A stretch of DNA of 64,000 bases, taken from assembly GCF_053078305.1 (NCBI RefSeq), contig NZ_CP166879.1; one strand, written 5' to 3'. The translations under genes and the position numbers were made by a program. This document shows positions 1 through 64,000 of this stretch, piece after piece (positions within the stretch are counted from its first letter, which is position 1; each line of letters opens with the position of its first letter). The notes under the pieces are model-generated. The model saw nothing but the letters and a program-made list of their open reading frames with translations, was not told where the DNA came from and searched no databases.

Positions 1-148
1 CTTCAGTATAAGCATTCATTTTTCATATGATTTGTGCGCTTGACCGCAAACTGGCATCACACTTGCGGGAAATTCGATAAATAGCACATATGATTAAAAC
101 TCAGACCCAAGTGGTCGGATCACCTGCATATCATAAGAAGGAAACACC

Positions 149-703
149 ATGACCCTACGCAAGATTCTGGCACTCACCTGCCTGCTGTTGCCGATGATGG
201 CTTCCGCACATCAGTTCGAAACCGGTCAGCGAGTGCCGCCGATTGGCATTACCGATCGTGGCGAGTTGGTGCTTGATAAAGATCAGTTTAGCTACAAAAC
301 CTGGAACAGCGCGCAGTTAGTGGGAAAAGTGCGAGTACTGCAACATATTGCTGGTCGCACCTCTGCAAAAGAGAAAAACGCGACGCTGATTGAAGCGATT
401 AAATCAGCGAAGTTACCGCACGATCGTTACCAGACCACCACCATTGTTAACACCGACGACGCGATTCCGGGTTCAGGGATGTTTGTGCGCAGCAGTCTGG
501 AGAGTAATAAAAAGCTTTATCCCTGGTCGCAGTTTATTGTCGATAGCAATGGCGTCGCGCGCGGTGCCTGGCAGCTGGATGAAGAAAGTTCCGCTGTAGT
601 GGTGCTGGATAAAGACGGTCGCGTGCAATGGGCCAAAGACGGGGCGCTCACACCGGAAGAGGTGCAGCAAGTGATGGATCTGCTGCAAAAGTTGCTCAAA
701 TAA
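149..703 (+). CDS. ytfJ: YtfJ family periplasmic protein (signal peptide present)
   Basis: 184-aa ORF with N-terminal signal-peptide-like segment (LALTCLLLPMMASA); sequence recognised as E. coli YtfJ; synteny with ytfI/cysQ/cpdB. Confidence 0.85.
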   Translation: MTLRKILALTCLLLPMMASAHQFETGQRVPPIGITDRGELVLDKDQFSYKTWNSAQLVGKVRVLQHIAGRTSAKEKNATLIEAIKSAKLPHDRYQTTTIVNTDDAIPGSGMFVRSSLESNKKLYPWSQFIVDSNGVARGAWQLDEESSAVVVLDKDGRVQWAKDGALTPEEVQQVMDLLQKLLK

Positions 704-729
704 TGGCAATAACATAAATTCTGGAAAAA

Positions 730-765
730 TAATTTTCCCCTATCGTTATCTATGGGATAGGGGAA
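730..765 (-). terminator. Hairpin terminator downstream of ytfI
   Basis: Inverted repeat CCCCTATC...GATAGGGG at 737-763, A/T-rich flank on minus strand. Confidence 0.45.
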
Positions 766-1704
766 TTAAGTCTCTGAGTTCTTACACCGAACTAATACTG
801 GTAACGCTAGTTGCTCTTTTTTAAACGCCTCAATGGTCGATTTATATTTCTCGCAAATCTTTTCTTTGGTAATATCACTATCTGCGGCCAGATTCGCACT
901 TACTATCGCATCCACTTGTTCGGCTAATTCGACTTGTTGGCAACCTGCATTAACCAGAAAATTATAAATAAGAGAGTAATCTTCATCCTCCAAAACAACA
1001 AAGGAACCATTACGAAAACGTTCATCCCCTCCATAGATTTTAAGCGCAAAGCCCAAAGATTCTATAACTATGGCAAAATCATCATCAATTATTTTTTCGT
1101 AAATATACCATCCATCGCATTCTTTAATTCCACCTCCTGGTATTTGGAGTTCAAATTTACCCCGTTTTAATTTACTTACTATATCCTCCAATAAGGCATA
1201 ACCTAAAGACACGTCACCAATCGCCTGGTGAATATAACCTTTAATCCTTTTCGGTATGTCAGACTGTTTTTTCTGCAGAATATCCCAGGCATACAATCGT
1301 CTGTTTTGTTCTAACGGAAATTCACGGTTTTTGAAATCCATGAATGAGTTATACTCATTTATTGTTATGGGGGTTTCTTCGTATTCAAATCCACTGCCTC
1401 GCAATGTCATTGTATATTCGGCACCGTTATCTTTAAGGCTGAAACTGATAAGAAACTTATCCATAGCGTTAACAGTTCCATTTTTTGATGAAAGCACTTG
1501 ATAACTATCTTTATCAATCTGAGTTGCGCAACGAAAGAACTCCCTCAAAGTTAACAGGCTATCATAATTCGAAATCCAATCTTTTTTCTTAAATGCATGC
1601 TGAATATTATTAAAAAAATTGTTTGAATGTGTTTTTGTATGCGATGATTTTACAAATAACTCCACCGCACCAATAAAATTATTGTGTCTGATCCTGGGTA
1701 ACAT
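766..1704 (-). CDS. ytfI: Uncharacterised protein YtfI (AT-rich gene)
   Basis: 312-aa ORF, strongly AT-rich relative to neighbours; position between ytfJ and cysQ matches K-12 ytfI. Confidence 0.6.
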   Translation of the reverse strand: MLPRIRHNNFIGAVELFVKSSHTKTHSNNFFNNIQHAFKKKDWISNYDSLLTLREFFRCATQIDKDSYQVLSSKNGTVNAMDKFLISFSLKDNGAEYTMTLRGSGFEYEETPITINEYNSFMDFKNREFPLEQNRRLYAWDILQKKQSDIPKRIKGYIHQAIGDVSLGYALLEDIVSKLKRGKFELQIPGGGIKECDGWYIYEKIIDDDFAIVIESLGFALKIYGGDERFRNGSFVVLEDEDYSLIYNFLVNAGCQQVELAEQVDAIVSANLAADSDITKEKICEKYKSTIEAFKKEQLALPVLVRCKNSET

Positions 1705-1915
1705 ATGGCTACCTTATTTTATTAGGTTATTTTATGTCGCCATTAAATATCTCATTATAGAAGTAAACTATCAAAAAACGCTCATTATTAAAATGTAACT
1801 TATTAGCAATTGAATTTTTGCACTTTAAATACAATCTCTTTTTATTTATAACTTATTAGGTTGGGATAAATCAGGATGGCAGAATCAGGAAATACACTGT
1901 TTCTGCCATCTGAAT

Positions 1916-2656
1916 TTAGTAAATAGACACTCTGAACCCCGGATTCAGGAACGACTCGCGCGGAGTGTAATCCAGCGGTTTACCCTGCCAGTCGTGAACG
2001 TGCGCTCCGGCAGCTGCAGCCACAGCATGTCCAGCGGCGGTGTCCCAAATATTCGTTGGTCCGAAGCGCGGGTACAGCTGCGCCTGTCCTTCCGCCACCA
2101 GGCAGAATTTCAGCGAAGAGCCGATGGACGTGGTCTGATGTTCGCCAAGCTGTTGCAGATACTCTTTCAGCTCCGCATCTGCATGGGAACGGCTGATAAC
2201 CACCAGCGGCGGGCGCGCATCGCGGACCTGAATCTGCTTGCGCACACCGCACTCTTCTTTCCAGGCCTTGCCTTCTGCCGCGCTGTACATTACGTTCATT
2301 ACCGGCGCATACACCACACCTAAAATCGGTTTGCCATGATCAATGAGCGCAATGTTAACGGTGAATTCGCCATTACGTTTAATAAACTCTTTAGTACCAT
2401 CCAGTGGGTCTACCAGCCAGTAACGCTGCCAGTGCTGACGGACTTCCCAACCGGGAGGATCTTCTTCAGAAAGGACCGGAATATCCGGTGTCAGCGTACG
2501 TAAACCGTCCATGATAACGGTGTGTGCGGCAATATCCGCTGCCGTTACCGGAGAATTGTCCGCTTTGCTGACGACGTCCATCGGTTTCGTCCCGTCGTAG
2601 ACCTGCATAATGGCATCGCCTGCATTCCGTGCAAGCTGGCATACTTGATCTAACAT
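1916..2656 (-). CDS. cysQ: 3'(2'),5'-bisphosphate nucleotidase CysQ
   Basis: 246-aa ORF, inositol-monophosphatase-family motifs ([17 protein letters not shown]); recognised as CysQ. Confidence 0.95.
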
Positions 2657-2845
2657 TTCTCCACCTCGTCTCTGTGAGCGGTGTTAACTTATTGTTTTAC
2701 TTATACCCTATCGTTAATGAATGCGCCAACTGTGATAGTGTCATCATTTTCAAAGCGTAAAATTGTGGCATTCTTCACTGTTCTATAAGTAAGGCGTTTA
2801 TTCTCCCTTTTCTTTCGTATTCCCGATGATAAAAGGATGTCCCTG

Positions 2846-4789
2846 ATGATTAAGTTTAGCGCAACGCTCCTGGCCACGCTGATTGCCGCCAGTGTGAATG
2901 CAGCGACGGTCGATCTGCGTATCATGGAAACCACTGATCTGCATAGCAACATGATGGATTTCGATTATTACAAAGACACCGCCACGGAAAAATTCGGACT
3001 GGTACGTACGGCAAGCCTGATTAACGATGCCCGCAATGAAGTGAAAAACAGCGTACTGGTTGATAACGGCGACTTGATTCAGGGGAGTCCGCTGGCAGAT
3101 TACATGTCGGCGAAAGGATTAAAAGCAGGCGATATTCACCCGGTCTATAAGGCATTAAATACGCTGGACTATACCGTCGGAACGCTTGGCAACCACGAGT
3201 TTAACTACGGTCTGGATTACCTGAAAAATGCGCTGGCAGGAGCGAAATTCCCTTATGTAAATGCCAACGTCATTGACGCCAGAACCAAACAGCCAATGTT
3301 TACACCGTATTTAATTAAAGACACCGAAGTGGTCGATAAAGACGGAAAAAAACAGACGCTGAAGATTGGCTATATTGGCGTCGTGCCGCCACAAATCATG
3401 GGCTGGGATAAAGCTAATTTATCCGGGAAAGTGACGGTGAATGATATTACCGAAACCGTGCGCAAATACGTGCCTGAAATGCGCGAGAAAGGTGCCGATG
3501 TCGTTGTCGTTCTGGCGCATTCCGGGCTATCTGCCGATCCGTATAAAGTGATGGCGGAAAACTCAGTTTATTACCTCAGTGAAATTCCGGGCGTTAACGC
3601 CATTATGTTTGGCCATGCTCACGCCGTTTTCCCGGGTAAAGATTTTGCTGATATCGAAGGGGCTGATATCGCCAAAGGCACGCTGAATGGTGTTCCGGCG
3701 GTAATGCCAGGCATGTGGGGCGATCATCTTGGTGTGGTCGACTTACAACTCAGTAATGACAGCGGTAAATGGCAGGTGACGCAAGCGAAAGCGGAAGCAC
3801 GACCGATTTACGACATCGCTAATAAAAAATCCCTCGCGGCGGAAGACAGCAAGCTGGTAGAAACACTCAAAGCCGATCACGATGCCACACGCCAGTTCGT
3901 CAGCAAGCCAATCGGTAAATCTGCCGACAATATGTATAGCTATCTGGCGCTGGTGCAGGACGATCCGACCGTGCAGGTGGTGAACAACGCGCAAAAAGCG
4001 TATGTCGAGCATTACATTCAGGGCGATCCCGATCTGGCAAAACTGCCGGTGCTTTCAGCTGCCGCACCGTTTAAAGTTGGTGGTCGCAAAAATGACCCGG
4101 CAAGCTATGTAGAGGTGGAAAAAGGTCAGCTGACTTTCCGTAATGCCGCCGATCTTTATCTCTATCCCAATACGCTGATTGTGGTGAAAGCCAGCGGTAA
4201 AGAGGTGAAAGAGTGGCTGGAGTGCTCCGCCGGACAGTTTAACCAGATTGATCCCAACAGCACGAAACCACAGTCACTCATCAACTGGGACGGTTTCCGC
4301 ACCTATAACTTTGATGTTATTGATGGTGTGAATTATCAGATTGATGTTACCCAGCCCGCCCGTTATGACGGCGAGTGCCAGATGATTAATGCCAATGCGG
4401 AAAGGATTAAGAACCTGACCTTTAATGGCAAGCCGATTGATCCGAACGCTATGTTCCTCGTTGCCACCAATAACTATCGCGCTTACGGCGGCAAATTTGC
4501 CGGTACGGGCGACAGCCATATCGCTTTTGCTTCACCGGATGAGAACCGCTCGGTGCTGGCAGCGTGGATTGCTGATGAGTCGAAACGTGCGGGGGAAATT
4601 CACCCGGCGGCAGATAACAACTGGCGTTTAGCACCGATAGCTGGCGATAAGAAACTGGATATCCGTTTCGAAACTTCCCCGTCAGATAAAGCCGCAGCGT
4701 TTATTAAAGAGAAAGGGCAGTATCCGATGAATAAAGTCGCGACCGATGATATCGGGTTTGCGATTTATCAGGTGGATTTGAGTAAGTAA
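2846..4789 (+). CDS. cpdB: 2',3'-cyclic-nucleotide 2'-phosphodiesterase / 3'-nucleotidase CpdB
   Basis: ORF 2837-4789; start placed at MIKFSATLL (signal peptide) giving 647 aa; metallophosphoesterase motifs (GNHEF, GHAH). Confidence 0.93.
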
Positions 4790-4804
4790 AACACTTCTTT
4801 TTCG

Positions 4805-4905
4805 GCCTATAAATCATCAATCGCATCCGGCATTTATTGGCGGATGCGATGCTGGCGCATCTTATCCGCCCTACAAGTCATACACCGTAGGCCGCGCATC
4901 CGGCA
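4805..4905. repeat. REP (repetitive extragenic palindromic) elements
   Basis: GCATCCGGCA / GCCGGATGCG-type palindromic units between cpdB and ytfH. Confidence 0.6.
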
Positions 4906-4906
4906 G

Positions 4907-5287
4907 TTATGCCGCACGTTCATCCCGCACCGCTAACACCTCGGGCAAATTCAACTCAATCCAGTCCGCCAGTGCAGCAACCTTTTCGCTCACCTGCTCG
5001 CCCAGCGGCGTGAGGCTATATTCCACATGCGGCGGCACCACCGGATACGCGATACGGTTAAGAAAACCATCCTGCTCTAGCGCCTGTAACGACTGCGCAA
5101 GCATCTTTTCACTCACCCCGCCCATTTTGCGCCGCAGGTCGCTAAAGCGATGAGTACCTTCGCGTAGCGCCACCAGAATCAACACCCCCCAACGGCTGGT
5201 GACGTGTTTCAACACCTCGCGCGACGGGCACTGTTCCGCAAAGAGATTACCCTCTTTCAGTTGTTGCGACAGGCTAACCTGACTCAT
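4907..5287 (-). CDS. ytfH: HxlR-family transcriptional regulator YtfH
   Basis: ORF track 4907-5398 is a 5' over-extension; start set at MSQVSLSQQ (126 aa); HxlR-type winged-helix sequence; divergent from qorB. Confidence 0.88.
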   Translation of the reverse strand: MSQVSLSQQLKEGNLFAEQCPSREVLKHVTSRWGVLILVALREGTHRFSDLRRKMGGVSEKMLAQSLQALEQDGFLNRIAYPVVPPHVEYSLTPLGEQVSEKVAALADWIELNLPEVLAVRDERAA

Positions 5288-5375
5288 TTCATACTTACCT
5301 TTTTGTACGTACTTACTAAAAGTAAGTTTAGGTGTTAGCGTATTTAAACTCAAGACAAAACGATGGAGACTTCCC

Positions 5376-6236
5376 ATGATCGCTATTACTGGTGCCACTG
5401 GCCAACTTGGTCACTATGTTATTGAATCCTTGATGAAAACGGTTCCTGCCAGCCAAATAGTGGCTATCGTTCGTAATCCGGCAAAAGCCCAGGCCCTGGC
5501 AGCACAAGGCATTACCTTGCGTCAGGCTGACTACGGCGATGAAGCCGCACTGACATCTGCACTTCAGGGAGTGGAAAAACTACTGCTGATCTCTTCCAGC
5601 GAAGTGGGTCAACGTGCCCCGCAGCATCGTAATGTTATTAATGCCGCAAAGGCGGCTGGCGTGAAATTTATCGCTTATACCAGCCTGCTTCACGCGGATA
5701 AATCTCCGCTCGGCCTCGCCGATGAGCACATCGAGACGGAGAAAATGCTGGCTGATTCTGGCATCGTTTACACCCTACTGCGCAACGGCTGGTACAGCGA
5801 AAACTACCTCGCCAGCGCCCCGGCAGCACTGGAACACGGCGTATTTATCGGTGCGGCGGGCGATGGCAAAATCGCCTCAGCAACGCGGGCAGATTATGCG
5901 GCAGCTGCGGCACGCGTGATTAGCGAAGCCGGTCACGAAGGCAAGGTTTACGAACTGGCGGGCGATAGTGCCTGGACGTTGACACAGTTAGCGGCAGAGC
6001 TAACCAAACAGAGCGGCAAACAGGTTACCTATCAAAATCTGAGCGAAGCCGATTTCGCCGCGGCACTGAAAAGCGTCGGACTGCCCGACGGACTGGCGGA
6101 TATGCTGGCGGATTCTGACGTTGGCGCATCGAAAGGCGGTCTGTTTGATGACAGCAAAACGCTTAGCAAACTGATTGGCCGCCCAACGACAACGTTAGCC
6201 GAAAGCGTAAGCCATCTTTTTAATGTTAATAAATAG
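5376..6236 (+). CDS. qorB: NAD(P)H:quinone oxidoreductase QorB (NmrA-like)
   Basis: 286-aa ORF, N-terminal Rossmann motif ITGATGQLG; recognised as QorB/YtfG. Confidence 0.93.
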   Translation: MIAITGATGQLGHYVIESLMKTVPASQIVAIVRNPAKAQALAAQGITLRQADYGDEAALTSALQGVEKLLLISSSEVGQRAPQHRNVINAAKAAGVKFIAYTSLLHADKSPLGLADEHIETEKMLADSGIVYTLLRNGWYSENYLASAPAALEHGVFIGAAGDGKIASATRADYAAAAARVISEAGHEGKVYELAGDSAWTLTQLAAELTKQSGKQVTYQNLSEADFAAALKSVGLPDGLADMLADSDVGASKGGLFDDSKTLSKLIGRPTTTLAESVSHLFNVNK

Positions 6237-6334
6237 TTAATTAAAGTGGCATCCTCCCGCATCCTCTCTGATAATGACGGGATGCCGGGAGCAATCATGT
6301 CTGCTTCCTGAACTTTCTTCTGACAGATCAATGG

Positions 6335-7309
6335 ATGCCAGTAATGATTAGCGGCGTGCTGTACGCCCTGTTAGCAGGGTTGATGTGGGGGCTTATCTTT
6401 GTCGGGCCGTTGATCGTGCCGGAATACCCGGCGATGTTGCAGTCGATGGGGCGTTATCTGGCGTTAGGGTTAATTGCGCTACCCATCGCCTGGCTGGGAC
6501 GCGTGCGTCTGCGTCAGTTGGCGCGTCGCGACTGGCTTACCGCCTTGATGCTCACTATGATGGGCAACCTCATCTATTACTTCTGCCTTGCCAGTGCCAT
6601 TCAACGTACTGGCGCGCCTGTTTCCACGATGATTATCGGCACCCTGCCGGTGGTCATTCCTGTCTTTGCCAATCTGCTTTATAGCCAGCGCGACGGCAAA
6701 CTCGCGTGGGGAAAACTCGCCCCGGCACTGATTTGTATTGGCATCGGCCTGGCGTGTGTGAATATTGCTGAGTTAAACCACGGACTCCCCGATTTTGACT
6801 GGGCACGTTATACCTCTGGCATCGTGCTGGCGTTAGTTTCCGTGGTCTGCTGGGCGTGGTATGCCCTGCGCAACGCCCGCTGGCTGCGGGAAAATCCCGA
6901 CAAACATCCGATGATGTGGGCAACGGCGCAGGCGCTGGTCACACTGCCGGTTTCTCTCATCGGCTATCTCGTCGCTTGTTACTGGCTGAATACGCAAACG
7001 CCGGACTTCTCCCTACCCTTTGGCCCCCGTCCGCTGGTGTTTATTAGTCTGATGATTGCGATAGCCGTGCTTTGCTCATGGGTCGGCGCACTCTGCTGGA
7101 ACGTCGCCAGCCAGCGATTACCGACCGTGATTCTCGGGCCGCTGATTGTTTTCGAAACGCTGGCAGGTTTGCTGTACACCTTTTTACTCCGCCAGCAAAT
7201 GCCGCCGCTAATGACGCTGAGCGGTATCGCGCTGTTAGTGATTGGCGTGGTCATCGCGGTCAGAGCAAAACCAGAAAAACCTTTAACTGAATCTGTCTCA
7301 GAAAGTTGA
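6335..7309 (+). CDS. ytfF: EamA/DMT-family inner membrane transporter YtfF
   Basis: 324-aa ORF, very hydrophobic multi-TM protein; synteny. Confidence 0.85.
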   Translation: MPVMISGVLYALLAGLMWGLIFVGPLIVPEYPAMLQSMGRYLALGLIALPIAWLGRVRLRQLARRDWLTALMLTMMGNLIYYFCLASAIQRTGAPVSTMIIGTLPVVIPVFANLLYSQRDGKLAWGKLAPALICIGIGLACVNIAELNHGLPDFDWARYTSGIVLALVSVVCWAWYALRNARWLRENPDKHPMMWATAQALVTLPVSLIGYLVACYWLNTQTPDFSLPFGPRPLVFISLMIAIAVLCSWVGALCWNVASQRLPTVILGPLIVFETLAGLLYTFLLRQQMPPLMTLSGIALLVIGVVIAVRAKPEKPLTESVSES

Positions 7310-7416
7310 CACGCTGGCAGTGAGTTAAATAAGCCTCTGCTACGTAAGGGTTATAGCTTTTGCCTTAAAGATGCATTTAGAATACATCTTATCTTATTAA
7401 GAATGAGGTATCAGCT

Positions 7417-8079
7417 ATGGCTTATCGCGACCAACCTTTAGGTGAACTGGCGCTCTCTATCCCTCGCGCTTCGGCTCTGTTTCGTAAATATGATATGGAT
7501 TACTGCTGCGGCGGTAAGCAAACGCTGGCGCGTGCGGCGGCACGTAAAGAACTGGATGTTGAGGTCATTGAAGCTGAGCTGGCAAAGCTTGCTGAACAAC
7601 CGATTGAGAAAGACTGGCGTAGCGCCCCGCTGGCAGAAATCATCGACCATATCATCGTGCGCTACCACGATCGTCACCGCGAGCAACTGCCGGAGCTGAT
7701 CCTGCAAGCGACTAAAGTCGAGCGCGTTCACGCCGACAAACCGAGCGTGCCAAAAGGGCTGACAAAATACCTGACTATGCTGCATGAAGAGCTTTCCAGC
7801 CACATGATGAAAGAAGAGCAGATCCTCTTCCCGATGATCAAACAAGGCATGGGCAGCCAGGCAATGGGGCCAATCAGCGTAATGGAAAGCGAGCACGATG
7901 AAGCGGGCGAACTGCTGGAAGTGATCAAACACACTACCAATAACGTCACACCGCCGCCGGAAGCCTGCACCACCTGGAAAGCGATGTATAACGGCATTAA
8001 TGAACTGATTGATGACCTGATGGATCACATCAGCCTGGAAAACAATGTACTGTTCCCACGCGCGCTGGCGGGTGAGTGA
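7417..8079 (+). CDS. ytfE: Iron-sulfur cluster repair di-iron protein YtfE (RIC)
   Basis: 220-aa ORF; ScdA_N motif DMDYCCGG and hemerythrin-like His/Glu residues; recognised as YtfE. Confidence 0.95.
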
Positions 8080-8086
8080 TCTAAAA

Positions 8087-8111
8087 GCTGGATGGCATTG
8101 CGCCATCCAGC
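8087..8111 (-). terminator. Hairpin terminator between ytfE and cycA
   Basis: GCTGGATGGC-ATTGC-GCCATCCAGC perfect inverted repeat, T-run on minus strand. Confidence 0.55.
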
Positions 8112-8123
8112 ATGATAATGCGG

Positions 8124-9536
8124 TTATTTCCGCAGTTCAGCAGCCCGCTTCTTACCAATAAACAACCAGCCCAGCCCCAGTGCGATAAACCACAGCGGGG
8201 TGACCAACAGCGCCTGGCGAGTGTCATCTTCCAGTGTCAGCAACACGACCACGAACACAAAGAACGCCATACATACCCAGCACATCAGCTTGCCGAGCGG
8301 CATCTTGTAGATCGACTTCTCATGCAGATGAGGACGCTGTTTGCGGTATACCAGGTACGAGCAAAGGATAATTGTCCAGACGAACATAAACAGAATCGCG
8401 GAAACGGTTGTAATCATCGTGAACGCGCCAATCACGCTAGGATTCACATACAACATCACCACGCCGCCGAGCAGACAGATACACGAGAAGGTCAACCCTT
8501 TCGCGGGTACTGCGCGCTTAGAAAGTTTAGCGAACGCTTTCGGTGCCACACCTTCCTGCGCCAGACCAAACAGCATACGGCTGGTAGAGAAGACGCCGCT
8601 GTTAGCGGAAGACGCCGCAGAGGTCAGCACCACAAAGTTGATCACGCTTGCGGCAGCAGGCAGACCCACCAACACGAACAGTTCAACAAACGGGCTCTTC
8701 TCCGGGACTACCGAACTCCACGGCGTCACGGACATAATCACAATCAGCGCGAAGACGTAGAACATAATGATACGGATCGGAATGGAGTTAATCGCGCGTG
8801 GCAGTGATTTCTCTGGATCTTTGGTTTCCGCAGCTGTTGTACCTACCAGCTCAATCCCCACGAAAGCGAAAACCGCTATCTGGAATCCGGCAAAGAAGCC
8901 ACTTAAACCTTTCGGGAACCAGCCGCCGTCATTCCACAAATGCGCGAATGACGCTTCCACACCAGTCGGTGACTGAAAGTGCATCGCCACCATGACCAGG
9001 CCGACGACAATCAGCGACACAATGGCGACGATTTTGATCATCGCAAACCAGAACTCCATCTCACCGAACATTTTCACGGTGGCGAGGTTAAGCGTCAGCA
9101 GCAGCACTATCACCGCCAGCGAGGCGACCCAGTCGGAGAGATCGGGGAACCAGAACTGAGCATAAGCCGTGATCGCCACCACGTCTGCCATACCGGTTAC
9201 AACCCAGCAGAACCAGTAAGTCCAGCCGGTGAAATATCCTGCCCACGGCCCGAGTAAATCGGAAGCGAAGTCACTAAAAGATTTGTATTCCAGATTCGAA
9301 AGCAGCAATTCCCCCATTGCCCGCATCACGAAAAAGAGCATAAAACCGATGATCATATAAACGAAAATGATCGACGGCCCGGCAAGGCTAATCGTTTTGC
9401 CGGACCCCATAAACAACCCCGTACCAATGGCACCGCCAATGGCAATAAGCTGAATATGTCGGTTTGTGAGATTGCGCCGTAGCGACTGTTCAGCCGGAGC
9501 CTGATCATCGGCAACGACTTTTACCTGATCTACCAT
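8124..9536 (-). CDS. cycA: D-serine/D-alanine/glycine APC-family transporter CycA
   Basis: 470-aa ORF, amino-acid permease family; recognised as CycA. Confidence 0.95.
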   Translation of the reverse strand: MVDQVKVVADDQAPAEQSLRRNLTNRHIQLIAIGGAIGTGLFMGSGKTISLAGPSIIFVYMIIGFMLFFVMRAMGELLLSNLEYKSFSDFASDLLGPWAGYFTGWTYWFCWVVTGMADVVAITAYAQFWFPDLSDWVASLAVIVLLLTLNLATVKMFGEMEFWFAMIKIVAIVSLIVVGLVMVAMHFQSPTGVEASFAHLWNDGGWFPKGLSGFFAGFQIAVFAFVGIELVGTTAAETKDPEKSLPRAINSIPIRIIMFYVFALIVIMSVTPWSSVVPEKSPFVELFVLVGLPAAASVINFVVLTSAASSANSGVFSTSRMLFGLAQEGVAPKAFAKLSKRAVPAKGLTFSCICLLGGVVMLYVNPSVIGAFTMITTVSAILFMFVWTIILCSYLVYRKQRPHLHEKSIYKMPLGKLMCWVCMAFFVFVVVLLTLEDDTRQALLVTPLWFIALGLGWLFIGKKRAAELRK

Positions 9537-9844
9537 GTTTTTTTCTTCCTGTACCTGTCTGTGTTGTTCAGGCTCTACGGCCTTTAGTCAGTCTATGATA
9601 CGACGAATCTGTATCGGGACTCATCGATATTAGGTAACAATACGCGGGATGAATACTAAGATTTAGATCTAATGTTAATTTTATGTTTAAAGTGAGTGTC
9701 ATATCACGGTGATAACGCGAAACAGCTCACAAAAATACACGCTTACGGGGTCTTTGCAACACAAAATAGCGCCGTTTGGCAAACTGAAGGGTTTATTGCT
9801 GAATGCCTGCTCCCCTCTGGTTCGAGGGGAACAGAATGCGCTGC

Positions 9845-10465
9845 TTAGAGGATTTCCAGCAGTTCGACTTCAAACACCAGGGTGCTGAACGGAGGGATGG
9901 ATGCGCCTGCGCCACGCTCGCCATATGCCAGTTCCTGCGGGATAGTCAGTTCCCATTTAGAACCTAGCGGCATCAGAGTCAGTGCTTCAATCCAGCCAGG
10001 GATCACGCCATTAACCGGGAATTCAGCGGGTTCACCACGAGCAACGGAGCTGTCAAACACGGTGCCGTCGATCAGTTTACCGGTGTAATGAACACGAACG
10101 CGGTCGGTACGTGCCGGAATTGCGCCTTCACCCTGGTTGATCACGCGGAATTGCAGGCCAGATTCGGTGCTATTCACACCTTCTTTTTTGGCGTTTTCTT
10201 CCAGGTATTTCACACCTTCAGCAGCCATCGCCTGGAAACGCTGACGACGAACGGCATCGGCGCGCTCGTGGATTTCACGCAGCGCGCGATGCACCACATC
10301 AACCGGAACAGCCGGATGTTTGCCTTCCAGCGCATCGGCAATACCTGCAACCAGTGCTTCTGGCAGCAGCCCTTCCAGGCCAGATTCACTCAGTTGTTGC
10401 CCTACCTGCAAACCAATGCCGTAGCTTGCTTGCGCTTCGATGGTGTCAAAAGTTGGGGTGGTCAT
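9845..10465 (-). CDS. fklB: FKBP-type peptidyl-prolyl cis-trans isomerase FklB
   Basis: ORF track 9845-10624 is over-extended; start set at MTTPTFDT (206 aa); FKBP domain. Confidence 0.93.
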
Positions 10466-10682
10466 CGTATTTCCTTTCTTAGGGTATAAAGTAGCGGGCA
10501 GCATATCAGCCACACTTCTTTGGGTAAAACTTTGTCGCGGGAATGATGACAAATCCCGGGGAAAAAGAAACAATAGCAATATCCCGTATGAATATAATAA
10601 AGGCGGGTTTACCACGGACATCATAGCGTTAGCTTATTCATAGGCTATGATTGAGGAACAAGACGCGGAGCAGGAGGAAACC

Positions 10683-11321
10683 ATGCCCGGGCGCTTTGAA
10701 CTAAAACCAACCCTGGAGAAAGTCTGGCACGCGCCGGACAATTTTCGCTTCATGGACCCGCTGCCGCCGATGCATCGTCGGGGGATCATTATTGCCGCCA
10801 TTGTATTGGTGGTCGGATTTCTGCTTCCATCTGATGATACGCCCAACGCGCCGGTGGTGACGCGTGAAGCGCAGTTAGATATTCAGTCGCAATCACAACC
10901 GCCGACAGAAGAACAGCTGCGGGCGCAATTAGTCACACCACAAAATGATCCTGATCAGGTGGCTCCGGTCGCTCCAGAACCTATACAGGAAGGCCAGCCA
11001 GAAGAGCAGCCGCAAACTTCCCAAACGCAACCATTCCAGCCAGATAGCGGAATTGATAATCAATGGCGCTCTTACCGTGTCGAACCCGGTAAAACGATGG
11101 CGCAGCTGTTCCGCGACCACGGACTGCCCGCTACCGATGTCTATGCAATGGCGCAGGTAGAAGGCGCGGGTAAACCGCTGAGTAATTTGCAAAATGGGCA
11201 GATGGTGAAAATCCGCCAGAACGCCAGCGGCGTGGTGACGGGCTTAACCATTGATACGGGGAATAATCAACAGGTCCTGTTTACCCGCCAGCCGGATGGC
11301 AGTTTTATTCGCGCGCGGTAG
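10683..11321 (+). CDS. ytfB: Cell-division protein YtfB (OapA/LysM-like)
   Basis: ORF 10647-11321; start set at MPGRFELKP (212 aa); Pro/Gln-rich linker and OapA-like C-terminus. Confidence 0.82.
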
Positions 11322-11455
11322 ATGAAGGGTCAACCAGAAGCCAGCTAAGGATTGTCTCTTTGATGACCTTACGTCTGGCTTCCAGTGCCTGGGGTGAAAT
11401 CATACTGATGTGTTGACATCCTCCACGCCCTGAAGGACGTGGATCCCTGCTACGT

Positions 11456-12664
11456 TCAGGCTGTCGCCTGAATCATTTCGGTGGGTTCCTGCTTCAACGG
11501 GCGGCCTGACTGCACCATCTCTCCACAGGCAAGAACGGCGTGCCCCGCCGCTAAAATGTTACGAGCGCCATTTACATCAGCGTTCGCTGTATATCCACAT
11601 GCCTGGCATCTGAATTTACTTTGTGACAGGCGATTTTCTTTCGCTGTATGACCACAGCACGCGCAACGCTGGCTTGTGTACGCTGGCGGAACAGCAAGCA
11701 CCTGACCGCCACGCCAGAGCTGCTTGTACTCAAGCTGGCGGCGCATTTCATACCAGCCCTGATCCAGTATCGAACGGTTTAAACCTGATTTTGCCCGGAC
11801 ATTGCGCCCCGGCTGGCTGACCGTACCCGCTGCTGACTTTGACATGTTGCTGACCTTCAAATCCTCAATGACTATCATTGCGTGGTTTTTGCTGACGGTC
11901 GTTGTGACTTTGTGAAGGTAGTCCCTGCGGATATTTGCGATACAGGAATGCAGTCGCTGTATTTTGCGTTTCTGCTTCTGCCAGTTGTTGCTGAATTTGA
12001 CCTTGCGGCTTAACTGTCGCTGAAGTCTCGCCAGCGTCTTCTGGTTTTTCTGAAAACTGTTTACAGGCCCAAAAACTGTGCCATCTGACAGCGTGGCGAG
12101 TTTAGCCACGCCAGCATCCAGTCCGACCATTAATGCTGAAGGATGAACCGGAGTTGATACTTCATTTTCAGTCTGAATACTGATGTACCACTTACCGCAG
12201 GACTGGCTGACAGTGACATTTTTCACAACACCCGTGACCTGACGGCTATTCCGGTAGCGCATCCAGCCAAGTTTCGGCAGAAAAATACGGCTGTTTTCCT
12301 GATCGAGCTTAACGCCCTGCGGGTAGCGGAATGCATCATTCTGTCCCCGCTTTTTGAATCGGGGAAAAGCAGCCCGCTTCCGGAAGAAGTTTTTGTAAGC
12401 CCGCTCAAGGTCTTTCAGTGACTGTTGCAATGGCTGTGACGGGGCATCTTTAAGCCATTGCGTTTCAGTGGCATTTTTCCACTCAACCAGCCAGGAAGCC
12501 ATTTTCCCGTAAGGGATGTATTTATTACCGGCCTCATGATTCTCATTCTGACGTGCCAGAGCACGATTGAAAACGAAACGACATGCGCCTGCGAAGCGCC
12601 TCATTTCACGCTCCTGTTGACCACCGGGTCTTAACTGGAATTTAAATGCCTGTAGTCGTTTCAC
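11456..12664 (-). CDS. tnpB: IS200/IS605-family TnpB (OrfB, RuvC-like RNA-guided nuclease with C-terminal zinc finger)
   Basis: 402-aa ORF; C-terminal CxxC...CxxC (CACCGH...CQACGY) and RuvC-like motifs typical of TnpB. Confidence 0.9.
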
Positions 12665-12671
12665 AGGCCAA

Positions 12672-13103
12672 ATGATACTTTGGTCTGTGAAAAAAGAAAC
12701 CGATATCCGGCGTGGAAGGCATTGTGTTTTCCTGATGCATGTTCACCTGGTCTTTGTCACCAGATACCGACGCCAGATTTTTGACCATGACGCGACAGAA
12801 AAACTACGCACTTACTTTTCAAAGGTATGTGCTGATTTTGAAGCTGAACTGGTTGAAATGGATGGCGAACCAGATCACGTCCATTTGTTAATTAACTATC
12901 CTCCCAAACTGGCGATATCCAGTCTGGTAAACAGCCTCAAAGGCGTATCGGGTAGGTTACTGCGACGAGATCGACCAGATATTGCAGTCAGGTATTACTA
13001 CAAAGGCGTTTTGTGGAGTCCTGGCTATTTTGCCAGTAGCTGCGGAGGTGCGCCAATATCCGCCATCCGTCAATACATTGAACAACAGCAAACACCTGGT
13101 TAG
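12672..13103 (+). CDS. tnpA: IS200/IS605-family Y1 HUH transposase TnpA
   Basis: 143-aa ORF with HUH motif (HVHLLI) and catalytic Tyr region ([12 protein letters not shown]). Confidence 0.85.
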
Positions 13104-13304
13104 GTGGAAAACCGCGCCGTATATCCCCGCCCTGAAGGACGGGGTTTTACGGCGCACCGGATAAACCAGGCCAAGCGTATGCTGGTTGATCAAATAATAT
13201 CCCCTAAGCGCAGCAATATTAATATTCACCTGCAATGGGTCGATATCTGGCTTAAAAATATTGTATTTTTTCCCTTCATCCAATAAGGATTCCATTAACT
13301 GCAA
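13104..13304 (-). pseudogene. 5' fragment of an ORF (possibly ytfA-like) running into the IS200/IS605 end
   Basis: Minus-strand ORF 12957-13304 starts outside the IS and continues into tnpA-coding IS sequence; only the first ~60 codons are non-IS. Confidence 0.3.
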
Positions 13305-13725
13305 GTGCGCATGGTTATTTCTAAGAGACGCTGTGATTTTGCATAATGCACACCTTTACTTTGATTTTCACTATGCACAATTTTTAAAAACCAGGGGTTA
13401 GCAATATAATAATCCCATGTAAAATCAATAATTTTCTCAATGGCTTTTTGTGGCTGGTTAACCTGCTGATTAACGAATACACCGATACCGACAGCGTAGA
13501 ATAATTACATACCGCACAACAAGAATGTACGGTGTAAGGCGTGGAAGTCATTTTCTCCCCGGGTGCATCGTTATATCCATAATGAGCGATTTTTGATATT
13601 AATATCTTTCACCATCCGCTATTTTCACCACTTCAGAAAACAAACTTATTTTTATTAATATCAATTCTTTTTCTTTGAACATTCAGCTGCGATATTTGTA
13701 AAAATATTAAACAGGTAACATTACA

Positions 13726-14520
13726 ATGACATTACCAACCACTATTTATTCATTTCCTGCATATTTATCTCGTTTTTCGTCCACCGACAAACCAGTAAAA
13801 TTAAAATTTCATCAATACGCACGCGCTACATTACTTTCAAATCGTGGAAGAGATCATAATTGCGATGGCAGACGTACTGTTGAGATCCACAAACTAGATC
13901 TCTCAGACTGGCAAGCATTCAATAAGTTAGCGACGAGGTGTAATGCTTACGATGGAATAACAATGAAGGGTGATAATTCTTTTGGATGGAACCATGAAGC
14001 TACATTAGATAATATTCACGCCCAGAAATACAATAAAGCTTACACGGGTGCGAGGTTAACCGCAGAACTGAAATATTTATTGCAAGATGTCGAATCCTTC
14101 GAACCCAATAGTAAATACACAATACACGAAGTGGTTTTGGGACCTGGTTATGGTACTCCAGACTATACCGGCCAAACGATAGGATACGTTGTAACCCTTC
14201 CTGCCCAAATGCCTAATTGCTGGTCATCTGAACTACCAACAATCGATCTTTATATCGACCAACTTCGCACTGTTACAGGCGTTTCTAATGCCCTCGGATT
14301 CATCATTGCTGCATTGCTAAACGCGTATTCTGATTTACCCCATGATTTGAAAATTGGTCTGCGTTCCTTATCAAGTTCAGCCGCAATCTACTCGGGTTTG
14401 GGTTTCGAGCGAGTGCCGCAGGAGCGAGACATCAGTTGCGCTCGTATGTATCTAACGCCAGCAAACCATCCTGACTTATGGACACAAGAGAATGGTGAAT
14501 GGATCTACTTGCGAAACTAA
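13726..14520 (+). CDS. yjfZ: DUF2686-family protein YjfZ
   Basis: 264-aa ORF, AT-rich; position next to rplI matches K-12 yjfZ. Confidence 0.75.
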   Translation: MTLPTTIYSFPAYLSRFSSTDKPVKLKFHQYARATLLSNRGRDHNCDGRRTVEIHKLDLSDWQAFNKLATRCNAYDGITMKGDNSFGWNHEATLDNIHAQKYNKAYTGARLTAELKYLLQDVESFEPNSKYTIHEVVLGPGYGTPDYTGQTIGYVVTLPAQMPNCWSSELPTIDLYIDQLRTVTGVSNALGFIIAALLNAYSDLPHDLKIGLRSLSSSAAIYSGLGFERVPQERDISCARMYLTPANHPDLWTQENGEWIYLRN

Positions 14521-14542
14521 TACCTGACGAAAAATAGAAAGC

Positions 14543-14570
14543 AAAACGCCGACCAATGGTCGGCGTTTTT
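14543..14570. terminator. Bidirectional rho-independent terminator (yjfZ / rplI convergent)
   Basis: ACGCCGACC-AAT-GGTCGGCGT hairpin followed by TTTTT; A-run upstream serves the opposite strand. Confidence 0.75.
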
Positions 14571-14590
14571 ACGTCTCGTTGAATAACGAA

Positions 14591-15052
<462 letters not shown>

Positions 15053-15081
15053 TCAAAGTCGTATTAATGGACCGTGACCGA

Positions 15082-15628
<547 letters not shown>

Positions 15629-15634
15629 CAGAAA

Positions 15635-16048
<414 letters not shown>

Positions 16049-16356
16049 TTATTCAGCCTCCTGTCTGGGTCAGCCGAATCCCGGGGAGGCAAGGAACGTG
16101 TTAAAGGTCGGCTGAAAAATGACGCGTTATAGTACTGACATACCCCGCTAAACTCAAGGCCAGCCGACAAATAAATCTCATCTTTCACCAAAGTGGACTA
16201 ACACGCTGATTTGAAGTTCATCACACTTCATCATGGTGTTTTTTTGAACAACTGCATCAGAAATGGTCACCATCAACTTCTTTATCATTGATTAAAATTA
16301 AATCAGAAGTTCATCACAGAGGAGAGCACACAAAGTCAGCCGTCGAGGAGGTATCT

Positions 16357-16632
16357 ATGTTCAGTCGTGTTTTAGCCCTTCTGGCTGTGCTTTTGCTAAG
16401 TGCAAATACATGGGCAGCCATTGAAATTAATAACCACCAGGCCAGAAATATGGACGATGTGCAAAGCTTAGGCGTGATTTATATCAATCATAATTTCGCC
16501 ACTGAAAGCGAAGCACGTCAGGCATTAAATGAAGAAACAGATGCGCAAGGCGCAACGTACTACCACGTAATTCTGATGCGGGAACCGGGGAGTAACGGCA
16601 ATATGCACGCCAGCGCGGATATTTATCGCTAG
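16357..16632 (+). CDS. yjfY: DUF1471 (YdgH/BhsA/McbA-like) periplasmic protein YjfY
   Basis: ORF 16288-16632; start set at MFSRVLALL with signal peptide (91 aa). Confidence 0.8.
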   Translation: MFSRVLALLAVLLLSANTWAAIEINNHQARNMDDVQSLGVIYINHNFATESEARQALNEETDAQGATYYHVILMREPGSNGNMHASADIYR

Positions 16633-16670
16633 CACCAGGTATAACCAACGAAACATTGCCATAGTTTGCT

Positions 16671-16698
16671 TTGCCCCCTTCGCAGGGGGCTTTTTTTG
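16671..16698 (+). terminator. Rho-independent terminator after yjfY
   Basis: GCCCCCT-TCGC-AGGGGGC hairpin followed by TTTTTTT. Confidence 0.8.
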
Positions 16699-16760
16699 AA
16701 AAACGGCTGCGGAATTAGACCAGTTATCTCCCGAGGAAGGAAATTTCCGCAGCGCGTGTT

Positions 16761-17447
16761 CTACTTCTGCCCGTAATAAGCGTTAGGACCGTGTTTACGC
16801 ATGAAGTGTTTATTCATCAGGAAGCTGTCGATGTGATTCAGTTGTGGGTTAATGCCGCGCGCAATCCACGCCATTTTCGCCACTTCTTCCATCACCACCG
16901 CGTTATGCACCGCATCGTGGGCATCTTTCCCCCAGGCGAACGGTCCGTGCTGATACACCACAATTCCCGGCGTATGCAGCGGCTCGGCGTTGCCCAGCGT
17001 TTCGATAATCACTTTGCCGGTGTTCAGTTCATACTCGCCCTGCACCTCTTCTTCGCTTAACCCGCGCGTACACGGAATGTCGCCAAAGAAGTAGTCAGCG
17101 TGCGTGGTGCCTAACGCCGGGATCGCCAGCCCCGCCTGCGCCCATGCGGTGGCATGAGTGGAGTGGGTATGGACAATGCCGCCAAGCGACGGGTAACGAC
17201 GGTAGAGTTCGAGATGCGTCGCAGTGTCGGAAGATGGGCGATACTCCCCTTCCACCACCTTGCCGCTCATATCAACCACCACCATATCGGCCGCTTTCAT
17301 GGTTTCGTAGGCAACGCCGCTGGGCTTGATCACCACCAGCCCGCGTTCGCGGTCGATAGCGCTGACGTTGCCCCAGGTAAAGGTCACCAGCCCGTAGCGC
17401 GGCAGCTCCATGTTGGCTTCAAATACCTGCTGTTTTAGCTTTTGCAT
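16761..17447 (-). CDS. ulaF: L-ribulose-5-phosphate 4-epimerase UlaF
   Basis: ORF 16761-17495; start set at MQKLKQQVF (228 aa); class II aldolase/epimerase fold; start overlaps ulaE stop. Confidence 0.9.
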
Positions 17448-18259
17448 TATGCCGCCTCCACCATGCCCGCTTTCGCCATGCGCGCTTTCACCCAATCACG
17501 CGCTTTCGCCACTTCTGCCGCCGGGTCTTCCGCCGTTTCGCTCCACATCTCAATCAGGTACGGCCCGCAATAGCCACTCTGTTTGAGCGTTTCGAAACAA
17601 CGTTCGAAATCCACTACACCTTCGCCAAACGGCACGTTTTTGAAGACGCCAGGTTTGGTGTCTTTCACATGTACCGCGACGATATGCCCGATTCCGGCCT
17701 GCAACTCCATCTGCACATCGTTGTCCCACGCCGACAGGTTGCCGATATCCGGGTAGAGCTGGAACCACGGATTGTTGAGATAGTGCGCGTAGCCCAGCGC
17801 CTTGCTGATGGAGTTCATCAACGGATAATCCATGATCTCCATCGCCAGCGTCACCTGCGCGCGGCTCGCCATCTCAACGCTCTCTTTCAGGCCGTCACGG
17901 AAACGACGACGCGTTTCGTTATTGGCTTCCTGATAATAAACGTCATAGCCCGCCAGCTGGATCACGCGAATACCAACGTCCTGGGCGAACTGGATAGCTT
18001 TACGCATAATCTCCAGCCCCTGCGCCCGCACCGCGTCATCTTCGCTACCCAGTGGGAAACGACGATGAGCAGAAAGGCACATGGACGGCACGCGCACGCC
18101 GGTTTCAACAATCGCATTGACCAGCGCCAGACGCTGCTCGCGGCTCCAGTCGAGGCGCGACAGGCGCTCGTCCGTTTCATCTACCGACATCTCGACAAAA
18201 TCGAAGCCCAACGTTTTTGCCAGTTGCAGGCGTTCCAGCCAGCACTCCCCAGCGGGGAG
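17447..18259 (-). pseudogene. ulaE: L-ribulose-5-phosphate 3-epimerase UlaE, 5'-truncated (first ~14 codons and start missing)
   Basis: Frame matches UlaE from ...[24 protein letters not shown] onward; upstream the frame hits a stop and island sequence begins. Confidence 0.85.
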
Positions 18260-18436
18260 GATTTATTAAGCCCTGTTTATTTCCACTGATTTCAACAGAA
18301 CTCTCTCCACCCCCTTTAACTCACTTTAAAATAAGGTATTATCATAAATTCTTTTACTCTGGACGTAAACCATCCTCCATGATCATCAATATAATTTTGG
18401 GGGCTACTCTGGGGGCTACTTTTCGGAGTTAACATC

Positions 18437-19618
18437 ATGCCACTTACTGTTCGGCAAATTGAGTCGGCCAAACCTGCTGACAAGGATTACAAACTTTCTG
18501 ATGGTCAAGGACTTTACCTTCTTATCAAGAAATCTGGCGCTCGTTACTGGAATCTGAAGTATCGATTTGCGGGTAAAGAAAAGAAATTGGTGATTGGTGT
18601 CTATCCAGGTATATCACTGGCTCTGGCGCGTCAGAAACGGGATGAAGCACGTAAACTCCTCGCTGAAGGAAAAGATCCTTCATATGAAAAACAGGCAAGT
18701 AAACATGCACTAAGAGAAAGTATTGCATGCACATTTTGTACTCTTGCAGAAGAGTTGTTCACACATATGGCTTGTCGTTGGACTGCGGGTTATTTAGCGG
18801 ACCAGCGTGCAAGATTCGAGAATCATATTAATCCCATGCTAGGGAAACGTCCTGTGGCTGATATTCGCCCCTTGGAAATATTGAATGCACTGAGGGTTAT
18901 AGAAAAGAATGGCAAACTTGAAGCGTTACGTAAGACTCGTCAGCTCTGTTCTCAAATATTTGATTACGCCATTGCGACGGGGCGCGCCACTATTAACCCA
19001 GCATCGACTCTCAACAGTGTTGTTCTTCATCCAGAAAAACAGCAGAGACGGATGCTATCTGAAGAACAGTTAGGCGCTTTCATGTACCAAATGAAAGTTT
19101 CAGGCAATTTTATGTCTCTGGTAACGCAAATACTGGTTCTAACTGCTGTTAGAACGGGAGAATTACGCCTTGCTACTTGGGATGAAATTGATTTTACCAA
19201 TGCCTTATGGGTAATCCCAAAAGAGAGAATGAAAATGCGAAGGCCGCATGTTGTTCCACTTTCTCATCAGACTCAAATGTTATTGAAAGAGATAAAAATA
19301 ATCACAGCTCCCCGTAACTCCGAGCTGGTTATTCCTGGTGTATACAGAGATAATCAACCTCGTGGTCGCGGTTGCATCAACGAGTTTCTTCAACAAGTTG
19401 GCTGGCATACATTCACTACAGCTCATGGTTTTCGGCATACTTTCAGTACCATTCTCCATGACCATGATTTCAGCTCTGCCTGGATTGAACTCCAGCTTGC
19501 CCATGTTGATAAAAACATCATGCGCGGCACCTACAACCACGCACAGTATCTCGATGGTCGTCGTGAAATGATGCAATGGTACGCTGACTACATTGATTCA
19601 CTTTCTGAGCAGGCCTGA
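18437..19618 (+). CDS. int: P4-type (phage) tyrosine integrase
   Basis: 393-aa ORF; N-terminal DUF4102-like MPLTVRQIESAKP...KDYKLSDGQGLYL and C-terminal catalytic region (HGFRHT...Y). Confidence 0.9.
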   Translation: MPLTVRQIESAKPADKDYKLSDGQGLYLLIKKSGARYWNLKYRFAGKEKKLVIGVYPGISLALARQKRDEARKLLAEGKDPSYEKQASKHALRESIACTFCTLAEELFTHMACRWTAGYLADQRARFENHINPMLGKRPVADIRPLEILNALRVIEKNGKLEALRKTRQLCSQIFDYAIATGRATINPASTLNSVVLHPEKQQRRMLSEEQLGAFMYQMKVSGNFMSLVTQILVLTAVRTGELRLATWDEIDFTNALWVIPKERMKMRRPHVVPLSHQTQMLLKEIKIITAPRNSELVIPGVYRDNQPRGRGCINEFLQQVGWHTFTTAHGFRHTFSTILHDHDFSSAWIELQLAHVDKNIMRGTYNHAQYLDGRREMMQWYADYIDSLSEQA

Positions 19619-19653
19619 TGAATGAAAGTTCAGTGATGCAGAAATAATGAATA

Positions 19654-19688
19654 ACCATCCGGCTTTGGAGGCCGGATGGTTTTATTTA
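19654..19688 (+). terminator. Rho-independent terminator after int
   Basis: ACCATCCGGC-TTTGGAG-GCCGGATGGT hairpin followed by T-run. Confidence 0.75.
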
Positions 19689-19900
19689 TGTTTTCTTTTT
19701 TATTTGCTCACATCTTCTGAACTGCCCCTGCAGACAATAATCTGAACACCAGATATAGAGCCACTCATGAAATAAAGCATAATTATATTGAATAACCAAT
19801 TACATTTTTTGTTACATCCATTCCATATCTGTCGCTGGTTGATTGCCAGCGACGCGTCGTGATGCATGATAGGAGAATGAGATAATAAGAGAAGAAAAGT

Positions 19901-20530
19901 ATGATTCGGGTTGTGCTGGTGGATGACCATGTGGTGGTGCGCTCTGGTTTCGCACAGTTACTCTCTCTGGAAGACGATCTGGAGGTCATTGGTCAGTACA
20001 GTAGTGCCGCACAGGCATGGTCGGCATTAATCTGTGATGACGTCAATGTTGCCGTCATTGATATTGCTATGCCGGACGAAAACGGCCTCAGTTTGGTTAA
20101 GCGCCTGCGTGCACAAAAACCGCAATTCCGCGCCATTATTCTTAGCATTTATGACACGCCAACCTTTGTACAAAGCGCTCTGGATGCTGGTGCCAGTGGC
20201 TATTTGACCAAACGCTGTGGGCCGGAAGAGTTAGTGCAGGCGGTGCGCTCTGTCGGTATGGGAGGGCATTATCTCTGCGCCGATGCAATTCGGGCTTTAC
20301 GCGGCGGCGGGCAACCCGCCCAGGCACTGGAAATTCTCACCCCACGAGAACGTGAAGTGTTTGATTTATTAGTCAAAGGCGACAGTGTAAAAGAGATTGC
20401 CTTTAAGCTCGAACTCAGCCATAAAACGGTACATGTACATCGCGCCAACGTGCTGGGAAAACTGAACTGTCATAGCACCATTGAGCTGGTGCATTTTGCA
20501 CTCAACCACCATCTGCTGGCGGGGCATTAA
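19901..20530 (+). CDS. UhpA-like NarL/LuxR-family response regulator (paralog, not core uhpA)
   Basis: 209-aa ORF; receiver domain (VVLVDDH...D) plus LuxR HTH; ~50% similar to UhpA by eye. Confidence 0.85.
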   Translation: MIRVVLVDDHVVVRSGFAQLLSLEDDLEVIGQYSSAAQAWSALICDDVNVAVIDIAMPDENGLSLVKRLRAQKPQFRAIILSIYDTPTFVQSALDAGASGYLTKRCGPEELVQAVRSVGMGGHYLCADAIRALRGGGQPAQALEILTPREREVFDLLVKGDSVKEIAFKLELSHKTVHVHRANVLGKLNCHSTIELVHFALNHHLLAGH

Positions 20531-22071
20531 TGTCGCGTAACCTTCGTCATTGGGTGATTTCGCTGTTTATTGTGCTGGCCTGGGGAAGCGGCTGGCTGAT
20601 GTTGTGGACGCTCAGCTTTTATCTGACCAATAACGGTCAACAGGCAGTGTTATTTCTGCCGCACGGAGTTTACCTCGCTTTTCTTATTTTGCACTCTCGC
20701 CGTTACTGGCCTGCGTTGGTGCTCCCCCCTTTGCTGATGATGTTCTGGCTGCACAGCGAGCAACTGTTGAACGGCTATCTCATGCTGGCAACGCCGGTTA
20801 TTAGCCTGCTTCCTGCCATCATTGCACAAAACGTCTGGCACCGTTTTCCACTTTACTGGCAGCGTCTGACGTTGCTGTTAGCCTCAGTAACAGCAGCTTC
20901 ATTGCTGAATACAGCCATGCTAACCCCTTTTATGTCAGGCCCAATAATGCTGCCCGGTCTGACCTCATTTACCGGCGGCGTATTGTTGACGCCGTTTGTC
21001 TATCTTATCTTTGAGTTTCTGCGCCAGCAGCATCGCTATCAGCTTCTGAGACTCGATACGCATAATCCCCCCTTGCGAACCTCTTTAATCATCTGGTGTA
21101 GCCTATTTTTTATTATTGGTATCGGCACCCAGATGGTGTTGTCGCCTGAAATCGAACGCCTACTGCTGATCGTGGTATTTCTACCCAATGTAGTCATGGC
21201 CTGGAAATTTGGCTGGCAAGGGGGCGTACTCTCGGGGCTTTTGGGCAGCATGATGATCACTATTGCCCGCCAGATTGGTGTGGGCTTTAGTAACCTGGTG
21301 GAACTGGAGATTTTTCTCGCAACCCAGGCATTGCTGGGAATTGGCCTGGGCATTGCCATTAGTCGGCAGCAACATCTGGCGCTAAACCTGCATCATTACC
21401 GTCAGCGACTGGAGGCAGAACTGGCAGCACGGCGGGCATTGGCTGAAAAGCTGATCCATACCGAGGAAGACACGCGTAAAAGCCTGGCTCGCGAGCTGCA
21501 CGACGAAATCGGTCAGAACATTACCGCCATTCAGATCCAGTCGCAACTGGTGACGCGGGCACGCGATCCGGCGCAAGTTCATTCCGCAGCCAGCCAAATC
21601 AACGAACTCGCCCGCCGCATTCATCTCTCCACCCGCCAGTTGCTGCGCCAGTTGCGGCCCCCCGCGCTTGATGAACTGACATTCCGCGAAGCATTACTTC
21701 ATCTGATTAATGAATTTGCCTTTAGTGAACGCGGCATTCATTGCCAGTTTACCTATCAACTAACCACCACGCCAGAAAACGAAACGGTTCGCTTTACACT
21801 GTATCGGTTATTGCAGGAGTTACTCAATAACGTCTGTAAACACGCTGAAGCCAGCGAAGTGACGATTATTCTGCGCCAGCAGGGAGAGATATTGCACCTG
21901 GAGGTCAGCGACAACGGTATAGGAATCGCCAGCGGGAAAATGACCGGATTTGGCATTCAGGGGATGCGTGAACGCGTCAGTGCCCTGGGCGGCGACTTAA
22001 CGCTCGAAAAACATAACGGTACGCGGGTAATTGTTAACCTGCCCACATTTTTGCAACAAATCGCCGGATAA
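20530..22071 (+). CDS. UhpB-like membrane sensor histidine kinase
   Basis: 513-aa ORF; N-terminal multi-TM domain, H-box (LARELHDEIGQ) and HATPase region; start overlaps upstream stop (TAATG). Confidence 0.85.
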   Translation: MSRNLRHWVISLFIVLAWGSGWLMLWTLSFYLTNNGQQAVLFLPHGVYLAFLILHSRRYWPALVLPPLLMMFWLHSEQLLNGYLMLATPVISLLPAIIAQNVWHRFPLYWQRLTLLLASVTAASLLNTAMLTPFMSGPIMLPGLTSFTGGVLLTPFVYLIFEFLRQQHRYQLLRLDTHNPPLRTSLIIWCSLFFIIGIGTQMVLSPEIERLLLIVVFLPNVVMAWKFGWQGGVLSGLLGSMMITIARQIGVGFSNLVELEIFLATQALLGIGLGIAISRQQHLALNLHHYRQRLEAELAARRALAEKLIHTEEDTRKSLARELHDEIGQNITAIQIQSQLVTRARDPAQVHSAASQINELARRIHLSTRQLLRQLRPPALDELTFREALLHLINEFAFSERGIHCQFTYQLTTTPENETVRFTLYRLLQELLNNVCKHAEASEVTIILRQQGEILHLEVSDNGIGIASGKMTGFGIQGMRERVSALGGDLTLEKHNGTRVIVNLPTFLQQIAG

Positions 22072-22143
22072 CCAGGAAAAAGTCTTAGTCATCCCGGATT
22101 TTCTCTCATCCTCTTTCACTTTCATTTTCATATAGTCAGCAAC

Positions 22144-23460
22144 ATGGAGACGACCATGCACGCGCGTTCAGCGAGAGAGATTAATCAATGCTACCGGACA
22201 TTACGTCCACGATTGCTGATGTGCATGATTATTGGCTACGCCGCATTTTATCTGACGCGAAAAAGCGTGAATTACGTCCTTCCGGCGCTGCAAACCGACC
22301 TCGGACTGGATAAAGGCGACATTGGCCTGCTGGGTTCACTGTTTTATCTCAGCTACGGATTGTCGAAATTTACCGCCGGACTGTGGCATGACAGCCACGG
22401 ACAACGCGGTTTTATGGGTATCGGCTTGTTCGCCACTGGGCTATTGAACGTGGTGTTTGCCTTTGGCGAATCACTTACGCTTCTGCTTGTGGTCTGGACA
22501 CTGAACGGATTTTTTCAAGGCTGGGGGTGGCCACCGTGTGCCCGCTTACTGACCCATTGGTATTCCCGTAATGAACGTGGTTTCTGGTGGGGCTGCTGGA
22601 ATATGTCGATCAACATTGGCGGAGCGATTATTCCGCTGATTAGCGCCTTTGCCGCCCACTGGTGGGGCTGGCAGGCCGCGATGCTGACACCGGGGATAAT
22701 CAGCATGGCATTAGGGATCTGGTTAACGCTACAACTCAAAAGCACGCCCCAGGAAGAGGGATTACCGACAGTTGGTCACTGGCGTCACGATCCGCTGGAG
22801 TTACGTCAGGAACAACAAAGTCCGCCGATGGGGCTGTGGCAAATGTTGCGCACCACCATGCTGCAAAATCCGCTGATCTGGCTACTGGGTGTCTCTTATG
22901 TACTTGTTTATGTGATCCGGATTGCGCTAAACGACTGGGGCAATATCTGGCTGACGGAAAGCCACGGCGTCAACCTGCTCAGCGCCAACGCCACGGTAAT
23001 GCTGTTTGAAGTAGGCGGCTTACTCGGCGCGTTATTTGCCGGATGGGGTTCGGATTTGCTGTTTAGCGGGCAGCGAGCCCCCATGATTTTGCTGTTTACC
23101 CTTGGGTTGATGGTTTCGGTCGCTGCACTCTGGTTGGCACCGGTTCATCACTATGCCCTTCTGGCTGTGTGCTTTTTTACTGTGGGCTTTTTTGTCTTTG
23201 GCCCGCAAATGCTGATTGGACTTGCGGCAGTGGAATGTGGACACAAAGCTGCGGCGGGTTCAATCACCGGATTTCTCGGCCTGTTCGCCTATCTCGGTGC
23301 GGCGCTGGCAGGCTGGCCGTTGTCGCTGGTTATCGAACGCTACGGCTGGTCGGGAATGTTCAGTTTACTCTCGGTCGCCGCAGTACTTATGGGTTTACTG
23401 CTGATGCCGTTACTGATGGCGGGCATCACCACCACTCACGCTCGAAGGATAAAACAATGA
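22144..23460 (+). CDS. UhpC-like MFS sugar-phosphate sensor/transporter
   Basis: 438-aa ORF clearly homologous to UhpC/UhpT MFS proteins (FFQGWGWPPCARLLTHWYSRNERG). Confidence 0.85.
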   Translation: METTMHARSAREINQCYRTLRPRLLMCMIIGYAAFYLTRKSVNYVLPALQTDLGLDKGDIGLLGSLFYLSYGLSKFTAGLWHDSHGQRGFMGIGLFATGLLNVVFAFGESLTLLLVVWTLNGFFQGWGWPPCARLLTHWYSRNERGFWWGCWNMSINIGGAIIPLISAFAAHWWGWQAAMLTPGIISMALGIWLTLQLKSTPQEEGLPTVGHWRHDPLELRQEQQSPPMGLWQMLRTTMLQNPLIWLLGVSYVLVYVIRIALNDWGNIWLTESHGVNLLSANATVMLFEVGGLLGALFAGWGSDLLFSGQRAPMILLFTLGLMVSVAALWLAPVHHYALLAVCFFTVGFFVFGPQMLIGLAAVECGHKAAAGSITGFLGLFAYLGAALAGWPLSLVIERYGWSGMFSLLSVAAVLMGLLLMPLLMAGITTTHARRIKQ

Positions 23461-24488
23461 AAATGCCCCTTACCTCTACTCTGATTGCTTCTGCCGTTGC
23501 GCTGGCAACCTTAACGGGTGCCGCGCAGGCAAAAGGCCGGCTGGTGGTCTATTGCAGCGCCACTAATGAAATGTGTGAGACCGAAACCAAAGAGTTTGGC
23601 GAGAAATATGATGTGAAAACCTCGTTTATCCGCAACGGCTCCGGTAGCACCCTGGCAAAAGTCGATGCTGAAAAGAAAAACCCACAGGCTGACGTCTGGT
23701 ACGGCGGCACTTTAGACCCGCAGTCGCAGGCCGGCGAGATGGGCCTGTTACAGGCATATAAATCGCCTAACCTTGAACAGATCATGGAAAAATTCCGCGA
23801 TCCGGCAAAAGTGAAAGGAAACCTTTCCTCCGCCGTTTATGTGGGGATCCTCGGGTTTGGCGTCAACACAGAGCGTCTGAAAGAGAAAAACCTGCCTGTG
23901 CCGAAGTGCTGGAAAGATCTCACCAAACCTGAATATAAAGGCGAAATTCAGATTGCCGATCCACAAAGTTCCGGTACCGCCTACACCGCGCTGGCTACCT
24001 TTGCGCAGCTGTGGGGGGAAGATCAGGCCTTTGATTATCTAAAACAACTTAACGCCAACGTCTCCCAGTACACCAAATCAGGCATTGCCCCGGCACGTAA
24101 CGCCGCCCGCGGCGAAACGGCGATTGGTATTGGTTTCCTGCATGACTACTCGCTGGAAAAAGAACAGGGCGCACCACTGGAGTTGATTTCCCCGTGTGAA
24201 GGTACGGGCTACGAAATAGGCGGCGTCAGCATTCTGAAAGGTGCGCGCAACCTCGACAACGCCAAACTGTTCGTGGACTGGGTATTATCAAAAGAAGCTC
24301 AGGAACTGGCGTGGAAGAAAGGGAAATCTTATCAGATCCTGACCAATACCACCGCCGAAACGTCGCCAAATTCGCTGAAGCTCGACGACCTGAAATTAAT
24401 CAACTACGACATGGATAACTACGGTTCAACTGATGTTCGTAAGGCATTAATTAATAAATGGGTCAGCGAAGTGAAGATGGGTAAATAA
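23457..24488 (+). CDS. afuA: AfuA/FbpA-type periplasmic substrate-binding protein
   Basis: ORF 23169-24488 over-extended; start at MKMPLTSTL (signal peptide) overlapping uhpC-like stop (ATGA); 343 aa. Confidence 0.88.
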   Translation: MKMPLTSTLIASAVALATLTGAAQAKGRLVVYCSATNEMCETETKEFGEKYDVKTSFIRNGSGSTLAKVDAEKKNPQADVWYGGTLDPQSQAGEMGLLQAYKSPNLEQIMEKFRDPAKVKGNLSSAVYVGILGFGVNTERLKEKNLPVPKCWKDLTKPEYKGEIQIADPQSSGTAYTALATFAQLWGEDQAFDYLKQLNANVSQYTKSGIAPARNAARGETAIGIGFLHDYSLEKEQGAPLELISPCEGTGYEIGGVSILKGARNLDNAKLFVDWVLSKEAQELAWKKGKSYQILTNTTAETSPNSLKLDDLKLINYDMDNYGSTDVRKALINKWVSEVKMGK

Positions 24489-24556
24489 ACCCGTATTGTG
24501 TGCACTTGCCGGGTGCAGCACAGACGCCTGCCCCGGCCAACCATACCGGAACTGCT

Positions 24557-26635
24557 ATGTCACAGACACTTGCACTCCATCCCGCGAAAAAGCGGGATGC
24601 GATTTTCCTTTGGGTTTTGCTGGGCTGGCTGGCATTTATCCTGTTGCCGAGCTGGAGCCTCGATTATGGTCTGCTGGAGTCCACGAGTGATGAGATCCTC
24701 GAGGCGTACAGCTGGTCGCATTTTAATATCAGCTGGCTGTGGTATTTACTCCCGAGTTTGCTGCTGGTTCGCCCGTTTAATGAGGCCAAACGCGAGCAGC
24801 GTAGCCGTCATTATTTTGATGCCGGCTGGGCATTGCTTTGTATAGCGTTTATGGTCATCAGTGCCACCATCGTTGGCCGCGGTCTAGGCTACGCCGCCAT
24901 CGTGCTGTTTATCGAATTAAGCGCGATAATGACGCTGGCCTTAACCCGCCTCGAATGGCTGGGTGGCGACCGCTTTGTGATCGGCTCGCTGATTGCGATT
25001 GTGGCGCTGATTGGCATTTTTATCGTCTGGCCGAGCATCGCCATTTTTATCCCGATGTTCGCCAACGACGCGGGAGAGTTCGCCCCACTGGCGTTTATGA
25101 ATGTGCTCTCGCAGGCCCATATCATTCAGGTGATCGTCAACTCTATCGTCTTATCGATAGCGGTGGGTATTGGCTGCACTTTCTTCGGTCTGGTGCTGGC
25201 GATATATACCACGCGCATCGCTAAACGCAGCGCCGTAATCGGCCGCATCTTTTCCATTCTGCCAATTGTCACGCCACCGTTTGTGGTCGGCTTAGGCGTT
25301 ACGCTCATGATGGGGCGCTCCGGCTACATAACGGAATTTATGGTGGAGTGGTTTGGGCTGACCAACACCAACTGGCTGTATGGTTTTACCGGGATCTGGC
25401 TGGCACAGGTCCTGGCATTTACGCCAATGGCTTTTATGATCCTCGATGGGGCCATTAAAACCATTCATCCCTCGCTGGAAGAAGCCTCCTACACCCTGCG
25501 CGCCAGCCGCTGGCAAACCTTTAGCGGTGTGTTTGTGCCGTTGTTAAAGCCCGCGCTTGCCAATGCCTTTTTAATCGTCGTGGTGCAGTCACTGGCTGAC
25601 TTCAGTAACCCGCTGGTGCTTGGCGGCAACTTCGACGTACTGGCGACGCAAATTTACTTCTACATTACCGGCTCGCAGCTGGATTATCAGGCCGCCAGCA
25701 CCCTTGGCGCTTTCCTGCTGCTGTTCTCGCTACTGGTGTTCTGCGTCCAGTATATGTGGATTGGTAAACGCTCTTACGTCACGGTTTCCGGAAAGTCCTA
25801 CCGCGGCGATGTCCAGCCACTACCGGTCACCCTGGTGTGTAGCGTGGTCGCCATACTTGCGATATGGATTGCCTTTAACGCCCTGCTCTATGGCAGCATT
25901 TTCTACGGCAGCTTCACCGTGAACTGGGGCGTGGACTACACCCTAACGCTGGATAACTTTATCAAGTTATTTGGTCAGGGGATGAGCGACGGCGCGTGGC
26001 CTTCACTGTTAGATACCTTGCTCTACGCCGGGATTGCCGCACCCATTACCGCTATTTTTGGCCTGCTCATCGCCTGGGTGGTGGTGCGCCAACAATTCAA
26101 AGGCAAAAAGACCATCGAGTTCACCACCATGTTGTGCTTTGCCGTACCGGGTACAGTGGCGGGTGTCTCGTATATTCTTGCCTTTAATAGCGCCCCAGTC
26201 TATCTCACCGGAACGGCAGCAATTGTGATTATCTCGATGGTGATGCGTAACGTTCCGGTGGGTATTCGCGCCGGGATTGCAGGTCTGGGGCAGATCGACA
26301 AATCGCTGGATGAAGCCTCACTTAGCCTGCGTGCAGGTTCCCTGCGAACCATTACGCACATTTTACTGCCGTTATTACGCCCAGCTATTCTCTCGGCCCT
26401 GATTTACAGCTTTGTGCGGGCTATCACGACGGTCAGCGCCATCGTCTTTCTCGTCACGCCGGACACCCGCGTGGCAACCGCCTACATCCTTAACCGCGTA
26501 GAAGACGGCGAATATGGCGTAGCCATCGCCTACGGTTCGATTCTGATCGTGGTGATGCTGGCGATTATTTTCCTCTTTGACTGGCTGATCGGTGAAGCAC
26601 GTATTTCCCGTTCTAAAGCCAAAAACCAGGCGTAA
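24557..26635 (+). CDS. afuB: AfuB ABC transporter permease (two fused permease domains)
   Basis: ORF 24500-26635; start at MSQTLALHP gives 692 aa; duplicated ABC permease domains. Confidence 0.88.
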
Positions 26636-26646
26636 TGGAGCGCACT

Positions 26647-27693
26647 ATGAGTCAGAAAAATTTTGTGGAACTGCGCAACGTCACTAAACGATTCGGCAGT
26701 AATATGGTTATCGACAATATCAATCTCACCATCCCACAAGGGCAAATGGTGACGCTGCTCGGTCCTTCCGGATGCGGCAAAACCACCATTCTGCGTCTGG
26801 TTGCCGGGCTGGAAAAACCGAGCGAAGGGCAAATTTTTATAGATGGCGAAGATGTCACGCATCGTTCCATTCAGCAACGCGATATCTGCATGGTGTTTCA
26901 GTCATACGCTCTGTTCCCACATATGTCGCTGGGCGAAAACGTTGGCTATGGGCTGAAAATGCTTGGCGTGTCGCGTAATGAAGTGAAGCAGCGGGTGAAA
27001 GATGCGCTGGCAATGGTGGATCTGGAAGGATTCGAAGACCGCTATGTCGATCAGATTTCCGGCGGTCAGCAACAGCGTGTGGCTCTGGCCCGTGCGTTGA
27101 TCCTCAAGCCAAAGGTGCTGCTGTTTGATGAGCCGTTAAGTAACCTCGATGCCAACCTGCGCCGCAGTATGCGCGATAAGATCCGCGAGCTGCAAAAGCA
27201 GTTTAATATCACGTCGCTCTACGTGACTCACGATCAAAGTGAAGCTTTCGCGGTGTCCGACACTGTACTGGTGATGAATAAAGGTCACATCATGCAGATC
27301 GGTTCACCGCAGGAGCTCTATCGTCAGCCCGCCTCCCGCTTTATGGCAAGTTTTATGGGCGACGCCAACCTGTTCCCGGCGAACTTTAGCGAAGAGTATG
27401 TCGATATCTACGGTTATCGCCTGCCGCGCGCGGCGTATTTCCCGGTGCAAGGTAGAGGCACCGTCGGCGTTCGCCCGGAAGCCATCACCTTAAGCAATCA
27501 CGGCGAAGAGAGTCAGCGTTGTGTTATTCGCCATGTCGCTTACATGGGGCCGCAGTACGAAGTGACCGTAGAATGGCATGGTCAGGAGATTTTATTGCAA
27601 GTCAACGCCACTCGTTTACAGCCCGATACTGGTGAGCACTATTACCTCGAAATCCATCCTTACGGGATGTTTGTTTTAGCGGATTCGGCATAA
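26647..27693 (+). CDS. afuC: AfuC ABC transporter ATP-binding protein
   Basis: ORF 26635-27693; start at MSQKNFVEL (348 aa); Walker [10 protein letters not shown], signature LSGGQQQR, Walker B LLFDEP. Confidence 0.9.
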
Positions 27694-27725
27694 AAATAGC
27701 GCATAAAAGGTCCCCTCCAGCTCAG

Positions 27726-27744
27726 CTGTCTCTTATACACAAAT
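27726..27744. repeat. 19-bp sequence resembling an IS50/Tn5-type terminal inverted repeat (solo)
   Basis: CTGTCTCTTATACACAAAT matches the IS50 outside end / mosaic end at 17 of 19 positions; no partner end found in window. Confidence 0.35.
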
Positions 27745-28477
27745 AACCAGCCGGAGATTTGTGATGTCTGTCAGCCTGCTTTAGGGGGGACTCTTTCCAT
27801 CCGGTCACCCGCAGCCATTTTTTGAACTTTTCTTCACCCGTTGCTCTTCTCTTATATTTCATTTTCTTGTAAGCGCCCCATCAGCGACGTCTTGTGAAAA
27901 TTGTCCTGTCTGGCAACAATCGCGCCCATCTATATTGATGGGCTCGAACGATGAACTCTCAAACAACACTAGATATCACCGGCTTTCGCACTTATTTTCC
28001 AGACGCATTACGTCTCAGATTTGACGAGCAATTATCTGTCCGGGCAATCGCACAGCAGTTAAGACTCAGTTATTCCCCCATTCACAATCTCTTTCAACGA
28101 ATTAACGCCTCAGGTATTGTCTGACTATGACCCGAGTCCCTTTCATTCGCCCAACCGATACCATACTTTATGCCAACAGAAAGAATGAATGAACCGCGCC
28201 TAAAATCAGTGAAGACACATGGCACAAAGCGCGACATGTCTCACATTTAACCCCTGAGGGGGCAACAAGTATAAAACCGTTTTTTGATTAAGTGGTCGGA
28301 TATGAAAAAGGGAAGGTTTATGTGAAAAATACCTGTGTTTTCTTTGAAAACACACAACAGTATCAGGTTATTTATGTTTATACAGGGCGTTCCAAACTGA
28401 CCTGAATAATTACGCAAGTTGCAACAATAAAAACATTTTTGCCGTAGTGTGAGGTACTCCGGTAAATTGCTTTCCAG

Positions 28478-28675
28478 GTGCAGACAATGACTAACGAAGA
28501 ACTACAGGCAATCGCATTATCCATGCTTGAGCGCCAGCGCGAAAAAGTACACCAGCAACGAGAGTCTTTGCTTAACCCATCTCCATTCACCAGGCCAAAA
28601 CGATTGGAGCTTGAAGCATTCTTGGACAAATACCCACGGCGGCTTAAATCAGGCAAAACCAGACCACCAGGCTGA
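28478..28675 (+). CDS. Hypothetical small protein (weak call)
   Basis: 65-aa ORF in degraded AT-rich region; no recognisable motif. Confidence 0.2.
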   Translation: MQTMTNEELQAIALSMLERQREKVHQQRESLLNPSPFTRPKRLELEAFLDKYPRRLKSGKTRPPG

Positions 28676-29002
28676 TAGCTCACAGTTTGTTCTCCTATTC
28701 AATAAAGCGGATAAGAACCATCAGCGCGGTAGCGTAAGGCATTACTGCGCATTGCTTTACGAGTAATAACAATGGATTTATCACCAGAAGACGCAAAGTT
28801 TTTACGAGAACTGCAACACCGTATGCTCTGAGAAGCCATTATCGAACAGCAAACGGGCATGAGCGCCATAGACCCATTGCGATAAAAACGGGCCTCATCT
28901 CCTTTAGTTGACGACAATTCCAATGCGGATAAAACACGTCCACCACACTGATTACATTTTTCATTAGCACAGTGGTGTAATGCAGCATACGAGGAAAACC
29001 GG

Positions 29003-29197
29003 ATGAATGAGAACAGAATAAAAAGGCTGGAGCAACTGTTACAGGCACGCCAACGGGAGTTTGCCACTAAATGGGGACGTGCCGCGTTGCCACATGAACG
29101 CCTAACCTATTTTCCACTTGAAGACCTCATTAAAAATAATGGCAAAAAAATCAGGCCTGATAAGAAACACTTTTTAGAATGCAATGAAGACAAATAA
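29003..29197 (+). CDS. Hypothetical small protein (weak call)
   Basis: 64-aa ORF preceded by GAGGA ribosome-binding-like motif; no recognisable family. Confidence 0.3.
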   Translation: MNENRIKRLEQLLQARQREFATKWGRAALPHERLTYFPLEDLIKNNGKKIRPDKKHFLECNEDK

Positions 29198-29299
29198 CAA
29201 CAATCTGCATATTGCCACCAACCACAGATGTGGCATCGTTATCAGCGCGCTTGATTTTCTTTATATCCACTGACGAGCTTACCGGGGCACCTTTGTTTG

Positions 29300-29900
29300 C
29301 CGGTCATTCTGGTATCATGCAGATATTTACGGCGTACAAGCCCACTAGCATGACATTGTAATAAGGCCTGAGCCTAACGCTTTAATGTGTGTCATACACT
29401 CAGTGGCGTAATCGTTGACAATATGGTGCATGTAATCGTAAGTGTCCAGCGAAATCCATCTGGTCATAATCTGAAGCATCCGACAAAGTGGTGTCCACCA
29501 AATAAGTGATCTGCGCCCAATATCCTGAGCCGGAACTTTGACGAAGGCCAACGAAAAATGGGGGCGGATGTTACAGAGTTCTCGGTACAGGGGAAAAGTG
29601 GTACCTGTCGCCAGTTCTCCGATCTGTTTAACCGGGAAATTATCTCCTACAGCTTGTCAGAAAGGTCGGTGATGGAGCATCGTTAATACGATTCTGTACG
29701 ATGCATTCACAGTGCCCGGCCAGAGGATGCCCCGTCGCTGCATACGGATCAGGGTTGGCAATATCGAATCGCAGGCTATAGGCAAAGTTAAAAGCCCCAT
29801 GGAGTAACACAAAATATGCCGCACAAAGGAAACGGTCTGAATAACGCAGTGATGGAGAACTTCTTCGGCACACAGCTAAAGCGCATAGTGATCGAGCGCT
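29300..29900 (+). pseudogene. IS3-family transposase OrfB remnant (multiple frameshifts/stops)
   Basis: Frameshifted plus-strand translation gives PNILSRNF...ADVTEF, ...HTDQGWQY... and ...GNGLNNAVMENFFGT..., matching the IS3-family DDE-region consensus. Confidence 0.6.
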
Positions 29901-30744
29901 GATTCTGGCGAACAACTGAACTAACACATCAGAATCTGCATTATGTTAAATAAATATGAAAAGATGGTTTAAATACCCCGTTACTTTTGACTTACACTAT
30001 ACGGTATCGCTCGTTTAATATTCGCACCGGCCAGATTTTTATTTCTATTAGTTGTCACAATACTGAATGCGTACGACCACAGTATTCTGGCTCCTGTGTG
30101 GTCATGCTTTAATTCTGCGTTCCGGGCAGATAAGCAGTTGCTTGCAGGAATCCTTCTTGTGTTAATATCAGTTCCCCTTTTTACCAGTGCTGATTTCCAC
30201 ATTCCGTCCAACAGAGCTTATAGCCTTTCCCTGGATTATAGCATTGTCCGGCTGAAGTTCTTTTTGAATAATAATAGAAGCACTGCTGGCAGATCCAGTC
30301 CGTTTTTCATAACCAACTGTACTGATAACCATAATCTAATCAGTAGAAATTGAGTCGAAAATAAGCACTACTCCATACAGGATAATTAGAGGTCAGTTTG
30401 ATTATTCACAATTCATCATCAGCATTTTCTGTTTCTGACGAAATCAACATGAAAAGAACCATATATGATAATTATTATAATAACGGCTTTAATTGGAATA
30501 CATATATTACAACGTATTATATATAATTGGTATTCTGGGAACTATATTCTCAAAATACAGTAGAAACGAGGTATGTTTCTGGTGGAAAGGACAGTGGGAT
30601 TAAAAAGTAAGAATTGATAAAAAAAACGCCAGCAACACATAGTGCCGACGGAGGGAATACCCCATGGAGAAAATGTGATGCCTAGAGCATCATGAATATA
30701 TAATTAAAAATAGTTGGCGTTGTCAATACTTTCACAAAAATAAT

Positions 30745-30808
30745 TTTCGTAGTTTCGTAGTTTCGTAGTTTCGTAGTTTCGTAGTTTCGTAGTTTCGTAG
30801 TTTCGTAG
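30745..30808. repeat. Perfect tandem repeat (TTTCGTAG) x 8
   Basis: Eight head-to-tail copies of an 8-bp unit, directly visible in sequence. Confidence 0.95.
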
Positions 30809-32692
30809 TATAGAAAGATATTTTTATGCATGACCTACCTGAATTTGCTCCGGGTAGAGGTTATAAATAAAAATTGAATCACGACAAACACAATATTCAT
30901 AGTGTGGCGATGCCTACGCCAGCAAAAATAGCGCCAATAATGTTGGGAATATAATAGACACCAGACACACAGGCATCTCACTCCTTAACAAACAATAATC
31001 ATGATGTTTACTTTTACTTCACTAACTGTTTGCGCCTAAAGTGCGCACACTTAACCATTCAATAACAAATGGCAATATCCATAGCCATACGACTTTACCT
31101 TGTAATGTTCGGTATTTCTTTATAATTATTCTGGGAAATCTATCATTTATTTTTAAAATCAAATTATCTTGTTGTTTAAAAATAAGTTCACATACTTTAT
31201 CATCTTCTTCCACCATCAACATCTCTGCACACTTAAACATTTCAGAACATTCCTTTAGCACAGAAGAGTGATTATATGTCCAGTTCCCAGGCAATAATGC
31301 TTATGGATATTTAATTCATAATTTAGAGAATATTTTGTAATAATATTTGGCAGTATTCAGAAATACCTGAAAAATCATACTATACAGCCCCAGGGAATAG
31401 ATGAAGATTCTAAAAAAGCATTTCAACAATATATGCTTGTTAAAAATCCATATCGAAATGCCGTTGCAGCATTAATATATGCCTCATTCATAAAATGTAA
31501 AAGAGCAAGCTCGTACCAGTAGGGGGAAAATTCATTGATATGTCCTGTCAATACGTACAGAGCCCTGTCATGCTTGCCAGCACGTAACAATTCCGTCCCC
31601 AGTAACCAGCGTGTCCCCTGATTATTCTCAGGGTTATATGTTAGTATTTTATCAATGAGTATAACGGCATCCTGATGACGCTGTAAATGAACATTCGCCA
31701 GAATTGCAGCATAAAGAGCGCAAATGCATATGCCAGATAAGCGTGAATATCAATGATGTCAGGAGCATGTCAGGCAAGACGCCTGAGTTTGTTGACGTAA
31801 TTTGTTTCGTTTATTTCATCACTATCGTATGCGTCAAGAGTTTTTTCAAACTCATCCCGAAATGAGCCAAGCCTGGTTTCAGGAAATAAGAAATACCCCT
31901 GGTTATTGTTCACTTAAAAGTATAATTTGTAATTCAAATCCTGAGCCTGTAAAACGGGGAGTAACATATTCTACTCTGAAGAGAATAAAAGTCGTGATGC
32001 GATGTATCAAGCCCGGATTGTAATCCCAGATTAACATAGATCACAAAACAACTTATTCTTCACTAACGTCAAGATAAATATCGTTGTATGCCCTATCACG
32101 ACTACGAATACCAGCAAGATACAACTGACATACGGAAAGATACCACGTTTTTTACTCCCGAAAATAACGCTAAAAAGCTACTTCCCCATCGTTTGTCCTT
32201 AGTATTGTCAGCGCCAACAATGTGGGCTGGCATGATAAAGCTGTCTAGGAAATCGTTCACCTCCTCAGCGGACAATCCAAATGGTGATTGTCTCTGTTAA
32301 ACGTTTATTTTGAAGGTCGACTGAATAAGGTGATGACGCTGTAGAATTTTTCACGTGACACAGAATTTTGAACGCTTTCTCTTACAATATTTCAATGTTT
32401 CTATCAGTATTCGCCGGAAGAAGTCATCGACCAAATCATCCCAGTCGTCTCGCACCACTGACCATTCATGGTTGACATGTGGTGGAAATCCGCTTCTACA
32501 GAAACCATTTTTTATTCGCAAAACCGAACACGCCATACGGATAGCTGTTAACTGGCATGCCGAGGCAGTCGTTATTTATATTTAGTTTTGTCAATAATCT
32601 TTATTTTTTGTAAAAGGTAAATATAAATTATTCTCATTATTGTTTGTATTTGTGTATTGTCTTGCCGGTTAACATGATCGGAGATTAGTAAT

Positions 32693-34783
32693 ATGCGAAT
32701 AACCACTCTGGCTTCCGTAGTCATTCCCTGTCTCGGATTTTCAGCCAGCAGCATAGCTGCTGCAGAGGATGTGATGATTGTCTCGGCATCCGGCTATGAG
32801 AAAAAGCTGACTAACGCAGCCGCCAGTGTTTCTGTGATTAGCCAGGAGGAATTGCAGTCCAGCCAGTACCACGATCTGGCGGAGGCTCTGAGATCAGTAG
32901 AGGGTGTGGATGTTGAAAGTGGTACGGGTAAAACCGGTGGGCTGGAAATCAGCATCCGAGGAATGCCAGCCAGTTACACGCTGATACTGATTGATGGTGT
33001 TCGTCAGGGCGGAAGCAGTGACGTGACTCCCAACGGTTTTTCTGCCATGAATACCGGGTTCATGCCCCCTCTGGCCGCCATTGAGCGTATTGAGGTTATC
33101 AGGGGGCCGATGTCCACACTGTATGGCTCTGATGCGATGGGCGGTGTGGTGAATATCATTACCAGAAAGAATGCAGACAAATGGCTCTCTTCCGTCAATG
33201 CAGGGCTGAATCTGCAGGAAAGCAACAAATGGGGTAACAGCAGCCAGTTTAATTTCTGGAGCAGTGGTCCCCTTGTGGATGATTCTGTCAGCCTGCAGGT
33301 ACGCGGTAGCACACAACAGCGTCAGGGCTCATCGGTCACATCACTGAGCGATACAGCAGCCACGCGTATTCCTTATCCCACGGAGTCACAGAATTATAAT
33401 CTTGGTGCACGTCTTGACTGGAAGGTGTCGGAGCAGGATGTGCTCTGGTTTGATATGGATACCACCCGGCAGCGTTATGATAACCGGGATGGGCAACTGG
33501 GGAGTCTGACGGGGGGATATGACCGGACCCTGCGCTATGAGCGAAACAAAATTTCAGCTGGCTATGATCATACTTTCACCTTCGGAACATGGAAATCGTA
33601 TCTGAACTGGAACGAGACAGAAAATAAAGGTCGTGAGCTCGTACGCAGTGTACTGAAGCGCGACAAATGGGGGCTTGCCGGTCAGCCGCGGGAGCTTAAG
33701 GAATCGAACCTTATCCTGAATTCATTACTGCTTACCCCTCTGGGAGAATCTCATCTGGTTACGGTGGGGGGCGAGTTTCAGAGCTCGTCCATGAAAGACG
33801 GAGTTGTCCTTGCCAGCACAGGTGAAACTTTCCGGCAGAAAAGCTGGTCGGTATTTGCTGAGGATGAGTGGCATCTCACGGATGCACTTGCGCTGACTGC
33901 GGGCAGCCGCTATGAACATCATGAGCAATTCGGGGGACACTTCAGTCCGCGTGCATATCTGGTCTGGGATGTGGCAGATGCCTGGACGCTGAAAGGCGGT
34001 GTGACCACGGGATATAAGGCACCCAGAATGGGGCAGCTACATAAAGGGATTAGTGGTGTGTCCGGGCAGGGAAAAACAAATCTACTTGGTAACCCCGACC
34101 TGAAGCCGGAAGAGAGCGTCAGTTATGAGGCTGGGGTGTATTACGATAACCCCGCCGGTCTGAATGCCAATGTCACAGGTTTTATGACTGACTTCTCCAA
34201 CAAGATTGTCTCTTATTCCATAAATGATAACACCAATAGCTATGTAAACAGCGGAAAGGCCCGGTTGCACGGTGTGGAATTTGCCGGCACATTGCCGCTG
34301 TGGTCAGAGGATGTCACGCTGTCACTGAATTACACCTGGACCCGAAGTGAACAACGTGATGGTGATAACAAAGGTGCGCCGCTGAGTTATACCCCTGAAC
34401 ACATGGTGAATGCGAAACTGAACTGGCAGATCACCGAAGAGGTGGCATCATGGCTGGGTGCCCGTTATCGCGGGAAAACACCACGTTTCACCCAGAATTA
34501 TTCGTCACTGAGCGCTGTACAGAAGAAAGTGTATGATGAGAAAGGAGAATACCTGAAAGCCTGGACGGTGGTGGATGCAGGTCTGTCGTGGAAGATGACG
34601 GATGCCCTGACGCTGAATGCTGCGGTGAATAACCTGCTCAACAAGGATTACAGTGACGTGAGCCTGTTCAGTGCCGGTAAGAGTACGCTGTATGCCGGTG
34701 ATTACTTCCAGACGGGATCATCAACAACGGGATATGTGATACCTGAGCGAAATTACTGGATGTCGCTGAACTATCAGTTCTGA
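32693..34783 (+). CDS. iha: TonB-dependent outer-membrane receptor, Iha-like (IrgA homologue adhesin / siderophore receptor)
   Basis: 696-aa ORF; signal peptide, TonB box (DVMIVSAS), plug domain and C-terminal aromatic beta-barrel terminus (NYQF); length and sequence recalled as Iha. Confidence 0.7.
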   Translation: MRITTLASVVIPCLGFSASSIAAAEDVMIVSASGYEKKLTNAAASVSVISQEELQSSQYHDLAEALRSVEGVDVESGTGKTGGLEISIRGMPASYTLILIDGVRQGGSSDVTPNGFSAMNTGFMPPLAAIERIEVIRGPMSTLYGSDAMGGVVNIITRKNADKWLSSVNAGLNLQESNKWGNSSQFNFWSSGPLVDDSVSLQVRGSTQQRQGSSVTSLSDTAATRIPYPTESQNYNLGARLDWKVSEQDVLWFDMDTTRQRYDNRDGQLGSLTGGYDRTLRYERNKISAGYDHTFTFGTWKSYLNWNETENKGRELVRSVLKRDKWGLAGQPRELKESNLILNSLLLTPLGESHLVTVGGEFQSSSMKDGVVLASTGETFRQKSWSVFAEDEWHLTDALALTAGSRYEHHEQFGGHFSPRAYLVWDVADAWTLKGGVTTGYKAPRMGQLHKGISGVSGQGKTNLLGNPDLKPEESVSYEAGVYYDNPAGLNANVTGFMTDFSNKIVSYSINDNTNSYVNSGKARLHGVEFAGTLPLWSEDVTLSLNYTWTRSEQRDGDNKGAPLSYTPEHMVNAKLNWQITEEVASWLGARYRGKTPRFTQNYSSLSAVQKKVYDEKGEYLKAWTVVDAGLSWKMTDALTLNAAVNNLLNKDYSDVSLFSAGKSTLYAGDYFQTGSSTTGYVIPERNYWMSLNYQF

Positions 34784-35429
34784 TAATAACAAAACGCTAT
34801 CACTGACGGTAGAATACGTTGCCACTGCAACTCCTGGCGGAACAGTGGCAACGTATTAGGTTAAGTGCATTTCCGATCCGCTAATGAGATTTCGTTACCA
34901 ACAACTAATATCGTCACAGGAAATGCACGGATTATTTTTAACTTATCATTTACATACTTGTCCAGAGTGTAAGCGCACCGTGAAGGACGAGGGGTAAAAA
35001 TTAGTTTACAGAGAGAGTGACGTTCCAGGGCAACAACTCTTTCATGCGGTTGGCAGGCCAGGTGTTGATTACACTGATCACGTGGCGTAGCCACGTTTCC
35101 GGCTCGATTCCGTTAAGTTTTGCAGCTACCGATCAGGCTGTACATCACTGCCGCACTATCGCTCGTCATCTCAAAGTCCGGTCTCGTCAGCAGGAAGGTA
35201 TCATTCTCTCCCGCCATTTTTCCGGAAGCCCGGTCAGATAAGTCCCTTTGTCTATCGCTGACTCCTGGCTCATAACCCGGTTAGCAGAATGCAGGGTCAC
35301 CACCTCGCCACGACCGAATCCGGATAAGTCAATTGCACCTTCTCAATCGCCATTTTGTCACAATTAAGTTTGATAAAGCAGGTCACTGAGGTGTACTGGC
35401 AATAGCGGACACTACCATTTGTTCTTTTT

Positions 35430-36248
35430 TTAAGCAGCCATCTGATGATATTTTTCCCTGAAGGCTGCCGGGGAGATATTCCCCAGACGAGAGTGACGAC
35501 GCTGACGATTGTAGAAAATCTCAATGTATTCCCGTATTACTGAGATGGCCTCATCCCGGCTCTTAAAACGATAGTGGCTCAGGCTCTCATTTTTCAGCGT
35601 TCCCCAGAAGCTTTCCATCGGAGCGTAGTCGTAACAGTTACCTTTACGCGACATTGATGTTTTCAGACCAAACTGCTCCTGTATGACCCGGTAATCGTAT
35701 GCGCAGTACTGTGAACCTCGATCGGAGTGGTGGATTAGCCCGGCAGGTGGGCGCTGGCTCCTGAGCGCCATAAACAGGGCTTTACCTGTCAGCTCTTTTG
35801 TCATGCGCTCTCCCATGGCGTAGCCGACAATTTCGCACGTATAAACATCTTTGATGCCAGCGAGGTACAACCATCCCTCCTGTGTGGCAACATACGTCAG
35901 GTCCGCCACCCAGACCTGATTTGGTGCTGTAGGAGCGAACGTCTGGTTCAGCAGATTTGGCGCAACTGGCAGATTGTGGTTCGAGTTCGTAGTCGCTCTG
36001 AACTTGCGTTTATGCTTACAGCGTAGCCTTAGCTCCTTACGAAGACGTGCCAGTCGGTCACGACCAACGATGATGCCATTCTCTGCCAGCTCCGTCTGGA
36101 GCCGCCGGGTTCCATATGTTTCGCGAGTGCGGATATGTGCCACCTTAATCTCCAGTTTTAGCCGCTCATCACTTTGTTTTCTGTCTGAGGGTTCATGCTG
36201 TACCCGGTTGTAATAACCGCTCCTGGATACACCAAATACCTGACACAT
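35430..36248 (-). CDS. IS600 OrfB (DDE integrase-core transposase; expressed as OrfAB by frameshift)
   Basis: 272-aa ORF with HSDRGSQY and SMSRKGNCYDYAPMESFWGTLKNE motifs. Confidence 0.88.
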   Translation of the reverse strand: MCQVFGVSRSGYYNRVQHEPSDRKQSDERLKLEIKVAHIRTRETYGTRRLQTELAENGIIVGRDRLARLRKELRLRCKHKRKFRATTNSNHNLPVAPNLLNQTFAPTAPNQVWVADLTYVATQEGWLYLAGIKDVYTCEIVGYAMGERMTKELTGKALFMALRSQRPPAGLIHHSDRGSQYCAYDYRVIQEQFGLKTSMSRKGNCYDYAPMESFWGTLKNESLSHYRFKSRDEAISVIREYIEIFYNRQRRHSRLGNISPAAFREKYHQMAA

Positions 36249-36283
36249 CGCTTCAATGGGAAATTGTTGTCGCCATTGTTCGA

Positions 36284-36586
36284 TTAACGCGTATTTTTCA
36301 GCGACTCCTGTGCAAAATACGCTGTTGCTTTTTTTAATATATCTCGCTCAAGGCGAGCTTCATTTAACGCCTTACGCAGTTGCAGAATTTCAGATTCCAG
36401 TTCAGCCACCGTGCGGGAACCAGGAGTACCGAGCCCTTTTCTGGCGGCGGTAACCCATTGTCCTAAAGTGCCTTCAGGAAGAGATAATCGGGAAGCGCCT
36501 TCACTGATCGAAAGTTGATTTTCAAGAACCGTTCTGACAGCTTCGGCTTTGAACTCTTTAGAGTAACGTTGGGTTTTTCTGCTCAT
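36284..36586 (-). CDS. IS600 OrfA (HTH transposase subunit)
   Basis: 100-aa ORF, HTH plus leucine-zipper-like region typical of IS3 OrfA. Confidence 0.85.
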   Translation of the reverse strand: MSRKTQRYSKEFKAEAVRTVLENQLSISEGASRLSLPEGTLGQWVTAARKGLGTPGSRTVAELESEILQLRKALNEARLERDILKKATAYFAQESLKNTR

Positions 36587-37071
36587 TATTAGCTCCTTCT
36601 GATGCCATTCTATTTCAGGAAGGAGTGTCCGTTAAACTCAGGCTACCTCACATCAGATGCCAACGCAACATTCCCTGCCATAAGCGCAGCCAGAACGCCT
36701 GTTACAACTAAACTATTCCTGGTGATATTGCTCATTCTCTTTCTCCATTTGTCGAGGATTTGGGCGTTGATTTTCGACGAGCTCCAGTTGCAACTCCAGT
36801 CTTAAGGTTATATCGGGATAGCACACAAGTGTTACACGCATAAACAAAAAATACCCAAAAAGTATTATTTCATAACATTTATTCATGGAAGATAACAATG
36901 AAACGATTCAGCTATATTTTTTAAACTAAAAAATACTTTATAAGAACATCCCAATTTTGGAGGCGATACTCATTCTCCCCCTGATAAATAAACACTCTCG
37001 TCCGACAGGGCGTGGAAACTATCAATAACCACAGTAATGATGCTGACTTTGTTTTCGTTTAAGGAAATGAC

Positions 37072-38628
37072 ATGCACGATTACCTGCTTTTTTTACTGGG
37101 ACTTACCCCCCTTCTGGCGATGATCATTTTGATTCTGAAAGTCAAAATGCCCATACACTATTCTGTGCTTAGCACTCTCCTGCTCACGCTAATCCTTGGA
37201 GGGGTTTTCTGGCAGACGCCAGTTATGGATATGGGATCTGCTGTGGTATACGGCGCAATCAAAGGTTTGTGGCCGATTGTGATTGTCATCCTTGCTGCCA
37301 TTTACAGCTATAACCTGATGAATGCGACAAAAAGCATGGATATTCTGAGAAATGTTCTAGCCAGCGTGAGCGATGATAAACGTATCCAGGTTCTTCTTAT
37401 CTCATGGTGTTTTGGCGGATTTCTTGAGGCGGCCGCCGGATACGGTACAGCGGTAGCAATCCCCATAGGTATACTCATTGCACTGGGCTTTAACCCACTA
37501 AAAGCAGCGATTGCATCACTGGTTGCTAATACAGTCCCTACAGCGTTTGGGGCAGTCGGTATACCTGTCTCCGTGCTTGCTGAACAAGTTAATTTACCTG
37601 TAACCACACTCAGCGGGACGATTATTCTTCAGCTGGCACTGTTCAACATTCTGCTCCCCTTCGTTATCGTCACGATTATCGGTGGAGGTATGAAAGCTAT
37701 ACGAGGCGTAGGGTTAATTACCCTGATGTGCGGTATTAGCACATTGATACCTCAGTATCTGGTGGCTGTTAATCTTGGCGCAGAGCTCCCGGCTTTCGCA
37801 GGAAGTCTTGTCAGTCTGATCGTTATAGTCTTTATGGCAAAAAACCGTAAAGAAAAAACAGAACCTGAATTTCTTATTGAGAGTTCAGCAGATAGCGCCA
37901 GCGCACTTTCATACTCTCGTGGGGCGTTGTTACGTGCGTGCTCAATCTACATTCTGATCTTTCTGTTCATTCTGCTTTGCTCTCCACTGTTCCCGACGAT
38001 AAAAAGTGCAGTGTCTCAGATTGCCTCGTCACTCACCTTCTCTCTGAGTAACGGCAGCAATCTGTCGATGAAAATTGAATGGATCGCAACCCCCGGTGTT
38101 CTGATTATCATTGCCAGTGTTATTGGCGGCTTGATACAGAAAGCATCCCTGTCATGCCTGTTAAACGTATTTGTCAGCACGGTAAAACAACTTAAAAACT
38201 CCATTATTGCCATTTCTGCGATTGTTGCCATGGCAACGGTAATGGATGTCTGTGGGTTGATTGGCACTCTGGCACAGAGCCTTGTGGATCTGACTGGTGG
38301 GGCCTACCTCTTCATTGCTCCGGTTATCGGCGCTCTTGGTACATTTGTTACTGGTAGTGACACAAACTCCAACATTCTGTTTGGTAAATTGCAGACTACT
38401 GCGGCTGAAAAATTGCATGTGGACCCGCTCTGGCTGGCTGCCGCAAATACATCTGGCGCAACAGGCGGCAAAATGATTTCTCCTCAGAGTATTGCTATCG
38501 CTGTTTCAGCCACCCGTATGGATGGTCAGGGCAGCGTAATCATGTCAGGAACACTGAAGTACTGCTTTGCTTATATTGTTATTCTTGGACTGAAAGTAGG
38601 CCTTGTCTACCACCTGTTCATGGCCTGA
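37072..38628 (+). CDS. lctP: L-lactate permease family (LctP) transporter
   Basis: 518-aa polytopic membrane protein with LctP-family features. Confidence 0.8.
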   Translation: MHDYLLFLLGLTPLLAMIILILKVKMPIHYSVLSTLLLTLILGGVFWQTPVMDMGSAVVYGAIKGLWPIVIVILAAIYSYNLMNATKSMDILRNVLASVSDDKRIQVLLISWCFGGFLEAAAGYGTAVAIPIGILIALGFNPLKAAIASLVANTVPTAFGAVGIPVSVLAEQVNLPVTTLSGTIILQLALFNILLPFVIVTIIGGGMKAIRGVGLITLMCGISTLIPQYLVAVNLGAELPAFAGSLVSLIVIVFMAKNRKEKTEPEFLIESSADSASALSYSRGALLRACSIYILIFLFILLCSPLFPTIKSAVSQIASSLTFSLSNGSNLSMKIEWIATPGVLIIIASVIGGLIQKASLSCLLNVFVSTVKQLKNSIIAISAIVAMATVMDVCGLIGTLAQSLVDLTGGAYLFIAPVIGALGTFVTGSDTNSNILFGKLQTTAAEKLHVDPLWLAAANTSGATGGKMISPQSIAIAVSATRMDGQGSVIMSGTLKYCFAYIVILGLKVGLVYHLFMA

Positions 38629-38677
38629 GAAAAAACAACAAAAGGACGTGGAATATTAATCAACAGGAGAAATTTCT

Positions 38678-39397
38678 GTGAATGTTAACTTTTTCGTCAC
38701 CTGCATTGGTGATGCGTTTAAATCCCGGATGGCACAAAAGAGTGTGCTGTTACTGGAGCAATTGGGTTGCAATGTCCATTTCCCCGAAAAGCAGGGATGT
38801 TGTGGTCAGCCAGCGATAAATGGCGGTTATGTTCGTGATGCCATCCCGGGCATGAAAAATCTCATATCTTCGCTGGAAGAGAATGACTGGCCGGTAGTAT
38901 CTCCTGCCGGGTCATGCACTTACACGATAAAAAATTACGCTCGCTATCTCAGTGAAGAACCTGAGTGGGCGGCACGAGCTGAAAAAGTGGCTGAACGCCT
39001 GCATGATTTGACATCATTTATAGTAAATCATCTTGGCATCACAGATGTTGGGGCAAAACTCAATGGTCGCGCTGTGTACCATCCCTCCTGCAGCCTTTCC
39101 CGTAAGCTGGGTGTAACCAGAGAGCCGCTTTTGCTACTTGAGAATGTACAGGGGCTTGAGCTACTGCCGTTTCACGCTCAGGAAACGTGCTGCGGGTTTG
39201 GCGGCACATTCTCTGTAAAAATGGCGGAGATCTCTGGTGAAATGGTGAAAGAGAAAGTCGGGCATATTATGGATGTTAAACCTGATTTTCTTATCGGGGC
39301 TGACGCCAGTTGCCTGCTAAACATCGGCGGTCGGCTTAACCGTGAAGGGCATCCTGTAAAAGTGATGCATATTGCTGAAGTCCTGATGCACAGATGA
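38678..39397 (+). CDS. lutA: Lactate utilisation protein A (LutA/YkgE-like, cysteine-rich CCG-domain Fe-S oxidoreductase)
   Basis: 239-aa ORF, GTG start with AGGAGA RBS; two CCG-type cysteine motifs (CCGQPA, CCGFGG). Confidence 0.82.
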   Translation: MNVNFFVTCIGDAFKSRMAQKSVLLLEQLGCNVHFPEKQGCCGQPAINGGYVRDAIPGMKNLISSLEENDWPVVSPAGSCTYTIKNYARYLSEEPEWAARAEKVAERLHDLTSFIVNHLGITDVGAKLNGRAVYHPSCSLSRKLGVTREPLLLLENVQGLELLPFHAQETCCGFGGTFSVKMAEISGEMVKEKVGHIMDVKPDFLIGADASCLLNIGGRLNREGHPVKVMHIAEVLMHR

Positions 39398-39407
39398 GGT
39401 AAACAGA

Positions 39408-40823
39408 ATGTCTTTGAAAACAAGTGATATCAGGTTTAAAGAGCGTATCCGTATTCAGATTCAGGACCCGATCATGCGAAAAGCTGTGGCTAACGCACAG
39501 GAGCGCATAGGGACTAATCGACAGAAAATGGTTGATGAACTGGGACACTGGGAGGAATGGCGTTCACGAGCTGAACAGATTCGTCGGCATGTTCTGGAAA
39601 ATCTTGATGCTTATTTGTATCAATTGTCCGAAAAGGTTACTGCGAATGGCGGGCATGTATATTTTGCCCGTACCAGAGAGGATGCAACCAGTTACATACT
39701 GAAGGTGGCGAAAGAAAAAAACGCCAGGAAGGTTGTTAAATCCAAATCAATGGTGACTGAGGAAATTGGCATGAATGCCGTTCTTCAGAAAGCCGGGATA
39801 CCCGTGATTGAAACGGACCTTGGGGAATATATTCTTCAGCTAGCACATGAGCCACCATCGCATGTGGTTGTGCCGGCAATACATAAAGATCGCCATCAAA
39901 TCCGCAGAGTTTTACATGAACATCTGGGGTATGACGGGCCTGAAACTCCAGAAGCAATGACATTGTTCATCCGTGAGAAAATCAGACAAGATTTTCTGAG
40001 TGCTGAAGTTGGCGTAACGGGGTGTAACTTTGCCGTTGCAGAAACAGGGTCAGTCTGCCTTGTTACAAACGAAGGCAACGCACGGATGTGCACCACATTA
40101 CCTAAAACACATATTGCTGTTATGGGTATGGAGCGTATTGCTCCGACATTCCAGGAGGTGGATGTTCTGATTACCATGCTTGCAAGGAGTGCTGTCGGGG
40201 CGAGACTGACAGGTTATAACACCTGGCTTACAGGCCCCAGAGAAGAAGGACATGTTGATGGTCCGGAAGAGTTCCATCTCGTTATTGTTGACAATGGGCG
40301 TTCAGAGATTCTCGGCTCAGAATTCAGCGATGTATTGCGATGTATCCGCTGCGGTGCCTGCATTAATACCTGCCCGGCTTATCGTCAGATTGGTGGGCAT
40401 GGTTATGGTTCAATCTACCCGGGGCCAATCGGCGCGGTTATTTCCCCATTGCTTGGTGGATATGAAGACTTTAAGGATTTACCCTATGCCTGCTCATTGT
40501 GCACTGCCTGCAATGGGGTATGTCCTGTAAAAATACCTCTGGCAACGCTAATACAAAAACATCGCCAGGTTATGGCAGAGTCTGAAATCACACCATTAAC
40601 GGAACGCCGTATAACCAGAGCATTCAATTACATAAACAGCCATCCGGCGTTGTGGAAGGTAGGTATGGTTGCTGGGGCCAAAACAGCCCGTCTGTTCATC
40701 AGGAAAGGAAAAACGCCGATTAGTGTTGGGGCGATAAAAGAATGGACTGAAGCCAGAGACCTGCCATCACCTGATGGAGAAAGCTTCCGTAGTTGGTTCA
40801 AGCGACATAAGAAGGAGGGGTAA
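39408..40823 (+). CDS. lutB: Lactate utilisation protein B (LutB/YkgF-like, 4Fe-4S ferredoxin + LUD domain)
   Basis: 471-aa ORF with two CxxCxxCxxxCP ferredoxin motifs (CIRCGACINTCP, CSLCTACNGVCP). Confidence 0.85.
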   Translation: MSLKTSDIRFKERIRIQIQDPIMRKAVANAQERIGTNRQKMVDELGHWEEWRSRAEQIRRHVLENLDAYLYQLSEKVTANGGHVYFARTREDATSYILKVAKEKNARKVVKSKSMVTEEIGMNAVLQKAGIPVIETDLGEYILQLAHEPPSHVVVPAIHKDRHQIRRVLHEHLGYDGPETPEAMTLFIREKIRQDFLSAEVGVTGCNFAVAETGSVCLVTNEGNARMCTTLPKTHIAVMGMERIAPTFQEVDVLITMLARSAVGARLTGYNTWLTGPREEGHVDGPEEFHLVIVDNGRSEILGSEFSDVLRCIRCGACINTCPAYRQIGGHGYGSIYPGPIGAVISPLLGGYEDFKDLPYACSLCTACNGVCPVKIPLATLIQKHRQVMAESEITPLTERRITRAFNYINSHPALWKVGMVAGAKTARLFIRKGKTPISVGAIKEWTEARDLPSPDGESFRSWFKRHKKEG

Positions 40824-40826
40824 TTT

Positions 40827-41525
40827 ATGGAAAACAGAGAGGAATTTCTCGTTGCGATCGCCAGAAAGCTTGGCAGACCAGTAAGACATATTCCCGAAGC
40901 AATGCCGGAGCCTGTAAATACGCTGGCTACGACACGTTTAACAGAGTTGACATCAGACCAACGCTGTGAGGCGTTTATTAAATTTGCCTCGGAAGTGATG
41001 CTTGCCGAGTGTGTTCTGGTGTCGCCTGAGAACGCACCATCAACAGCCTTAGACATCTGTTGGAAGTTCGGTTCCGGGCCAGTCATTATCAGCAACGATC
41101 AACGACTGGTCGATACAGGGATTACGCCATTGCTACAAAAAGAAATGGACGCTGCTCTGTGGGATCCGGAGAAGGGCGATGAAAATATCCATCTTGCTGA
41201 AAAGGCAAAAACTGGTGTCGTTTTCGCTGAGTATGGGCTGACAGAATCAGGAGGCATTGTCTTATTCTCCGCACCAGAACGTGGGCGCTCAGTAAGCCTT
41301 TTGCCTGAAGCATCATTATTTGTTTTACGTAAAAGCACCATTCTCCCCAGAGTGGCGCAGCTTGCGCAAAAACTTCATGATATGGCTCAGGAAGGACAAC
41401 GGATGCCGTCCTGTATAAATCTGATTGGAGGCCCAAGTTCTACTGCAGATATAGAACTGATCAAAGTTGTTGGCGTACATGGTCCTGTACATGCAACCTA
41501 TTTGATCATTGATGATTGCGATTAA
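40827..41525 (+). CDS. lutC: Lactate utilisation protein C (LutC/YkgG-like, LUD domain)
   Basis: 232-aa ORF immediately after lutB; operon context. Confidence 0.78.
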   Translation: MENREEFLVAIARKLGRPVRHIPEAMPEPVNTLATTRLTELTSDQRCEAFIKFASEVMLAECVLVSPENAPSTALDICWKFGSGPVIISNDQRLVDTGITPLLQKEMDAALWDPEKGDENIHLAEKAKTGVVFAEYGLTESGGIVLFSAPERGRSVSLLPEASLFVLRKSTILPRVAQLAQKLHDMAQEGQRMPSCINLIGGPSSTADIELIKVVGVHGPVHATYLIIDDCD

Positions 41526-41618
41526 CGATTGCTAATAAAAAAATGGCCTTAAGGTGATATTTCGTCTTGTGAAAAGGCAACAATAGACTAAAGGTTAGGC
41601 ATAATTGTGTTTCTTTAT

Positions 41619-41648
41619 GCCTCCGCAGCAATTTGTGGAGGCTTTTTT
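41619..41648 (+). terminator. Rho-independent terminator after lutC
   Basis: GCCTCCGCA...TGTGGAGGC hairpin followed by TTTTTT. Confidence 0.7.
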
Positions 41649-41728
41649 GCTTACTCCAAACAGTTTGGCTTCTTGAAAAAGTCATATCCCAAACCTATTG
41701 ACGCTTATAAAAAAGTAAAGAATGGTGA

Positions 41729-41957
41729 GTAAGCGTAAACTGACCACCGTATGTAGCCATGATGCCAGTATTGGTAACGTAGGTGCACCCCTATCTATTT
41801 TTGTAGAACCGGAGGAAACAGACCAGATAGTTTAAATGAGCTGGTTATACGTAACATAATTGTAAGCGTAAACTGACCGCCGTATGTAGCCATCAGACGA
41901 AAATTGGTAACTTAGACGCCCATCTGATATAGACGGACATCTAAGTATGGAATTACA
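41729..41957. repeat. Two tandem solo copies of an IS66-family terminal inverted-repeat segment
   Basis: GTAAGCGTAAACTGACC(A/G)CCGTATGTAGCCAT at 41729 and 41863, near-identical to the end of the IS66 element at 53769-53798. Confidence 0.65.
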
Positions 41958-41985
41958 TGAACCGCCCCGGAAATCCTGGAGACAT

Positions 41986-42211
41986 CTGGCCACCCTGATT
42001 CCTTCCCGTAACAACTGACGCCAGACTTTACGCACATCGTATACGCACGGTATCTTTTTCTTCAGCCAGTCATCACGCTGCGCACGGGCATTGCGTTTAT
42101 CAGGATGATGTCGCTGTTGCTGACAGTGGTAATACGTTGACGGGGCAATATGCAGTTCACTGCATACCGGTCCGATCCCGTACTGCTCACGCGACTTATC
42201 CAGCAGTGGCA
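41986..42211 (-). pseudogene. IS629 OrfB, truncated after ~75 codons
   Basis: MPLLDK...HIAPSTYYHCQQQRHHPDKR matches IS629 OrfB N-terminus then runs into the terminal IR. Confidence 0.7.
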
Positions 42212-42538
42212 TTATTTTTTCCAGGGGCGGTCGAACTCCGCCTTCGCAAAATAAGTGGAAGCCTGGCGAAGGATATCGTTACTGCGGCTCAGTTCACGAT
42301 TTTCACGTTCCAGCTCTTTCAGACGCTGACGTTCAGTGGTGGTGAAACCACCATCACCGCCCCCAATATCCTGCTCATGCTGGAGTACCCAGACGTGCAG
42401 AGTCTCCGGTGTACAGCCAATCTTAGGGGCAATAGAACAAATTGCTGTCCATTGTGAGTCATATTCGCCCTGACTTTCCAGAACCATACGAACTGCCCGT
42501 TGACGGACTTCGGGGGAAAAACGTGTATTTTTAGTCAT
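42212..42538 (-). CDS. IS629 OrfA
   Basis: 108-aa ORF MTKNTRFSPEVRQRAVRMV... recognised as IS629/IS1203 OrfA. Confidence 0.85.
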   Translation of the reverse strand: MTKNTRFSPEVRQRAVRMVLESQGEYDSQWTAICSIAPKIGCTPETLHVWVLQHEQDIGGGDGGFTTTERQRLKELERENRELSRSNDILRQASTYFAKAEFDRPWKK

Positions 42539-42752
42539 CCTGTTTACCTCTTTCTCAGGGAGTTTAGTCTCCAGGATTTCCGGGGCGGTTTAACGTTTAT
42601 AACAACTCCGACCATTCAAAATGGCCGGCGGGGTATAAATCCCTATCAATTTAACATTATCTCATTTGACATGAATAACGCCGTTTATCTATTTGTTGCC
42701 CTTTAGCTAGTTCATAGCAACCTAGAAAAATTTATTCGTTGCAATATAAATG

Positions 42753-44300
42753 CTACTTGCGTAGCGATAAAATTGCCCGTGCGGTTTCAGCACGGTTATA
42801 GATCTGCATTTTTTTTATTGCAGCATCCACATCTTCACCGCTTTTCTTATTCAGTTTAATCAGAAACTCAACAGGTAATAGCGAAGCTAAATTTTCAAAT
42901 TTTGATTCAGACCAAGTAATGGTTGCAACAGCCCCTTCAGTTCTCTTAATCATTAGTTTTTTAAGTAATTCTAAACGCTCTGGCTCAACAGTTATATAAC
43001 CAATCGGCAGGGTTAATGCACTATCAGAATTAGGTTGACCGTGGTATTGCACCAAAGCAATCACATCAGGAATTAAGAGGATCTCCAAACGATCAAATTT
43101 AGCCTCTGAAGTAAGGCCAATACCGGTAGGAAAACGACCTAAGTGCCGCTTACGCTCTTGACGTTTTTCACCTTCATCTGCACTTGAGTGTAAAAGCGAA
43201 ATGCGAGCAATCTTATCATCGGCATAATTGCCAAGTATATCGCCTAGAGCGCGAGTAAAACGCGAAAGTTGACTACCATTAGCTCCCCACAGTGGTACTT
43301 TACTGCTATACCACAGCGCTTTTGGAGCTGTTTTACCTATATAATCACGTAATGCATTATGCAACATACTAATGAACAGCTTAGAATTGTGCGGCAAATA
43401 AACAGCCCCTAACATGCCGGTAGTCAATGAAGTACCGTAGCCAGTTTTACGTTGTTCACGAGCCTCTATCCAGCCGGAATAGTTGAACTTATAACCATTA
43501 GCAAATTGTAACAACACTTTATCATTTGCTAGTTTACAGAAATCTTCACAGTCGATACCGAATTCATCTAGTTTATGTTCTCCCAAAAAATCTGCGATAT
43601 GAGCTTCCAGCTCGTTTGAAAGCGGCAGCCGGGTGTTACCTAAATATTCATAGGAACGAGTAAATTTCTGCGGCTCAATGCTCCCAGCAGAAACACCGTA
43701 GCTAACCTCTATCTCTATTGGGAGCTGCACCATCTCATGCGAACTACAGCCCATTATCTTATATAATTTAGTCCGTTGACGCTCATACTCGCTGTTGCGG
43801 CTGAGCAAAAGATGGTGCCGAAACTGGGAACTAAAAGCCTCTGTTACCGCAGCAGCATCTCCCCCGATCTGATGCCGCGGCAATAGCTCTGGCAGTCCAG
43901 AAGTAAAACGACGATTTGGTTGCGGTTTACATATCGAAAGAGTTAGTAGATCGAATGCAACTTCCTCCGTACATTCTTGATATTTAACTAAACTTGGCTT
44001 CCCACCATTATTAGCTGCATGCTTACGTAGGAATGAGCTAGCCTCAATATGCCCATCAGGATTAATGTTGATCAGTCTGTTAGCCAGCAACCCATCAAGC
44101 AATACCTCTCGCTCACGATCAGTTAGACCAAAGTAATTCTGTAACTCGCTGGGATAGAGTTGATCAAAAATCAGCAGCAAGCGACATGCAAACTGTTCAA
44201 TTCCAGGCATCAGTTTTTCAGTGGTCAAAGCGCAGTTGATCTTGTAACTACGCGCAGGTAGTAAAACGGTAATCAGATTACCCAGACGTGGTTCTGACAT
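42753..44300 (-). CDS. Hypothetical 515-aa protein, translationally coupled partner of the NERD-kinase-helicase gene
   Basis: Long ORF with start ATG overlapping upstream TAA (TAATG); no recognisable motif by eye. Confidence 0.8.
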   Translation of the reverse strand: MSEPRLGNLITVLLPARSYKINCALTTEKLMPGIEQFACRLLLIFDQLYPSELQNYFGLTDREREVLLDGLLANRLININPDGHIEASSFLRKHAANNGGKPSLVKYQECTEEVAFDLLTLSICKPQPNRRFTSGLPELLPRHQIGGDAAAVTEAFSSQFRHHLLLSRNSEYERQRTKLYKIMGCSSHEMVQLPIEIEVSYGVSAGSIEPQKFTRSYEYLGNTRLPLSNELEAHIADFLGEHKLDEFGIDCEDFCKLANDKVLLQFANGYKFNYSGWIEAREQRKTGYGTSLTTGMLGAVYLPHNSKLFISMLHNALRDYIGKTAPKALWYSSKVPLWGANGSQLSRFTRALGDILGNYADDKIARISLLHSSADEGEKRQERKRHLGRFPTGIGLTSEAKFDRLEILLIPDVIALVQYHGQPNSDSALTLPIGYITVEPERLELLKKLMIKRTEGAVATITWSESKFENLASLLPVEFLIKLNKKSGEDVDAAIKKMQIYNRAETARAILSLRK

Positions 44301-47300
44301 TAGTTGTTATCTCCAAGCAGACTTTGACCACACAGGATTTGGTAGTTGGGTTCATCTACTGCAACCTGTTTACTAATAAATTCATGAACGTTTCCAAGTG
44401 CTGAATCATTATTGGTCTTTGACCACATACGCCTTGCTCCCAGAATCAATAACCTTTCTTGAGCTCGCGAAATAGCAACGTTTATTCGCGGCGCGTCGCG
44501 CAGGAAACCTTGTAGTTTGTTGGGATTATCGCGAACCAGACTGAGGATAATTATCTTGTTTTCCTGGCCCTGATATGAATCAACGGTATCGATCTTGATC
44601 AAACCACGTAACGATGCAGCCCATTCAGCCCGACTGATAGCATTGTCAATTTCCTCTTTTTGCTGACGATACATTGTGATTATACCAATAGGATATGGCT
44701 GTTCTGTGGTAATAGTTTGCTCAAGCTGTGCAATGCAGCCATCACTCGACAATGACTGCAAAGCCTCTAGCAGTAGCCGGACTTCTCGTTGATTATAGTA
44801 ACGACCATTACCCTTATGTTCTTCTGCACCTGCTTCATTAGGGCTCGAACTATCGATCCAAGTAACAGTTTTGTTCCAAGGGATTGGTAACTTGGAATAC
44901 CAATCTGGCGAGACTTTCCTCGATGAATGCAGTTTACCGATATCTTGAGCGTAAAAGCACTCCGATACTAACTCGCCAATTGGTTCTACCATTCGATATT
45001 GAGTATCGAGTGTTACGCCGCCTGTTGCTTTAAAAGCACGTTCAAAATCAGACTCATAAAAGATCCCTTTCCCGAGTTCTAATTTCTTAGAGGCTAACTT
45101 AAGATGCTGTTGATGATAGAATGGTGGCAATTGTTTATGATCCCCTACCAACAGCACCCGCTTGCCTGATTGCAGCGCTACCATCAATTCAGCAGCTTGT
45201 GCTCGGCCAGCCTCATCAACTATTACCCAATCAAAGCTGGACTCAGCTAGTTCTAGTCGACGATTCCCAACACCAACAAGAGTTCCACAAACCAATCGCT
45301 TACTTTTGAACATAAATCGATCAAATCCAGCCTCGCCGCCGCGTAATACATCCATCCACTCTTGGCTCATTTCCAATAGCTGCATAAAACGTTCAAGGTT
45401 CTCTGGATTGTTATAATTGTATTGTATGGCAACTTGCTCAGCCAACTGTCTTATCAAGGTTTCATCATAGACAAGAGTTTTCAGCAAGCTGTCATCGAAT
45501 ATTGAGTTAATAATTTCTTGTGTTCGCAGTTTAAGCTGATTGCTTTGTTCTAATAATTCAGCCAGTCGCTCTTGATGACTAATACTACTACTCTTTATTT
45601 GTTCTACTTTATCCAGCTCACGGCTATATTGGCCATATGTCACCATCAAGGGATTCAGCGTACGATGTAACTGACATAACTGTTGGACTAATAATGGGGC
45701 CATCCCTAGGCGCTTTCCTAGGGAGCTAACTCGCAGATCATATTCACGGTGAAATTTATGCTGAATCTGTCGCTGAAGAGCTTTAGTTGCAACACTTAGC
45801 ATACCCTCATCAATCATAAGTTCATTACCAATACGTACTGTATCCAGTTCCATTCCTTTCGTATGGCAGAGCTCTCGAGCCTTGATGGCTACATTATCAA
45901 CAGAGGCATGGGATTGCCCGACCAAAAGAATGTTATTCACACCGCAATGTTGATACAGATAGTGAATAAATTTTGAAATAAATGTTGTTTTACCTGTTCC
46001 AGGTGGTCCCTGCAGAACTCCAACTGGTCCAAACTCGACCAACTGTTGAAATGCCATTAGCTGCTGTTCATTAAAACGTTGTCCAGGCTGATCATAAAGT
46101 GCGCGTAATGTCTCCGCGGATGGCCGCGGTTGCATTTGCTGCATGCAGGGTTTCTGGTGGTAATCAAAATACTGTGGCAGATGCTGGATCTCTGCTTTGT
46201 TTTCAATTACCCGTTGAAGGGCTCTTTGACGCAACTCTCTTGATGATTTGTCACGGATCGATTCCAATTGTAGCTGGCTGCCGCTACTAATTCGCTTACG
46301 AGCAGCATCAAAATCAAAGCGAATAGCCAATAGACTCGGCGTAGTCTCACTTAGCTGCAATTCCCCTAATTGCACTGATTCACGCTTATCTTTAATATAA
46401 ACAATGATCTTATCATCAAGTTCAAAGCTGAGGTCAGCACCGGATTCCGTAGTATATGGGTAGAGTAAGCAACCACTCGGTGATTCCTGAAAGTCAGTAG
46501 AGTCGATGTTGACTATATCTCGTAGGTCTACTTCTGTATCAGATAATGCCTGCCATAACTCAATTGGGCTTGACTCACTACTATCGAAGTCATCTTCATC
46601 CATCTCTTGATTAGGATTAGCTCGCTCAATGATGGCATCAATTACTGGCTCGAGGTTAAACAGTAGTTCAATAAAAGTATTACGCTGATTAAGTGAGCCA
46701 CGTTGTAATGAAAGTTGAGTATTAATTTTAGCCTGGGAATATTTACCAGCCTTTATACTTTCTTCGATCGATAATCCTTTTTCATACACTATTCTATTAA
46801 TAGTGCGATTATCAGGATCTAAGTCTATCAATAGCCGCTCTCCTAGGCCAGTGATGTAACAACGCAATTCATGCGCAAAGCGTGGGTTAGATGACCAGTT
46901 ACATTGAAAATAATAGATCCCATCATTTTGTTCTAGAAGCTTCACTTCTTGCGGCCAATCATCTGTGCCCCAGCAAACAGGAATTACCTTATCCTGTGAC
47001 TCAGACGCCACAACTTGATTAATCTCAGCTTGTTCCGGTGCTCGAATTGACTGCAGCAAAGGATCGAGCGCGATAGGTATACCGTCAACGGTTTGTTTTG
47101 CGCGTTCTAGCTCAGCCTGCACCAGTACTGGCATATCTTCACTAAATAGCTCCTCCACCATACGATATACTGCAAAGCAATCTCGCCCAAAAGCATCAGT
47201 ACTTTCGGGATTCTCTGGCTGGTAGCGATTATCTGCAGTTAATTCATCACTGAATTCAAGCAATCCAATCAGAGTAATTACTGTCTGCTCCCCGACTTGT

Positions 47301-49258
47301 ACCAGCAGTTTCTCTGGGCAAAGATCTCCATGAGGTAACTGCTTTTCATGAAAAGCATGAATGGTGTTGATCAACTTTTCCGCAATTGTAAAACGTTGGG
47401 ATTGTACTAACACGTTCTCAGCAATAAACTGTGACCACGGTAGGCCATCCACATACTCGCTCACTACATACAAGCCGCCTTGTCCTAATAGTCCATAGGA
47501 CTGCACCTTAGGAGTTGGCAGATTTATATGCGTAAGCTTATCGATCCGTTGCTTAAAAGCGTGGATACGGCGGTTAACACCAGGTTGTTGAGGGGTCAAA
47601 ATAACACCATCCCACAATTTTACCTGCAGAGCTTTCCCACCTTGTTCACAGTGATAACTGATGCTGCCAGTCGTAGCAATAGCAGCAAGAGCAGAGTAAA
47701 CCATAGACAACTGTTCAGGAAGTGGAGGAAACTCAATTAACACACCAACGCTGTTCATCCCTTCGCGAAAGAATTTGTTTTGCTTTAATTCTTGATAAAT
47801 CTGGTTAGCTTCATCAAATTCTTGGCTATGTTCCTTAGTAGCTGCATTAAACTCATTGAGCATTATGTCCGCACGTGGAAAGCGTTTACTTGGCTCAAGG
47901 TTAAGAGCTTGCTCAAACCAGCTATTTAGAATACCGCTAAAAGGATCAGTTAATGGAGCTCTCCATTCAGGCATCTGTCCAGGAGTCAGTAATGATTCAC
48001 CTGCAAAACAAATACGATAAGCAATTACAGCCAACATGAATACATCTAGGCGATAGGGCTCAACTGCTTCTTCAAAAGCATCTTCGGGCAAAATATATGG
48101 AGCACTTTGCAATGTCGGACGCAATGACTCTAGGCTATTATGTCCCTCCAGTGAGGCTGCGCCAAAGCCAGTAACGACAATGCTCTTCTGATCCCCTGCG
48201 TACCATAGATTGTGCGGGTCAATATCACAATGACTGATACCCAAGCTATGTAATTCCGAGAATGGAGCTAATAATGCACGAACGCGATCAATACGCTCAG
48301 ATTTACTCCATCCGTCAGCTTCGCTATCTAGAATCTCATCTAATCGGCTAAAACTACGGCGTAACTCATACAGCTCACGGGCATCATCAGTTATATCCTC
48401 CTCGGATAGTTCCCTTACAGCACGCAACATATAATCCTGCATAGTTGCGCTGCCATGACGAACTAGGCGACCGACTCGAGTCTCACGCAGAGCTATCTCA
48501 GCCCACAATGTTTGCATTGCGTTTGCTACACCCAAGGCATCAAAGTTCCACTGCCGTAGCAGACCTCTGTGTTGACTATTGTCTTTGTGGGTAGCCCTGA
48601 ATTCGTTGTAGACCATGTGAGGGTGACTAAAGAATGGCTTATCGTTCGCAAGATAACCGCTTTCTTTTAGTGGCAAAGGCCTGACTTTTGGTCCTTCAAA
48701 GAAGGACTTAATTATAGGTAATGCCTCATCAGAATTTGGTCGAGGCTTTCCCCCTTCAAAAAGATGAAAAAAGTTAGTGTGTTGCACCAGCTTTTCGTAA
48801 TTTTTTGGGTTACCTATAGTCAAGAATTCATCACGGGTATGAACATAGCGCCTCTCACTTAATGGCAAGTTTTCAGGACCAGCTGTGCCACACAGCACTA
48901 CATGAGCCTCAACATGCAAAAAGTAACCCAGCTTACGAGATAACTCTTCCTGCAACAAATCTTTTAGTCGCAGTGCATGCTCACGCTTGATCTGATAGGG
49001 ACTTTTGCCTCGTGACTTACCATTTTGCAGCCACTTCCCCCCTTCAAATGTGATGTTACCATTCCACTCTTTAAGCTCGACTAATAGCAGACGGTCAGCA
49101 GTAATAATTAGCATATCGATTTCCATCGACCCTTGGCTATCAGTAACAACTAAGCCAGCATAGCCAAACCAACTATCTGGTAACTGCTTAACCATCATAT
49201 CAACTGTTTTGGTTTCGCTGCGGTGCAGGCCAGCACCACCTACTATCTGATACTTCAC
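44300..49258 (-). CDS. 1652-aa multidomain protein: N-terminal NERD-like nuclease domain, two protein-kinase-like domains, C-terminal SF1 (Upf1/DNA2-like) helicase
   Basis: NERD-like D...ELK region (aa ~45-65); kinase catalytic-loop-like HCDIDPHN (aa 343-350) and HGDLCPEK (aa 643-650); Walker A GPPGTGKTT (aa ~1084), Walker B VIVDEAG, SF1 motif TVDSYQGQE. Confidence 0.85.
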   Translation of the reverse strand: MKYQIVGGAGLHRSETKTVDMMVKQLPDSWFGYAGLVVTDSQGSMEIDMLIITADRLLLVELKEWNGNITFEGGKWLQNGKSRGKSPYQIKREHALRLKDLLQEELSRKLGYFLHVEAHVVLCGTAGPENLPLSERRYVHTRDEFLTIGNPKNYEKLVQHTNFFHLFEGGKPRPNSDEALPIIKSFFEGPKVRPLPLKESGYLANDKPFFSHPHMVYNEFRATHKDNSQHRGLLRQWNFDALGVANAMQTLWAEIALRETRVGRLVRHGSATMQDYMLRAVRELSEEDITDDARELYELRRSFSRLDEILDSEADGWSKSERIDRVRALLAPFSELHSLGISHCDIDPHNLWYAGDQKSIVVTGFGAASLEGHNSLESLRPTLQSAPYILPEDAFEEAVEPYRLDVFMLAVIAYRICFAGESLLTPGQMPEWRAPLTDPFSGILNSWFEQALNLEPSKRFPRADIMLNEFNAATKEHSQEFDEANQIYQELKQNKFFREGMNSVGVLIEFPPLPEQLSMVYSALAAIATTGSISYHCEQGGKALQVKLWDGVILTPQQPGVNRRIHAFKQRIDKLTHINLPTPKVQSYGLLGQGGLYVVSEYVDGLPWSQFIAENVLVQSQRFTIAEKLINTIHAFHEKQLPHGDLCPEKLLVQVGEQTVITLIGLLEFSDELTADNRYQPENPESTDAFGRDCFAVYRMVEELFSEDMPVLVQAELERAKQTVDGIPIALDPLLQSIRAPEQAEINQVVASESQDKVIPVCWGTDDWPQEVKLLEQNDGIYYFQCNWSSNPRFAHELRCYITGLGERLLIDLDPDNRTINRIVYEKGLSIEESIKAGKYSQAKINTQLSLQRGSLNQRNTFIELLFNLEPVIDAIIERANPNQEMDEDDFDSSESSPIELWQALSDTEVDLRDIVNIDSTDFQESPSGCLLYPYTTESGADLSFELDDKIIVYIKDKRESVQLGELQLSETTPSLLAIRFDFDAARKRISSGSQLQLESIRDKSSRELRQRALQRVIENKAEIQHLPQYFDYHQKPCMQQMQPRPSAETLRALYDQPGQRFNEQQLMAFQQLVEFGPVGVLQGPPGTGKTTFISKFIHYLYQHCGVNNILLVGQSHASVDNVAIKARELCHTKGMELDTVRIGNELMIDEGMLSVATKALQRQIQHKFHREYDLRVSSLGKRLGMAPLLVQQLCQLHRTLNPLMVTYGQYSRELDKVEQIKSSSISHQERLAELLEQSNQLKLRTQEIINSIFDDSLLKTLVYDETLIRQLAEQVAIQYNYNNPENLERFMQLLEMSQEWMDVLRGGEAGFDRFMFKSKRLVCGTLVGVGNRRLELAESSFDWVIVDEAGRAQAAELMVALQSGKRVLLVGDHKQLPPFYHQQHLKLASKKLELGKGIFYESDFERAFKATGGVTLDTQYRMVEPIGELVSECFYAQDIGKLHSSRKVSPDWYSKLPIPWNKTVTWIDSSSPNEAGAEEHKGNGRYYNQREVRLLLEALQSLSSDGCIAQLEQTITTEQPYPIGIITMYRQQKEEIDNAISRAEWAASLRGLIKIDTVDSYQGQENKIIILSLVRDNPNKLQGFLRDAPRINVAISRAQERLLILGARRMWSKTNNDSALGNVHEFISKQVAVDEPNYQILCGQSLLGDNN

Positions 49259-49468
49259 GTTTTCTCCTGCACCACTAAATTTTTGTTGGTGGTAGTCCAG
49301 TAAAAATGGATGTAGTTATCTAAGACAGCGCATAGATTGTGCCTGCCTAACCCTAAAAAGTGTAATTATGAAAAGTAACGCTAGAAATTCTATACCGTTC
49401 GCAAAGAGAACACTTTTCAAAGATATATCATCATCTTGAACATGTCACTATAATGGTGAATCCATAAG

Positions 49469-49630
49469 ATGCGAACACCACATCTTGTGCCACTCAGCAA
49501 ACAGGCTGTAGCCATACTGATAAAACTTCAGACATGGGCAGTTGAAAATGGTCTGGTCTTTACGGGAGCACATGACCCGCGTAAACCAATCAGCGAAAAC
49601 ACCGTAAATAAGGCCCTTAGGTGCCCTTGA
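49469..49630 (+). pseudogene. Phage-type integrase fragment (internal ~53 codons only)
   Basis: MRTPHLVPLSKQAVAILIKLQ...GLVFTGAHDPRKPISENTVNKALR resembles the central region of P4-type integrases (compare intact int at 18437). Confidence 0.5.
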
Positions 49631-49725
49631 ACCACTATATCCAGACAGCCGTTGAGCTTAAGTTAACGTTACCGAGTGACGTTGATATTCCCTCGGTGAG
49701 AGATAACCAAGGCACCATGAGGATG

Positions 49726-50353
49726 CTATTCGTTATAGTGTTCGAACGCCTCCGCAAGGTTTTTTACTGCCGTTAACACGTCCGGTTTAGGTATGATACT
49801 GATGTAATCGCTCTTCATCGTTTTCACGAACCGTTCTCTCATTCCATTACTCTGAGGGCTACTGACTGCCGTCGTGCAGAGCTCCAGATTCAACTCTCTG
49901 GCGAACTGCCGTGTTTCATGAGTTGTATAAGCCGAACCGTTATCGGTCAGCCACTGGATGGGCCATCCCGGTCTATCGCCAAAGCGTTTTTCTATCGCTC
50001 CTGACATGACATCCTGCACCGTTGCTTTGCCATAACCTCCCGTGCTTGCGGCCCAGTCTATGGATTCAAGATCGCAACAGTCCAGTGCGAACGTGACACG
50101 CAGTTTTTCGTCATCATCACAACCGAACTCAAAGCCATCGGCACACCAGCGCGGGTCGCTTTCCTTCACCGATATTCGGGCCTTTATGTTCCCTCTGCGG
50201 TCGTGAAGGTTTGTCATGTAATAACAACAGGTTATTCTCGCTCATTATTCGATAAACGCGATTTGCATTCACGAACTGCAGTCCTTCGTTAAGACTGCCG
50301 TCTGAGAATAGCCCAGACACGACGATAGCCATCGAATCGCTGAACAGCGTCAT
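49726..50353 (-). pseudogene. IS2-like (IS3 family) transposase OrfB remnant, frameshifted
   Basis: ORFs 49726-50217 and 50129-50353 together resemble IS2 InsD (NANRVYRIM..., [34 protein letters not shown]) in two frames. Confidence 0.6.
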
Positions 50354-50459
50354 TCGGCAGGCGATAAAGAAGGTGTCGTTACGGGGAAGTCATCTTCACA
50401 GAGATTTTCAGTCAGTTAGCATTACCGACATTCATTCACCAACTTACCGGAGATAATCA

Positions 50460-50789
50460 ATGTCAAAACCCCGATGGACCATTGAACAGAAAAGGCAGCA
50501 CGTTGCTGCCTGGCGCGCCAGTGGTCTTACACGTCAGCAATACTGTGAACTCAACGATATTCCCTTCACATCACTTCGCGAATGGCCGCAGGATGTCGCA
50601 AAAGCTGAACGCCGGGCAAATGAACCGACCGTTCTTCCCGTTCATATTGCGCCACCACTGCATGCTGATGTACCACAGCCCGTCACGAATGAGCCAGTCA
50701 CGCTCTTCCTTCCCGGCGGAGTACGGATGTGCTGTCAGCCGTCACAACTTACCGATGTCTTCAGGGCGCTCAAATATGCTCAGTCCTGA
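50460..50789 (+). CDS. IS66-family TnpA (orf1) of outer element
   Basis: 109-aa ORF followed by overlapping tnpB and tnpC in the canonical IS66 order. Confidence 0.7.
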   Translation: MSKPRWTIEQKRQHVAAWRASGLTRQQYCELNDIPFTSLREWPQDVAKAERRANEPTVLPVHIAPPLHADVPQPVTNEPVTLFLPGGVRMCCQPSQLTDVFRALKYAQS

Positions 50790-51168
50790 TAATGTCTTCA
50801 TCGCGATTAAACCTGTTGACATGCGCCGGGGCATCGACACACTGACGCAGTATATACAGGATGAACTCCGGTCGACATGGCATGAGGGAGCCGCCTTCGT
50901 CTTTGTTAACAAAGTCCGTTCGCGTATCAAAGTTCTCCGGTGGGATAAACACGGGGTGTGGTTGTGTACCCGCCGTCTGCACAAAGGCAGCTTCCGCTGG
51001 CCACGTGCAAATGATGCTGCCTGGCACCTCACTCCCGACGAGTTTAACTGGCTGATTGCCGGTGTTGACTGGCAGCAGGTTAAGGGACATGACCTGACGA
51101 AATGGGGCTGGCAGAATGAACCTGAACTGCGCCCTGAAAACACGCAAAATACACTGCTAACTCAGTGA
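50776..51168 (+). CDS. IS66-family TnpB (orf2) of outer element
   Basis: ORF 50482-51168; start set at MLSPDNVFIAIKPVDMRRG, paralogous to the TnpB at 52940-53290. Confidence 0.7.
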   Translation: MLSPDNVFIAIKPVDMRRGIDTLTQYIQDELRSTWHEGAAFVFVNKVRSRIKVLRWDKHGVWLCTRRLHKGSFRWPRANDAAWHLTPDEFNWLIAGVDWQQVKGHDLTKWGWQNEPELRPENTQNTLLTQ

Positions 51169-51174
51169 AAAATA

Positions 51175-51265
51175 ATGAATATCCGTATCCGGAGTGGTAT
51201 ACTCCCCTGTATGGATATCTCCGCTCTCAACACCACGAATGACATCGAAAAACTGCGTGCTATGG
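51175..51265 (+). pseudogene. IS66-family tnpC of outer element, 5' part (interrupted by nested IS66 insertion)
   Basis: ATG at 51175; reading frame continues exactly across the insertion into 53807-55320 when one copy of the 8-bp duplication is removed. Confidence 0.7.
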
Positions 51266-51295
51266 GTAAGCGTCAACGGAGCACCGTATTGACGC

Positions 51296-52909
51296 TTATT
51301 TATTGGTGAGTACTACGTTCCATGGCAGGAGTTCATCAACTCGGTTGGAAGGCCATTCTGGCAGTACGCTCAGGATATGGCGCAGATACGCTTCCGGATC
51401 GATACCGTTCAGACGGCAGGTGCCGATCAGCCCGTACAACAGTGCTCCACGCTCGCCGCCGTGATCGCTGCCAAAGAACATAAAGTTTTTCTTTCCGAGA
51501 CAGACTGCACGAAGCGCTCTTTCCGCAGCATTATTATCCGCCTCCGCCAGACCGTCATCACTGTAATAACAGAGGGCATCCCACTGATTCAGTACATAGC
51601 TGAACGCTTCGCCCAGTCTGGATTTTTTCGACAGCGTACCATTCTTCTCCACCATCCATTCATGCAGTGACGTCAGTAACACTTTGCTTCGCTGCTGCCT
51701 GACGGCAAGACGCTCTGACTCCGGTAATCCCCGTATTTCATCCTCGATGGCGTACAGTTCACTGATTCGCTTCAGGGCTTCTTCTGCCGTCGCACTTTTG
51801 CTGCTGATGTATACATCGTGGATTTTTCGCCGGGCATGGGCCCAGCACGCAACTTCTGTCAGTGCACCACCTTCACGTTCTGCACTGAACAGCCGATCGT
51901 AACCGCTGAACGCATCCGCCTGCAGGATACCCCGGAAGGGACGAAGGTGTTGTACCGGATGTTTTCCCTGCCTGTCTGGTGAGTAGGCGAACCAGACCGC
52001 CGGTGGCTCTGATGAGCCCGCATTCCGGTCATCCCGGACATACGTCCAGATGCGTCCTGTTTTTGCCTTTTTTCTGCCCGCTGCCAGCACTTTTACTGGT
52101 GTGTCGTCAGTGTGAACCTTGCGGGTGTTCATCACGTAACGGTACAGGGTATCATTCAGCAGAGTCATTAACTGACAACATGCGTCAACCCAGTTGGAGA
52201 GTAATGCCCGGCTCAGTTCGATGCCCTGGCGGGCAAAGATTTCACTCTGACGATACAGTGGCAGGTGTTCGCAGTATTTTCCCGTTAACACGCGGGCAAG
52301 TAATCCGGAGCCCGCGATGCCGCGCTCTATCGGGCGGGACGGCGCTGGCGCTTCAACTATACAGTCACATTTTGTACAGGCTTTTTTTACCCGAACAGTG
52401 CGGATCACTTTCAGGGCGCTACTCACCAGTTCCAGCTGCTCAGCACTGACTTCCCCCAGATAATCCAGCTCACTGCCACACTCCGGGCAACAACTTTCTT
52501 CAGGCTCCAGACGGTGTATTTCACGGGGAAGATGTGCCGGTAACGGACGACGATGACGTGACTGTCGCAACTGGCGGGGAACCTGCGGGTCATCCTCACG
52601 CCCACTGTAACGATCGCTTTCCTGTTCGCGTTGTTTCAGTTGGGCCTCAGCCTGTTCAACCTCACGCTGCAGTTTTTCAGAACGGGTACCGAACAACATC
52701 CGGCGCAGTTTTTCTATCTGGGCCCTCAGATGTTCTATTTCCCGCTCCTCCTCTTCGATCTTTTCCTCGGCACGTGCCAGTGCAGAGCGCAGGAAGGCCT
52801 CCGTCTCTTCAACCAGACTCAGTTGCTGATCTTTCTGACGGAGGGCTTCAGCCTGCTCAGAGAGCAGCCTTTCCAGCTCAGTGATACGAATGAGGTATTT
52901 CCGACTCAT
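51296..52909 (-). CDS. IS66-family transposase TnpC
   Basis: 537-aa ORF with N-terminal coiled-coil, CPECG zinc-finger-like motif and DDE region. Confidence 0.9.
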   Translation of the reverse strand: MSRKYLIRITELERLLSEQAEALRQKDQQLSLVEETEAFLRSALARAEEKIEEEEREIEHLRAQIEKLRRMLFGTRSEKLQREVEQAEAQLKQREQESDRYSGREDDPQVPRQLRQSRHRRPLPAHLPREIHRLEPEESCCPECGSELDYLGEVSAEQLELVSSALKVIRTVRVKKACTKCDCIVEAPAPSRPIERGIAGSGLLARVLTGKYCEHLPLYRQSEIFARQGIELSRALLSNWVDACCQLMTLLNDTLYRYVMNTRKVHTDDTPVKVLAAGRKKAKTGRIWTYVRDDRNAGSSEPPAVWFAYSPDRQGKHPVQHLRPFRGILQADAFSGYDRLFSAEREGGALTEVACWAHARRKIHDVYISSKSATAEEALKRISELYAIEDEIRGLPESERLAVRQQRSKVLLTSLHEWMVEKNGTLSKKSRLGEAFSYVLNQWDALCYYSDDGLAEADNNAAERALRAVCLGKKNFMFFGSDHGGERGALLYGLIGTCRLNGIDPEAYLRHILSVLPEWPSNRVDELLPWNVVLTNK

Positions 52910-52939
52910 GACCGTTTTTATAATCCGGCCATGACATTT

Positions 52940-53290
52940 TTACAACATTGTCAGTGCATTAAGGCGGGATGTTTTGGGCTGACGCCAGTCCAGTTTATCG
53001 AGGAGCATTGCCAGCTGCGAGCGGGTAATGGATACCTTACCGTCACGCACCGCAGGCCAGATAAACTGGCCTTCCTCCAGACGTTTGGTGAACAGGCACA
53101 GACCATCAGCATCAGCCCACAGAATTTTAATCGTGTCACCCCGTCGGCCGCGAAAGATAAACAGGTGACCGGAGAAGGGGTTCTCATCCAGCACATGTTG
53201 TACCTGTTCTCCCAGACCGTTGAAGGATTTACGCATATCAGTAACGCCGGCAACCAGCCAGATTCGAGTGCCTGATGGGAGCGAGATCAT
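52940..53290 (-). CDS. IS66-family TnpB (orf2)
   Basis: 116-aa ORF MISLPSGTRIWLVAGVTDMRKSFNGL..., typical IS66 orf2. Confidence 0.88.
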   Translation of the reverse strand: MISLPSGTRIWLVAGVTDMRKSFNGLGEQVQHVLDENPFSGHLFIFRGRRGDTIKILWADADGLCLFTKRLEEGQFIWPAVRDGKVSITRSQLAMLLDKLDWRQPKTSRLNALTML

Positions 53291-53712
53291 CGTCCCCTCC
53301 CGGTCAGTTCACGGATCAACACCGTGAGCAGCTCTGGTGAAGGATTTTCCAGCGTCATGTTACCGTGGCGGAACTCAACTTTACAGGAACTGGCACTGAC
53401 TGTGCTTTGTGAAGGAGTGGATAAAAGCGGAGTAAGAGCCGCCACAGGCTCTTTCTGCTCATCAGGCGTTATCTCAACAGGTAATAATTCAACGCCAGCG
53501 CCAGAAGAGGTTGTTACCGGAAGACGCCGCGATATACGCCCTTCGTTCTGCCAGAGCCTGAGCCATTTGAACAGGAGGTTATCATTGATATCGTGTTCCC
53601 GGGCAATACGGGCAACAGAGGCTCCTGGTTGTGAAGCCAGTTTAACCATTTGAAGTTTAAACTCATTTGAAAATGATCTGCGGGGTTCTGAGGATAATAT
53701 TTTCTGTTCCAT
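53287..53712 (-). CDS. IS66-family TnpA (orf1)
   Basis: 141-aa ORF overlapping tnpB start by 4 nt. Confidence 0.85.
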   Translation of the reverse strand: MEQKILSSEPRRSFSNEFKLQMVKLASQPGASVARIAREHDINDNLLFKWLRLWQNEGRISRRLPVTTSSGAGVELLPVEITPDEQKEPVAALTPLLSTPSQSTVSASSCKVEFRHGNMTLENPSPELLTVLIRELTGRGR

Positions 53713-53798
53713 AACAGGTGTCCACTAGTTGAAAAGGTGGGCACCTACGTTACCAATACTGGCTTAATGGCTACATACGGCGGTCAGTTTACGCTTAC

Positions 53799-55320
53799 TG
53801 CTATGGCACTTACCATGGTACAAAAAGTCATGTCGGAGAATGCCGAAAAAGAGCGGGAATTACTGGAGAAAAGCCGGCGCATCCAGCTTCTGGAAGAAAT
53901 GCTGAAACTGGTTCGTCAACAGCGCTTCGGTAAAAAATGTGAAACGCTGGCTGGTATGCAACGCTCCCTGTTCGAAGAGGATGTTGATGTCGATATCGCC
54001 GCGCTTACCGCACATCTGGATAAACTGCTCCCGCAATCCCCTGAAGAAGACGAAAAAGCGTCCCGTTCACGCCCGATACGCAAACCCTTACCGGCTCATC
54101 TTCCACGGGTGGAAAAAATTATCCAGCCGGACACTGACCATTGCCCTGAATGTGACGAGCCGCTGCACTATATCCGTGATGCGGTGAGTGAAAAGCTGGA
54201 GTATATTCCCGTTCACTTCGTGGTGAACCGTTATGTCCGTCCGCAATACAGTTGTCCCTGTTGCCAGAAGGTGTTCAGCGGTGAAATGCCGGCACATATC
54301 CTCCCGAAAAGTGCCGTTGAGCCATCAGTCATCGCACAGGTGATCATCAATAAATACGGTGACCACCTGCCTCTGTATCGCCAGCAGCACATTTTCTCCC
54401 GAATGGGGGTGGAGCTCCCCGTCAGTACAATGGCGGATAGGGTCGGTGTTGCTGGCGCTGCACTGGCCCCGCTGGCAAAATTGTTACGCCACGAGCTTCT
54501 GACACGGGATGTTATTCATGCCGATGAAACGTCCCTGAGGCTCCCTGATACCCGGAAAGGCGGTAAATCCTGCTCCGGCTGGCTGTGGGCTTACGTCAGC
54601 GGAGAAAGAAGCAGTCCGCCGGTCGTCTGTTTTGACTCGCAGACCGGACGGGCCCTCAGATATCCTGAGGCCTGGCTGCAGGGCTGGTGTGGCGGTACGC
54701 TGGTGAGTGACGGATACAGCGTGTACAAATCTCTGGCGGATAATGACCCCGGTATTACATCTGCCTGTTGCTGGAGCCACGCAAGGCGCGGTTTCGCAAA
54801 TCTGTATAAGGCCAGCAGGGAGCCCCGTGCAGCCATGGCGCTGAGAAAAATCGCGGGTCTTTATCGCATTGAGAAGTTCATCCGTGAACGTCCTGTGGAA
54901 AAAATACGGCAATGGCGACAACGGTATTCCCGGCCGATAGTGAATGACCTGTTTGCCTGGCCTGAAGAGCAGGAGCCGTGCTGTCCGCCCGACGGACCAC
55001 TAAACAAAGCGATTAATTATATCCTGAACCGGCGCGATGAACTGAGCTGCTTCCTGAGTGACGGAGCCGTGCCCCTGGACAACAATATCTGCGAGCGTGC
55101 TATCCGCCCGGTCGTTATGGGACGAAAGGCCTGGTTGTTCGCCGGTTCACTGATGGCCGGAAACCGCGCGGCACAGATAATGAGCCTTCTGGAAACGGCA
55201 AAACGTAATGGTCTGGAGCCACATGCCTGGCTGACAGACGTCCTGGCGCGTCTGCCGGAATGGCCAGAGGAGCGACTGGCAGAGTTGCTGCCTCTTGAGG
55301 GATTTACCTTCTCCGGGTGA
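53799..55320 (+). pseudogene. IS66-family tnpC of outer element, 3' part
   Basis: ORF 53737-55320 in frame with 51175-51265 across the nested insertion; CPECDEP zinc-finger-like motif and DDE region. Confidence 0.75.
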
Positions 55321-55921
55321 GTGATACCTGCCGTCAGGTGTTCGTGCACCGGGCCATAACCTGCAGTCGGGAGTTGAACTCCTGACGACAGGAAATGAGC
55401 CAGACCAGCAACCACACGGGCTGACAGCGAATAAGAACCTGAATCAGCCCGGAGTCATTCCCGGGTCAGTACATCATCACCTGCCATTAATCCCCGAGTC
55501 AGTACTTCGCGGCCTGACGCGATCACCCTACTCAGTACTTCAGAGCCCGCCTCCGGTACCTGCCTGGCGATCGCCCCTGTGCAACAAAATAAATCAACCG
55601 TTATCAGACCACGATCGTTCGTATGCGCCGCCGATGACGCGCGCCTGAAAAACGCGTCAATATGAGTTCCCCGGAAGCTTACGGAAAAGTTGAAGATCAT
55701 GCTGTTTATTTTCATCTGTATTGTCACCAGTCAGCATATGCCCCGGTCCCCGATTAGGTTGCGTGTTTTCATGGAAGGAGAGCGCCCAATAACCTCTATT
55801 GAGATTGGAGTTACTCACCGATCACTTCCACAGTAATACGCACATTACCATCATTCCTGATGGCATTGACCAGGAACATAACTACCAATAAAAATTCCCC
55901 AAAGTTGAAGTTACCGTAAGC

Positions 55922-56197
55922 CTATTTTTTATCTTCTTTTCTTTCTTGTAACTTTGCTTTTATCCAAATACCAATCCCTGCTAACATACCAGCCCCTCCC
56001 CCCACCTTTAAAGAATAAATAATATCTGCCCTCCAATCAAAAAATAAAACTTGAGTTTTAGAAAAAACTATCAGTCTACCAAGAATAGTACCTAACATTG
56101 CCATAAAAAAGATGCAAGCTATGCAGCGCATTATTAGTATGATAAGAATGTAAAAGTTGACACTCTTATTTATTTTTAATGGATTTATCAGCTTCAT
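55922..56197 (-). CDS. cdiI: Putative CdiI immunity protein (small polytopic membrane protein)
   Basis: 91-aa hydrophobic ORF immediately downstream of and overlapping the cdiA 3' end; start may be an internal Met. Confidence 0.6.
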   Translation of the reverse strand: MKLINPLKINKSVNFYILIILIMRCIACIFFMAMLGTILGRLIVFSKTQVLFFDWRADIIYSLKVGGGAGMLAGIGIWIKAKLQERKEDKK

Positions 56198-59100
56198 CTA
56201 GTGTTCCTTTTGTTACATTCCCGATAGCTTCACCAGTAATTGTTCCCCCAATATTACCAATAATATCAGATGTTCCCTCTTTGACAGTAGAGCCCATTGA
56301 CCCCGAGATGACTTTCCCTATACCGCCACCAAATACTGAACCTAATCCTGTCCCAATAACTGAATTTGTCGGATCCTCGCCTTTAATACTACTACCAATT
56401 GCCGCGCCGCTCATGTTGATAGGAGTTGAGACGATGATGCCTTTACCGGTTGTAGCTGCAGCTGTCACCCCAGCCATTATCGCATCCACATAACTGAAAG
56501 GACCTTTTCCAGCAAGCTGAGCAGCTGAGTTTACGCTGATACCAATTGCTGCATTAGTCGCCATACCTTTCACTGTTAACCCCAGTACGCTTCCTCCAAA
56601 CAACAAAGGAGCATCACCAATACTTGCATTAGATTTATGATACCCCCAGGTATTCATAATGCTTTGAGCCTTTGCCATTGCTTCAGTATCAGGGTTACGT
56701 TTTATATAGTCCTGTCCTGACAGTAACCCGGTAACAAGCTCCTGTGCCACCGCTGTACCGTACTCCTTTTCCATTTCTGAAGCATATACACGCAAGTAAG
56801 CTGCCAGTTCAGCACGTTCTGCGCTGTTTAATTGTGAAGGATCTTTATTAAATTTGGATACCAGAGCATCACTACGTTTATCTGCATTTTCCAGCTTAAT
56901 CAGCTCATTAGCAGTGGCTAATGTCTTATCGCCGTTCCTGATTTTCTCAATGGCTTTATCCAGTTTGTCAGAAGATGTCGCTCCCAGAAAGTTATTCTCA
57001 ACAGTCGTCTTACCTGACTGTGCGCCGGCTACCGCTGAAGCCCCCGAGTTGCCCACCAGACCACCGGCCAGGCCGGCAGCAACCGTTGCCAGTGTCGAGA
57101 CCGTCTGCTTCTCTGTCTCGCTCAGTTCACTCACCGGCTTACCGTACATCTGTGTGGCTATCATTCCCACCACCTCGCCGGTGGCAGCCCCTGCGGCACC
57201 GGCAAGGGCATTATTTCCCTGTGCCACCGCCAGCGCGGCATTCACAACCGCATGGGCGGCCACACGCCCCGCACCGTCCGGGGTGTTATTTTTGATTATT
57301 TCTGCAATGTACGGCGCAGCACCACCTGCCAGGGCTGCACTCAGATTACCACCGGCCAGTCCCTGTACCGCTGCCGTTGCAGCCTGTATCGCCTGCTGGT
57401 ATTTGCCTCCCGTTCCAAAACCGGAGGCTGCCATACCGTTATTGTAGGCCCGCTGTGCCACATCCTGTTCCGTGAACGGTTTTCCTGCTGCCTCAAGCTC
57501 CGCACGGGCCTGATTCAGTGCTGCCGGGTCCCGCTTCGCTTTCTCACCGGCTATCTGTCCTTCCGTTCTGGCAATATCTGCCACCTGGTTACCAATCTCA
57601 CCAATGAGTTGCGCCTGCTGCAGTCGCTGCTGCTCTTTTTCCCTGTCAAAGATGGGGGACAGCGTCTGATTTGCATGTGCTGCGTCACGGTTCAGGTCTG
57701 CCACATCCTGTTTCTGGCTCTGCGTATCCCGGATGGTGATATTCCCGGCAGACACTGCCGACTGCGTGGTACTGTCCGCATGGCCTTCATGATTTGCACC
57801 GACCAGCAGATTGTTTGCCATGTTCCCCAGGAAATTTCCAGCAACACTGCCACCGGTACTGAGCCCTGTACTCTGATGTTCCGTTTTAAAGTCGGCCCGG
57901 TTTTCAATGTCACTGAAGCCCAGTGTGCCGGTATCCAGCCTGTTTTTATCTGCCGTTGCCGTGGACGCAATCACCGCACCGTTCAGTTGCGTATGCTGTC
58001 CGGTGGTGACATCAAACCCGCCCCTGCCGGCAAAAATCCCCGTCTGCTCCTGTACACTGTCGTAGTTACTGTGCATTTTATCCCGGCTGAGGTTCACACT
58101 CGCCGAACCGCTCATGGACCCGAAAATGAAGCTGCCTCCGGCGCTGGCATTCTGCTGCTTACTGTCATAACGGTCACTGTCCTGCTCACTGGTCAGTGTC
58201 AGATGACGACCGGCATCCACTTTCACCGTTTCACCGCCAGCCTGCGCGCCGGTAAGCGTGGTGTCCCGCCCGCTGATAATGGTCAGCCGGTTTCCCGCAT
58301 CCACCGTGGTTTCTGTATGGGTGGTACCGTTGCCTTTTTCACTGCCCTTACCCTGGTTTGCGCTGGCTGAAACACTGATACCCCAGCCTCCGGAGCCCAC
58401 ACCAACACCGACACCCACGCTGCCACCACTGGATGTGTTCTTTCCTTCCAGCTTTGACGTGTTTTCTGCTGATACCAGATTCACGTCACGGTTTGCCTGC
58501 AGCAGAACGTTGTTCCCGGCCTTTATCTGACTGCCCTGTATCGTCAGGTCACCATCCACGCCCTTCACGCCGGAGCCGGTGGCCTGAATACTGAGGTTAT
58601 TACCTGCGGTCAGTGTACTGCCCTTCGCCACCGTCTGCTCTGACTGCTGTTCTGATTTCGAAGACTGGCTGCCGTAAGAGAGGCTGATGCCCACCGTGTT
58701 ATTATTTCCGGCATCGGCTCCCTGCGCGTCTGCCAGTCGTCCGGCCTGCACGGCCTGAGCCCCCGAGAGCGCGGCCTTCACCCCCTGCAGGGCTTCAAGC
58801 CGGCTGTTTCCGGCAGATTTCGCCGCCTGTACGGTCTCCACCGTCGTATTCAGGGCGCTGCCCGCTGTGCCGGACAGGGCAAGCGTCAGACCGGAGGTTT
58901 TCTGCTCCACCGTATGTGTCTGTACATGCTGGTCTGTGGCGGCGGTAATGCTGACCTCCTTACCGCTGAGTGCCATGTCCCTGCCGGCAATCAGGTCAGA
59001 GCCGTTGACGGTCAACCGGTTACCTGCCTGAAGGGAAACATCACCGTGAACACTCCCCACCGTGCTGCCTTTCTGTGTGGTGTCTGTTGCGGTGTCCGTG

Positions 59101-62100
59101 ACTTTCAGACTCTGGCTGCCCATGCTGAATCCCACACCTCCGGAGCTCATCAGCCCAGATTTTTTCTCCTGTTTCAGGTGTGTTTCACGGTTGCTTTCTG
59201 TCAGCGTGCCGATACTCAGGTCATTTCCGGCAGCCAGGGAGACACGGTTATCCCCGGCCACACTGCTGCCCGTGACGTTCAGATTATGTCCGGCACTGAT
59301 ACTGACCGTATCCCCGTTCAGTTCACTGCCCGTCATGGTCCGGCGGTCAGTGACATCATGCGTGGTTGTGGTGGTTTTCGATAACATCCCGCTGCTGCCG
59401 GTCACTTTATGGTATTCATCCAGCGAGCGGGTATTCTGTGCACCGGTCAGCGTCACGTCATGACCTGCCATCAGGGCCAGGCCTTTCTGAGCTGACAGCG
59501 ATGCCGCCTGTGACGTCATATCCCGTCCGGCGGTCAGCGTGACATCACCGTTACCGGCAAGCGTGCTGCCCGTACTCTGTGTGACGCCCTGCGACAGACG
59601 ATTATTTTTATCCCAGATAATATTGTCCTGCGCGGAAGTGGTCACAGTGGAAAGCGTCATATCCCTGCCCGCACTGAGTTGCGTCAGGCTGTCCTTACCC
59701 TGATTCACCACCGTTGCAGCCGTCAGATTCATATCCCGTCCGGCCTGCAGCACCAGTCTTCCCTGGTCGTTCTGCACATACACGCCGGCCACACTGTCGA
59801 TACTGGTACGTTCAAAATGGTTCTGTCCGGCGTCGCGCTGTGCCGTACGGGTGGTGGTGGTCAGACTGATATCCCGTCCGGCCATCGCCAGCAGGCTGTC
59901 CGTGGCCTGCAGCAGCCCGCCGGTACTGTTAATATCCGTCCGGGCCGTCAGGCTGACATTTGCTCCCTGAATGGAGCCGGCCTGGTTGTGAATGTTTTCT
60001 GCACTGAGCTGCACGGTCTGCTTCCCGGCCAGTTTACCGCTGTTAAACAGGTCACCATCCAGCTTCATCACCATGTCCCTGCCGGCAATCAGCGCACCGG
60101 CGCTGTTCACATCACCGGGTTTTACACGGGCATACACCTGAGGTACCTGAACCGTCTGCGTGCTGCCGTCCGGCAGTGTCACCGTGGTGTTAACCAGCCA
60201 GACAATATCACCGGTCAGTAACGCCATCTGCTCAGCAGTCAGCGCCACACCTGGTGTCAGGTTGTATTGCTTACCAAATGCAATACCCGCATCCATTAAC
60301 GCCTTAAACTGCTCTTCATCATTACTGTATCCGTCCAGGTACCGTTGCCCGGTCAGAGCGACAACCTGCTCACGAATCAGACGCTGTTCGTAAAAACCAT
60401 CCCCCAGGCGTTTGAGCATGTTATCCCCGTTCTGAGAAAACGCCTTCTGCATGTAATCACTGCCCAGCCACGTCTTCTGGTTCGTAAAACGCGGGTCCGT
60501 TTCAACCAGATATGGCACATTCACTGCCGGGTTTGTTTTAAACAGGCTGCTGTCCGGCAGACGGGTATCCGGCCCGGCAACATGGATACTGCCCTGAGGT
60601 GCGCTGACTTCAAACTGCTGCCCCGGCAACAGAATGACCGGTTCACCGGCAGACACCACCGGGCGAAGCGGTATCCGGTCAGTAGCGGCTACTGCCGCAT
60701 CCACATTTCCGGCCTGTCCTGTCTGTACATCCGTTCCCTGTGGCTTCAGAGGAGAAAGCGTGACCTGGCTGCCCTGAATCTGTCCGTGGCTGGTGAGCTC
60801 TCCCGGCTTCAGCGTAATGCTCTGAATTACAGTGGGCGGAGTGTACTGAGAGGTTTTCTCCCCCTGCTTATCCTTTCCTTTTTTCCTGATACGGTAATAA
60901 TACGTGGATGTTCCTGAGTCCGTAACATGCCGCTCGCCACTGACACTGACATTTTCCACGCTTCCTGACGGAATGGTCAGCAGGCCGCCTGCAACAACCT
61001 GACTCTTATCATTAAGCAGTTTGTCTGCCACAATCGTCATGCCGGCACCGGACAGAATTTTTCCCGGGTCGGAGTCTTTTACCCGGGTTTCTTCCACGGT
61101 ACGGGTGTAATCATACTGCGTGAATTTATCTCTGGCGCCTTCCGGTGTATGCAGTTTTTTCAGTGAGTTACTGGAATCGTTATCCACATAAACGCCCGGT
61201 TCACCGGCGCTCCAGCGTTTATCTGAGCCGCTGAGCTGATACTCAGTCACCTTTTCCGTGGAAACCACCACGCGCTCCGTGGTGAAATGGTCATTGACGT
61301 TATTGATTTGTCCGGCACTCAGTACCAGATATCCGGCGGCTTCAATAGTGGCACTGTGATTATTCAGTACACCGGCTTTCCCCGTGGCGGCACCATTCGC
61401 ATCCAGCATGCCACCAGTATGCATATCACCTGCACTGTAAATCAGGCTGTGCGTCCGGTTATTCAGGGTCTGTACCCCTAAGTCCACACGCTCACGCCCG
61501 GCCAGCGTCGCCGCCACGCCATTTTCTTCCAGATTATTAAATGTGGCAGCGCTGACACCAACAGCATCGCCGTAGATTCGCCCGGTACCGGAATTCGTCA
61601 GGGTGTTCGCCTGAAGATGCGTATATTTCCCGTCAATCAGCCCACGGTTCAGCAGTGTGTCCGTCACGTTAAGCCAGGTCTGCCCGGCACTGATTTCACC
61701 TTTCTCTGTGTTTTCAAGGCGGATGCTGTTCAGGTCAAGCCGGCTGCCTGCCAGCAGGCTGCCGGTATTAGAGACATCGCCATTAACGGAAAGCGTAAGG
61801 TTTCCGTTCGCAATAGTCTGACCACTGTTGCTGAACGTTGTGTTACTTTTCAGCGTCATATCGCCCAGCGAAAGCAGTTTCCCGTCACCACCGAGCTGAC
61901 CGGCATCCACAGATACTGACTGCCCGGCCTTAACCACGCCGTCACGGTTCGAAAACGCCAGCTGACGGCCACTGACAGACAATGTCGCGCCGGAAGAGAG
62001 GACGCCGTCATTATTACTGAGCGTCCTGTCTGCCATAACCGTAAGCGCCCTGTCTGCCAGAATACTGCCCTCCTGGTTATCAAGGTCCTGCGTCGTGATG

Positions 62101-64000
62101 TGTATTGTCTGCGCTTCCAGCCCCTGACCGGTATTCTGCGTGTGGCGATTGATAAACTGCAGGGCGTTCAGCGTAATGGCGGAACCACTGCGAATCAGAC
62201 CAGAGACGTTGTCCACAACGCCCCGTACACTGTTGAGCAACATGTCGCCCACAGACTGTATTTGTCCGTGGCTGTTCTGCAGACCTCCCGTATGCAGACG
62301 GAGTTCACCTTCACTGACCAGCCGGCCCCCCTCACGGTTATCCAGCGAGGTGGTGCTCAGGTCAGCTGTCGTTTTCGCCCCCACGGTCCCGCCCCGGTTA
62401 TCCATTGCTCCGGTACTGACAGTCAGTTCCTGCAGGCTGTTCAGCGTACCGCGTCTGTTATCCAGCGTCTGGCCTGCGGTATTAATGCTGATACCCCTCC
62501 CCTGAATAAGACCGGACTGATTGTTCAGCGCCTGGCTGTTCCAGCCGAGCAGACCGTTTGCCACCATCTGACCGGATGTATTGTTAACCACGCCTGCAGT
62601 CAGGGACAGAGCATCTCCCGACAAAAGCACACCGGCAGTGCTGTCCAGTGTGCCGGCATTCAGCGTCATCGGACCCTGACTGATAACCCCGCCCCGGTCA
62701 CCACTATTACGGTTACTCAGTGTGTCAGCACGGAGATTCAGCGATGCACCGCTCTGTATCAGGCCGCCGGCATCGTTGATGATATCCGTCGAGGAAAGTG
62801 TCAGTGACTGCTGTGCCACCAGTCTGCCGCCCTGATTATCAAACCGTGTGACATCCAGCCTGCTGTTACCGTTGCTGACCACCGTCCCCTGCTGATTTTC
62901 CAGCACACTCAGGTGCGTATTCAGGTCCCCGCCGGCGGCAAGCGCCCCTTCCTGATTACTGACATCACCACCACTCAGCAACATATCCGTCCCGGCCTTC
63001 AGTGCGCCTTTCTGGTTCATCAGCGTACCTGACGATATCTGTAATGACGTCTGACTCCCCAGCACGCCCTGACGGTTATCGAGCGTTCCGGCGTTCAGGG
63101 TCATATCCTTCTGACCCGCCATAAATCCCTGCTGGTTATTCAGCATACCGGCCCGCACTGTCAGGGTACCGGCGCTGCTGATACCACCCCGTGTTTTCGT
63201 GTTCCGGTTACTGAGTACCCCGTCCTGTACATCCAGCGTCATGTCACTGCCGGACTGAATCAGACCATCATCAGAGACCAGTTCGCTGCCTGACACAGAC
63301 AGCGTTTTCTGTGAAAGCAGTCTGCCGGACGTATTATCCAGCGCACCATCCAGCGTCACAGACAGCCCGTCAGCCACCACCGTACCCTGGTGGTTATTCA
63401 GATTCCCTGCCGAAATATCCAGCCTGCCGGCGGACTCCATTCGTCCCTCAGTATTGCTGACAGCCTGCTGTGTTTTTATCCTGCCCGTTCCGGCAGCAGC
63501 TGAAATCAGTCCGTTGTCGTTATTCAGCGCCTGTGTATTAATCAGGATGTCACGGCTGGCAAGCAGACGTCCCTGCTGGTTATCCACGGCGCCGGTTGTC
63601 CTCACCTGCAGACTGCCTGACTGCGCCGCCTGCACTTTCCCCCTGCGATTATCAAGGCTCAGTGCATCCAGACGCACCGCGCCATTTGCCGCAAACAGCC
63701 CTTCCCGGTTATCCACGCTTCCCGGCAGACTCAGCGAAAAATCCCCTGTTCCCGTCTGAGTCAGACTGCCTTTACGATTTGACAGGCTTTGTGCCGATAT
63801 CTGCAGTGTGTCGGCATTTATCGTGCCACCATTATTGCTGAAGTGCCCGACAGTCCGGGCGGAAAGCGTACCGGCACTCAGTTGCGCATTCTGTGTGGAC
63901 AGATTTCCACTGGTTGCATCCAGCTCAGTATGTTGTCCCTGTATCCGGCTGTTGCTTAAATCCAGCCCCTGCCCCTTCAGTTGCATGTCCCCACCGGACA
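56166..64000 (-). CDS. cdiA: CdiA contact-dependent inhibition exoprotein (two-partner secretion), 5'-partial; N-terminus lies beyond window end
   Basis: 2606+ aa ORF with filamentous-haemagglutinin-type repeats, VENN motif about 274 residues from the C-terminus, Gly-rich C-terminal toxin domain. Confidence 0.88.
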   Translation of the reverse strand, partial: SGGDMQLKGQGLDLSNSRIQGQHTELDATSGNLSTQNAQLSAGTLSARTVGHFSNNGGTINADTLQISAQSLSNRKGSLTQTGTGDFSLSLPGSVDNREGLFAANGAVRLDALSLDNRRGKVQAAQSGSLQVRTTGAVDNQQGRLLASRDILINTQALNNDNGLISAAAGTGRIKTQQAVSNTEGRMESAGRLDISAGNLNNHQGTVVADGLSVTLDGALDNTSGRLLSQKTLSVSGSELVSDDGLIQSGSDMTLDVQDGVLSNRNTKTRGGISSAGTLTVRAGMLNNQQGFMAGQKDMTLNAGTLDNRQGVLGSQTSLQISSGTLMNQKGALKAGTDMLLSGGDVSNQEGALAAGGDLNTHLSVLENQQGTVVSNGNSRLDVTRFDNQGGRLVAQQSLTLSSTDIINDAGGLIQSGASLNLRADTLSNRNSGDRGGVISQGPMTLNAGTLDSTAGVLLSGDALSLTAGVVNNTSGQMVANGLLGWNSQALNNQSGLIQGRGISINTAGQTLDNRRGTLNSLQELTVSTGAMDNRGGTVGAKTTADLSTTSLDNREGGRLVSEGELRLHTGGLQNSHGQIQSVGDMLLNSVRGVVDNVSGLIRSGSAITLNALQFINRHTQNTGQGLEAQTIHITTQDLDNQEGSILADRALTVMADRTLSNNDGVLSSGATLSVSGRQLAFSNRDGVVKAGQSVSVDAGQLGGDGKLLSLGDMTLKSNTTFSNSGQTIANGNLTLSVNGDVSNTGSLLAGSRLDLNSIRLENTEKGEISAGQTWLNVTDTLLNRGLIDGKYTHLQANTLTNSGTGRIYGDAVGVSAATFNNLEENGVAATLAGRERVDLGVQTLNNRTHSLIYSAGDMHTGGMLDANGAATGKAGVLNNHSATIEAAGYLVLSAGQINNVNDHFTTERVVVSTEKVTEYQLSGSDKRWSAGEPGVYVDNDSSNSLKKLHTPEGARDKFTQYDYTRTVEETRVKDSDPGKILSGAGMTIVADKLLNDKSQVVAGGLLTIPSGSVENVSVSGERHVTDSGTSTYYYRIRKKGKDKQGEKTSQYTPPTVIQSITLKPGELTSHGQIQGSQVTLSPLKPQGTDVQTGQAGNVDAAVAATDRIPLRPVVSAGEPVILLPGQQFEVSAPQGSIHVAGPDTRLPDSSLFKTNPAVNVPYLVETDPRFTNQKTWLGSDYMQKAFSQNGDNMLKRLGDGFYEQRLIREQVVALTGQRYLDGYSNDEEQFKALMDAGIAFGKQYNLTPGVALTAEQMALLTGDIVWLVNTTVTLPDGSTQTVQVPQVYARVKPGDVNSAGALIAGRDMVMKLDGDLFNSGKLAGKQTVQLSAENIHNQAGSIQGANVSLTARTDINSTGGLLQATDSLLAMAGRDISLTTTTRTAQRDAGQNHFERTSIDSVAGVYVQNDQGRLVLQAGRDMNLTAATVVNQGKDSLTQLSAGRDMTLSTVTTSAQDNIIWDKNNRLSQGVTQSTGSTLAGNGDVTLTAGRDMTSQAASLSAQKGLALMAGHDVTLTGAQNTRSLDEYHKVTGSSGMLSKTTTTTHDVTDRRTMTGSELNGDTVSISAGHNLNVTGSSVAGDNRVSLAAGNDLSIGTLTESNRETHLKQEKKSGLMSSGGVGFSMGSQSLKVTDTATDTTQKGSTVGSVHGDVSLQAGNRLTVNGSDLIAGRDMALSGKEVSITAATDQHVQTHTVEQKTSGLTLALSGTAGSALNTTVETVQAAKSAGNSRLEALQGVKAALSGAQAVQAGRLADAQGADAGNNNTVGISLSYGSQSSKSEQQSEQTVAKGSTLTAGNNLSIQATGSGVKGVDGDLTIQGSQIKAGNNVLLQANRDVNLVSAENTSKLEGKNTSSGGSVGVGVGVGSGGWGISVSASANQGKGSEKGNGTTHTETTVDAGNRLTIISGRDTTLTGAQAGGETVKVDAGRHLTLTSEQDSDRYDSKQQNASAGGSFIFGSMSGSASVNLSRDKMHSNYDSVQEQTGIFAGRGGFDVTTGQHTQLNGAVIASTATADKNRLDTGTLGFSDIENRADFKTEHQSTGLSTGGSVAGNFLGNMANNLLVGANHEGHADSTTQSAVSAGNITIRDTQSQKQDVADLNRDAAHANQTLSPIFDREKEQQRLQQAQLIGEIGNQVADIARTEGQIAGEKAKRDPAALNQARAELEAAGKPFTEQDVAQRAYNNGMAASGFGTGGKYQQAIQAATAAVQGLAGGNLSAALAGGAAPYIAEIIKNNTPDGAGRVAAHAVVNAALAVAQGNNALAGAAGAATGEVVGMIATQMYGKPVSELSETEKQTVSTLATVAAGLAGGLVGNSGASAVAGAQSGKTTVENNFLGATSSDKLDKAIEKIRNGDKTLATANELIKLENADKRSDALVSKFNKDPSQLNSAERAELAAYLRVYASEMEKEYGTAVAQELVTGLLSGQDYIKRNPDTEAMAKAQSIMNTWGYHKSNASIGDAPLLFGGSVLGLTVKGMATNAAIGISVNSAAQLAGKGPFSYVDAIMAGVTAAATTGKGIIVSTPINMSGAAIGSSIKGEDPTNSVIGTGLGSVFGGGIGKVISGSMGSTVKEGTSDIIGNIGGTITGEAIGNVTKGTLDEADKSIKNK

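Follow-up and report, generated by a model that had tools for sequence, protein, structure and literature searches.

IS605 and IS606 of H. pylori, ISHp608 (IS608) and ISDra2 of Deinococcus radiodurans are the described systems with which the element analyzed here is best compared. The divergent arrangement of tnpA and tnpB, the subterminal hairpins, the absence of terminal inverted repeats and the lack of target duplication are features of IS605 and IS606. The target of IS608 is TTAC and its right end, as in the element described below, is TCAA, while the TAM of ISDra2 is TTGAT. The present analysis concerns a stretch of 64,000 nucleotides (contig NZ_CP166879.1, hereafter the window), in which lies an element whose tnpA and tnpB diverge and whose hairpins are subterminal; it has neither terminal inverted repeats nor a target duplication. 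It is likened to IS605 and IS606 by its layout; host and sequence are different. With IS608 it shares the Y1 HUH transposase and a tetranucleotide target 5′ of the left end; however, this tetranucleotide is TTAT, and tnpA and tnpB diverge whereas those of IS608 are read in the same direction. The D-E-D triad, the zinc finger and a predicted structured RNA over the 3′ part of tnpB and the right end are shared with ISDra2, from which the element differs in its predicted TAM (TTAT) and in the sequence of the RNA scaffold.

We conclude, with a probability of about 0.93, that this is IS609, an apparently autonomous "peel-and-paste" single-strand transposon of IS605-type layout, the individual steps of transposition and homing being assigned to it by analogy. 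The element comprises 1748 bp (11413-13160) and belongs to the IS200/IS605 family; its top strand corresponds to the minus strand of the window. Positions 11300-13400 were compared by megablast with 5426 complete E. coli genomes. At the same ytfB-yjfZ site, the loci of O55:H7 and O157:H7 matched over 2.1 kb with the flanks included (99.4% identity), and the difference from the nearest complete genome was about 0.6% across the whole region. The RefSeq order in O55:H7 and O157:H7 is ytfB, TetR fragment, InsQ/TnpB, IS609 transposase, TetR fragment and yjfZ, with the product names "IS200/IS605-like element IS609 family transposase" and "RNA-guided endonuclease InsQ/TnpB"; the element is thus already known, being named IS609 and annotated at the same locus. 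Measured against RefSeq-labelled IS609/insQ copies, that of K-12 included, identity was 97.5-98.5% over approximately 1753 bp. The window copy is about 98% identical in nucleotide sequence to the copies at ydcO (insQ of K-12), yedK and yeaQ and shows no substantial difference from IS609, its tnpA of 143 codons being uninterrupted as in the O55:H7 copy. No second copy of IS609 was found in the 64-kb window, in which the right-end motif is present once. IS609 is routinely reported in papers on E. coli genomics, and a survey of 2467 E. coli genomes recorded divergent-type (TnpB-bearing) elements in 90.9% of them (PMC9956272). The Y1 HUH transposase, the subterminal hairpins facing the same direction, the lack of target duplication and the fixed TTAT bear out the assignment to an intact IS200/IS605-family element made in the preliminary description; since all family traits that can be read from the sequence are present and RefSeq supplies the name IS609, that first reading was right and the element is an ordinary, catalogued one.

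The exact ends and the target motif, which had been expected to be definable by comparison with known elements, were fixed by an empty allele together with the other IS609 copies. In the uropathogenic strain UPEC_U013 (locus L002) the two flanks are contiguous, ...GATGTG/ATAAACC..., or in longer form ...CATACTGATGTG/ATAAACCAGG... Because this allele equals the two window flanks joined, the element extends from 11413 to 13160 and no base has been duplicated. Copies located elsewhere (ydcO in K-12, yedK, yeaQ) align only from 11409-11413 to 13164-13170. The element itself was therefore real, whereas the extent of 11400-13304 originally given for it was wrong. On the minus strand the left junction reads GGTTTAT/CCGGTGCGCC... 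and the right junction ...GGAGGATGTCAA/CACATCAGTATG; the insertion point lies 3′ of TTAT on this (top) strand, and target-site duplication is absent. TTAT precedes the left end at all six different insertion sites compared (window/L001, L003, L004, L005, L008 and L009). The right terminus is conserved among relatives whose TnpB proteins are 43-94% identical, in the form ...GGAGGATGTCAA down to 62% identity, and in those with TnpB 62-85% identical ...GATGTCAA always closes the right end, the flanks diverging immediately after it. TTAT and TCAA were common to all relatives compared, and a published survey counts them among the sites at which elements of this kind are often cut, on the left and on the right respectively (PMC9956272). 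The features of the locus are collected in Table 1.

Table 1 Features of the IS609 locus in window coordinates, with the evidence for each
Feature	Position	Strand	Evidence or remark
IS609	11413..13160	-	Empty allele of UPEC_U013 (L002), other IS609 copies, RefSeq name
Left end	13114..13160	-	Extended hairpin 13114-13155, 16 nt inside the terminus; inverted repeat and DNA fold z=-4.8
Right end	11413..11443	-	Hairpin TCCACGTCC-TTCA-GGGCGTGGA (11422-11443), then GGATGTCAA; predicted cut at 11413, behind TCAA
Target tetranucleotide and predicted TAM, 5′-TTAT-3′	13161..13164	-	Directly 5′ of left end
tnpA (Y1 HUH transposase, 143 aa)	12672..13103	+	Pfam Y1_Tnp, NCBIfam transpos_IS200
tnpB (insQ-type RNA-guided endonuclease, 402 aa, GTG start)	11456..12664	-	Pfam, NCBIfam
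14-nt inverted repeat	12659..12692	.	93% complementary; covers the start codons of tnpA and tnpB and the 7 bp between the genes
Predicted omega-RNA scaffold	11413..11551	-	Minimum extent, a further helix may reach 11582; covariation and sub-threshold Rfam matches
Predicted omega-RNA guide CACAUCAGUAUGAUUUCACC	11393..11412	-	Flank 3′ of right end; from TnpB/omega-RNA architecture
Match to HgcC (RF00062)	11400-11519	-	24.3 bits, gathering threshold 50
Match to RAGATH-18 (RF03064)	11486-11529	-	25.4 bits, gathering threshold 44.9
Match to sot0042 (RF02656)	11422-11583	-	17.5 bits, gathering threshold 88
TetR/AcrR C-terminal fragment (last 35 codons and stop)	11305..11412	-	Translation matches the L002 protein; overlaps ytfB 3′ end
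TetR middle fragment (~codons 82-179)	13161..13454	-	blastn against L002 1613-1908, 96% identity; 1-bp frameshift at 13316

Terminal inverted repeats are lacking, and imperfect subterminal palindromes are found in the same orientation at both ends. A 21-nt direct repeat of 90% identity (11422-11442 and 13124-13144) contains the 11-mer CCCTGAAGGAC, of which the 64-kb window has just two exact copies, located at 11428 and 13130 on the plus strand. Folding of the single-stranded DNA gave stem-loops of 9 bp and 8 bp with a TTCA loop at the ends (z-scores -3.5 and -4.8); the inner stem of the left end reads CCCCGTCC-TTCA-GGGCGGGG on the minus strand and lies within an outer stem spanning 13114-13155. 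The shared motif and the hairpins pointed out earlier are thus present at both ends, although the loop consists of TGAA (TTCA on the top strand) alone and the remainder of the 11-mer, formerly counted in the loop, belongs to the stem. One pair of the stem, a G·T wobble on the minus strand, becomes a C·A mismatch when the plus strand is considered, which fits the minus strand as the active "top" strand.

The two genes had been recognized as divergent open reading frames, and both are uninterrupted. TnpA matched the full Pfam Y1_Tnp profile (1-121 of 121, E=1.8e-41), scored 145.7 bits against NCBIfam transpos_IS200 (cut-off 55) and was similar to the IS608 TnpA chain 2a6m (E=7e-19); its HUH motif H69-V-H71 and Tyr135 aligned with those of the solved TnpA chains. 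TnpB matched Pfam HTH_OrfB_IS605, OrfB_IS605 and Cas12f1-like_TNB and scored 385 bits against NCBIfam guided_TnpB (cut-off 100). Over residues 3-376 it could be aligned with the ISDra2 TnpB chain 8h1j (E=4e-55), its D183, E267 and D363 standing opposite D193, E280 and D363 of the chain. The latter residues are presumably D191, E278 and D361 of native ISDra2 TnpB, supposing an offset of two residues in the construct. The zinc-finger CxxC pairs C334/C337 and C353/C356 (334-337 and 353-356) aligned with cysteines of 8h1j. The protein is accordingly full length and keeps both the RuvC triad and the zinc finger, as the preliminary description had stated; a loss of the catalytic residues, which would have spoken against that description, was not observed.

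The intact triad also decides against the reading of TnpB as a domesticated, nuclease-dead regulator of the TldR type residing outside a transposon. The long residence of the gene at one site is all that speaks for such a regulator, while D183, E267, D363 and the zinc-finger cysteines are intact and the gene has tnpA beside it and a transposon end on either side. We have rejected this reading, which we hold to be extremely improbable.

TnpA of the window is identical to the O55:H7 protein that bears the RefSeq name IS609 family transposase, and other copies of tnpA are damaged in various ways. Translation showed codon 96 to be a stop in K-12 and at yedK; several others, some of which occupy the TetR site in other lineages, no longer have their TAG stop or their ATG start. 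The PGAP pseudogene flags attached to copies without a stop or start at this site in other lineages could be taken for truncations; this was rejected, as two kinds of change emerged on translation, namely true internal stops in K-12 and at yedK, and loss of the stop codon with read-through in others. On this comparison the tnpA of the window appears to be among the better-preserved IS609 copies. The only direct observation of IS609 mobility that we found in the literature was made on the K-12 copy, which has the stop inside tnpA.

The neighbours ytfB and yjfZ had been named correctly, but the site between them is a TetR-family pseudogene and not bare intergenic DNA. In L002 the intact gene encodes a TetR/AcrR-family protein of 215 amino acids and is convergent with ytfB, overlapping its 3′ end. 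IS609 splits this gene after the Tyr179 codon (...HTLGLVY/HISM...), and RefSeq annotates a pseudogene fragment at the C-terminal piece. Since the homology to L002 stops at 13454, the N-terminal part of about 81 codons must have been deleted together with the promoter; in addition, the fragment lacks one base of the O55:H7 sequence at 13316. The open reading frame 12957-13304, with a match to Pfam TetR_C_29, is a chimera in which the frame of the TetR fragment continues into the left end of IS609. The adjacent minus-strand frame had been regarded as truncated by the insertion, and it is indeed split, with the 5′ deletion and the frameshift as two further lesions. Judged by these lesions, IS609 sits in a gene that was decaying anyway.

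The distribution of the insertion was followed with a left-junction probe of 200 nt, which was covered to at least 80% in 1743 of the 5426 complete E. coli genomes (32%); the equivalent empty-site probe was covered in 3247 (60%). The insertion is old, as it occupies the same site in 1743 genomes with junction identities of 95-99.5%, and, according to these probe counts, it is polymorphic in E. coli, neither unique nor universal. An arrangement ancestral in all relatives, which had been named as an outcome that would contradict the first description, is ruled out by the comparison with the uninterrupted locus in those 3247 genomes. Excision of IS200/IS605 elements reseals the donor exactly, so that an excised allele cannot be told by sequence from one that was never occupied. 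On this ground it may be argued that the occupied site is ancestral for E. coli and that precise excision has given rise to the "empty" alleles, and the presence of IS609 in serotypes as distant as O55:H7 and O157:H7, O111:H11 and O152:H23 would agree with this. However, the empty allele is the majority form, and in UPEC_U013 it comprises the complete 215-aa TetR gene and the neighbouring operon, whereas the window and the occupied alleles examined carry TetR fragments only; the TetR gene was necessarily whole before any insertion. We therefore consider ancestral occupation very unlikely and retain the view of IS609 as an insertion into a pre-existing gene.

Another question is whether the copy at this site may be an immobile relic, that is, a fixed, vertically inherited fossil whose reading frames are still open and whose tnpB and omega-RNA have been kept by drift or by a role at the level of the host. 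The age indicated by the same site in 1743 genomes fits such a fossil, as do the loss of the tnpA stop or start and the pseudogene flags at this site in other lineages, the internal tnpA stops of the ydcO and yedK copies and the fact that IS609 of K-12 never transposed in mutation-accumulation lines (PMC5009759). In the window, though, neither tnpA nor tnpB is damaged, the catalytic residues are conserved, and each end retains its hairpin and its cleavage site. Moreover, IS609 is found at four or more sites in the chromosome and also on plasmids, which indicates repeated moves within E. coli. A relic is in our opinion possible but unlikely, and the apparently autonomous IS609 remains the preferred reading.

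An omega-RNA had been expected at the 3′ end of tnpB and the right end of the element, and covariation together with recurring sub-threshold Rfam matches speaks in its favour. The alignment used for covariation comprised, for each of 13 elements, the 185 nt that finish at the right end. RNAalifold found 36 consensus pairs, ten of them with compensatory changes; shuffles gave 2.7±1.1 such pairs, with none of 500 reaching ten, and slid partners gave 2-5. For the terminal hairpin, covariation could just as well reflect the DNA hairpin required by TnpA. Three covarying helices upstream of it should not be needed by TnpA, which argues for an RNA rather than for DNA structure alone. A putative omega-RNA over the last ~140 nt, from the 3′ end of tnpB to the right end, is thus well supported by the sequence comparison. 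Sense transcripts over the 3′ end of tnpB have been described, E. coli K-12 included (Gomes-Filho et al., PMC4615843). Neither a sigma-70-like minus-strand promoter for the omega-RNA nor any promoter or terminator signal above shuffle expectation was found in the scan.

The covariance-model search proposed for positions 11400-11500 was successful in part: three families matched at the expected place at E≤1, but none reached its gathering score (Table 1). At the gathering level Rfam gave no matches in the element region, and the relatives scanned likewise stayed under the threshold. Of eight related loci scanned (Klebsiella, Salmonella, Providencia, Shigella and Acetobacter plasmids, plus Methylomonas), seven showed at least one of HgcC, sot0042 and RAGATH-18 in the corresponding position, the Methylomonas locus having no match to any of them. 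The right-end UUCA-loop hairpin and the following GGAGGAUGUCA align with the 3′ part of HgcC and sot0042, and the CCUGUGGAG...GAAGCAGGAA stem aligns with the RAGATH-18 model; these are resemblances and not memberships. Filing the RNA under any one of these families was rejected, as all scores are below the gathering thresholds. A right-end hairpin with a UUCA tetraloop has been tied to HgcC, and the connection between HgcC, sotRNAs and tnpB has been published (PMC4615843).

By analogy with IS608 and ISDra2, a TnpA dimer would bind both hairpins on the single-stranded top strand. Its cuts would then fall 3′ of TTAT on the left and 3′ of TCAA on the right. A circular single-stranded intermediate may be released in this way, the donor being resealed precisely, and reinsertion would take place 3′ of another TTAT. 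A transcript starting within tnpB and running through the right end into the flank would give rise to the omega-RNA, with a scaffold of at least 11551-11413 and a guide at about 11412-11393. The sequence CACAUCAGUAUGAUUUCACC stands directly after TTAT in the empty allele, as the homing model requires. TnpB with its omega-RNA may thus cut any DNA with CACATCAGTATG... behind TTAT, the arrangement of the empty or excised allele, and its predicted targets are TTAT-flanked CACATCAGTATGATTTC. Recombinational repair from a sister copy would restore the element and so lead to its retention. It is from such analogies that we infer TnpB to have a role in homing, whereas TTAT is predicted to be the TAM from the insertion sites. 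The literature surveyed contained no measured TAM of IS609; its TnpB is mentioned solely as having been purified for a nuclease screen (PMC12781874).

A bolder proposal is that the TetR-site copy is the only IS609 of its lineage with a fully intact tnpA and acts as a master copy, supplying transposase in trans to the defective copies, and that its frequency of one-third is partly kept by TnpB and omega-RNA cutting the incoming empty allele (TTAT-CACATCAGTATG...). We regard this proposal as doubtful, with the odds clearly against it; if true, the locus would be a natural, population-level example of TnpB homing.

As IS609 has been catalogued and the TnpB/omega-RNA mechanism has been established in close relatives, the locus has little significance beyond its correct annotation. 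The analysis has nevertheless placed both ends to the base and supplied a TTAT target, which is also the predicted TAM, and a predicted guide. It has also revealed a site polymorphism (32% occupied, 60% empty) and a tnpA that is uninterrupted here and not in several other copies. Taken together, these would make the locus a natural substrate well suited to tests of TnpB-mediated retention.

Of 5426 complete E. coli genomes, that of O55:H7 RM12579 matches the window most closely; over 8800-15901 the two show 43 differences in 7.1 kb (approximately 0.6%), spread evenly along the alignment. The lineage of the window is therefore related to O55:H7 RM12579 but distinct from it. Between the TetR fragment and yjfZ a segment of about 100 bp (13458-13560) shares 81% identity with a part of a 3-ketoacyl-ACP reductase gene. 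In E. coli UPEC_U013, which carries the empty site, this gene adjoins the intact TetR gene and the matching part lies at 2454-2556 of the compared locus (L002). The segment appears to be what is left of an operon otherwise missing from that part of the window.

The Rfam scan of the window also detected three features outside the IS609 region. The ALIL pseudoknot is the frameshift signal of IS3-family elements, hence another insertion sequence is present in the window.

Rfam matches in the window located outside the IS609 region
Feature	Position	Strand	Source
ALIL pseudoknot	42141-42257	-	Rfam, gathering level
RpsF leader	16028-16112	-	Rfam, gathering level
ES239 sRNA	2723-2845	-	Rfam, gathering level

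Within IS609 the divergent tnpB and tnpA genes are separated by only 7 bp, so the promoter of each must sit within the opposite gene. This gap and both start codons fall within the span of a 14-nt inverted repeat at 12659-12692 (TTTCACAGGCCAAA / TTTGGTCTGTGAAA, 93% complementary), which could act as an operator or form a translational structure.

On the minus strand of the Shigella sonnei plasmid pSH276-1 (L011), a left-end-like stem is fused to a right-end terminus (...GCGCCTTATATCCCCGTCCTTCAGGGCGTGGAGGATGTCAA). This short sequence adjoins hok/sok, approximately 350 nt past the right end of the plasmid's tnpB element, and looks like a miniature, PATE-like hybrid of the two ends.

Lesions in tnpA differ from copy to copy among the IS609 loci compared (L003 of K-12, L004, L005 and L016-L018). 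The K-12 ydcO copy and the yedK copy have a stop at codon 96, other copies have lost the tnpA stop codon with resulting read-through of the left end, and in L016 the ATG is absent. The tnpB gene is essentially full length in every copy examined, including L017 and L018, in which Q399* shortens it by 4 codons. This pattern fits tnpB being more strongly conserved than tnpA across the IS609 copies.

Follow-up and report, generated by a model that had tools for sequence, protein, structure and literature searches.

A P4-integrase-type genomic island at a 14-bp palindromic core within ulaE of Escherichia coli

Satellite phage P4 integrates at the 3′ end of the tRNA-Leu gene leuX. In its annotated attP, a first pair of arm repeats lies just upstream of int and the core ~150 bp upstream; a second pair follows 55-75 bp past the core. 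E. coli prophages are also found in protein-coding genes: Stx phages in wrbA or yehV, and e14 and phage 21 in icd. The icd-targeting phages bring a replacement gene end, keeping icd functional.

Among pathogenicity islands (PAIs), Biggel et al. (2020; Nat Commun, PMC7686366) listed “ula: ulaE - ulaD” as one of six integration sites of papGII islands, termed ula and gln “two novel PAI integration sites”, and reported that the islands at these two sites carry insertion-site-specific integrases. The ula islands they described include PAI 6-Pyelo-ula in CC144 (O16:H6) and PAI 67-Pyelo-ula. The kind of element, the integration site, and the mechanism are already established, the ula site having been published in 2020.

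The island that we analyzed is like the ula-site PAIs, by site and by description, in having its own integrase and in lying between ulaD and the body of ulaE. The ula-site PAIs are absent from sister strains, their published size (36-73 kb) overlaps the 38-131 kb measured here, and our carriers include a genome of serotype O16:H6, the serotype given for PAI 6-Pyelo-ula in CC144. It is unlike them in that the site falls not “between ulaE and ulaD” but inside ulaE (codons 15-19, with a 14-bp core), and in that its visible 45.7 kb are without pap, with uhp/afu-like, iha, lut, Mokosh, and CdiA-like genes instead. We are highly confident that a mosaic island of the P4-integrase type entered ulaE by site-specific recombination at a 14-bp imperfect palindrome (codons 15-19, CTCCCCGCYGGGGA). 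The element is typical of P4-integrase islands; its non-tRNA site is atypical but has been described before.

The ulaE remnant and the adjoining integrase

The window, i.e., the whole 64-kb stretch of DNA analyzed, is E. coli-type chromosome in reversed orientation relative to K-12, its flank running cysQ ... cycA, fklB, ytfB, yjfZ, rplI-rpsR-priB-rpsF, yjfY, ulaF, and ulaE. The features around the junction are as follows.

16761..17447, minus strand: ulaF (L-ribulose-5-phosphate 4-epimerase), translated without internal stops and collinear with K-12 ulaF
17447..18259, minus strand: ulaE remnant, codons 15-284, from the K-12 match, the reading of the frame, and the NCBIfam profile
18246..18259, no strand assigned: att core TCCCCAGCGGGGAG (CTCCCCGCTGGGGA in gene orientation), ulaE codons 15-19, from repeat comparison
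18260..18436, no strand assigned: integrase-proximal att arm, with two tandem arm-type repeats
18398-18406 and 18410-18418, minus strand: the two arm-type repeats TAGCCCCCA, their only occurrences in the 64-kb window
18437..19618, plus strand: P4-type tyrosine integrase, 393 aa, from Pfam domains and homology to P4 Int

Homology to K-12 ulaE extends from the ulaE stop at 17447 to window position 18259, where it ends at K-12 ulaE nucleotide 43; the 5′ loss is 42 nt, or 14 codons (MLSKQIPLGIYEKA). In the frame 5′ of LPAGECW we read TAA TAA ATC, i.e., two in-frame TAA stops. This bears out an earlier note, made from the letters of this DNA, which had followed an intact ulaE frame back to about codon 15 (LPAGECW) and then met a stop. 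The frames of the remnant and of ulaF show no further decay, and ulaF is also annotated in SCU-387 and GPEC1176.

The int ORF starts 177 bp past the breakpoint, on the strand opposite to ulaE, close to the ~180 bp estimated in the note, whose range for the junction (17447-18436) accurately covers the ulaE remnant and the integrase-proximal att arm. The protein has the arm-binding, central, and catalytic domains of a three-domain tyrosine recombinase (Arm-DNA-bind_3, PF13356, 3.9e-26; Phage_int_M, PF22022, 3.8e-25; Phage_integrase, PF00589, 8.9e-19), like P4 Int, with which it shares 35% identity over its full length (~390 aligned residues, E = 1e-74), and the HGFR, LAH/LSH, and Y motifs of the RHRY region align between the two. 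The label “P4-type” given to it earlier was well chosen, resting now on domains and homology. It is ~41% identical to the IntS, Sf6, and HK620 integrases; its NF007246 score is below the model cut-off, and it is therefore not a close member of that family.

The att core and its arms

The core has the plus-strand consensus TCCCC(A/G)GCGGGGAG (14 bp). It is an imperfect palindrome, extended by the next base to a 6-bp/3-nt/6-bp structure, which a terminator scan reports as a stem-loop. Because the core is common to the gene and the island, the exact boundary is undefined within these 14 bp. The window core has a private A at 18251, where four other sequences compared have G; the variant is synonymous (GCT for GCC) and uninformative as to the crossover point.

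The earlier note had proposed comparison with an island-free relative as the way to define attB and the direct repeats. K-12 and the window are collinear as far as the core, and K-12, with a single copy of the core, represents the empty site; in SCU-387 the core is repeated directly and perfectly over its 14 bp, one copy at each island end, and the window shows the integrase-side copy. Written in ulaE orientation, the K-12 empty site reads GAAAAAGCG-CTCCCCGCCGGGGA-GTGCTGGCTGG, the ulaD side of SCU-387 reads GAAAAAGCG-CTCCCCGCCGGGGA-TGAACTTAATC, and the integrase side in the window reads CTTAATAAATC-CTCCCCGCTGGGGA-GTGCTGGCTGG.

The TAGCCCCCA repeats lie 19-39 bp upstream of the int start (two copies in the 64-kb window vs. 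0.36 expected). A second tandem pair is present 61-81 bp inside the far island end of SCU-387, the sole copies in that 50-kb locus, and with the two loci taken together arm-type repeats flank the core on both sides. The geometry is that of the P4 attP, with the core ~150-180 bp upstream of int and the distal arm repeats ~55-80 bp beyond the core. The repeats would be the sequences bound by the arm domain of the integrase, and the interval 18260-18436 probably also contains the int promoter. The islands of SCU-387 and GPEC1176 each have, toward their far end, a gene for an AlpA-like helix-turn-helix protein (68 aa), a candidate excisionase; no homologue was found in the visible part of the island in the window.

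From this layout we propose that the integrase of the island would bind the tandem TAGCCCCCA pairs flanking the core in a circular attP, with the predicted junction ...GATTAAGTTCA-TCCCCRGCGGGGAG-GATTTATTAAGCCC..., and would then exchange strands within the core that attP and attB have in common. The expected product, as seen in relatives, would have ulaG, ulaABCD, and ulaE codons 1-19 on one side, an island of 38-131 kb in the middle, and the integrase, the core, ulaE codons 15-284, and ulaF on the other side. The left junction, downstream of ulaD, is predicted to read ...GAAAAAGCG-CTCCCCGCYGGGGA-TGAACTTAATC... in ulaE orientation. We infer the window’s own far island end and second core copy from these relatives. 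With a copy of the core retained at each end, precise excision would leave ulaE whole again.

Members of the family typically integrate at the 3′ end of a tRNA or tmRNA gene, although this does not strictly define them; here the target is ulaE codons 15-19. No tRNA or tmRNA was detected by ARAGORN in the entire 64-kb window or at four further loci, and a permissive Rfam scan of 15500-20500 returned the RpsF leader and two sub-threshold chance matches only, with no family at the junction. The same searches exclude a hidden tRNA or sRNA target at the junction, in line with the earlier reading that no tRNA or tmRNA is visible there. Relative to P4, the ulaE island differs in its target (a protein-coding gene, not a tRNA), in the length of its core (14 bp vs. 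20 bp annotated for P4), and in its size (a mosaic of 38-131 kb vs. an 11.6-kb satellite phage). It is like the wrbA, yehV, and icd prophages in integrating site-specifically inside an ORF, but unlike the icd phages it supplies stop codons only, leaving ulaE 5′-truncated. A promoter scan of the junction gave one promoter-like site toward the ulaE remnant and one toward int, a frequency at chance level, and the promoter and terminator scans provide no evidence either way on expression of the ulaE remnant and ulaF.

Between gcvP and ygfF, E. coli TUM9803 carries a related integrase gene (79% identical in DNA), and no tRNA was found at this intergenic locus. K-12 homology there ends exactly after CCCCTTTGGGGAG, at a CCCC-TTT-GGGGAG motif; the island edge starts with GATCTATT, vs. 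GATTTATT for the ulaE island, with GATYTATT common to both, and the arm repeats are conserved. TUM9803 differs from the ulaE island in its intergenic target and in its spacer (TTT vs. RGC on the window plus strand), the comparison being of one end of the TUM9803 element. The similarity suggests that the integrases of the two loci may recognize short CCCC-N3-GGGGAG dyads.

Island cargo, distribution, and divergence across the core

Beyond the integrase, the visible part of the island in the window contains the following features.

19901..27693, plus strand: UhpA-like response regulator, MASE1 sensor kinase, UhpC, and an AfuABC-like ABC transporter (binding protein, permease, ATPase), from ORFs and the GPEC1176 annotation
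32693..34783, plus strand: iha (siderophore receptor/adhesin), NCBIfam NF010012 at 1614 bits, with iha also in GPEC1176
37072..41525, plus strand: L-lactate permease and lutABC-type lactate utilization genes, from ORFs and the collinear GPEC1176 annotation
42753..49258, minus strand: Mokosh-type anti-phage pair MkoA (1652 aa) and MkoB (515 aa), PADLOC scores of 1305 and 207 bits
49726..55320, no strand assigned: insertion-sequence remnants (IS2/IS3 and two IS66-family transposases), from profile matches and comparison with GPEC1176
56166..64000, minus strand: giant ORF of the filamentous-haemagglutinin type (CdiA-like), with TIGR01731 repeats, running off the window

From the junction onward, this island and the GPEC1176 island remain collinear as far as 53583, a position in the insertion-sequence cluster, and the GPEC1176 stretch matching the 19901..27693 cargo is 100% identical. 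Because the CdiA-like ORF runs off the window and no sequence of ulaD or of the ulaE 5′ end is present in it, the island must exceed 45.7 kb, with its far end outside the window. No usher-sized or pap-like ORF that would indicate a pap operon was found in 18260-64000, and the island continues past the window. Comparison with K-12 likewise showed the rest of K-12 aidB-ulaD and the ulaE 5′ end to be absent from the 64 kb.

We surveyed 5,426 complete E. coli genomes. The ulaF-ulaE′-integrase junction (ulaE′ denoting the remnant) is present in 63 of them and the ulaD-ulaE 5′-island junction also in 63, and all 30 genomes listed for the integrase-side junction are also among the ulaD-side matches. 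The paired junction coordinates of these 30 genomes give island lengths of 38-131 kb. The integrase at ≥95% identity is found in 64 genomes and adjoins ulaE in all among the matches listed; its ORF is intact in every genome examined. Carriers come from pig, chicken, and bovine hosts and from human uropathogenic strains, and include O111:H8, O15:H18 ST69, and O16:H6; one carrier has an inversion between the two junctions. In SCU-387 the island is 68 kb long, and beyond the far core the ulaE 5′ end, ulaD, ulaCBA, and ulaG follow, ulaG and ulaABCD being intact on that side; in a 67-codon ORF after ulaD, the ulaE 5′ end continues into island sequence. The closest complete genomes reach 99.3% identity at the junction, and 100% for island segments only (GPEC1176). 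In species-representative genomes neither the exact integrase-side junction nor the arm-repeat pair was found, a weak negative with one genome per species.

The earlier note had considered two origins for the junction, insertion of the island into ulaE or a rearrangement. The first is upheld by the K-12 empty site, the SCU-387 repeat, and the 63 genomes for each junction; the second falls away. A non-specific rearrangement (an IS-mediated deletion or inversion) or an assembly artefact could in principle have joined an island from elsewhere, e.g., from a tRNA gene, to a truncated ulaE, and the lack of a tRNA at the junction and the many insertion-sequence elements inside the island would fit such an origin. 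However, the junction itself is without an insertion sequence, the 14-bp direct repeat stands at both ends in SCU-387 and matches the K-12 empty site exactly, P4-like arm repeats adjoin the core, and the same junction recurs in 63 independent complete assemblies. We consider a rearrangement effectively refuted by the two junctions in 63 complete genomes each together with the core repeat comparison, and its probability negligible.

A more serious alternative is a single ancient insertion, now fixed and immobile, that has been passed on by vertical inheritance or by homologous recombination in the flanks, as for the High-Pathogenicity Island, and not by repeated integrase-mediated insertion. 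Every copy is at one site, insertion sequences and pseudogenes show the island to be in heavy decay, one genome has the inversion between the junctions, and flank recombination is a documented route by which E. coli pathogenicity islands spread (PMC2606025). The pattern of divergence, however, argues against it. The window and GPEC1176 differ by 33 mismatches over 1,484 bp in ulaF-ulaE, the final two being at 18119 and 18251 (the latter in the core); the 1.4 kb past the core contain a single mismatch and 7.8 kb of cargo contain none, which places the step in divergence at the core. The integrase is 99.7-99.9% identical between strains differing by 1.1-2.2% in the adjacent ulaEF, and the step lies within ~10 bp of the core, not further into the flank. 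The intact integrase ORF in all genomes examined, and the diverse hosts (pig, chicken, bovine, human uropathogenic, O111:H8, ST69, O16:H6), also speak against a single insertion. If separate lineages had acquired the island through the integrase, a step at the core would be expected; later recombination in the ulaEF flank could also yield it. On balance we regard a single immobile insertion as unlikely, though worth keeping in view, and favor site-specific integration by the island’s own integrase.

Ascorbate metabolism and the meaning of the island

The earlier note had predicted loss of ula-dependent ascorbate use unless an intact copy lay elsewhere, and named two findings that would overturn its account: a second intact ulaE, or a UlaE that naturally begins at the break. 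As to the first, each junction genome has a single ulaE/ulaF locus (GPEC1176 shows a second place of match). As to the second, full-length UlaE is the norm: the solved structures (3CQH-3CQK) are of the full-length protein, and LGIYEKAL, among the lost residues, is identical in the paralogue SgbU, which is 59% identical to UlaE. We judged the role of the 14 lost residues from SgbU conservation and profile coverage; an AlphaFold2 single-sequence model of K-12 UlaE had a mean pLDDT of 43, too poor to show it.

RefSeq (PGAP), on the other hand, annotates the remnant as a non-pseudogene of 271 codons with an ATC start at 18262 (WP_044189500.1). If this were a genuine, functional, shorter UlaE, ascorbate use would be unaffected, and the undecayed frame and a score of 493 bits, far above the NCBIfam cut-off of 272, are compatible with that. 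However, the earliest canonical in-frame start (ATG/GTG/TTG) is a TTG at 18211, codon 31, with two stop codons directly upstream of the truncation point, and the NCBIfam matches begin at position 12 of 279 (TIGR00542) and 17 of 286 (NF009688), the family profiles extending 11-16 positions 5′ of that point. The remnant thus has neither the whole-model coverage nor the canonical start of an intact UlaE. The conservation of LGIYEKAL in SgbU and the distance of the operon promoter, which is at least 38 kb off, beyond the island, also count against it. A functional shorter UlaE is, in our judgment, very improbable.

In relatives, the ulaA promoter is 38-131 kb distant, across the island, and the ulaE remnant and ulaF would be separated from it. 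Judging from sequence, UlaE would be inactive, and ulaE′-ulaF would not be co-expressed with ulaABCD. With UlaE inactive and co-expression lost, the Ula route from L-xylulose-5-phosphate to D-xylulose-5-phosphate would be broken; the Ula epimerase steps are most likely lost, and carriers may plausibly have lost the ability to ferment ascorbate. According to PMC4324149 (citing Campos et al. 2007, 2008), E. coli has two systems for ascorbate, ula and yiaK-S. Of the 5,426 genomes, 4,838 have the yiaK-S paralogues sgbU and sgbE, whose products could partially compensate for the lost Ula steps. Our literature search found nothing on sgaU with an integrase, or on ulaE with sgbU and ascorbate; an O104:H4 paper that mentions the ula operon proved irrelevant, its IS1 deletion being in a different ascorbate/lyxose locus.

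A broader reading is that a P4-type lineage, represented by this integrase and its relative at gcvP-ygfF, left tRNA genes for short CCCC-N3-GGGGAG palindromes, and that the ulaE insertion acts as a reversible metabolic switch, with carriers trading ascorbate fermentation for cargo; since the frame is maintained across the 14-bp core, ulaE would be rebuilt on precise excision. We regard this reading as speculative and improbable. If it were true, carriers would give up anaerobic ascorbate fermentation and gain sugar-phosphate uptake, lactate use, iron uptake, and phage defense, and could revert.

What is new relative to Biggel et al. (2020) is the intragenic location of the site and the definition of a 14-bp palindromic core with a P4-like arm layout. 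Given the RefSeq call of an intact ulaE, metabolic reconstructions of carriers will wrongly score the Ula pathway as complete. In ~1% of complete E. coli genomes, one and the same integrase and site are shared by islands with very different cargo.

Annotation of the truncated ulaE and its chromosomal flank

The 5′-truncated ulaE is carried in RefSeq as a coding sequence, in the window and in three comparison loci (L001, L005 and L006), and the flanking chromosome holds several further features:

17447-18262, minus strand, 5′-truncated ulaE (PGAP)
L001 20748-21563, L005 2188-3003 and L006 1944-2759, the same truncated CDS (PGAP)
16028-16112, minus strand, RpsF leader (RF02893, 110 bits), 5′ of rpsF
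11456-12664, minus strand, TnpB of the IS200/IS605-type, RNA-guided endonuclease family (385 bits)
691-1915, low-GC segment of 1.2 kb in the ytfJ-cysQ interval
766-1704, minus strand, 312-aa ORF in that segment

PGAP labels the truncated gene as an intact UlaE of 271 aa (e.g., WP_044189500.1); the first codon of this CDS is ATC, and two TAA stops directly precede it. The 271-aa call is probably an annotation artefact that masks a disrupted gene. The RpsF leader is an expected housekeeping element. The window TnpB (402 aa) is apparently intact, and at the equivalent position in E. coli SCU-387, which carries an island at the same ulaE site, this gene is frameshifted and flanked by fragments of a TetR-family gene. 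The low-GC segment (GC 0.35) is missing from SCU-387, and its 312-aa ORF returned no match in NCBIfam or PADLOC.

A related integrase at gcvP-ygfF

L004 3960-5357, related integrase site in E. coli TUM9803 (NZ_CP135671.1)
L008 1380-1690, K-12 counterpart

The TUM9803 integrase gene shares 79% DNA identity with that of the window and lies in the gcvP-ygfF intergenic region. At the one element end examined, the integration point is a CCCCTTTGGGGAG motif within GC-rich repeat-like sequence, and the arm repeats and island edge are common to this element and the ulaE island.

Island cargo and a rearranged carrier

19901-27693, plus strand, UhpA-like regulator, MASE1 sensor kinase, UhpC and AfuABC-like ABC transporter
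42753-49258, minus strand, Mokosh-type anti-phage defence pair MkoA and MkoB (PADLOC)
56166-63986 and past the window end, minus strand, giant filamentous-haemagglutinin-repeat ORF (CdiA/two-partner-secretion type)

These regulatory and transport genes directly follow the integrase, are 100% identical to those of E. coli GPEC1176, which also carries an island in ulaE, and have a layout that we take to resemble the AfuABC sugar-phosphate uptake module of Citrobacter rodentium. Within the island, MkoA (1652 aa, 1305 bits) combines a kinase-like N-terminus with an SF1 helicase, and MkoB has 515 aa (207 bits). The giant ORF starts past two IS66 copies, beyond the end of collinearity with the GPEC1176 island, and encodes >2,606 aa, a lower bound since the window ends within it.

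In E. coli JNEC-KY203 (NZ_AP045179.1, about 4363271 to 4475500), both ulaE-island junctions, on the integrase side and the ulaD side, lie on one strand with 112 kb between them, an arrangement that implies an inversion with one endpoint inside the island.

Follow-up and report, generated by a model that had tools for sequence, protein, structure and literature searches.

The six genes at positions 19901-27693 of the analysed DNA (a stretch of 64,000 nucleotides, referred to here as the window) probably encode a three-component sensor of the UhpABC type joined to an ATP-driven importer, which replaces the UhpT antiporter. We put the probability of this reading at roughly two in three. For a role of the products in sensing and importing sugar phosphates, homology gives good support. 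Judged by its sequence, the cassette is the already known gene set fusR-fusK-z0461-afuABC of E. coli O157 OI-20, with proteins 95-99% identical to those of O157:H7, and the locus itself is 100% identical to one RefSeq E. coli chromosome. New here is a conserved predicted promoter between the kinase and the MFS gene, carrying a 17-bp box similar to an element of the uhpT promoter. It suggests that the supposed fucose sensor of the literature actually has the importer under its control.

According to the open reading frames of the window, all six genes are co-directional on the + strand (Table 1). Two gene overlaps described in the first-pass annotation were read directly from the sequence: the regulator and kinase genes meet as TAATG (stop 20528-20530, ATG 20530-20532), and the MFS gene and afuA as ATGA (ATG 23457-23459, TGA 23458-23460). 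The same annotation had placed all genes in one operon. Two predicted promoters indicate that there are probably two transcription units instead, namely a constitutive-looking promoter for the regulator-kinase pair followed by a regulator-dependent one in front of the MFS gene and afuABC. The ATG at 22156 is the likelier start of the MFS gene, because an invariant GGAG (22146-22149) lies 6 nt upstream of it. The permease gene starts at a GTG (24500) in the ORF list, upstream of the RefSeq start, and the ATPase gene has a further in-frame ATG at 26635.

Table 1. Genes and predicted signals of the cassette and its upstream border
Feature	Position	Strand	Details
Strong terminator-like hairpin after the island integrase gene	19653..19681	+	13-pair stem, then T run
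Predicted sigma-70 promoter of the regulator-kinase pair	19843..19870	+	TTGCCA, 16 nt, CATGAT; consensus scan
Response regulator, UhpA paralogue, orthologue of EHEC FusR/Z0463	19901..20530	+	209 aa
MASE1-type histidine kinase, UhpB paralogue, orthologue of EHEC FusK/Z0462	20530..22071	+	513 aa
17-bp quasi-palindromic box CCAGGAAAAAGTCTTAG, predicted regulator-binding site centred about -63	22072..22088	+	
Near-invariant TTTCTCTCATCC element, about -43 to -32	22100..22111	+	TCTCAT invariant in 27 genera
Predicted -10 TATAGT of the MFS-afuABC promoter, no recognisable -35	22131..22136	+	gap-free alignment
UhpC-like MFS receptor, orthologue of EHEC Z0461	22144..23460	+	
AfuA, periplasmic sugar-phosphate-binding protein	23457..24488	+	signal peptide ending AQA
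Two stable RNA hairpins, afuA-afuB junction	24508..24607	+	folding z-score -3.95
AfuB, fused double permease	24557..26635	+	692 aa; RefSeq start
AfuC, ABC ATPase	26647..27693	+	348 aa; RefSeq start

The best NCBIfam match of the regulator was UhpA over the full length (192 bits). This score is below the equivalog cut-off of 258, and the protein is therefore regarded as a paralogue and not as UhpA itself. It shares 49% identity with UhpA of K-12 and 97.1% with Z0463 of O157:H7, and its recognition-helix string KTVHVHRAN is identical to that of UhpA. The kinase, named MASE1 domain sensor kinase in RefSeq, matched UhpB best (model residues 6-497 of 499) with 372 bits, below the cut-off of 408, and is 38% identical to K-12 UhpB and 94.7% to Z0462. 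Both scores below the NCBI equivalog cut-offs were counted against the sensor model. With 53% for the third protein relative to UhpC, these identities bear out the earlier description of a paralogous UhpA/UhpB/UhpC-like set.

With 589.7 bits, the MFS protein exceeds the cut-off of 564 for the UhpC subfamily model NF008661. It is 31% identical to UhpT and 99.3% to Z0461, and belongs to the organophosphate:phosphate antiporter branch, not to a fucose permease type. The equivalents of GlpT R45, K80 and R269, which form the phosphate clamp, were invariant in 78 orthologues. The position of GlpT H165, a substrate-site histidine in GlpT, UhpT and UhpC, is occupied by isoleucine, residue 156 of the receptor in the window, in 78 of 78 receptor orthologues. 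Because of this invariant replacement, the ligand or the mode of action of the Enterobacterales receptors may differ from that of UhpC.

AfuA matched the sugar-phosphate AfuA structures 4r72-4r75 at an E value of 2e-169 and is 76% identical to the crystallised sugar-phosphate binder of A. pleuropneumoniae. The three sugar-coordinating residues H229, D230 and E253 (H205/D206/E229 in the numbering of Sit 2015) were invariant in an alignment of 11 sequences including two solved structures. AfuB shows two permease-domain matches per protein (96.7% identity to the O157 protein), and AfuC, 97.7% identical to its O157 counterpart, passes the FbpC/AfuC model NF008513 with 694.6 bits (cut-off 496). For A. 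pleuropneumoniae, binding of sugar phosphates by AfuA and their transport by AfuABC have been described, the afuABC relatives of OI-20 were reported to transport G6P, F6P and S7P, and the loss of afuA in C. rodentium impairs colonisation and transmission (PMC4546632). The import of sugar phosphates by AfuABC-type transporters of enteric pathogens, which the first-pass annotation had mentioned, is documented for C. rodentium in the same work (PMC4546632).

The legacy names afuABC and fbpC imply a ferric-iron uptake system, to which the adjoining sensor would be unrelated. RefSeq indeed calls the ATPase ferric ABC transporter ATP-binding protein FbpC, and AfuA homologues carry the label iron(III)-binding in several database sources. 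True ferric-binding proteins, however, matched AfuA only at E values of 1e-8 to 1e-12 (best 4e-12), far from the values of the sugar-phosphate structures. A binding protein for ferric iron only had been named beforehand as what would speak against sugar-phosphate import; AfuA is closest to the sugar-phosphate binders. Together with the invariant ligand residues and the finding of Sit et al. that sugar phosphate rather than iron is transported (PMC4546632), this makes iron uptake extremely improbable. We rejected it as largely refuted by the AfuA structure matches and the ligand residues. Of the two hairpins at the afuA-afuB junction, the one at 24578-24599 is followed by a T run and was classed as terminator-like by the scan. 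Possibly, these structures act as a partial terminator or as a stabiliser favouring AfuA over the membrane parts.

The predicted promoter of the regulator-kinase pair was found by a consensus scan which is uninformative alone, the total hits being no more than in shuffled sequences. Both hexamer regions (ATTGCCAG and GCATCAT/GCATGAT) are kept ahead of the regulator gene in about 26 genera, consistent with a role as the promoter of this pair. A conserved repeat, different from the 17-bp box, also occurs in this region. The -35/-10 consensus scan did not call a promoter for the MFS gene, since no -35 is present there; this is expected for an activator-dependent promoter. The 72-bp kinase-MFS spacer nevertheless carries a deeply conserved predicted promoter. 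It aligns without gaps over 27 genera, with conserved blocks at 0.87-1.00 and intervening stretches at 0.61-0.64. The mean major-allele frequency of the 17-bp box is 0.91 (27 genera). The predicted -10 of MFS-afuABC is kept as TATAGT, TACAGT or TACACT at fixed spacing.

A position weight matrix of the box gave a single strong match in each locus, invariably just behind the kinase stop codon, and this applies to Vibrionaceae as well. In front of the regulator gene and in front of afuA, no box was found. Of the 17 positions of the box, 14 agree with CCTGGAAAATTTCTTAG in the uhpC-uhpT spacer of K-12. The matrix found a single site in the 6.5-kb K-12 uhp locus, located inside the uhpT promoter region, and only 1 of 300 shuffles was as good. 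The distances of the box and of the uhpT element to the -10 agree within 1 bp, and TCTCA is separated from the -10 by 27 nt both here and in the uhpT promoter of K-12 (TCTCAGG, 27 nt, TACAAT). With 3 mismatches allowed, the box had 1 match in the 64-kb window against 0.86 expected; its weight therefore comes from cross-species conservation and position, not from rarity. These observations describe a predicted UhpA-type binding element upstream of a -35-less promoter.

It might be that the box is mainly used by core UhpA. In such a case of cross-regulation, afuABC would simply add to the core Uhp regulon and the linked regulator and kinase would have drifted to targets such as LEE. UhpA and the linked regulator have identical recognition helices, the box resembles the uhpT element at 14 of 17 positions, and almost all E. 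coli have core uhp: uhpABCT was present in 5417 of 5426 complete genomes, in line with the earlier view that the module exists in addition to the core system. Yet the linked regulator, kinase and receptor are intact beside the box in every locus examined, which would be surprising if the box worked without them, and we consider core UhpA as the main user quite improbable.

In our preferred reading of a self-contained sensor and importer, the weak regulator-independent promoter would drive the regulator and the MASE1 kinase, whose genes would be translationally coupled via TAATG. Since no strong terminator follows this pair, read-through probably gives a basal level of receptor. External sugar phosphate, most likely glucose-6-phosphate, would bind to the UhpC-like MFS receptor, which in turn would switch on the kinase, leading to phosphorylation of the regulator. 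The regulator would then bind to the box in the kinase-MFS spacer, whose centre precedes the predicted start site at about 22142-22144 by some 63 bp, and presumably activate rather than repress the -35-less promoter, so that the receptor gene is transcribed together with afuA, afuB and afuC. Because the receptor gene is part of its own target unit, the receptor would feed back positively on itself. AfuA would capture G6P, F6P or sedoheptulose-7-P in the periplasm for import by AfuBC with ATP.

The same six-gene order was found in 80 of 80 Enterobacterales species loci retrieved, wherever the flank was available, and in 5 Vibrionaceae loci including the V. cholerae-type VCA0682-0687. Because it recurs in every related locus examined, a chance arrangement is ruled out. 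Order and box are conserved across about 29 genera of Enterobacterales plus Vibrionaceae, and most of the genera bearing the cassette are plant, insect or water bacteria. A module specific to E. coli O157 was considered and rejected in view of this occurrence. In the window, the module sits on an integrase-bearing island, as had been noted before. This island is large, lies next to ulaE and also contains iha, IS elements and lactate-utilisation genes; no tRNA integration sites were found within the window. The homology to O157 has its left edge at 19807, and the terminator-like hairpin behind the integrase gene is located upstream of it, where it may insulate the module from upstream transcription.

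Our reading of the system as a sugar-phosphate sensor conflicts with the published label of fusKR. The EHEC orthologues fusR, fusK and z0461 were named as a fucose sensor and a fucose transporter, FusR was reported as a repressor and not an activator of z0461, and z0461 is said to aid fucose import (PMC11644481, PMC6199705). If this model described the main function, the kinase would sense L-fucose directly, the regulator would repress LEE, the fuc genes and z0461, the MFS protein would help fucose import, and the adjoining afuABC would be co-inherited without regulatory meaning. LEE repression dependent on fucose and fusKR, as well as effects of z0461 on fucose use, have been reported (PMC11644481, PMC6199705, PMC12976359, PMC5120142), and the proteins studied in EHEC are the close orthologues of those in the window. 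On the other hand, gene order and box are kept in the mostly plant-, insect- or water-associated genera mentioned above, and the MFS protein belongs to the antiporter branch with an intact phosphate clamp. MASE1 kinases of the UhpB type lack a sensing domain in the periplasm, and in the Uhp system they depend on UhpC (PMC4790336). Furthermore, the published FusR site in ler bears no resemblance to the matrix of the conserved box, and the claims that fusKR is confined to O157:H7 or stems from E. faecalis do not fit the observed distribution of the cassette. Fucose sensing as the main function therefore appears rather unlikely to us.

Tentatively, we suggest that FusK and FusR could belong, as kinase and regulator, to a UhpABC-type sugar-phosphate sensor that needs the UhpC-like Z0461 as receptor, the native conserved target being the z0461-afuABC promoter with its 17-bp box. 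The reported effects of fucose and those on LEE would then be secondary, arising from cross-talk, indirectly through metabolism, or from a function acquired only recently. In work on EHEC, the sensor genes are regarded as a fucose sensor specific to O157 and have even been taken as a therapeutic target (PMC12976359). Our comparison places them in an old and widespread module, tied to the importer by the conserved promoter, and this raises the question of whether the fucose model needs revising and whether host-derived sugar phosphates switch on afuABC in pathogens. For gut and environmental bacteria, the cassette would represent a high-affinity, ATP-driven route for sugar phosphates without phosphate cost.

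Among known systems, the A. pleuropneumoniae AfuABC (4R72-4R75) resembles the importer part, with the same sugar-coordinating residues in AfuA and a homologous permease and ATPase. In the three Pasteurellaceae loci examined, however, afuABC is accompanied neither by sensor genes nor by the box. The counterparts in EHEC O157:H7 OI-20 and C. rodentium, for which a comparison of gene order had been proposed earlier, are orthologous, with 94% identity at DNA and 95-99% at protein level, the same overlaps and an identical box. O157 carries the cassette by itself between tauA and frmR, whereas in the window the genes lie within the large island by ulaE; the O157 pair was assigned to fucose sensing in the literature.

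V. cholerae VCA0682-VCA0687, published as a hexose-6-phosphate ABC importer (Moisi et al. 2013, J Bacteriol 195:1800, as cited in PMC4101255), shares the six genes and their order, and a box of this type (CTAGGAAnnnTTCCTAG) likewise lies between its genes for the kinase and the MFS protein. The proteins are only 42-77% identical to those of the window. The Vibrio MFS protein shares more identity with K-12 UhpC (57-61%) than with its counterpart in the window (50-53%), and the Photobacterium receptor, the only one of the Vibrionaceae with a readable motif, has kept the histidine where the window has isoleucine. A spacer of 100-170 nt separates the MFS and binding-protein genes in Vibrio, where the window shows the ATGA overlap. 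The V. cholerae system is reportedly induced by hexose-6-phosphate through its UhpA homologue.

The UhpABC-UhpT system of K-12 has the same three types of sensor protein and the same one-base overlap between regulator and kinase gene, and its related promoter element is equally far from the -10. The identity of the sensor proteins is 38-53%, and the output is the antiporter UhpT in K-12 but an ABC importer in the window. The regulated promoter is located after uhpC in K-12, whereas in the window it precedes the receptor gene, so that in this cassette the receptor itself would be induced.

Six ORFs encode a regulator, a kinase and an MFS protein, followed by AfuA, AfuB and AfuC (Table). UhpA and UhpB are the top full-length NCBIfam matches of the regulator and the kinase, both under the equivalog cut-off; the MFS protein clears the UhpC subfamily cut-off and the ATPase, the last protein of the cassette, that of AfuC/FbpC. 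Identity to the K-12 proteins amounts to 49.2% (UhpA), 37.6% (UhpB) and 52.9% (UhpC); for the MFS protein and UhpT it is 30.8%. The regulator stop and the kinase ATG have one base in common (TAATG), and the MFS gene stop is overlapped by the afuA ATG (ATGA). The six-gene set with its two overlaps, read directly, and the UhpABC-like paralogues are thus as the first-pass annotation had described them. ATG 22156 is the likelier MFS start compared with 22144, because a GGAG invariant across genera sits 6 nt in front of it.

Features of the cassette and its surroundings (window positions; locus positions where a locus label is given)
Feature	Position	Strand	Conservation	Remarks
Island integrase gene	18437-19618			abuts ulaE (stretch 17447-19618)
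Direct repeat TGTTACATCC(G/A)TTACATA	within 19770-19842		many genera	~30 nt upstream of -35 of regulator-kinase promoter
O157 homology	19807-27715
Palindrome CGCTGGTTGATTGCCAGCG	19833-19851			E. coli
Six-gene cassette	19901-27693	+
TAATG	20528-20532			regulator stop/kinase start
17-bp quasi-palindromic box	22072-22088		0.91 (mean major-allele frequency)	directly after kinase stop
TTTCTCTCATCC element	22100-22111		0.90
TATAGT	22131-22136		0.87
GGAG	22146-22149		1.00
ATGA	23457-23460			MFS stop/afuA start
afuA-afuB junction	24480-24610			two stable hairpins, folding z-score -3.95
Second junction hairpin with U run	24578-24599			terminator-like; 21 nt inside annotated afuB frame
iha (siderophore receptor/adhesin), L-lactate permease and lutABC lactate-oxidation genes	32677-34767 and 37056-41500			flanked by IS600, IS66 and IS2 copies
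1652-aa AAA-domain protein and adjoining 515-aa hypothetical protein	42737-49242	-		low GC, between transposase remnants
Leclercia adecarboxylata NCTC13032 module	L030 2844-9340			complete genome; kinase, permease and ATPase match only partially
Second strong box copy, Entomohabitans teleogrylli	L050 16540-16556			CCAGGAAAATTTCCTGG
ERIC-like repeat, Raoultella planticola	L014 8421-8690			in kinase-MFS spacer
ERIC-like repeat, metagenome-assembled genome	L083 8543-8675			in kinase-MFS spacer

E. coli strain GPEC1176 from chicken has the region on its chromosome at 100% identity. At least 80% of the locus is present in 518 of 5426 complete E. coli genomes, the majority of these copies being O157:H7-type with about 94% DNA identity. 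The O157 island is OI-20, with the published genes fusR (z0463), fusK (z0462), z0461 and afuABC (PMC4546632; PMC6199705). This comparison with the EHEC afu locus, which had been suggested, revealed six orthologous genes (protein identities of 97.1, 94.7, 99.3, 98.3, 96.7 and 97.7% from regulator to AfuC). In O157 they stand alone between tauA and frmR, whereas in the window the cassette directly follows a tyrosine-recombinase gene beside ulaE and thus occupies a different chromosomal place. Since O157 homology is confined to the cassette and its immediate borders, the cassette behaves as a unit of its own. The surrounding island is a mosaic also bearing iha, IS elements and lactate-utilisation genes, and core uhpABCT was found in 5417 of the 5426 genomes; the cassette is therefore an extra copy carried on an island, as had been claimed. 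K-12 retains only an afuB remnant and afuC.

The ulaE product is annotated by RefSeq at 271 aa, which we take to be shorter than K-12 UlaE. As the window holds no tRNA gene, the insertion site of the island may have been the ula operon rather than a tRNA. The AAA-domain gene and its neighbour could have a defence or other mobile-element function.

With an AfuA alignment as query and one genome per species, 386 species were found to have relatives; the 80 best of these loci span about 29 Enterobacterales genera. Among these 80, every Enterobacterales locus with enough flank shows the order regulator-kinase-MFS-AfuA-AfuB-AfuC on a single strand, AfuA being the most conserved protein (84-98%) and the kinase the least (55-95%). 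Five Vibrionaceae loci have the identical order, including one of V. cholerae/metoecus type adjoining napABC, at the position of VCA0682-0687, a cluster described as taking up hexose-6-phosphates through an ABC transporter (PMC4101255). Review statements that confine fusKR to O157:H7, or derive it from Enterococcus faecalis, are contradicted by these loci. In three Pasteurellaceae loci no sensor genes accompany afuABC; in Actinobacillus (L085) and Bibersteinia (L086) it adjoins mannose-family PTS genes and a mannose-6-phosphate isomerase gene. The partial matches in Leclercia adecarboxylata NCTC13032 suggest decay of the module in this genome.

The kinase-MFS spacer (72 bp) gave a gap-free alignment for 27 genera and contains four strongly conserved blocks (Table), separated by stretches with a conservation of only 0.61-0.64. 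The first block, the predicted regulator-binding box, reads CCAGGAAAAAGTCTTAG in the window and CCAGGAATAATTCCTGG or CTAGGAATAATTCCTAG in other genera. A weight matrix derived from the aligned box was applied to the loci and to the 6.5-kb K-12 uhp locus. It detected a single strong site per locus, always in the kinase-MFS spacer and likewise in all Vibrionaceae loci, and no site in the Pasteurellaceae loci. The only match in the K-12 uhp locus, CCTGGAAAATTTCTTAG, lies in the uhpC-uhpT spacer, is identical to the box at 14 of 17 positions and was equalled in score by 1 of 300 shuffles. It is located 52 bp from the -10 (TACAAT) of the uhpT promoter, compared to 51 bp in the window, and TCTCA is 27 nt upstream of the -10 in both. 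In the uhpT promoter, UhpA is known to bind to two neighbouring regions (PMC4790336). From the conserved blocks, this likeness and the recognition-helix string KTVHVHRAN, which is the same in the regulator and UhpA, we predict an activator-dependent promoter driving the receptor gene and afuABC. In K-12 the regulated promoter, whose two UhpA-bound regions presumably extend from about -80 to -32, follows the receptor gene uhpC, whereas in the cassette it precedes the receptor gene, which would therefore be self-induced. Because the recognition helices are identical, core UhpA may also control the box.

In Entomohabitans teleogrylli the second box copy, about 2.3 kb downstream of afuC and 181 nt upstream of the acid phosphatase gene phoC, could mark another regulon member or be a chance match. 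In Raoultella planticola the predicted promoter is interrupted: the inserted ERIC-like repeat separates the TCTCATCC element from the -10.

The regulator gene is preceded by a predicted sigma-70-like promoter of its own (TTGCCA, 16 nt, CATGAT), likewise conserved. A terminator scan found no strong terminator between the regulator-kinase and MFS-afuABC units, making read-through likely. Instead of the single operon originally proposed, two transcription units connected by read-through are thus likely the better description. The direct repeat ahead of the regulator-kinase promoter may serve as the binding site of a different regulator, and the second afuA-afuB junction hairpin may set the AfuA : AfuBC ratio.

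AfuA matched the sugar-phosphate-bound AfuA structures 4R72-4R75 (E 2e-169) and the Vibrio structure 8X1A (1e-172), whereas ferric-binding proteins reached only 1e-8 to 1e-12. [quoted passage not shown] Iron transport, named earlier as the specificity that would speak against this reading of AfuA, is effectively excluded by these matches. In the MFS receptor, the counterparts of GlpT R45, K80 and R269, the phosphate clamp of GlpT and UhpT, are invariant in 78 orthologues, which points to an organophosphate as the putative ligand rather than a neutral sugar. At the GlpT H165 position, GlpT, UhpT, UhpC and the Photobacterium module have His and 78 of 78 Enterobacterales orthologues Ile, warning that the receptor may be more than a plain UhpC copy.

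The best-supported reading, to which we assign a probability of roughly two in three, is a self-contained module sensing and importing sugar phosphate. Work on EHEC assigns fucose sensing to FusKR and fucose transport to z0461, which FusR is reported to repress (PMC11644481; PMC6199705; PMC5120142; PMC12976359). This published model may coexist with a sugar-phosphate module in E. coli, but it does not readily account for the organophosphate-type receptor, or for a pairing and promoter conserved in genera that live mostly on plants, in insects or in water, and the FusR site reported in ler does not resemble the box. Sugar-phosphate import agrees with Sit et al. (2015), who found that AfuA binds G6P, F6P and S7P, that AfuABC restores growth on G6P or F6P to a uhpT mutant, and that the AfuABC of C. 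rodentium gives the same rescue and aids colonisation (PMC4546632). In the literature searched, they alone mention Afu with FusK, or FusK with UhpB, and their remark on FusKR is limited to afuABC adjoining it (PMC4546632); a functional sensor-importer link is therefore not discussed in that literature.

The locus, its genes and their order are already known and annotated. The idea of the first-pass annotation is sound, yet it arrives at what was known before and does not recognise the sensor pair as FusKR. What remains of value is the evidence on the promoter and the wide distribution, which together make it directly testable whether the FusKR fucose model should be revised. A homologous module is already characterised in V. 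cholerae, which Moisi in 2013 reportedly found to be induced by hexose-6-P via a UhpA homologue.

Follow-up and report, generated by a model that had tools for sequence, protein, structure and literature searches.

The closest described counterpart of the locus analysed here is the small RNA gene esr41 of Escherichia coli O157:H7 (RF02676; EcOnc14), which lies beside iha, between z1181 and z1182, in SpLE1/O-islands 43 and 48, and for which targets have been given (PMC5286369; PMC8565820). Esr41 can be compared with RyhB, the iron-sparing small RNA of the core genome, as both depend on Hfq and have bfr, cirA and chuA as common targets (PMC5286369). However, the two RNAs have no sequence relationship, and cirA is activated by RyhB whereas it is repressed by Esr41.

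In the window, by which we mean the whole 64,000-nucleotide stretch analysed, the gene-poor segment that lies upstream of the iron-receptor gene iha and extends to afuC (27694-32692) is very probably a wreck of insertion sequences and pseudogenes that is carried with iha as one block and that contains the esr41 gene structure (Table 1). As compared with O157:H7, the window copy of Esr41 agrees at 73 of 74 positions before the U tail. Promoter and location are shared as well: the gene is divergent from iha at a distance of about 2 kb, is flanked by the same pair of ORF remnants and lies within a 4.4-kb block that is 97.5-98.7% identical. This homology to O157 EDL933 begins at 28250 and was followed through iha, up to window position 35000; in EDL933, the Rfam Esr41 match is found beside iha between a 111-aa and a 72-aa ORF. 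The two loci also differ. The window island adjoins afuABC, shows no ter or ure genes in the window and carries eight copies of an upstream 8-bp repeat that is single in O157; its receptor stub is frameshifted, its terminator stem has a private C->U change, and its host belongs to a lineage other than O157, although Esr41 has been termed EHEC-specific in the literature. Esr41 and its place next to iha were published before (PMC5286369); what we observe here is real, mostly ordinary and, in its main content, already known.

Table 1. Features of the segment between afuC and iha, in window coordinates.
Feature	Position	Strand	Details
IS4/Tn5-family IS left end	27726..27868	+	terminal inverted repeat CTGTCTCTTATACACAAAT at 27726-27744, then leader
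IS66-family left end and truncated tnpA	27869..28249	+	begins GTAAGCG at 27869
Orphan sequence common to O157 OI-43/48	28250..29437		small ORFs 28478-28675 (+), 29003-29197 (+), 28699-29067 (-)
Second IS66-family terminal fragment, ISEc8-like	29438..29507	+	70 bp; GTAAGTG at 29439
IS3-family transposase internal fragment (catalytic core)	29508..29895	+	frameshift and stops
Iha-like second TonB-dependent receptor, N-terminal (plug-region) stub	29981..30332	-	frameshifted here
Fur-box-like cluster	30461..30485	both	between Esr41 terminator and receptor stub
Esr41 small RNA gene	30618..30691	-	74 nt; Rfam RF02676
Esr41 promoter	30692..30744	-	-35 TTGACA 30721-30726, 17-bp spacer, -10 TTATAT 30698-30703, start G 30691
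Perfect 8-bp tandem repeat	30745..30808		(TTTCGTAG)8 on plus strand; (CTACGAAA)8 on Esr41 strand
Hydrophobic 20-codon ORF (probably not functional)	30914..30976	-	MPVCLVSIIFPTLLALFLLA; AAGGAG Shine-Dalgarno upstream
Broken ~350-aa TPR-repeat protein gene	31022..31920	-	from tblastn/blastn against the L014 homologue
Orphan stretch	31921..32540		minus-strand frame 32536->32102 open save two stops
Fur-box-like site, iha promoter region	32623..32641		13/19 matches to Fur consensus

A preliminary description of this DNA had reported an AT-rich stretch of about 5 kb with no ORF above about 120 codons, and this holds: GC drops to 0.31-0.48 over 27.7-32.7 kb, compared with 0.50-0.55 in afuC and iha, and the longest ORF in 27694-32692 has 122 codons (28699-29067, minus strand), followed by ORFs of 101, 95 and 90 aa. 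By a rough estimate, such lengths are about what non-coding DNA of the same composition would yield. Every item that the description named was found in the segment. Its view of the segment as eroded former cargo was right about the erosion and less so about the origin, since most of the debris is insertion-sequence wreckage (the IS4/Tn5 end, two IS66 ends and the IS3 fragment) and only two broken cargo genes can be identified, one for a second TonB-dependent receptor and one for a TPR protein.

The leftmost remnant contains the 19-bp sequence that had been noted as matching the IS50/Tn5 end at 17 of 19 positions. Against the reference sequences printed in PMC3347997 and PMC2566895, the 19-mer does match both the IS50 outside end CTGACTCTTATACACAAGT (mismatches at positions 4 and 18) and the mosaic end CTGTCTCTTATACACATCT (mismatches at positions 17 and 18) at 17 of 19 positions. 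It is unique in the window at up to three mismatches, with 0.01 occurrences expected by chance, and the same search found no partner end in the window. Over its first 16 bases it agrees fully with the Tn5 mosaic end of tagmentation adapters, and the preliminary description had raised the possibility of carry-over from a sequencing adapter (Nextera mosaic end) or from the assembly. We regard this as practically impossible: the 19-mer departs from the adapter at positions 17-18, and it occurs with 140 bp of adjoining homology in independent complete genomes, ahead of annotated IS4/Tn5 transposase genes. Pieces of the stretch 27714-27868 are found in 3484 E. coli genomes, with identities mostly of 80-90%, and in O157 and ST131 the same stretch lies immediately 5' of CDSs annotated as 'IS4/Tn5 family transposase DNA-binding protein'. 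When the window, O157 and ST131 copies are aligned, homology begins exactly at the 19-mer and stops in the window at 27868, about 10 bp ahead of the transposase gene start seen in other copies. The recurrence and this starting point refute carry-over, and on these alignments the 19-mer is a genuine terminal inverted repeat of an IS4/Tn5-family element. As in IS50, it marks the outermost end of an element that, in its other copies, codes for an IS4/Tn5-family transposase; however, the adjoining 140 bp belong to another, degenerate E. coli IS4-family element and not to IS50 itself, and the window end has neither transposase gene nor second end.

The 57-codon ORF at 27951-28124, previously described as HTH-like, is present and matches Pfam HTH_29 and HTH_23 weakly (E 0.08-0.23). 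It is not a regulator; it corresponds to the first ~45 residues of IS66 TnpA (NCBIfam IS66_access_TnpA NF038385, E 1e-13, profile positions 1-45 of 190; PHROG 2422, transposase, E 1.6e-14). The DNA of this left end is 78-85% identical to plasmid regions with annotated IS66-family tnpA genes, and PGAP calls the equivalent stretch an IS66 TnpA pseudogene in loci L005 and L007. The second IS66-family fragment has counterparts at 81-93% identity in numerous enterobacterial plasmids and Stx phages, that of Stx2 phage 1717 being annotated 'insertion sequence: ISEC8'. The frameshifted IS3-family transposase remnant, also reported before, is borne out by Pfam rve (E 2e-6, about 29561-29833) and NCBIfam NF033516 (E 5e-22, profile positions 202-325 of 369), and PGAP labels it a 'DDE-type integrase' pseudogene in near-identical genomes.

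Of the two cargo genes, the receptor stub has as its O157 counterpart an intact 111-aa ORF (L004 7728-8063), which matches NCBIfam NF010012 (TonB-dependent receptor, E 2.3e-7), a model of 696 positions, the same length as Iha, at positions 28-97. In near-identical genomes, PGAP flags the stub CDS as frameshifted. The TPR gene is interrupted by frameshifts and an in-frame stop, has lost ~130 bp internally and diverges at its 3' end. It takes in the minus-strand TPR-like fragment of the preliminary description (~31441-31740), which was upheld by a Pfam ANAPC3 match at about 31459-31683 (E 1e-3), as well as a 47-aa ORF (31770-31913) and the 72-aa 'hypothetical protein' (31024-31242) that PGAP annotates in near-identical genomes. 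With the homologue at L014 8001-9054 as query, tblastn gives four collinear pieces over window 31913-31085 (67%, 87%, 58% and 48% identity), while blastn pairs window 31920-31722 with L014 7994-8192 and window 31721-31067 with L014 8323-8980, leaving L014 8193-8322 unmatched. When the two overlapping ORFs of L014 are spliced into one reading, ANAPC3 (32.9 bits) and TPR_19 (27.1 bits) both score above their Pfam gathering thresholds.

The segment also holds 10 sites that agree with the Fur consensus at 13/19 positions or more, where shuffled sequences have 2.5 +/- 2.2. Those of the cluster beside the receptor stub match GATAATGATAATCATTATC at 13-14/19 positions on both strands, and the cluster may be a relic of the second receptor's iron-regulated promoter. 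A further site lies in the promoter region of iha, which is Fur-regulated.

About 1.8 kb of the segment (28250-29437 and 31921-32540) is orphan DNA, which we count against a full explanation. The ORFs of the first stretch match no Pfam, PHROG or NCBIfam family, and the stretch has no match in the phage collection except at the IS66 end. Among 5.8 billion proteins, its 64-aa ORF finds 16 short proteins (35-90 aa, 60-100% identical), those with names being all Escherichia or Shigella hypothetical proteins, and no wider family. Protein searches with the second stretch return only iha-adjacent variants of the same locus and no homologue beyond; local matches of 57-93 bp were obtained to plasmid DNA without annotation and to the yopM 3' flank on Yersinia pCD1.

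Small toxins had also been proposed. The sole candidate is the 20-codon ORF, which follows a strong Shine-Dalgarno sequence, is intact in 7/8 haplotypes and has a very hydrophobic product that we take to be loosely like Ibs-type peptides. Nevertheless, the start codon is lost in L019 (ATG->ATA), non-synonymous changes outnumber synonymous ones (4 versus 2), PHROG and NCBIfam profile searches give no family match, and an Rfam search to E <=1 detected no antisense RNA, Sib-like or otherwise. Upstream of the ORF, a 12-pair hairpin is retained in all haplotypes despite heavy substitution, yet its covariation does not exceed column composition: 211 of 500 shuffles pair equally well and 165 of 500 reach its covariation score. 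That this ORF is a concealed gene for a small toxic or membrane peptide, or that the segment has another unrecognised small gene, therefore seems quite improbable to us, and the 20-codon ORF is probably not functional.

The suggestion that small RNAs could be hidden proved correct, as the segment holds Esr41, apparently the one element there whose gene structure is intact and recognisable. The RNA matches positions 1-74 of 74 of the RF02676 model (99.8 bits, E 5e-19) and is laid out as a 5' stem-loop, a single-stranded CACAUUUUCUCCAU region, a second stem-loop and the hairpin of a Rho-independent terminator with a U8 tail; the -35 box of its promoter has the consensus sequence. Its score is 2.2 bits under the Rfam gathering score of 102, whereas the orthologous position in eight other loci gives 103.4-108.6 bits; this shortfall is due to the C->U at 30648, in the terminator stem, which is private to the window among the Esr41 copies listed. 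The change takes the terminator hairpin from -13.9 to -11.2 kcal/mol and alters the predicted minimum-energy fold, so that Esr41 function in this strain is likely, not certain. Across the 14 further copies listed, from 13 loci, the sequence ahead of the U tail is constant except at position 2, where L018 and L019 have G; the seed region does not vary, and the promoter is identical save for one C/T spacer polymorphism. Upstream of the -35 box, at about 30736-30747, lies the A/T-rich AAAATTATTTTT, which we take to be UP-element-like on comparison with the UP-element consensus. No Fur box of at least 13/19 matches overlaps the promoter, a further difference from RyhB. Gene and promoter together have 4 variable sites in 127 bp, which is not clearly below the neighbouring pseudogene DNA; thus, purifying selection is not demonstrable from these data.

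The 8-bp repeat abuts this promoter; counted from the Esr41 start, it covers -54 to -118, and it ends exactly at the A/T-rich element (TRF: 8.1 copies, 100% matches). We found no description of it in the literature searched. Promoter-proximal repeats tune nadA in Neisseria (a TAAA tract) and hmw in Haemophilus (7-bp repeats), and the array resembles these contingency loci in its short, perfectly repeated unit, in its position immediately upstream of a promoter and in a copy number that changes faster than point mutations arise. Counted directly, other loci have 1, 2, 4, 5, 6, 8, 9, 11 or 13 copies, and the six haplotypes separated by no more than 8 SNPs per 5 kb, that of the window among them, have 8, 8, 6, 9, 6 and 5. 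It is tempting to speculate that slipped-strand changes in copy number shift the upstream DNA and so tune Esr41 output between lineages, as a rheostat. We consider this rather unlikely, since copy number leaves both the core promoter and the UP-like element unaltered, no regulator site is known upstream of Esr41, and a neutral microsatellite in non-coding DNA would be hypervariable too. Moreover, in our population estimate the repeat is single in about 80% of carriers, where slippage is impossible; two copies are found in 70 records and at least five in about 45, while 9 records in the 80-90% identity band would have about 3-4. The Esr41 array also differs from nadA and hmw in its 8-bp unit, in this predominance of single copies, in lying upstream of a small RNA rather than a surface protein, and in its effect on expression, which is putative.

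The Esr41 region was observed in 694 of 5426 complete E. coli genomes, non-EHEC strains included, and at least 80% of the whole 5 kb is covered in 677. Between 1574 and 1586 genomes are iha-positive; only about 44% of them retain Esr41, which in ST131 was lost to an IS3 insertion, and pairing with iha is therefore not obligatory. With 56% of iha-positive genomes lacking it, Esr41 is dispensable for iha carriage. Together with the weakened terminator, the sub-threshold score and the lack of detectable excess conservation over the flanks, this could indicate that the whole segment, Esr41 allele included, is inert and persists only by linkage to iha, Esr41 being unexpressed or non-functional here. 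We find this unlikely, because the allele retains an intact promoter (TTGACA, 17-bp spacer), seed and U-tailed terminator, as do the O157 alleles proven functional (PMC5286369), and the single G-C to G-U change still leaves an 8-pair hairpin (-11.2 kcal/mol).

We thus favour a wreck that carries an esr41 gene as the conserved "back yard" of iha. Successive insertions of IS4/Tn5, IS66 (twice) and IS3 elements would have truncated or inactivated the original genes of an AT-rich stretch of ~4.4 kb, namely those for the second Fur-type TonB-dependent receptor and the TPR protein, and wreck and iha would travel as a single block among E. coli genomic islands. In the window, the left ~550 bp (the IS4/Tn5 end and the IS66 tnpA stub) connect this block to afuC. 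The same pseudogenes are observed next to afuC, next to atoB and in an AlpA/glycosyltransferase context, and the same broken pieces at islands in three chromosomal contexts indicate that the erosion is ancestral rather than local decay. [quoted passage not shown] As published for O157, this repression would alter iron uptake and provide resistance to colicins Ia and Ib, and Esr41 would indirectly increase motility and decrease LEE expression.

The segment at 27694-32692 runs from the stop of afuC/fbpC (26635-27693, +) to the start of iha (32693-34783, +). Its GC fraction is 0.31-0.48, against 0.50-0.55 in the flanking genes, and its longest ORF has 122 codons. The preliminary description had taken it for an eroded former cargo region; the feature is real and the observation accurate, and that interpretation was half right, as the segment is best read as an ancestral mosaic of insertion sequence (IS) remnants and two dead cargo genes, hitch-hiking with iha. 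Esr41, an already described sRNA, is its one apparently intact gene.

Features of the segment between afuC and iha
Feature	Position	Strand	Support or remark
IS4/Tn5-family IS left terminal repeat and leader	27726-27868		
IS66-family left end	27869-28249		begins GTAAGCG; NF038385 E 1e-13; PHROG 2422 E 1.6e-14
Orphan DNA common to O157	28250-29437		small ORFs without family
Second IS66-type end, 70 bp	29438-29507		resembles ISEc8
IS3 transposase internal piece, catalytic core	~29508-29895		NF033516 E 5e-22, positions 202-325 of 369
Stub of a second TonB-dependent receptor gene	29981-30332	-	NF010012 E 2e-7
Esr41	30618-30691	-	RF02676 positions 1-74 of 74, 99.8 bits, E 5e-19
Perfect (CTACGAAA)8 array	30745-30808		immediately upstream of UP-like element
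20-codon hydrophobic ORF, MPVCLVSIIFPTLLALFLLA	30976->30914	-	AAGGAG Shine-Dalgarno upstream
Single former TPR gene	31022-31920	-	homologue at L014 8001-9054
Orphan stretch	31921-32540		
Fur-box-like site, iha promoter region	32623-32641		

Of 5426 complete E. coli genomes, 677 contain the whole 5 kb at a coverage of at least 80%, most of them with 95-99% identity, and the same pseudogenes are called by the NCBI annotation pipeline (PGAP) in genomes that share it. From 28250 through iha (aligned to window position 35000), the sequence is 97.5-98.7% identical to that of O157:H7 strain EDL933. This block, with the same broken genes, adjoins afuC in the window and in two further loci (L001, L006), atoB with IS66 remains in two others (L005, L007), and an AlpA/glycosyltransferase region in O157 (L004, L008). 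Since the same broken block stands in three chromosomal contexts, the erosion occurred once, in an ancestor, and the wreck moves with iha. The segment is the product of neither local decay nor an assembly problem.

The 19-bp sequence previously likened to an IS50/Tn5 end, CTGTCTCTTATACACAAAT, lies at 27726-27744; it agrees with the IS50 outside end at 17 of 19 positions, and with the Tn5 mosaic end likewise at 17 of 19 (for the reference sequences, see PMC3347997 and PMC2566895). Matches to parts of 27714-27868 occur in 3484 genomes, most of them 80-90% identical, and in O157 and ST131 the counterpart of the IS4/Tn5 stretch lies directly 5' of annotated IS4/Tn5-family transposase CDSs, the O157 copy being beside espL2, nleB and nleE. 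In an alignment of these copies, homology starts exactly at the 19-mer and ends in the window at 27868. Because the homology begins at the 19-mer and precedes transposase CDSs, this is a real IS end, with an IS50-type terminal inverted repeat at the element boundary; the homologous IS copies in other genomes also rule out that the 19-mer is adapter carry-over. The 19-mer is unique in the window, where no second, inverted end was found at up to 3 mismatches. At 27868, ahead of the transposase start, the IS66 end truncates the element, which lacks the DDE transposase; the stretch is only a remnant. A minus-strand ORF at 27722-27862, considered as the C-terminus of an IS50-like transposase, was rejected because this DNA, in the other copies, forms the left end and leader and lies 5' of the transposase start.

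The 57-codon ORF at 27951-28124 is present as described earlier, and its HTH-like part is the first ~45 residues of IS66 TnpA (NCBIfam NF038385, PHROG 2422), a profile match on which readings as an IS630-type protein or a stand-alone regulator were dropped. At the DNA level, this IS66 end is 78-85% identical to plasmid stretches annotated with IS66-family tnpA. Besides the end itself, the first ~45 tnpA codons remain, tnpB and tnpC are absent, and only a remnant is left. The IS3-type transposase fragment noticed before is likewise in place, as an internal piece and not as a full OrfAB with a DDE (rve) core, and it carries a frameshift and stops. Elsewhere in the window, there are two full-length IS66-family transposase genes (51296-52909, -; 53737-55320, +) and, downstream of iha, an IS600 (IS3-family) transposase remnant (35430-36248, -); in the closest relative, CE0007a, an IS30 copy is additionally inserted downstream of iha.

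One of the cargo genes is, to judge from its profile match, the stub of a second receptor gene. About 70 N-terminal residues of the 111-aa O157 ORF align to positions 28-97 of the 696 in NF010012 (E 2e-7), a model of the same length as Iha, and relative to that ORF the window copy is frameshifted. An Iha/IrgA-type receptor has a plug and a 22-strand beta-barrel; here there is no barrel. Fur-box-like sites with 13-14 of 19 matches occur at 30461-30485, a cluster upstream of the stub, and at 30318-30336. Esr41 lies ~285 nt upstream of the stub in the same orientation, with these sites in between, which hints at a possible ancestral order of esr41, an iron-regulated promoter and the receptor gene. 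DNA paralogy of the stretch upstream of Esr41 and the receptor stub with that upstream of iha was rejected, as the two had only chance matches of 12-21 bp.

The minus-strand TPR-like stretch of the preliminary description was also recovered and, together with a 47-aa ORF and a 72-aa "hypothetical" called by PGAP in near-identical genomes, it belongs to one pseudogene. A homologue from an Escherichia-like genome (L014) aligns to it in four collinear pieces at 48-87% identity, and by this alignment the window copy has an in-frame stop, has lost ~130 bp internally and carries frameshifts. When the two overlapping L014 ORFs are spliced into one reading, both ANAPC3 and TPR_19 score above their Pfam thresholds; by itself, the window fragment gets no further than E 1e-3, and it has no uninterrupted TPR ORF. 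In near-identical genomes, PGAP calls pieces of both the broken TPR gene and the receptor stub "hypothetical proteins", and recognizing the block as ancestral wreckage plus one sRNA gene guards against over-interpreting them.

In the orphan DNA, a 64-aa ORF searched against 5.8 billion proteins retrieved only 16 short proteins, all the named ones being Escherichia/Shigella hypotheticals, and in a protein search the homologues of the frame 32536->32102 were limited to copies of the same locus. Patches of 57-93 bp within 32212-32379 are 83-89% identical to DNA without annotation on plasmids of Salmonella and E. coli, and also to the yopM 3' flank on Yersinia pestis pCD1.

The surrounding island apparently has its start beside ulaE/ulaF, at a tyrosine recombinase gene (18437-19618); between this gene and the Esr41-iha block it carries, up to 27693, a two-component system, a uhpC-like gene and afuABC. 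There is no tRNA gene in the window. The window also carries a Mokosh anti-phage defence pair (42753-49258, -), with MkoB of 515 aa (PADLOC PDLC03923, E 1e-61) and MkoA of 1652 aa (PDLC03921, E 0), which combines NERD, kinase-like and SF1 helicase domains. At 56166-63986 (-) lies a very large filamentous-haemagglutinin ORF of the CdiA contact-dependent inhibition toxin type, listed with 2606 codons, which has haemagglutinin repeats and a PT-VENN pre-toxin domain.

Small toxins had been proposed as possible contents of the segment, and the 20-codon hydrophobic ORF was the candidate for an Ibs-like type I toxin. Seven of 8 haplotypes retain the ORF intact; the eighth has lost the start codon and the Shine-Dalgarno sequence, and four non-synonymous versus two synonymous changes were counted. 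It has no protein family match, and neither Sib nor any other antisense RNA family was found in Rfam at E <=1. The lost start codon, the substitution counts and the missing family matches speak against its being a gene, and against the toxin idea. Just upstream of this ORF, where the TPR pseudogene has its 3' end, there is a substitution hot spot (31000-31060) with up to 39 variable sites per 150 bp among the 8 haplotypes, versus 1-8 in most flanking windows. As each genome has the patch only once, a paralogue is unlikely to have altered it by gene conversion. At this place, a hairpin of 12 pairs remains 93% paired across the haplotypes; a structured RNA was nevertheless rejected, because pairing and covariation were no better than in column shuffles.

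Esr41 is the only Rfam match at E <=1 in 26500-34000. Its promoter consists of TTGACA (30721-30726), a 17-bp spacer and TTATAT (30698-30703), ending 6 nt before the Rfam 5' end, and an A/T-rich stretch upstream, AAAATTATTTTT, resembles an UP element and may be one. The terminator is an 8-pair hairpin of -11.2 kcal/mol followed by U8, so that by sequence the gene has both its own promoter and the GC-rich hairpin with poly-U tail of an Hfq-binding module. Published work places Esr41 beside iha, between z1181 and z1182 (PMC8565820). In the window, iha is 2 kb away and divergent, and Esr41 is flanked, as it is in EDL933, by the receptor stub on one side and the remnant of the 72-aa ORF on the other. 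No Fur box with at least 13 of 19 matches overlaps the Esr41 promoter, and the best pairing of the RNA with the iha 5' region (-14.3 kcal/mol) was equalled in 163 of 500 shuffles.

Promoter and RNA are nearly invariant among the 14 other copies listed, which vary by a C/T in the promoter spacer, by an A/G at RNA position 2 (in two metagenomic copies) and in the length of the U-tail. The only internal difference of the window copy is a C->U at 30648 in the terminator stem, which is absent from all 14 and weakens the hairpin from -13.9 to -11.2 kcal/mol, that is, by 2.7. It may be a genuine allele or stem from a base-calling error. This change brings the Rfam score to 2.2 bits under the gathering score of 102, the copies at 8 orthologous loci scoring 103.4-108.6 bits; at 99.8 bits against 102, Esr41 of this genome would go unnoticed in a standard Rfam run with the gathering cut-off. 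In near-identical genomes, no RNA gene is called here by PGAP. With 4 variable sites in 127 bp, Esr41 and its promoter are not clearly less variable than the adjoining pseudogene DNA; purifying selection, or conservation in excess of the flanks, is not demonstrable.

Esr41 (EcOnc14) has been described as an Hfq-dependent sRNA of O157:H7, encoded on SpLE1/OI-43/48, that confers colicin Ia/Ib resistance at a fitness cost under iron limitation, raises motility via fliA/fliC and lowers LEE expression (PMC5286369, PMC8565820, PMC9387321, PMC7873438); in O157 experiments, cirA, chuA and bfr were directly repressed (PMC5286369). The main content of the finding had thus been published before. Hfq binding, expression and the repression of cirA, chuA and bfr are known only from O157 experiments, and would extend to the window copy by analogy.

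The literature labels Esr41 as EHEC-specific. Its region is present in 694 of 5426 complete E. coli genomes, among them UPEC, APEC, O104:H4, bovine (commensal-type) and avian isolates, and Esr41 is not restricted to EHEC. Outside Escherichia, an exact 29-mer scan of 100,044 species-representative genomes, which diverged homologues would escape, detected Esr41 only once, on a 4.3-kb "Collinsella"-binned contig with the E. coli block on it. Co-selection of Esr41 and Iha has been put forward as a speculation (Waters et al.). As iha occurs in 1574-1586 genomes against 694 for Esr41, only ~44% of iha carriers keep the sRNA, a figure that qualifies this idea; in ST131, an IS3-family element lies ~500 bp upstream of iha. 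The link between Esr41 and iha is loose.

The variable repeat upstream of Esr41 is the only element of the segment that might repay an experiment. The tract begins at -54 of the Esr41 promoter and abuts the -35 box/UP-like element without interrupting either. Over a total range of 1-13, a single copy is present in EDL933, in TUM14664 and on the contig labelled Collinsella, two in NCTC9112 and on one metagenomic contig, four on another metagenomic contig, and 11 and 13 in the two atoB-context genomes. Five genomes at only 2-8 substitutions per 5 kb from the window have 8, 6, 9, 6 and 5 copies, and the array thus evolves much more rapidly than base substitutions accumulate. Perfect repetition and variation between close relatives, as in a phase-variable promoter repeat, are both observed. 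Using a one-copy query, we split the 695 carrier records by identity: most of the 615 at 99% or above are single-copy, with a few two-piece matches of 6-9 copies, the 70 at 90-95% are two-copy, and we take the 9 at 80-90% to have three to four copies.

Each repeat unit contains a stop (TAG) on the plus strand and the minus-strand frame shifts with copy number, so that the array is non-coding. A phase-variable ORF of 49 aa through the repeat (30682-30831, -) was rejected, since n mod 3, and with it the downstream frame, varies from allele to allele. Neither the repeat string nor a connection of iha, tandem repeat and Esr41 was found in the literature searched.

We consider it improbable that copy number influences Esr41 transcription, or that the (CTACGAAA)n tract serves as a slipped-strand rheostat setting the Esr41 level of each lineage. 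For typing, the VNTR upstream of Esr41 is an inexpensive marker, and it is also a candidate modulator of the sRNA that can be put to the test. Were the tract to act as such a rheostat, iron-receptor choice, colicin Ia/Ib sensitivity, motility and LEE expression would be heritable yet rapidly adjustable, and an sRNA gene would be under contingency-locus control in E. coli.

Follow-up and report, generated by a model that had tools for sequence, protein, structure and literature searches.

The window analyzed here, a 64,000-nucleotide (64-kb) stretch of DNA, is an island segment of an Escherichia coli chromosome, fbpC to iha. In the record of strain CE0007a, which matches a 3-kb query around the repeat described below at 99.9%, fbpC is an iron ABC transporter gene and iha a bifunctional siderophore receptor/adhesin gene; the RefSeq annotation of that strain places only transposase fragments, frameshifted hypothetical genes or pseudogene fragments, and short hypothetical ORFs in the interval between them. 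An initial reading of the sequence alone had described the surroundings of the repeat as AT-rich and gene-poor, and both descriptions hold: pseudogene fragments and short hypothetical ORFs are all that is annotated, and GC content is 0.33-0.37 at 30000-32000 compared with about 0.52 in the flanking genes, the AT-rich stretch around the array spanning 4-5 kb in all (GC 0.33-0.45). Downstream in the island, very large ORFs (515, 1652, and 2606 aa) at 42753-49258 (-) and 56166-63986 (-) are possibly two-partner secretion or adhesin genes. The features of the locus itself are collected in Table 1.

Table 1. Coordinates of features at the esr41 locus; positions with a sign are relative to the Esr41 5' end.
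Feature	Window position	Strand	Description	Basis
Perfect array (TTTCGTAG)x8	30745-30808		minus-strand unit CTACGAAA	Tandem Repeats Finder and direct reading
esr41, 74-nt Hfq-dependent small RNA	30618-30691	-		Rfam RF02676
Esr41 intrinsic terminator	30617-30650	-	8-pair GC-rich stem (30650 to 30627), then T8	terminator scan and Rfam structure line
-35 hexamer TTGACA	30721-30726	-	6/6; -35 to -30	read from sequence
-10 region TTATATA	30697-30703	-	-12 to -6	read from sequence
Proximal UP-element-like tract AAAATTATTTTTGTGAA	30731-30747	-	-56 to -40	13/14 specified positions of AAAWWTWTTTTNNNAAA
Distal UP-like A/T tract AAAAATATCTTTCTATA	30809-30825	-	far side of the array, directly adjoining it	12/14 consensus match
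iha	32693-34783	+	in the window

Tandem Repeats Finder gives the array a period of 8, 8.1 copies, 100% matches, no indels, and the consensus TTTCGTAG over 30745-30809, with a score of 130 as against 52 for the runner-up in the 64-kb window; together with direct reading of the sequence, this bears out the perfect eightfold repeat of an 8-bp unit that had been reported at first sight. The longest period-8 self-match run in the window is 65 bp, whereas 200 shuffles gave a maximum of 20 bp and a mean of 15.8, so that the array consists of head-to-tail identical units to an extent far beyond chance, as a variable-number tandem repeat (VNTR) should.

A transcript does lie nearby, on the opposite strand. 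The gene for the small RNA Esr41, missed by the sequence-only reading (which had proposed a check for a downstream gene with expression that changes with copy number), matches Rfam RF02676 over the full length of the model (30691 to 30618, model positions 1-74 of 74, 99.8 bits, E 2.1e-19) and has a fold z-score of -3.3. The match falls 2 bits under the Rfam gathering score of 102, the esr41 genes of five other alleles (L002, L006, L007, L008, and L009) scoring 103.4-108.6 bits; the shortfall reflects a C to T change at 30648, private to the window and absent from 19/19 other alleles, by which one G-C pair in the terminator stem becomes G-U.

We take the first base of the Rfam model as +1, and the promoter geometry given here is inferred from that base rather than from a measured transcription start. 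The -35 hexamer is unchanged in 20/20 alleles. The -10 hexamer is imperfect and allows two readings, TATATA (18-nt spacer) and TTATAT (17-nt spacer); a consensus promoter scan omits it because the required A2/T6 combination is absent, and on neither strand does such a scan place a promoter-like site across the array. Counted along the minus strand, the array occupies -54 to -117 of esr41, within the promoter region, and adjoins first the proximal UP-like tract (scored, like the distal tract, against the consensus AAAWWTWTTTTNNNAAA of PMC2412878) and then TTGACA. The repeat unit nearest the promoter supplies, as its last three bases, the first three A's of the proximal tract, so the array begins where that tract begins and parts it from the distal UP-like tract, which is itself unchanged in 20/20 alleles. 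In a scan of both strands of the 64 kb, at least 12/14 matches to the UP consensus occur at 14 positions and 13/14 matches at 4 positions, which represent 3 distinct loci. The gap between the two tracts at esr41 is 5 bp in one-unit alleles and 61 bp in the window, and the distal tract accordingly lies at -62 to -78 with 1 unit, at -118 to -134 with 8, and at -214 to -230 with 20. It had been suggested that the array might be a promoter-spacing element. Only loosely might this apply, to an array that lies upstream of the UP-like tract and the -35 box; in the strict sense of a repeat within the -35/-10 spacer it is ruled out, as 18 bp separate the array from the -35 box downstream of it and the spacer (30720-30704) is unique sequence.

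Two further observations concern the same promoter region. A CRP-like core, TGTGA-N6-TGACA (9/10), at 30721-30736 (-) overlaps the -35 box and is centered near -37.5; it may be coincidental, since TTGACA resembles a CRP half-site. In strain G1/2, a 7-bp deletion (L008, about 3092-3137, corresponding to window 30700-30706) changes ACTATTTTTAATTATATATTC to ACTATTTTATATTC and shortens the -35/-10 spacing by 7 bp, so that this promoter should, to judge from its sequence, be inactive; the promoter of the related strain G6/7 is intact, and both strains have an A to G change at Esr41 position 2.

Could the repeat instead be translated? A 49-aa minus-strand ORF that starts with the ATG at 30831 and runs to 30682 passes straight through the array, where it would encode a YETTKLRN-repeat peptide. 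The ORF exists because three units (24 bp) preserve the reading frame, and as the 8-bp unit is not a multiple of three, copy number could in principle set the frame of a small phase-variable gene. Across the 20 alleles, however, copy number modulo 3 decides which of three different short tails the ORF takes, and the reading always stops within the promoter or the 5' end of esr41; none of the frames opens onto a longer downstream product, the ORF has no Pfam or NCBIfam match, no RefSeq annotation lies beneath the locus match, and the one-copy majority allele yields an unrelated 23-aa peptide. We consider a coding phase switch effectively refuted and give it almost no credence, in agreement with the original view that the repeat lies outside any convincing ORF.

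The four neighboring short ORFs are likewise without a Pfam or NCBIfam match. On the same strand as esr41, and upstream of the array, a 20-codon hydrophobic ORF (MPVCLVSIIFPTLLALFLLA, 30914-30976) is preceded by a strong Shine-Dalgarno sequence, AAGGAG, and is overlapped by two more short hydrophobic ORFs in different frames; it lacks its start codon in the G strains and has neither a family match nor an annotation. It could be a small membrane peptide, decayed or real; to judge by inspection of the aligned sequences, each of the three hydrophobic frames that overlap at 30835-30991 is disrupted in at least one haplotype. A hot spot of diversity at 30959-31058, with pi 0.09-0.17 and 14-22 variable columns in each 50 bp, is located at the start of these ORFs and the 3' end of an annotated 72-aa hypothetical ORF; it is the one exception to a profile that is otherwise low across the whole aligned segment (pi 0-0.02).

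A 351-bp query centered on the repeat finds the locus in 694/5426 complete E. coli genomes. Copy number, as inferred from the matched length in each record, is one unit in about 78% of these, two units in about 10%, and 3-20 units in about 9-10%; an evenly spaced sample of 60 records gave 47 with one unit, 6 with two, 6 expanded, and 1 partial match. The one-unit strains include O157:H7, O111, O145, and O104:H4, and the two-unit strains are mostly extraintestinal. The best-ranked 60 of the 694 records all have at least three units, and an expanded array is present in 60 to about 70 genomes. Matched length is not always a reliable guide: for strain G1/2 it suggested 3 units, and the sequence has 4 units together with the 7-bp promoter deletion, which is why the alleles that we describe as read directly were counted from sequence.

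Direct counts of the 19 fetched loci gave 1, 1, 2, 3, 4, 4, 5, 6, 7, 8, 8, 9, 11, 12, 13, 14, 16, 17, and 20 units; with the 8 units of the window, the 20 sequences represent 16 different alleles, all with perfect arrays and identical junctions. The 2-kb flanks of these 20 sequences fall into four haplotype groups: i) the fbpC-linked type, to which the window belongs, with 2, 5, 8, and 8 units; ii) an IS66-flanked type from LEE-negative Shiga-toxin-producing and bovine strains, with 3, 7, 8, 9, 11, 12, 13, 14, 17, and 20 units; iii) an iutA-linked type, with 4, 4, 6, and 16 units; and iv) the EHEC type, with 1 and 1. Since expanded arrays are found on three of the flank haplotypes, expansion must have arisen on at least three backgrounds. 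Within one background the unit count shifts much faster than base substitutions accumulate: arrays of 20 and 8 units (L002 and L019) have 0 differences in 2 kb of flank, arrays of 17, 13, and 12 units share 5 kb of identical flank, and arrays of 13 and 12 units are separated by 1 mismatch in 40,286 bp of flank.

Copy number is thus polymorphic, from 1 to 20 units, between conserved flanks. The sequence-only reading had called the array prone to slippage and proposed that copy number be compared across isolates, and the two points on which it had let its interpretation depend both come out in its favor, for copy number is not constant and a transcript lies nearby. The array is inert at 1-2 units and freely variable at 3 or more, with at least one single-unit step between near-identical strains; this is the behavior that slipped-strand mispairing predicts for simple-sequence repeats, few-unit arrays being inert and many-unit arrays variable. 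Near-duplicate sets of isolates (SW0716xx, UC42xx/43xx, S1-KEN-03/04, and 94-3024 with CFSAN002236) each share one matched length and hence one inferred copy number, which argues for a moderate rate of change, unlike that of a classical contingency locus, and for stability over the very short term. Assembly errors are an unlikely source of the copy-number differences because complete genomes from many laboratories are concordant and the arrays are at most 160 bp. We conclude, with very little doubt, that the array is a slippage-driven VNTR in the upstream promoter region of esr41.

Beyond these genomes, an exact-match search with a 31-nt Esr41 core in 100,044 species-representative genomes found nothing except a single contig from a metagenome-assembled genome labeled 'Collinsella sp.' (JAIJJM010000258.1, L023, 4261 bp), which carries the esr41 region with a one-unit E. 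coli-type allele and is almost certainly mis-binned E. coli DNA. A plasmid collection yielded three E. coli records, each with one unit; two plasmid-labeled records, CP061244.1 (1.41 Mb) and NZ_CP124741.1 (287 kb, EDL933), carry the chromosomal iha-esr41 island segment, and their size and content suggest mis-assigned chromosome fragments. Some genomes have two esr41 loci, as in O111:H8 strain 7-58 72A (L016), whose fetched copy is fbpC-linked with 5 units; the second copy may be the one-unit EHEC type, in which case two alleles would coexist in one cell.

That the array varies does not by itself say what, if anything, the variation does. Direct repeats next to a promoter, at least one of which is kept by every carrier examined, might be operators, each unit or pair of units binding a regulator whose recruitment to the esr41 promoter, or titration there, would be set by copy number. 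We regard such a binding-site array as very improbable. Regulators that bind in tandem use the helical repeat of 10-11 bp, and successive 8-bp units (about 0.76 turn) do not lie on one face of the helix; none of the consensus motifs tried (Fur, CRP, IHF, and Fis) matches within the array; and most strains have a single unit, copy number being otherwise free to range from 1 to 20. An iteron-like array was rejected on the same grounds of helical phase and motif. Nor does the DNA beside the repeat look like a conserved upstream operator. About 100 nt adjoining the array are invariant in 20/20 alleles, but diversity is low throughout the segment, so that this invariance is not evidence of selection; the rest of the segment is at least as conserved as the adjoining flank, and nothing therefore points to a selected operator. 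Upstream of esr41, no site reached 13/19 of the Fur consensus or 8/9 of the IHF consensus, Fis-like matches occurred at background frequency only, and we know of no regulator of esr41.

An effect of the array on esr41 might instead be a matter of geometry. Slipped-strand mispairing during replication would add or remove 8-bp units; each extra unit would, by our inference, shift the distal A/T tract and the DNA upstream of it by 8 bp, or about 0.76 helical turn, from the core promoter; such a shift could affect how the alpha C-terminal domains of RNA polymerase contact the DNA, how upstream DNA is wrapped, or how readily nucleoid proteins reach this AT-rich DNA; and the outcome would be a graded Esr41 output, a heritable and reversible dial rather than an on/off switch, with effects by way of Esr41 on chuA, cirA, bfr, colicin Ia/Ib sensitivity, and LEE and flagellar expression. 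Whatever the copy number, the core promoter and the full proximal tract remain intact, so that both alpha C-terminal domains may already be satisfied and the contribution of the distal tract to transcription may be small. In our analysis the regulatory step is evenly poised, and copy number may or may not measurably affect the level of Esr41, because the core promoter and proximal tract are constant, the observed alleles (1-9, 11-14, 16, 17, and 20 units) show no preference for a helical phase, and well-studied strains work with one unit.

The repeat could also have nothing to regulate. As a neutral VNTR it would be a by-product of slippage in decaying AT-rich island DNA, with esr41 as a chance neighbor, and would serve at most as a strain marker; we rate this as a serious prospect, if somewhat short of probable. 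The surrounding segment is full of pseudogene fragments; expansion leaves the core promoter and the proximal UP-like tract untouched; in about 78% of carriers, all well-studied EHEC included, a single unit goes together with a working Esr41; and, as noted, the alleles are without phase preference, the adjacent flank is without excess conservation, and no recognizable regulator site is present. Chance would also have to account for an array whose start coincides exactly with that of an UP-like element and which parts the two best UP-like tracts of the region, and for the lack of any consequence when 8-152 bp are inserted at -54 to -61, a change that often alters promoter output, as in the Helicobacter pylori precedents discussed below. 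An effect on Esr41 level is in any case a lesser claim than a function. That the copy number of the repeat has a selected, biologically meaningful role strikes us as unlikely, and we are doubtful in much the same degree that copy number is a genuine dial, both heritable and reversible, on an Hfq-dependent virulence sRNA that was acquired horizontally.

Variable repeats that act on transcription from a promoter-proximal position are known, and the esr41 array resembles several of them in part. Among the closest is the T-repeat upstream of the H. pylori sRNA HPnc4160 (IsoB/NikS), whose length sets the level of the sRNA multiphasically and increases during infection (PMC8035401). Like that tract, the E. 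coli array is a slippage-prone repeat in the promoter region of a trans-acting sRNA that regulates virulence, and its length varies between strains; unlike that tract, a mononucleotide run with a measured effect, it has an 8-bp unit and would, as far as the promoter can be read from the sequence, lie upstream of both an UP element and the -35 box. At H. pylori sabA, a T-tract beside the -35 box acts as a 'rheostat' that realigns UP-like elements (PMC4081817; PMC11162790). There, as at esr41, a promoter-proximal repeat parts the core promoter from an upstream A/T-rich UP-like element, and its length alters both distance and axial alignment. The sabA tract, however, separates every UP-like element of that promoter from its core, whereas at esr41 the proximal UP-like tract stays in place and only the distal one is displaced, and the length step is 8 bp at esr41 as compared with 1 bp at sabA.

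The esr41 repeat also has features of two classes familiar from other settings. In Neisseria meningitidis, a TAAA repeat upstream of the -35 box of nadA modulates by its copy number the level of transcription and not the reading frame; the sites of flanking regulators (NadR and IHF) are known, and the effect of the repeat has been measured. The esr41 array likewise has a multi-base unit and lies upstream of the -35 box, outside the spacer. The VNTR loci used for multilocus typing (MLVA) of E. coli, in the O157 and generic CVN schemes, are short perfect arrays that are polymorphic and yet stable within very recent clones, and the esr41 array, too, is short, perfect, and polymorphic between strains; most published E. 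coli MLVA loci have in-frame units of 6 bp or longer. A full-text search with several rotations of the unit, most subscription journals being outside its reach, found no published E. coli typing scheme that uses it, and its only matches were unrelated primers; nor did the accessible literature yield a description of a repeat adjacent to esr41. The locus is uninformative for typing O157:H7, which has a single unit.

The accessible accounts of Esr41 are set in O157:H7, a one-unit context, and label it 'EHEC-specific' (PMC5286369; PMC7873438). Esr41 represses cirA, chuA, and bfr, which function in iron uptake and storage, and confers resistance to colicins Ia and Ib on the sensitive strain DH5alpha, and its deletion alters fitness in low iron (PMC5286369); it also represses LEE and activates fliC (PMC7873438). 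In the accessible portion of the Esr41 literature, which includes PMC5286369 and PMC7873438 and their citations of Sudo 2014/2018 and Waters 2017, we found mention neither of an upstream repeat nor of the control of esr41 transcription. Because Esr41 is present in 694/5426 complete E. coli genomes, non-EHEC strains among them, the 'EHEC-specific' label is too narrow. The gene is unannotated in RefSeq records, and its carriers include uropathogenic, avian, wastewater, and LEE-negative STEC strains as well as three strains from the feces of healthy humans (G1/2, G6/7, and G8).

The array is, then, a promoter-proximal variable repeat, a known class of element, here beside an sRNA gene in E. coli, and it is the adjoining sRNA promoter that makes the repeat interesting. 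Esr41 belongs to the small number of E. coli island sRNAs whose targets have been validated (chuA, cirA, and bfr, in addition to its effects on LEE and flagella), so that a repeat at its promoter is a candidate source of strain differences in iron acquisition, colicin susceptibility, and the balance of virulence-gene expression. The relevance would be greatest for the LEE-negative Shiga-toxin-producing and bovine strains in which expanded alleles cluster. Even if there is no dial, the array, with its 16 or more alleles, is still a high-resolution marker wherever a lineage has one of the expanded island types. If there is one, lineages with the iha-esr41 island would be able to reset siderophore and heme receptors, colicin Ia/Ib sensitivity, type III secretion, and motility by changing the number of units. 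To our knowledge the Enterobacteriaceae are usually regarded as poor in simple-repeat contingency loci; with a dial at esr41, the family would have its first sRNA promoter tuned by a repeat, and a mode of sRNA control shown so far in Helicobacter pylori would extend to E. coli.
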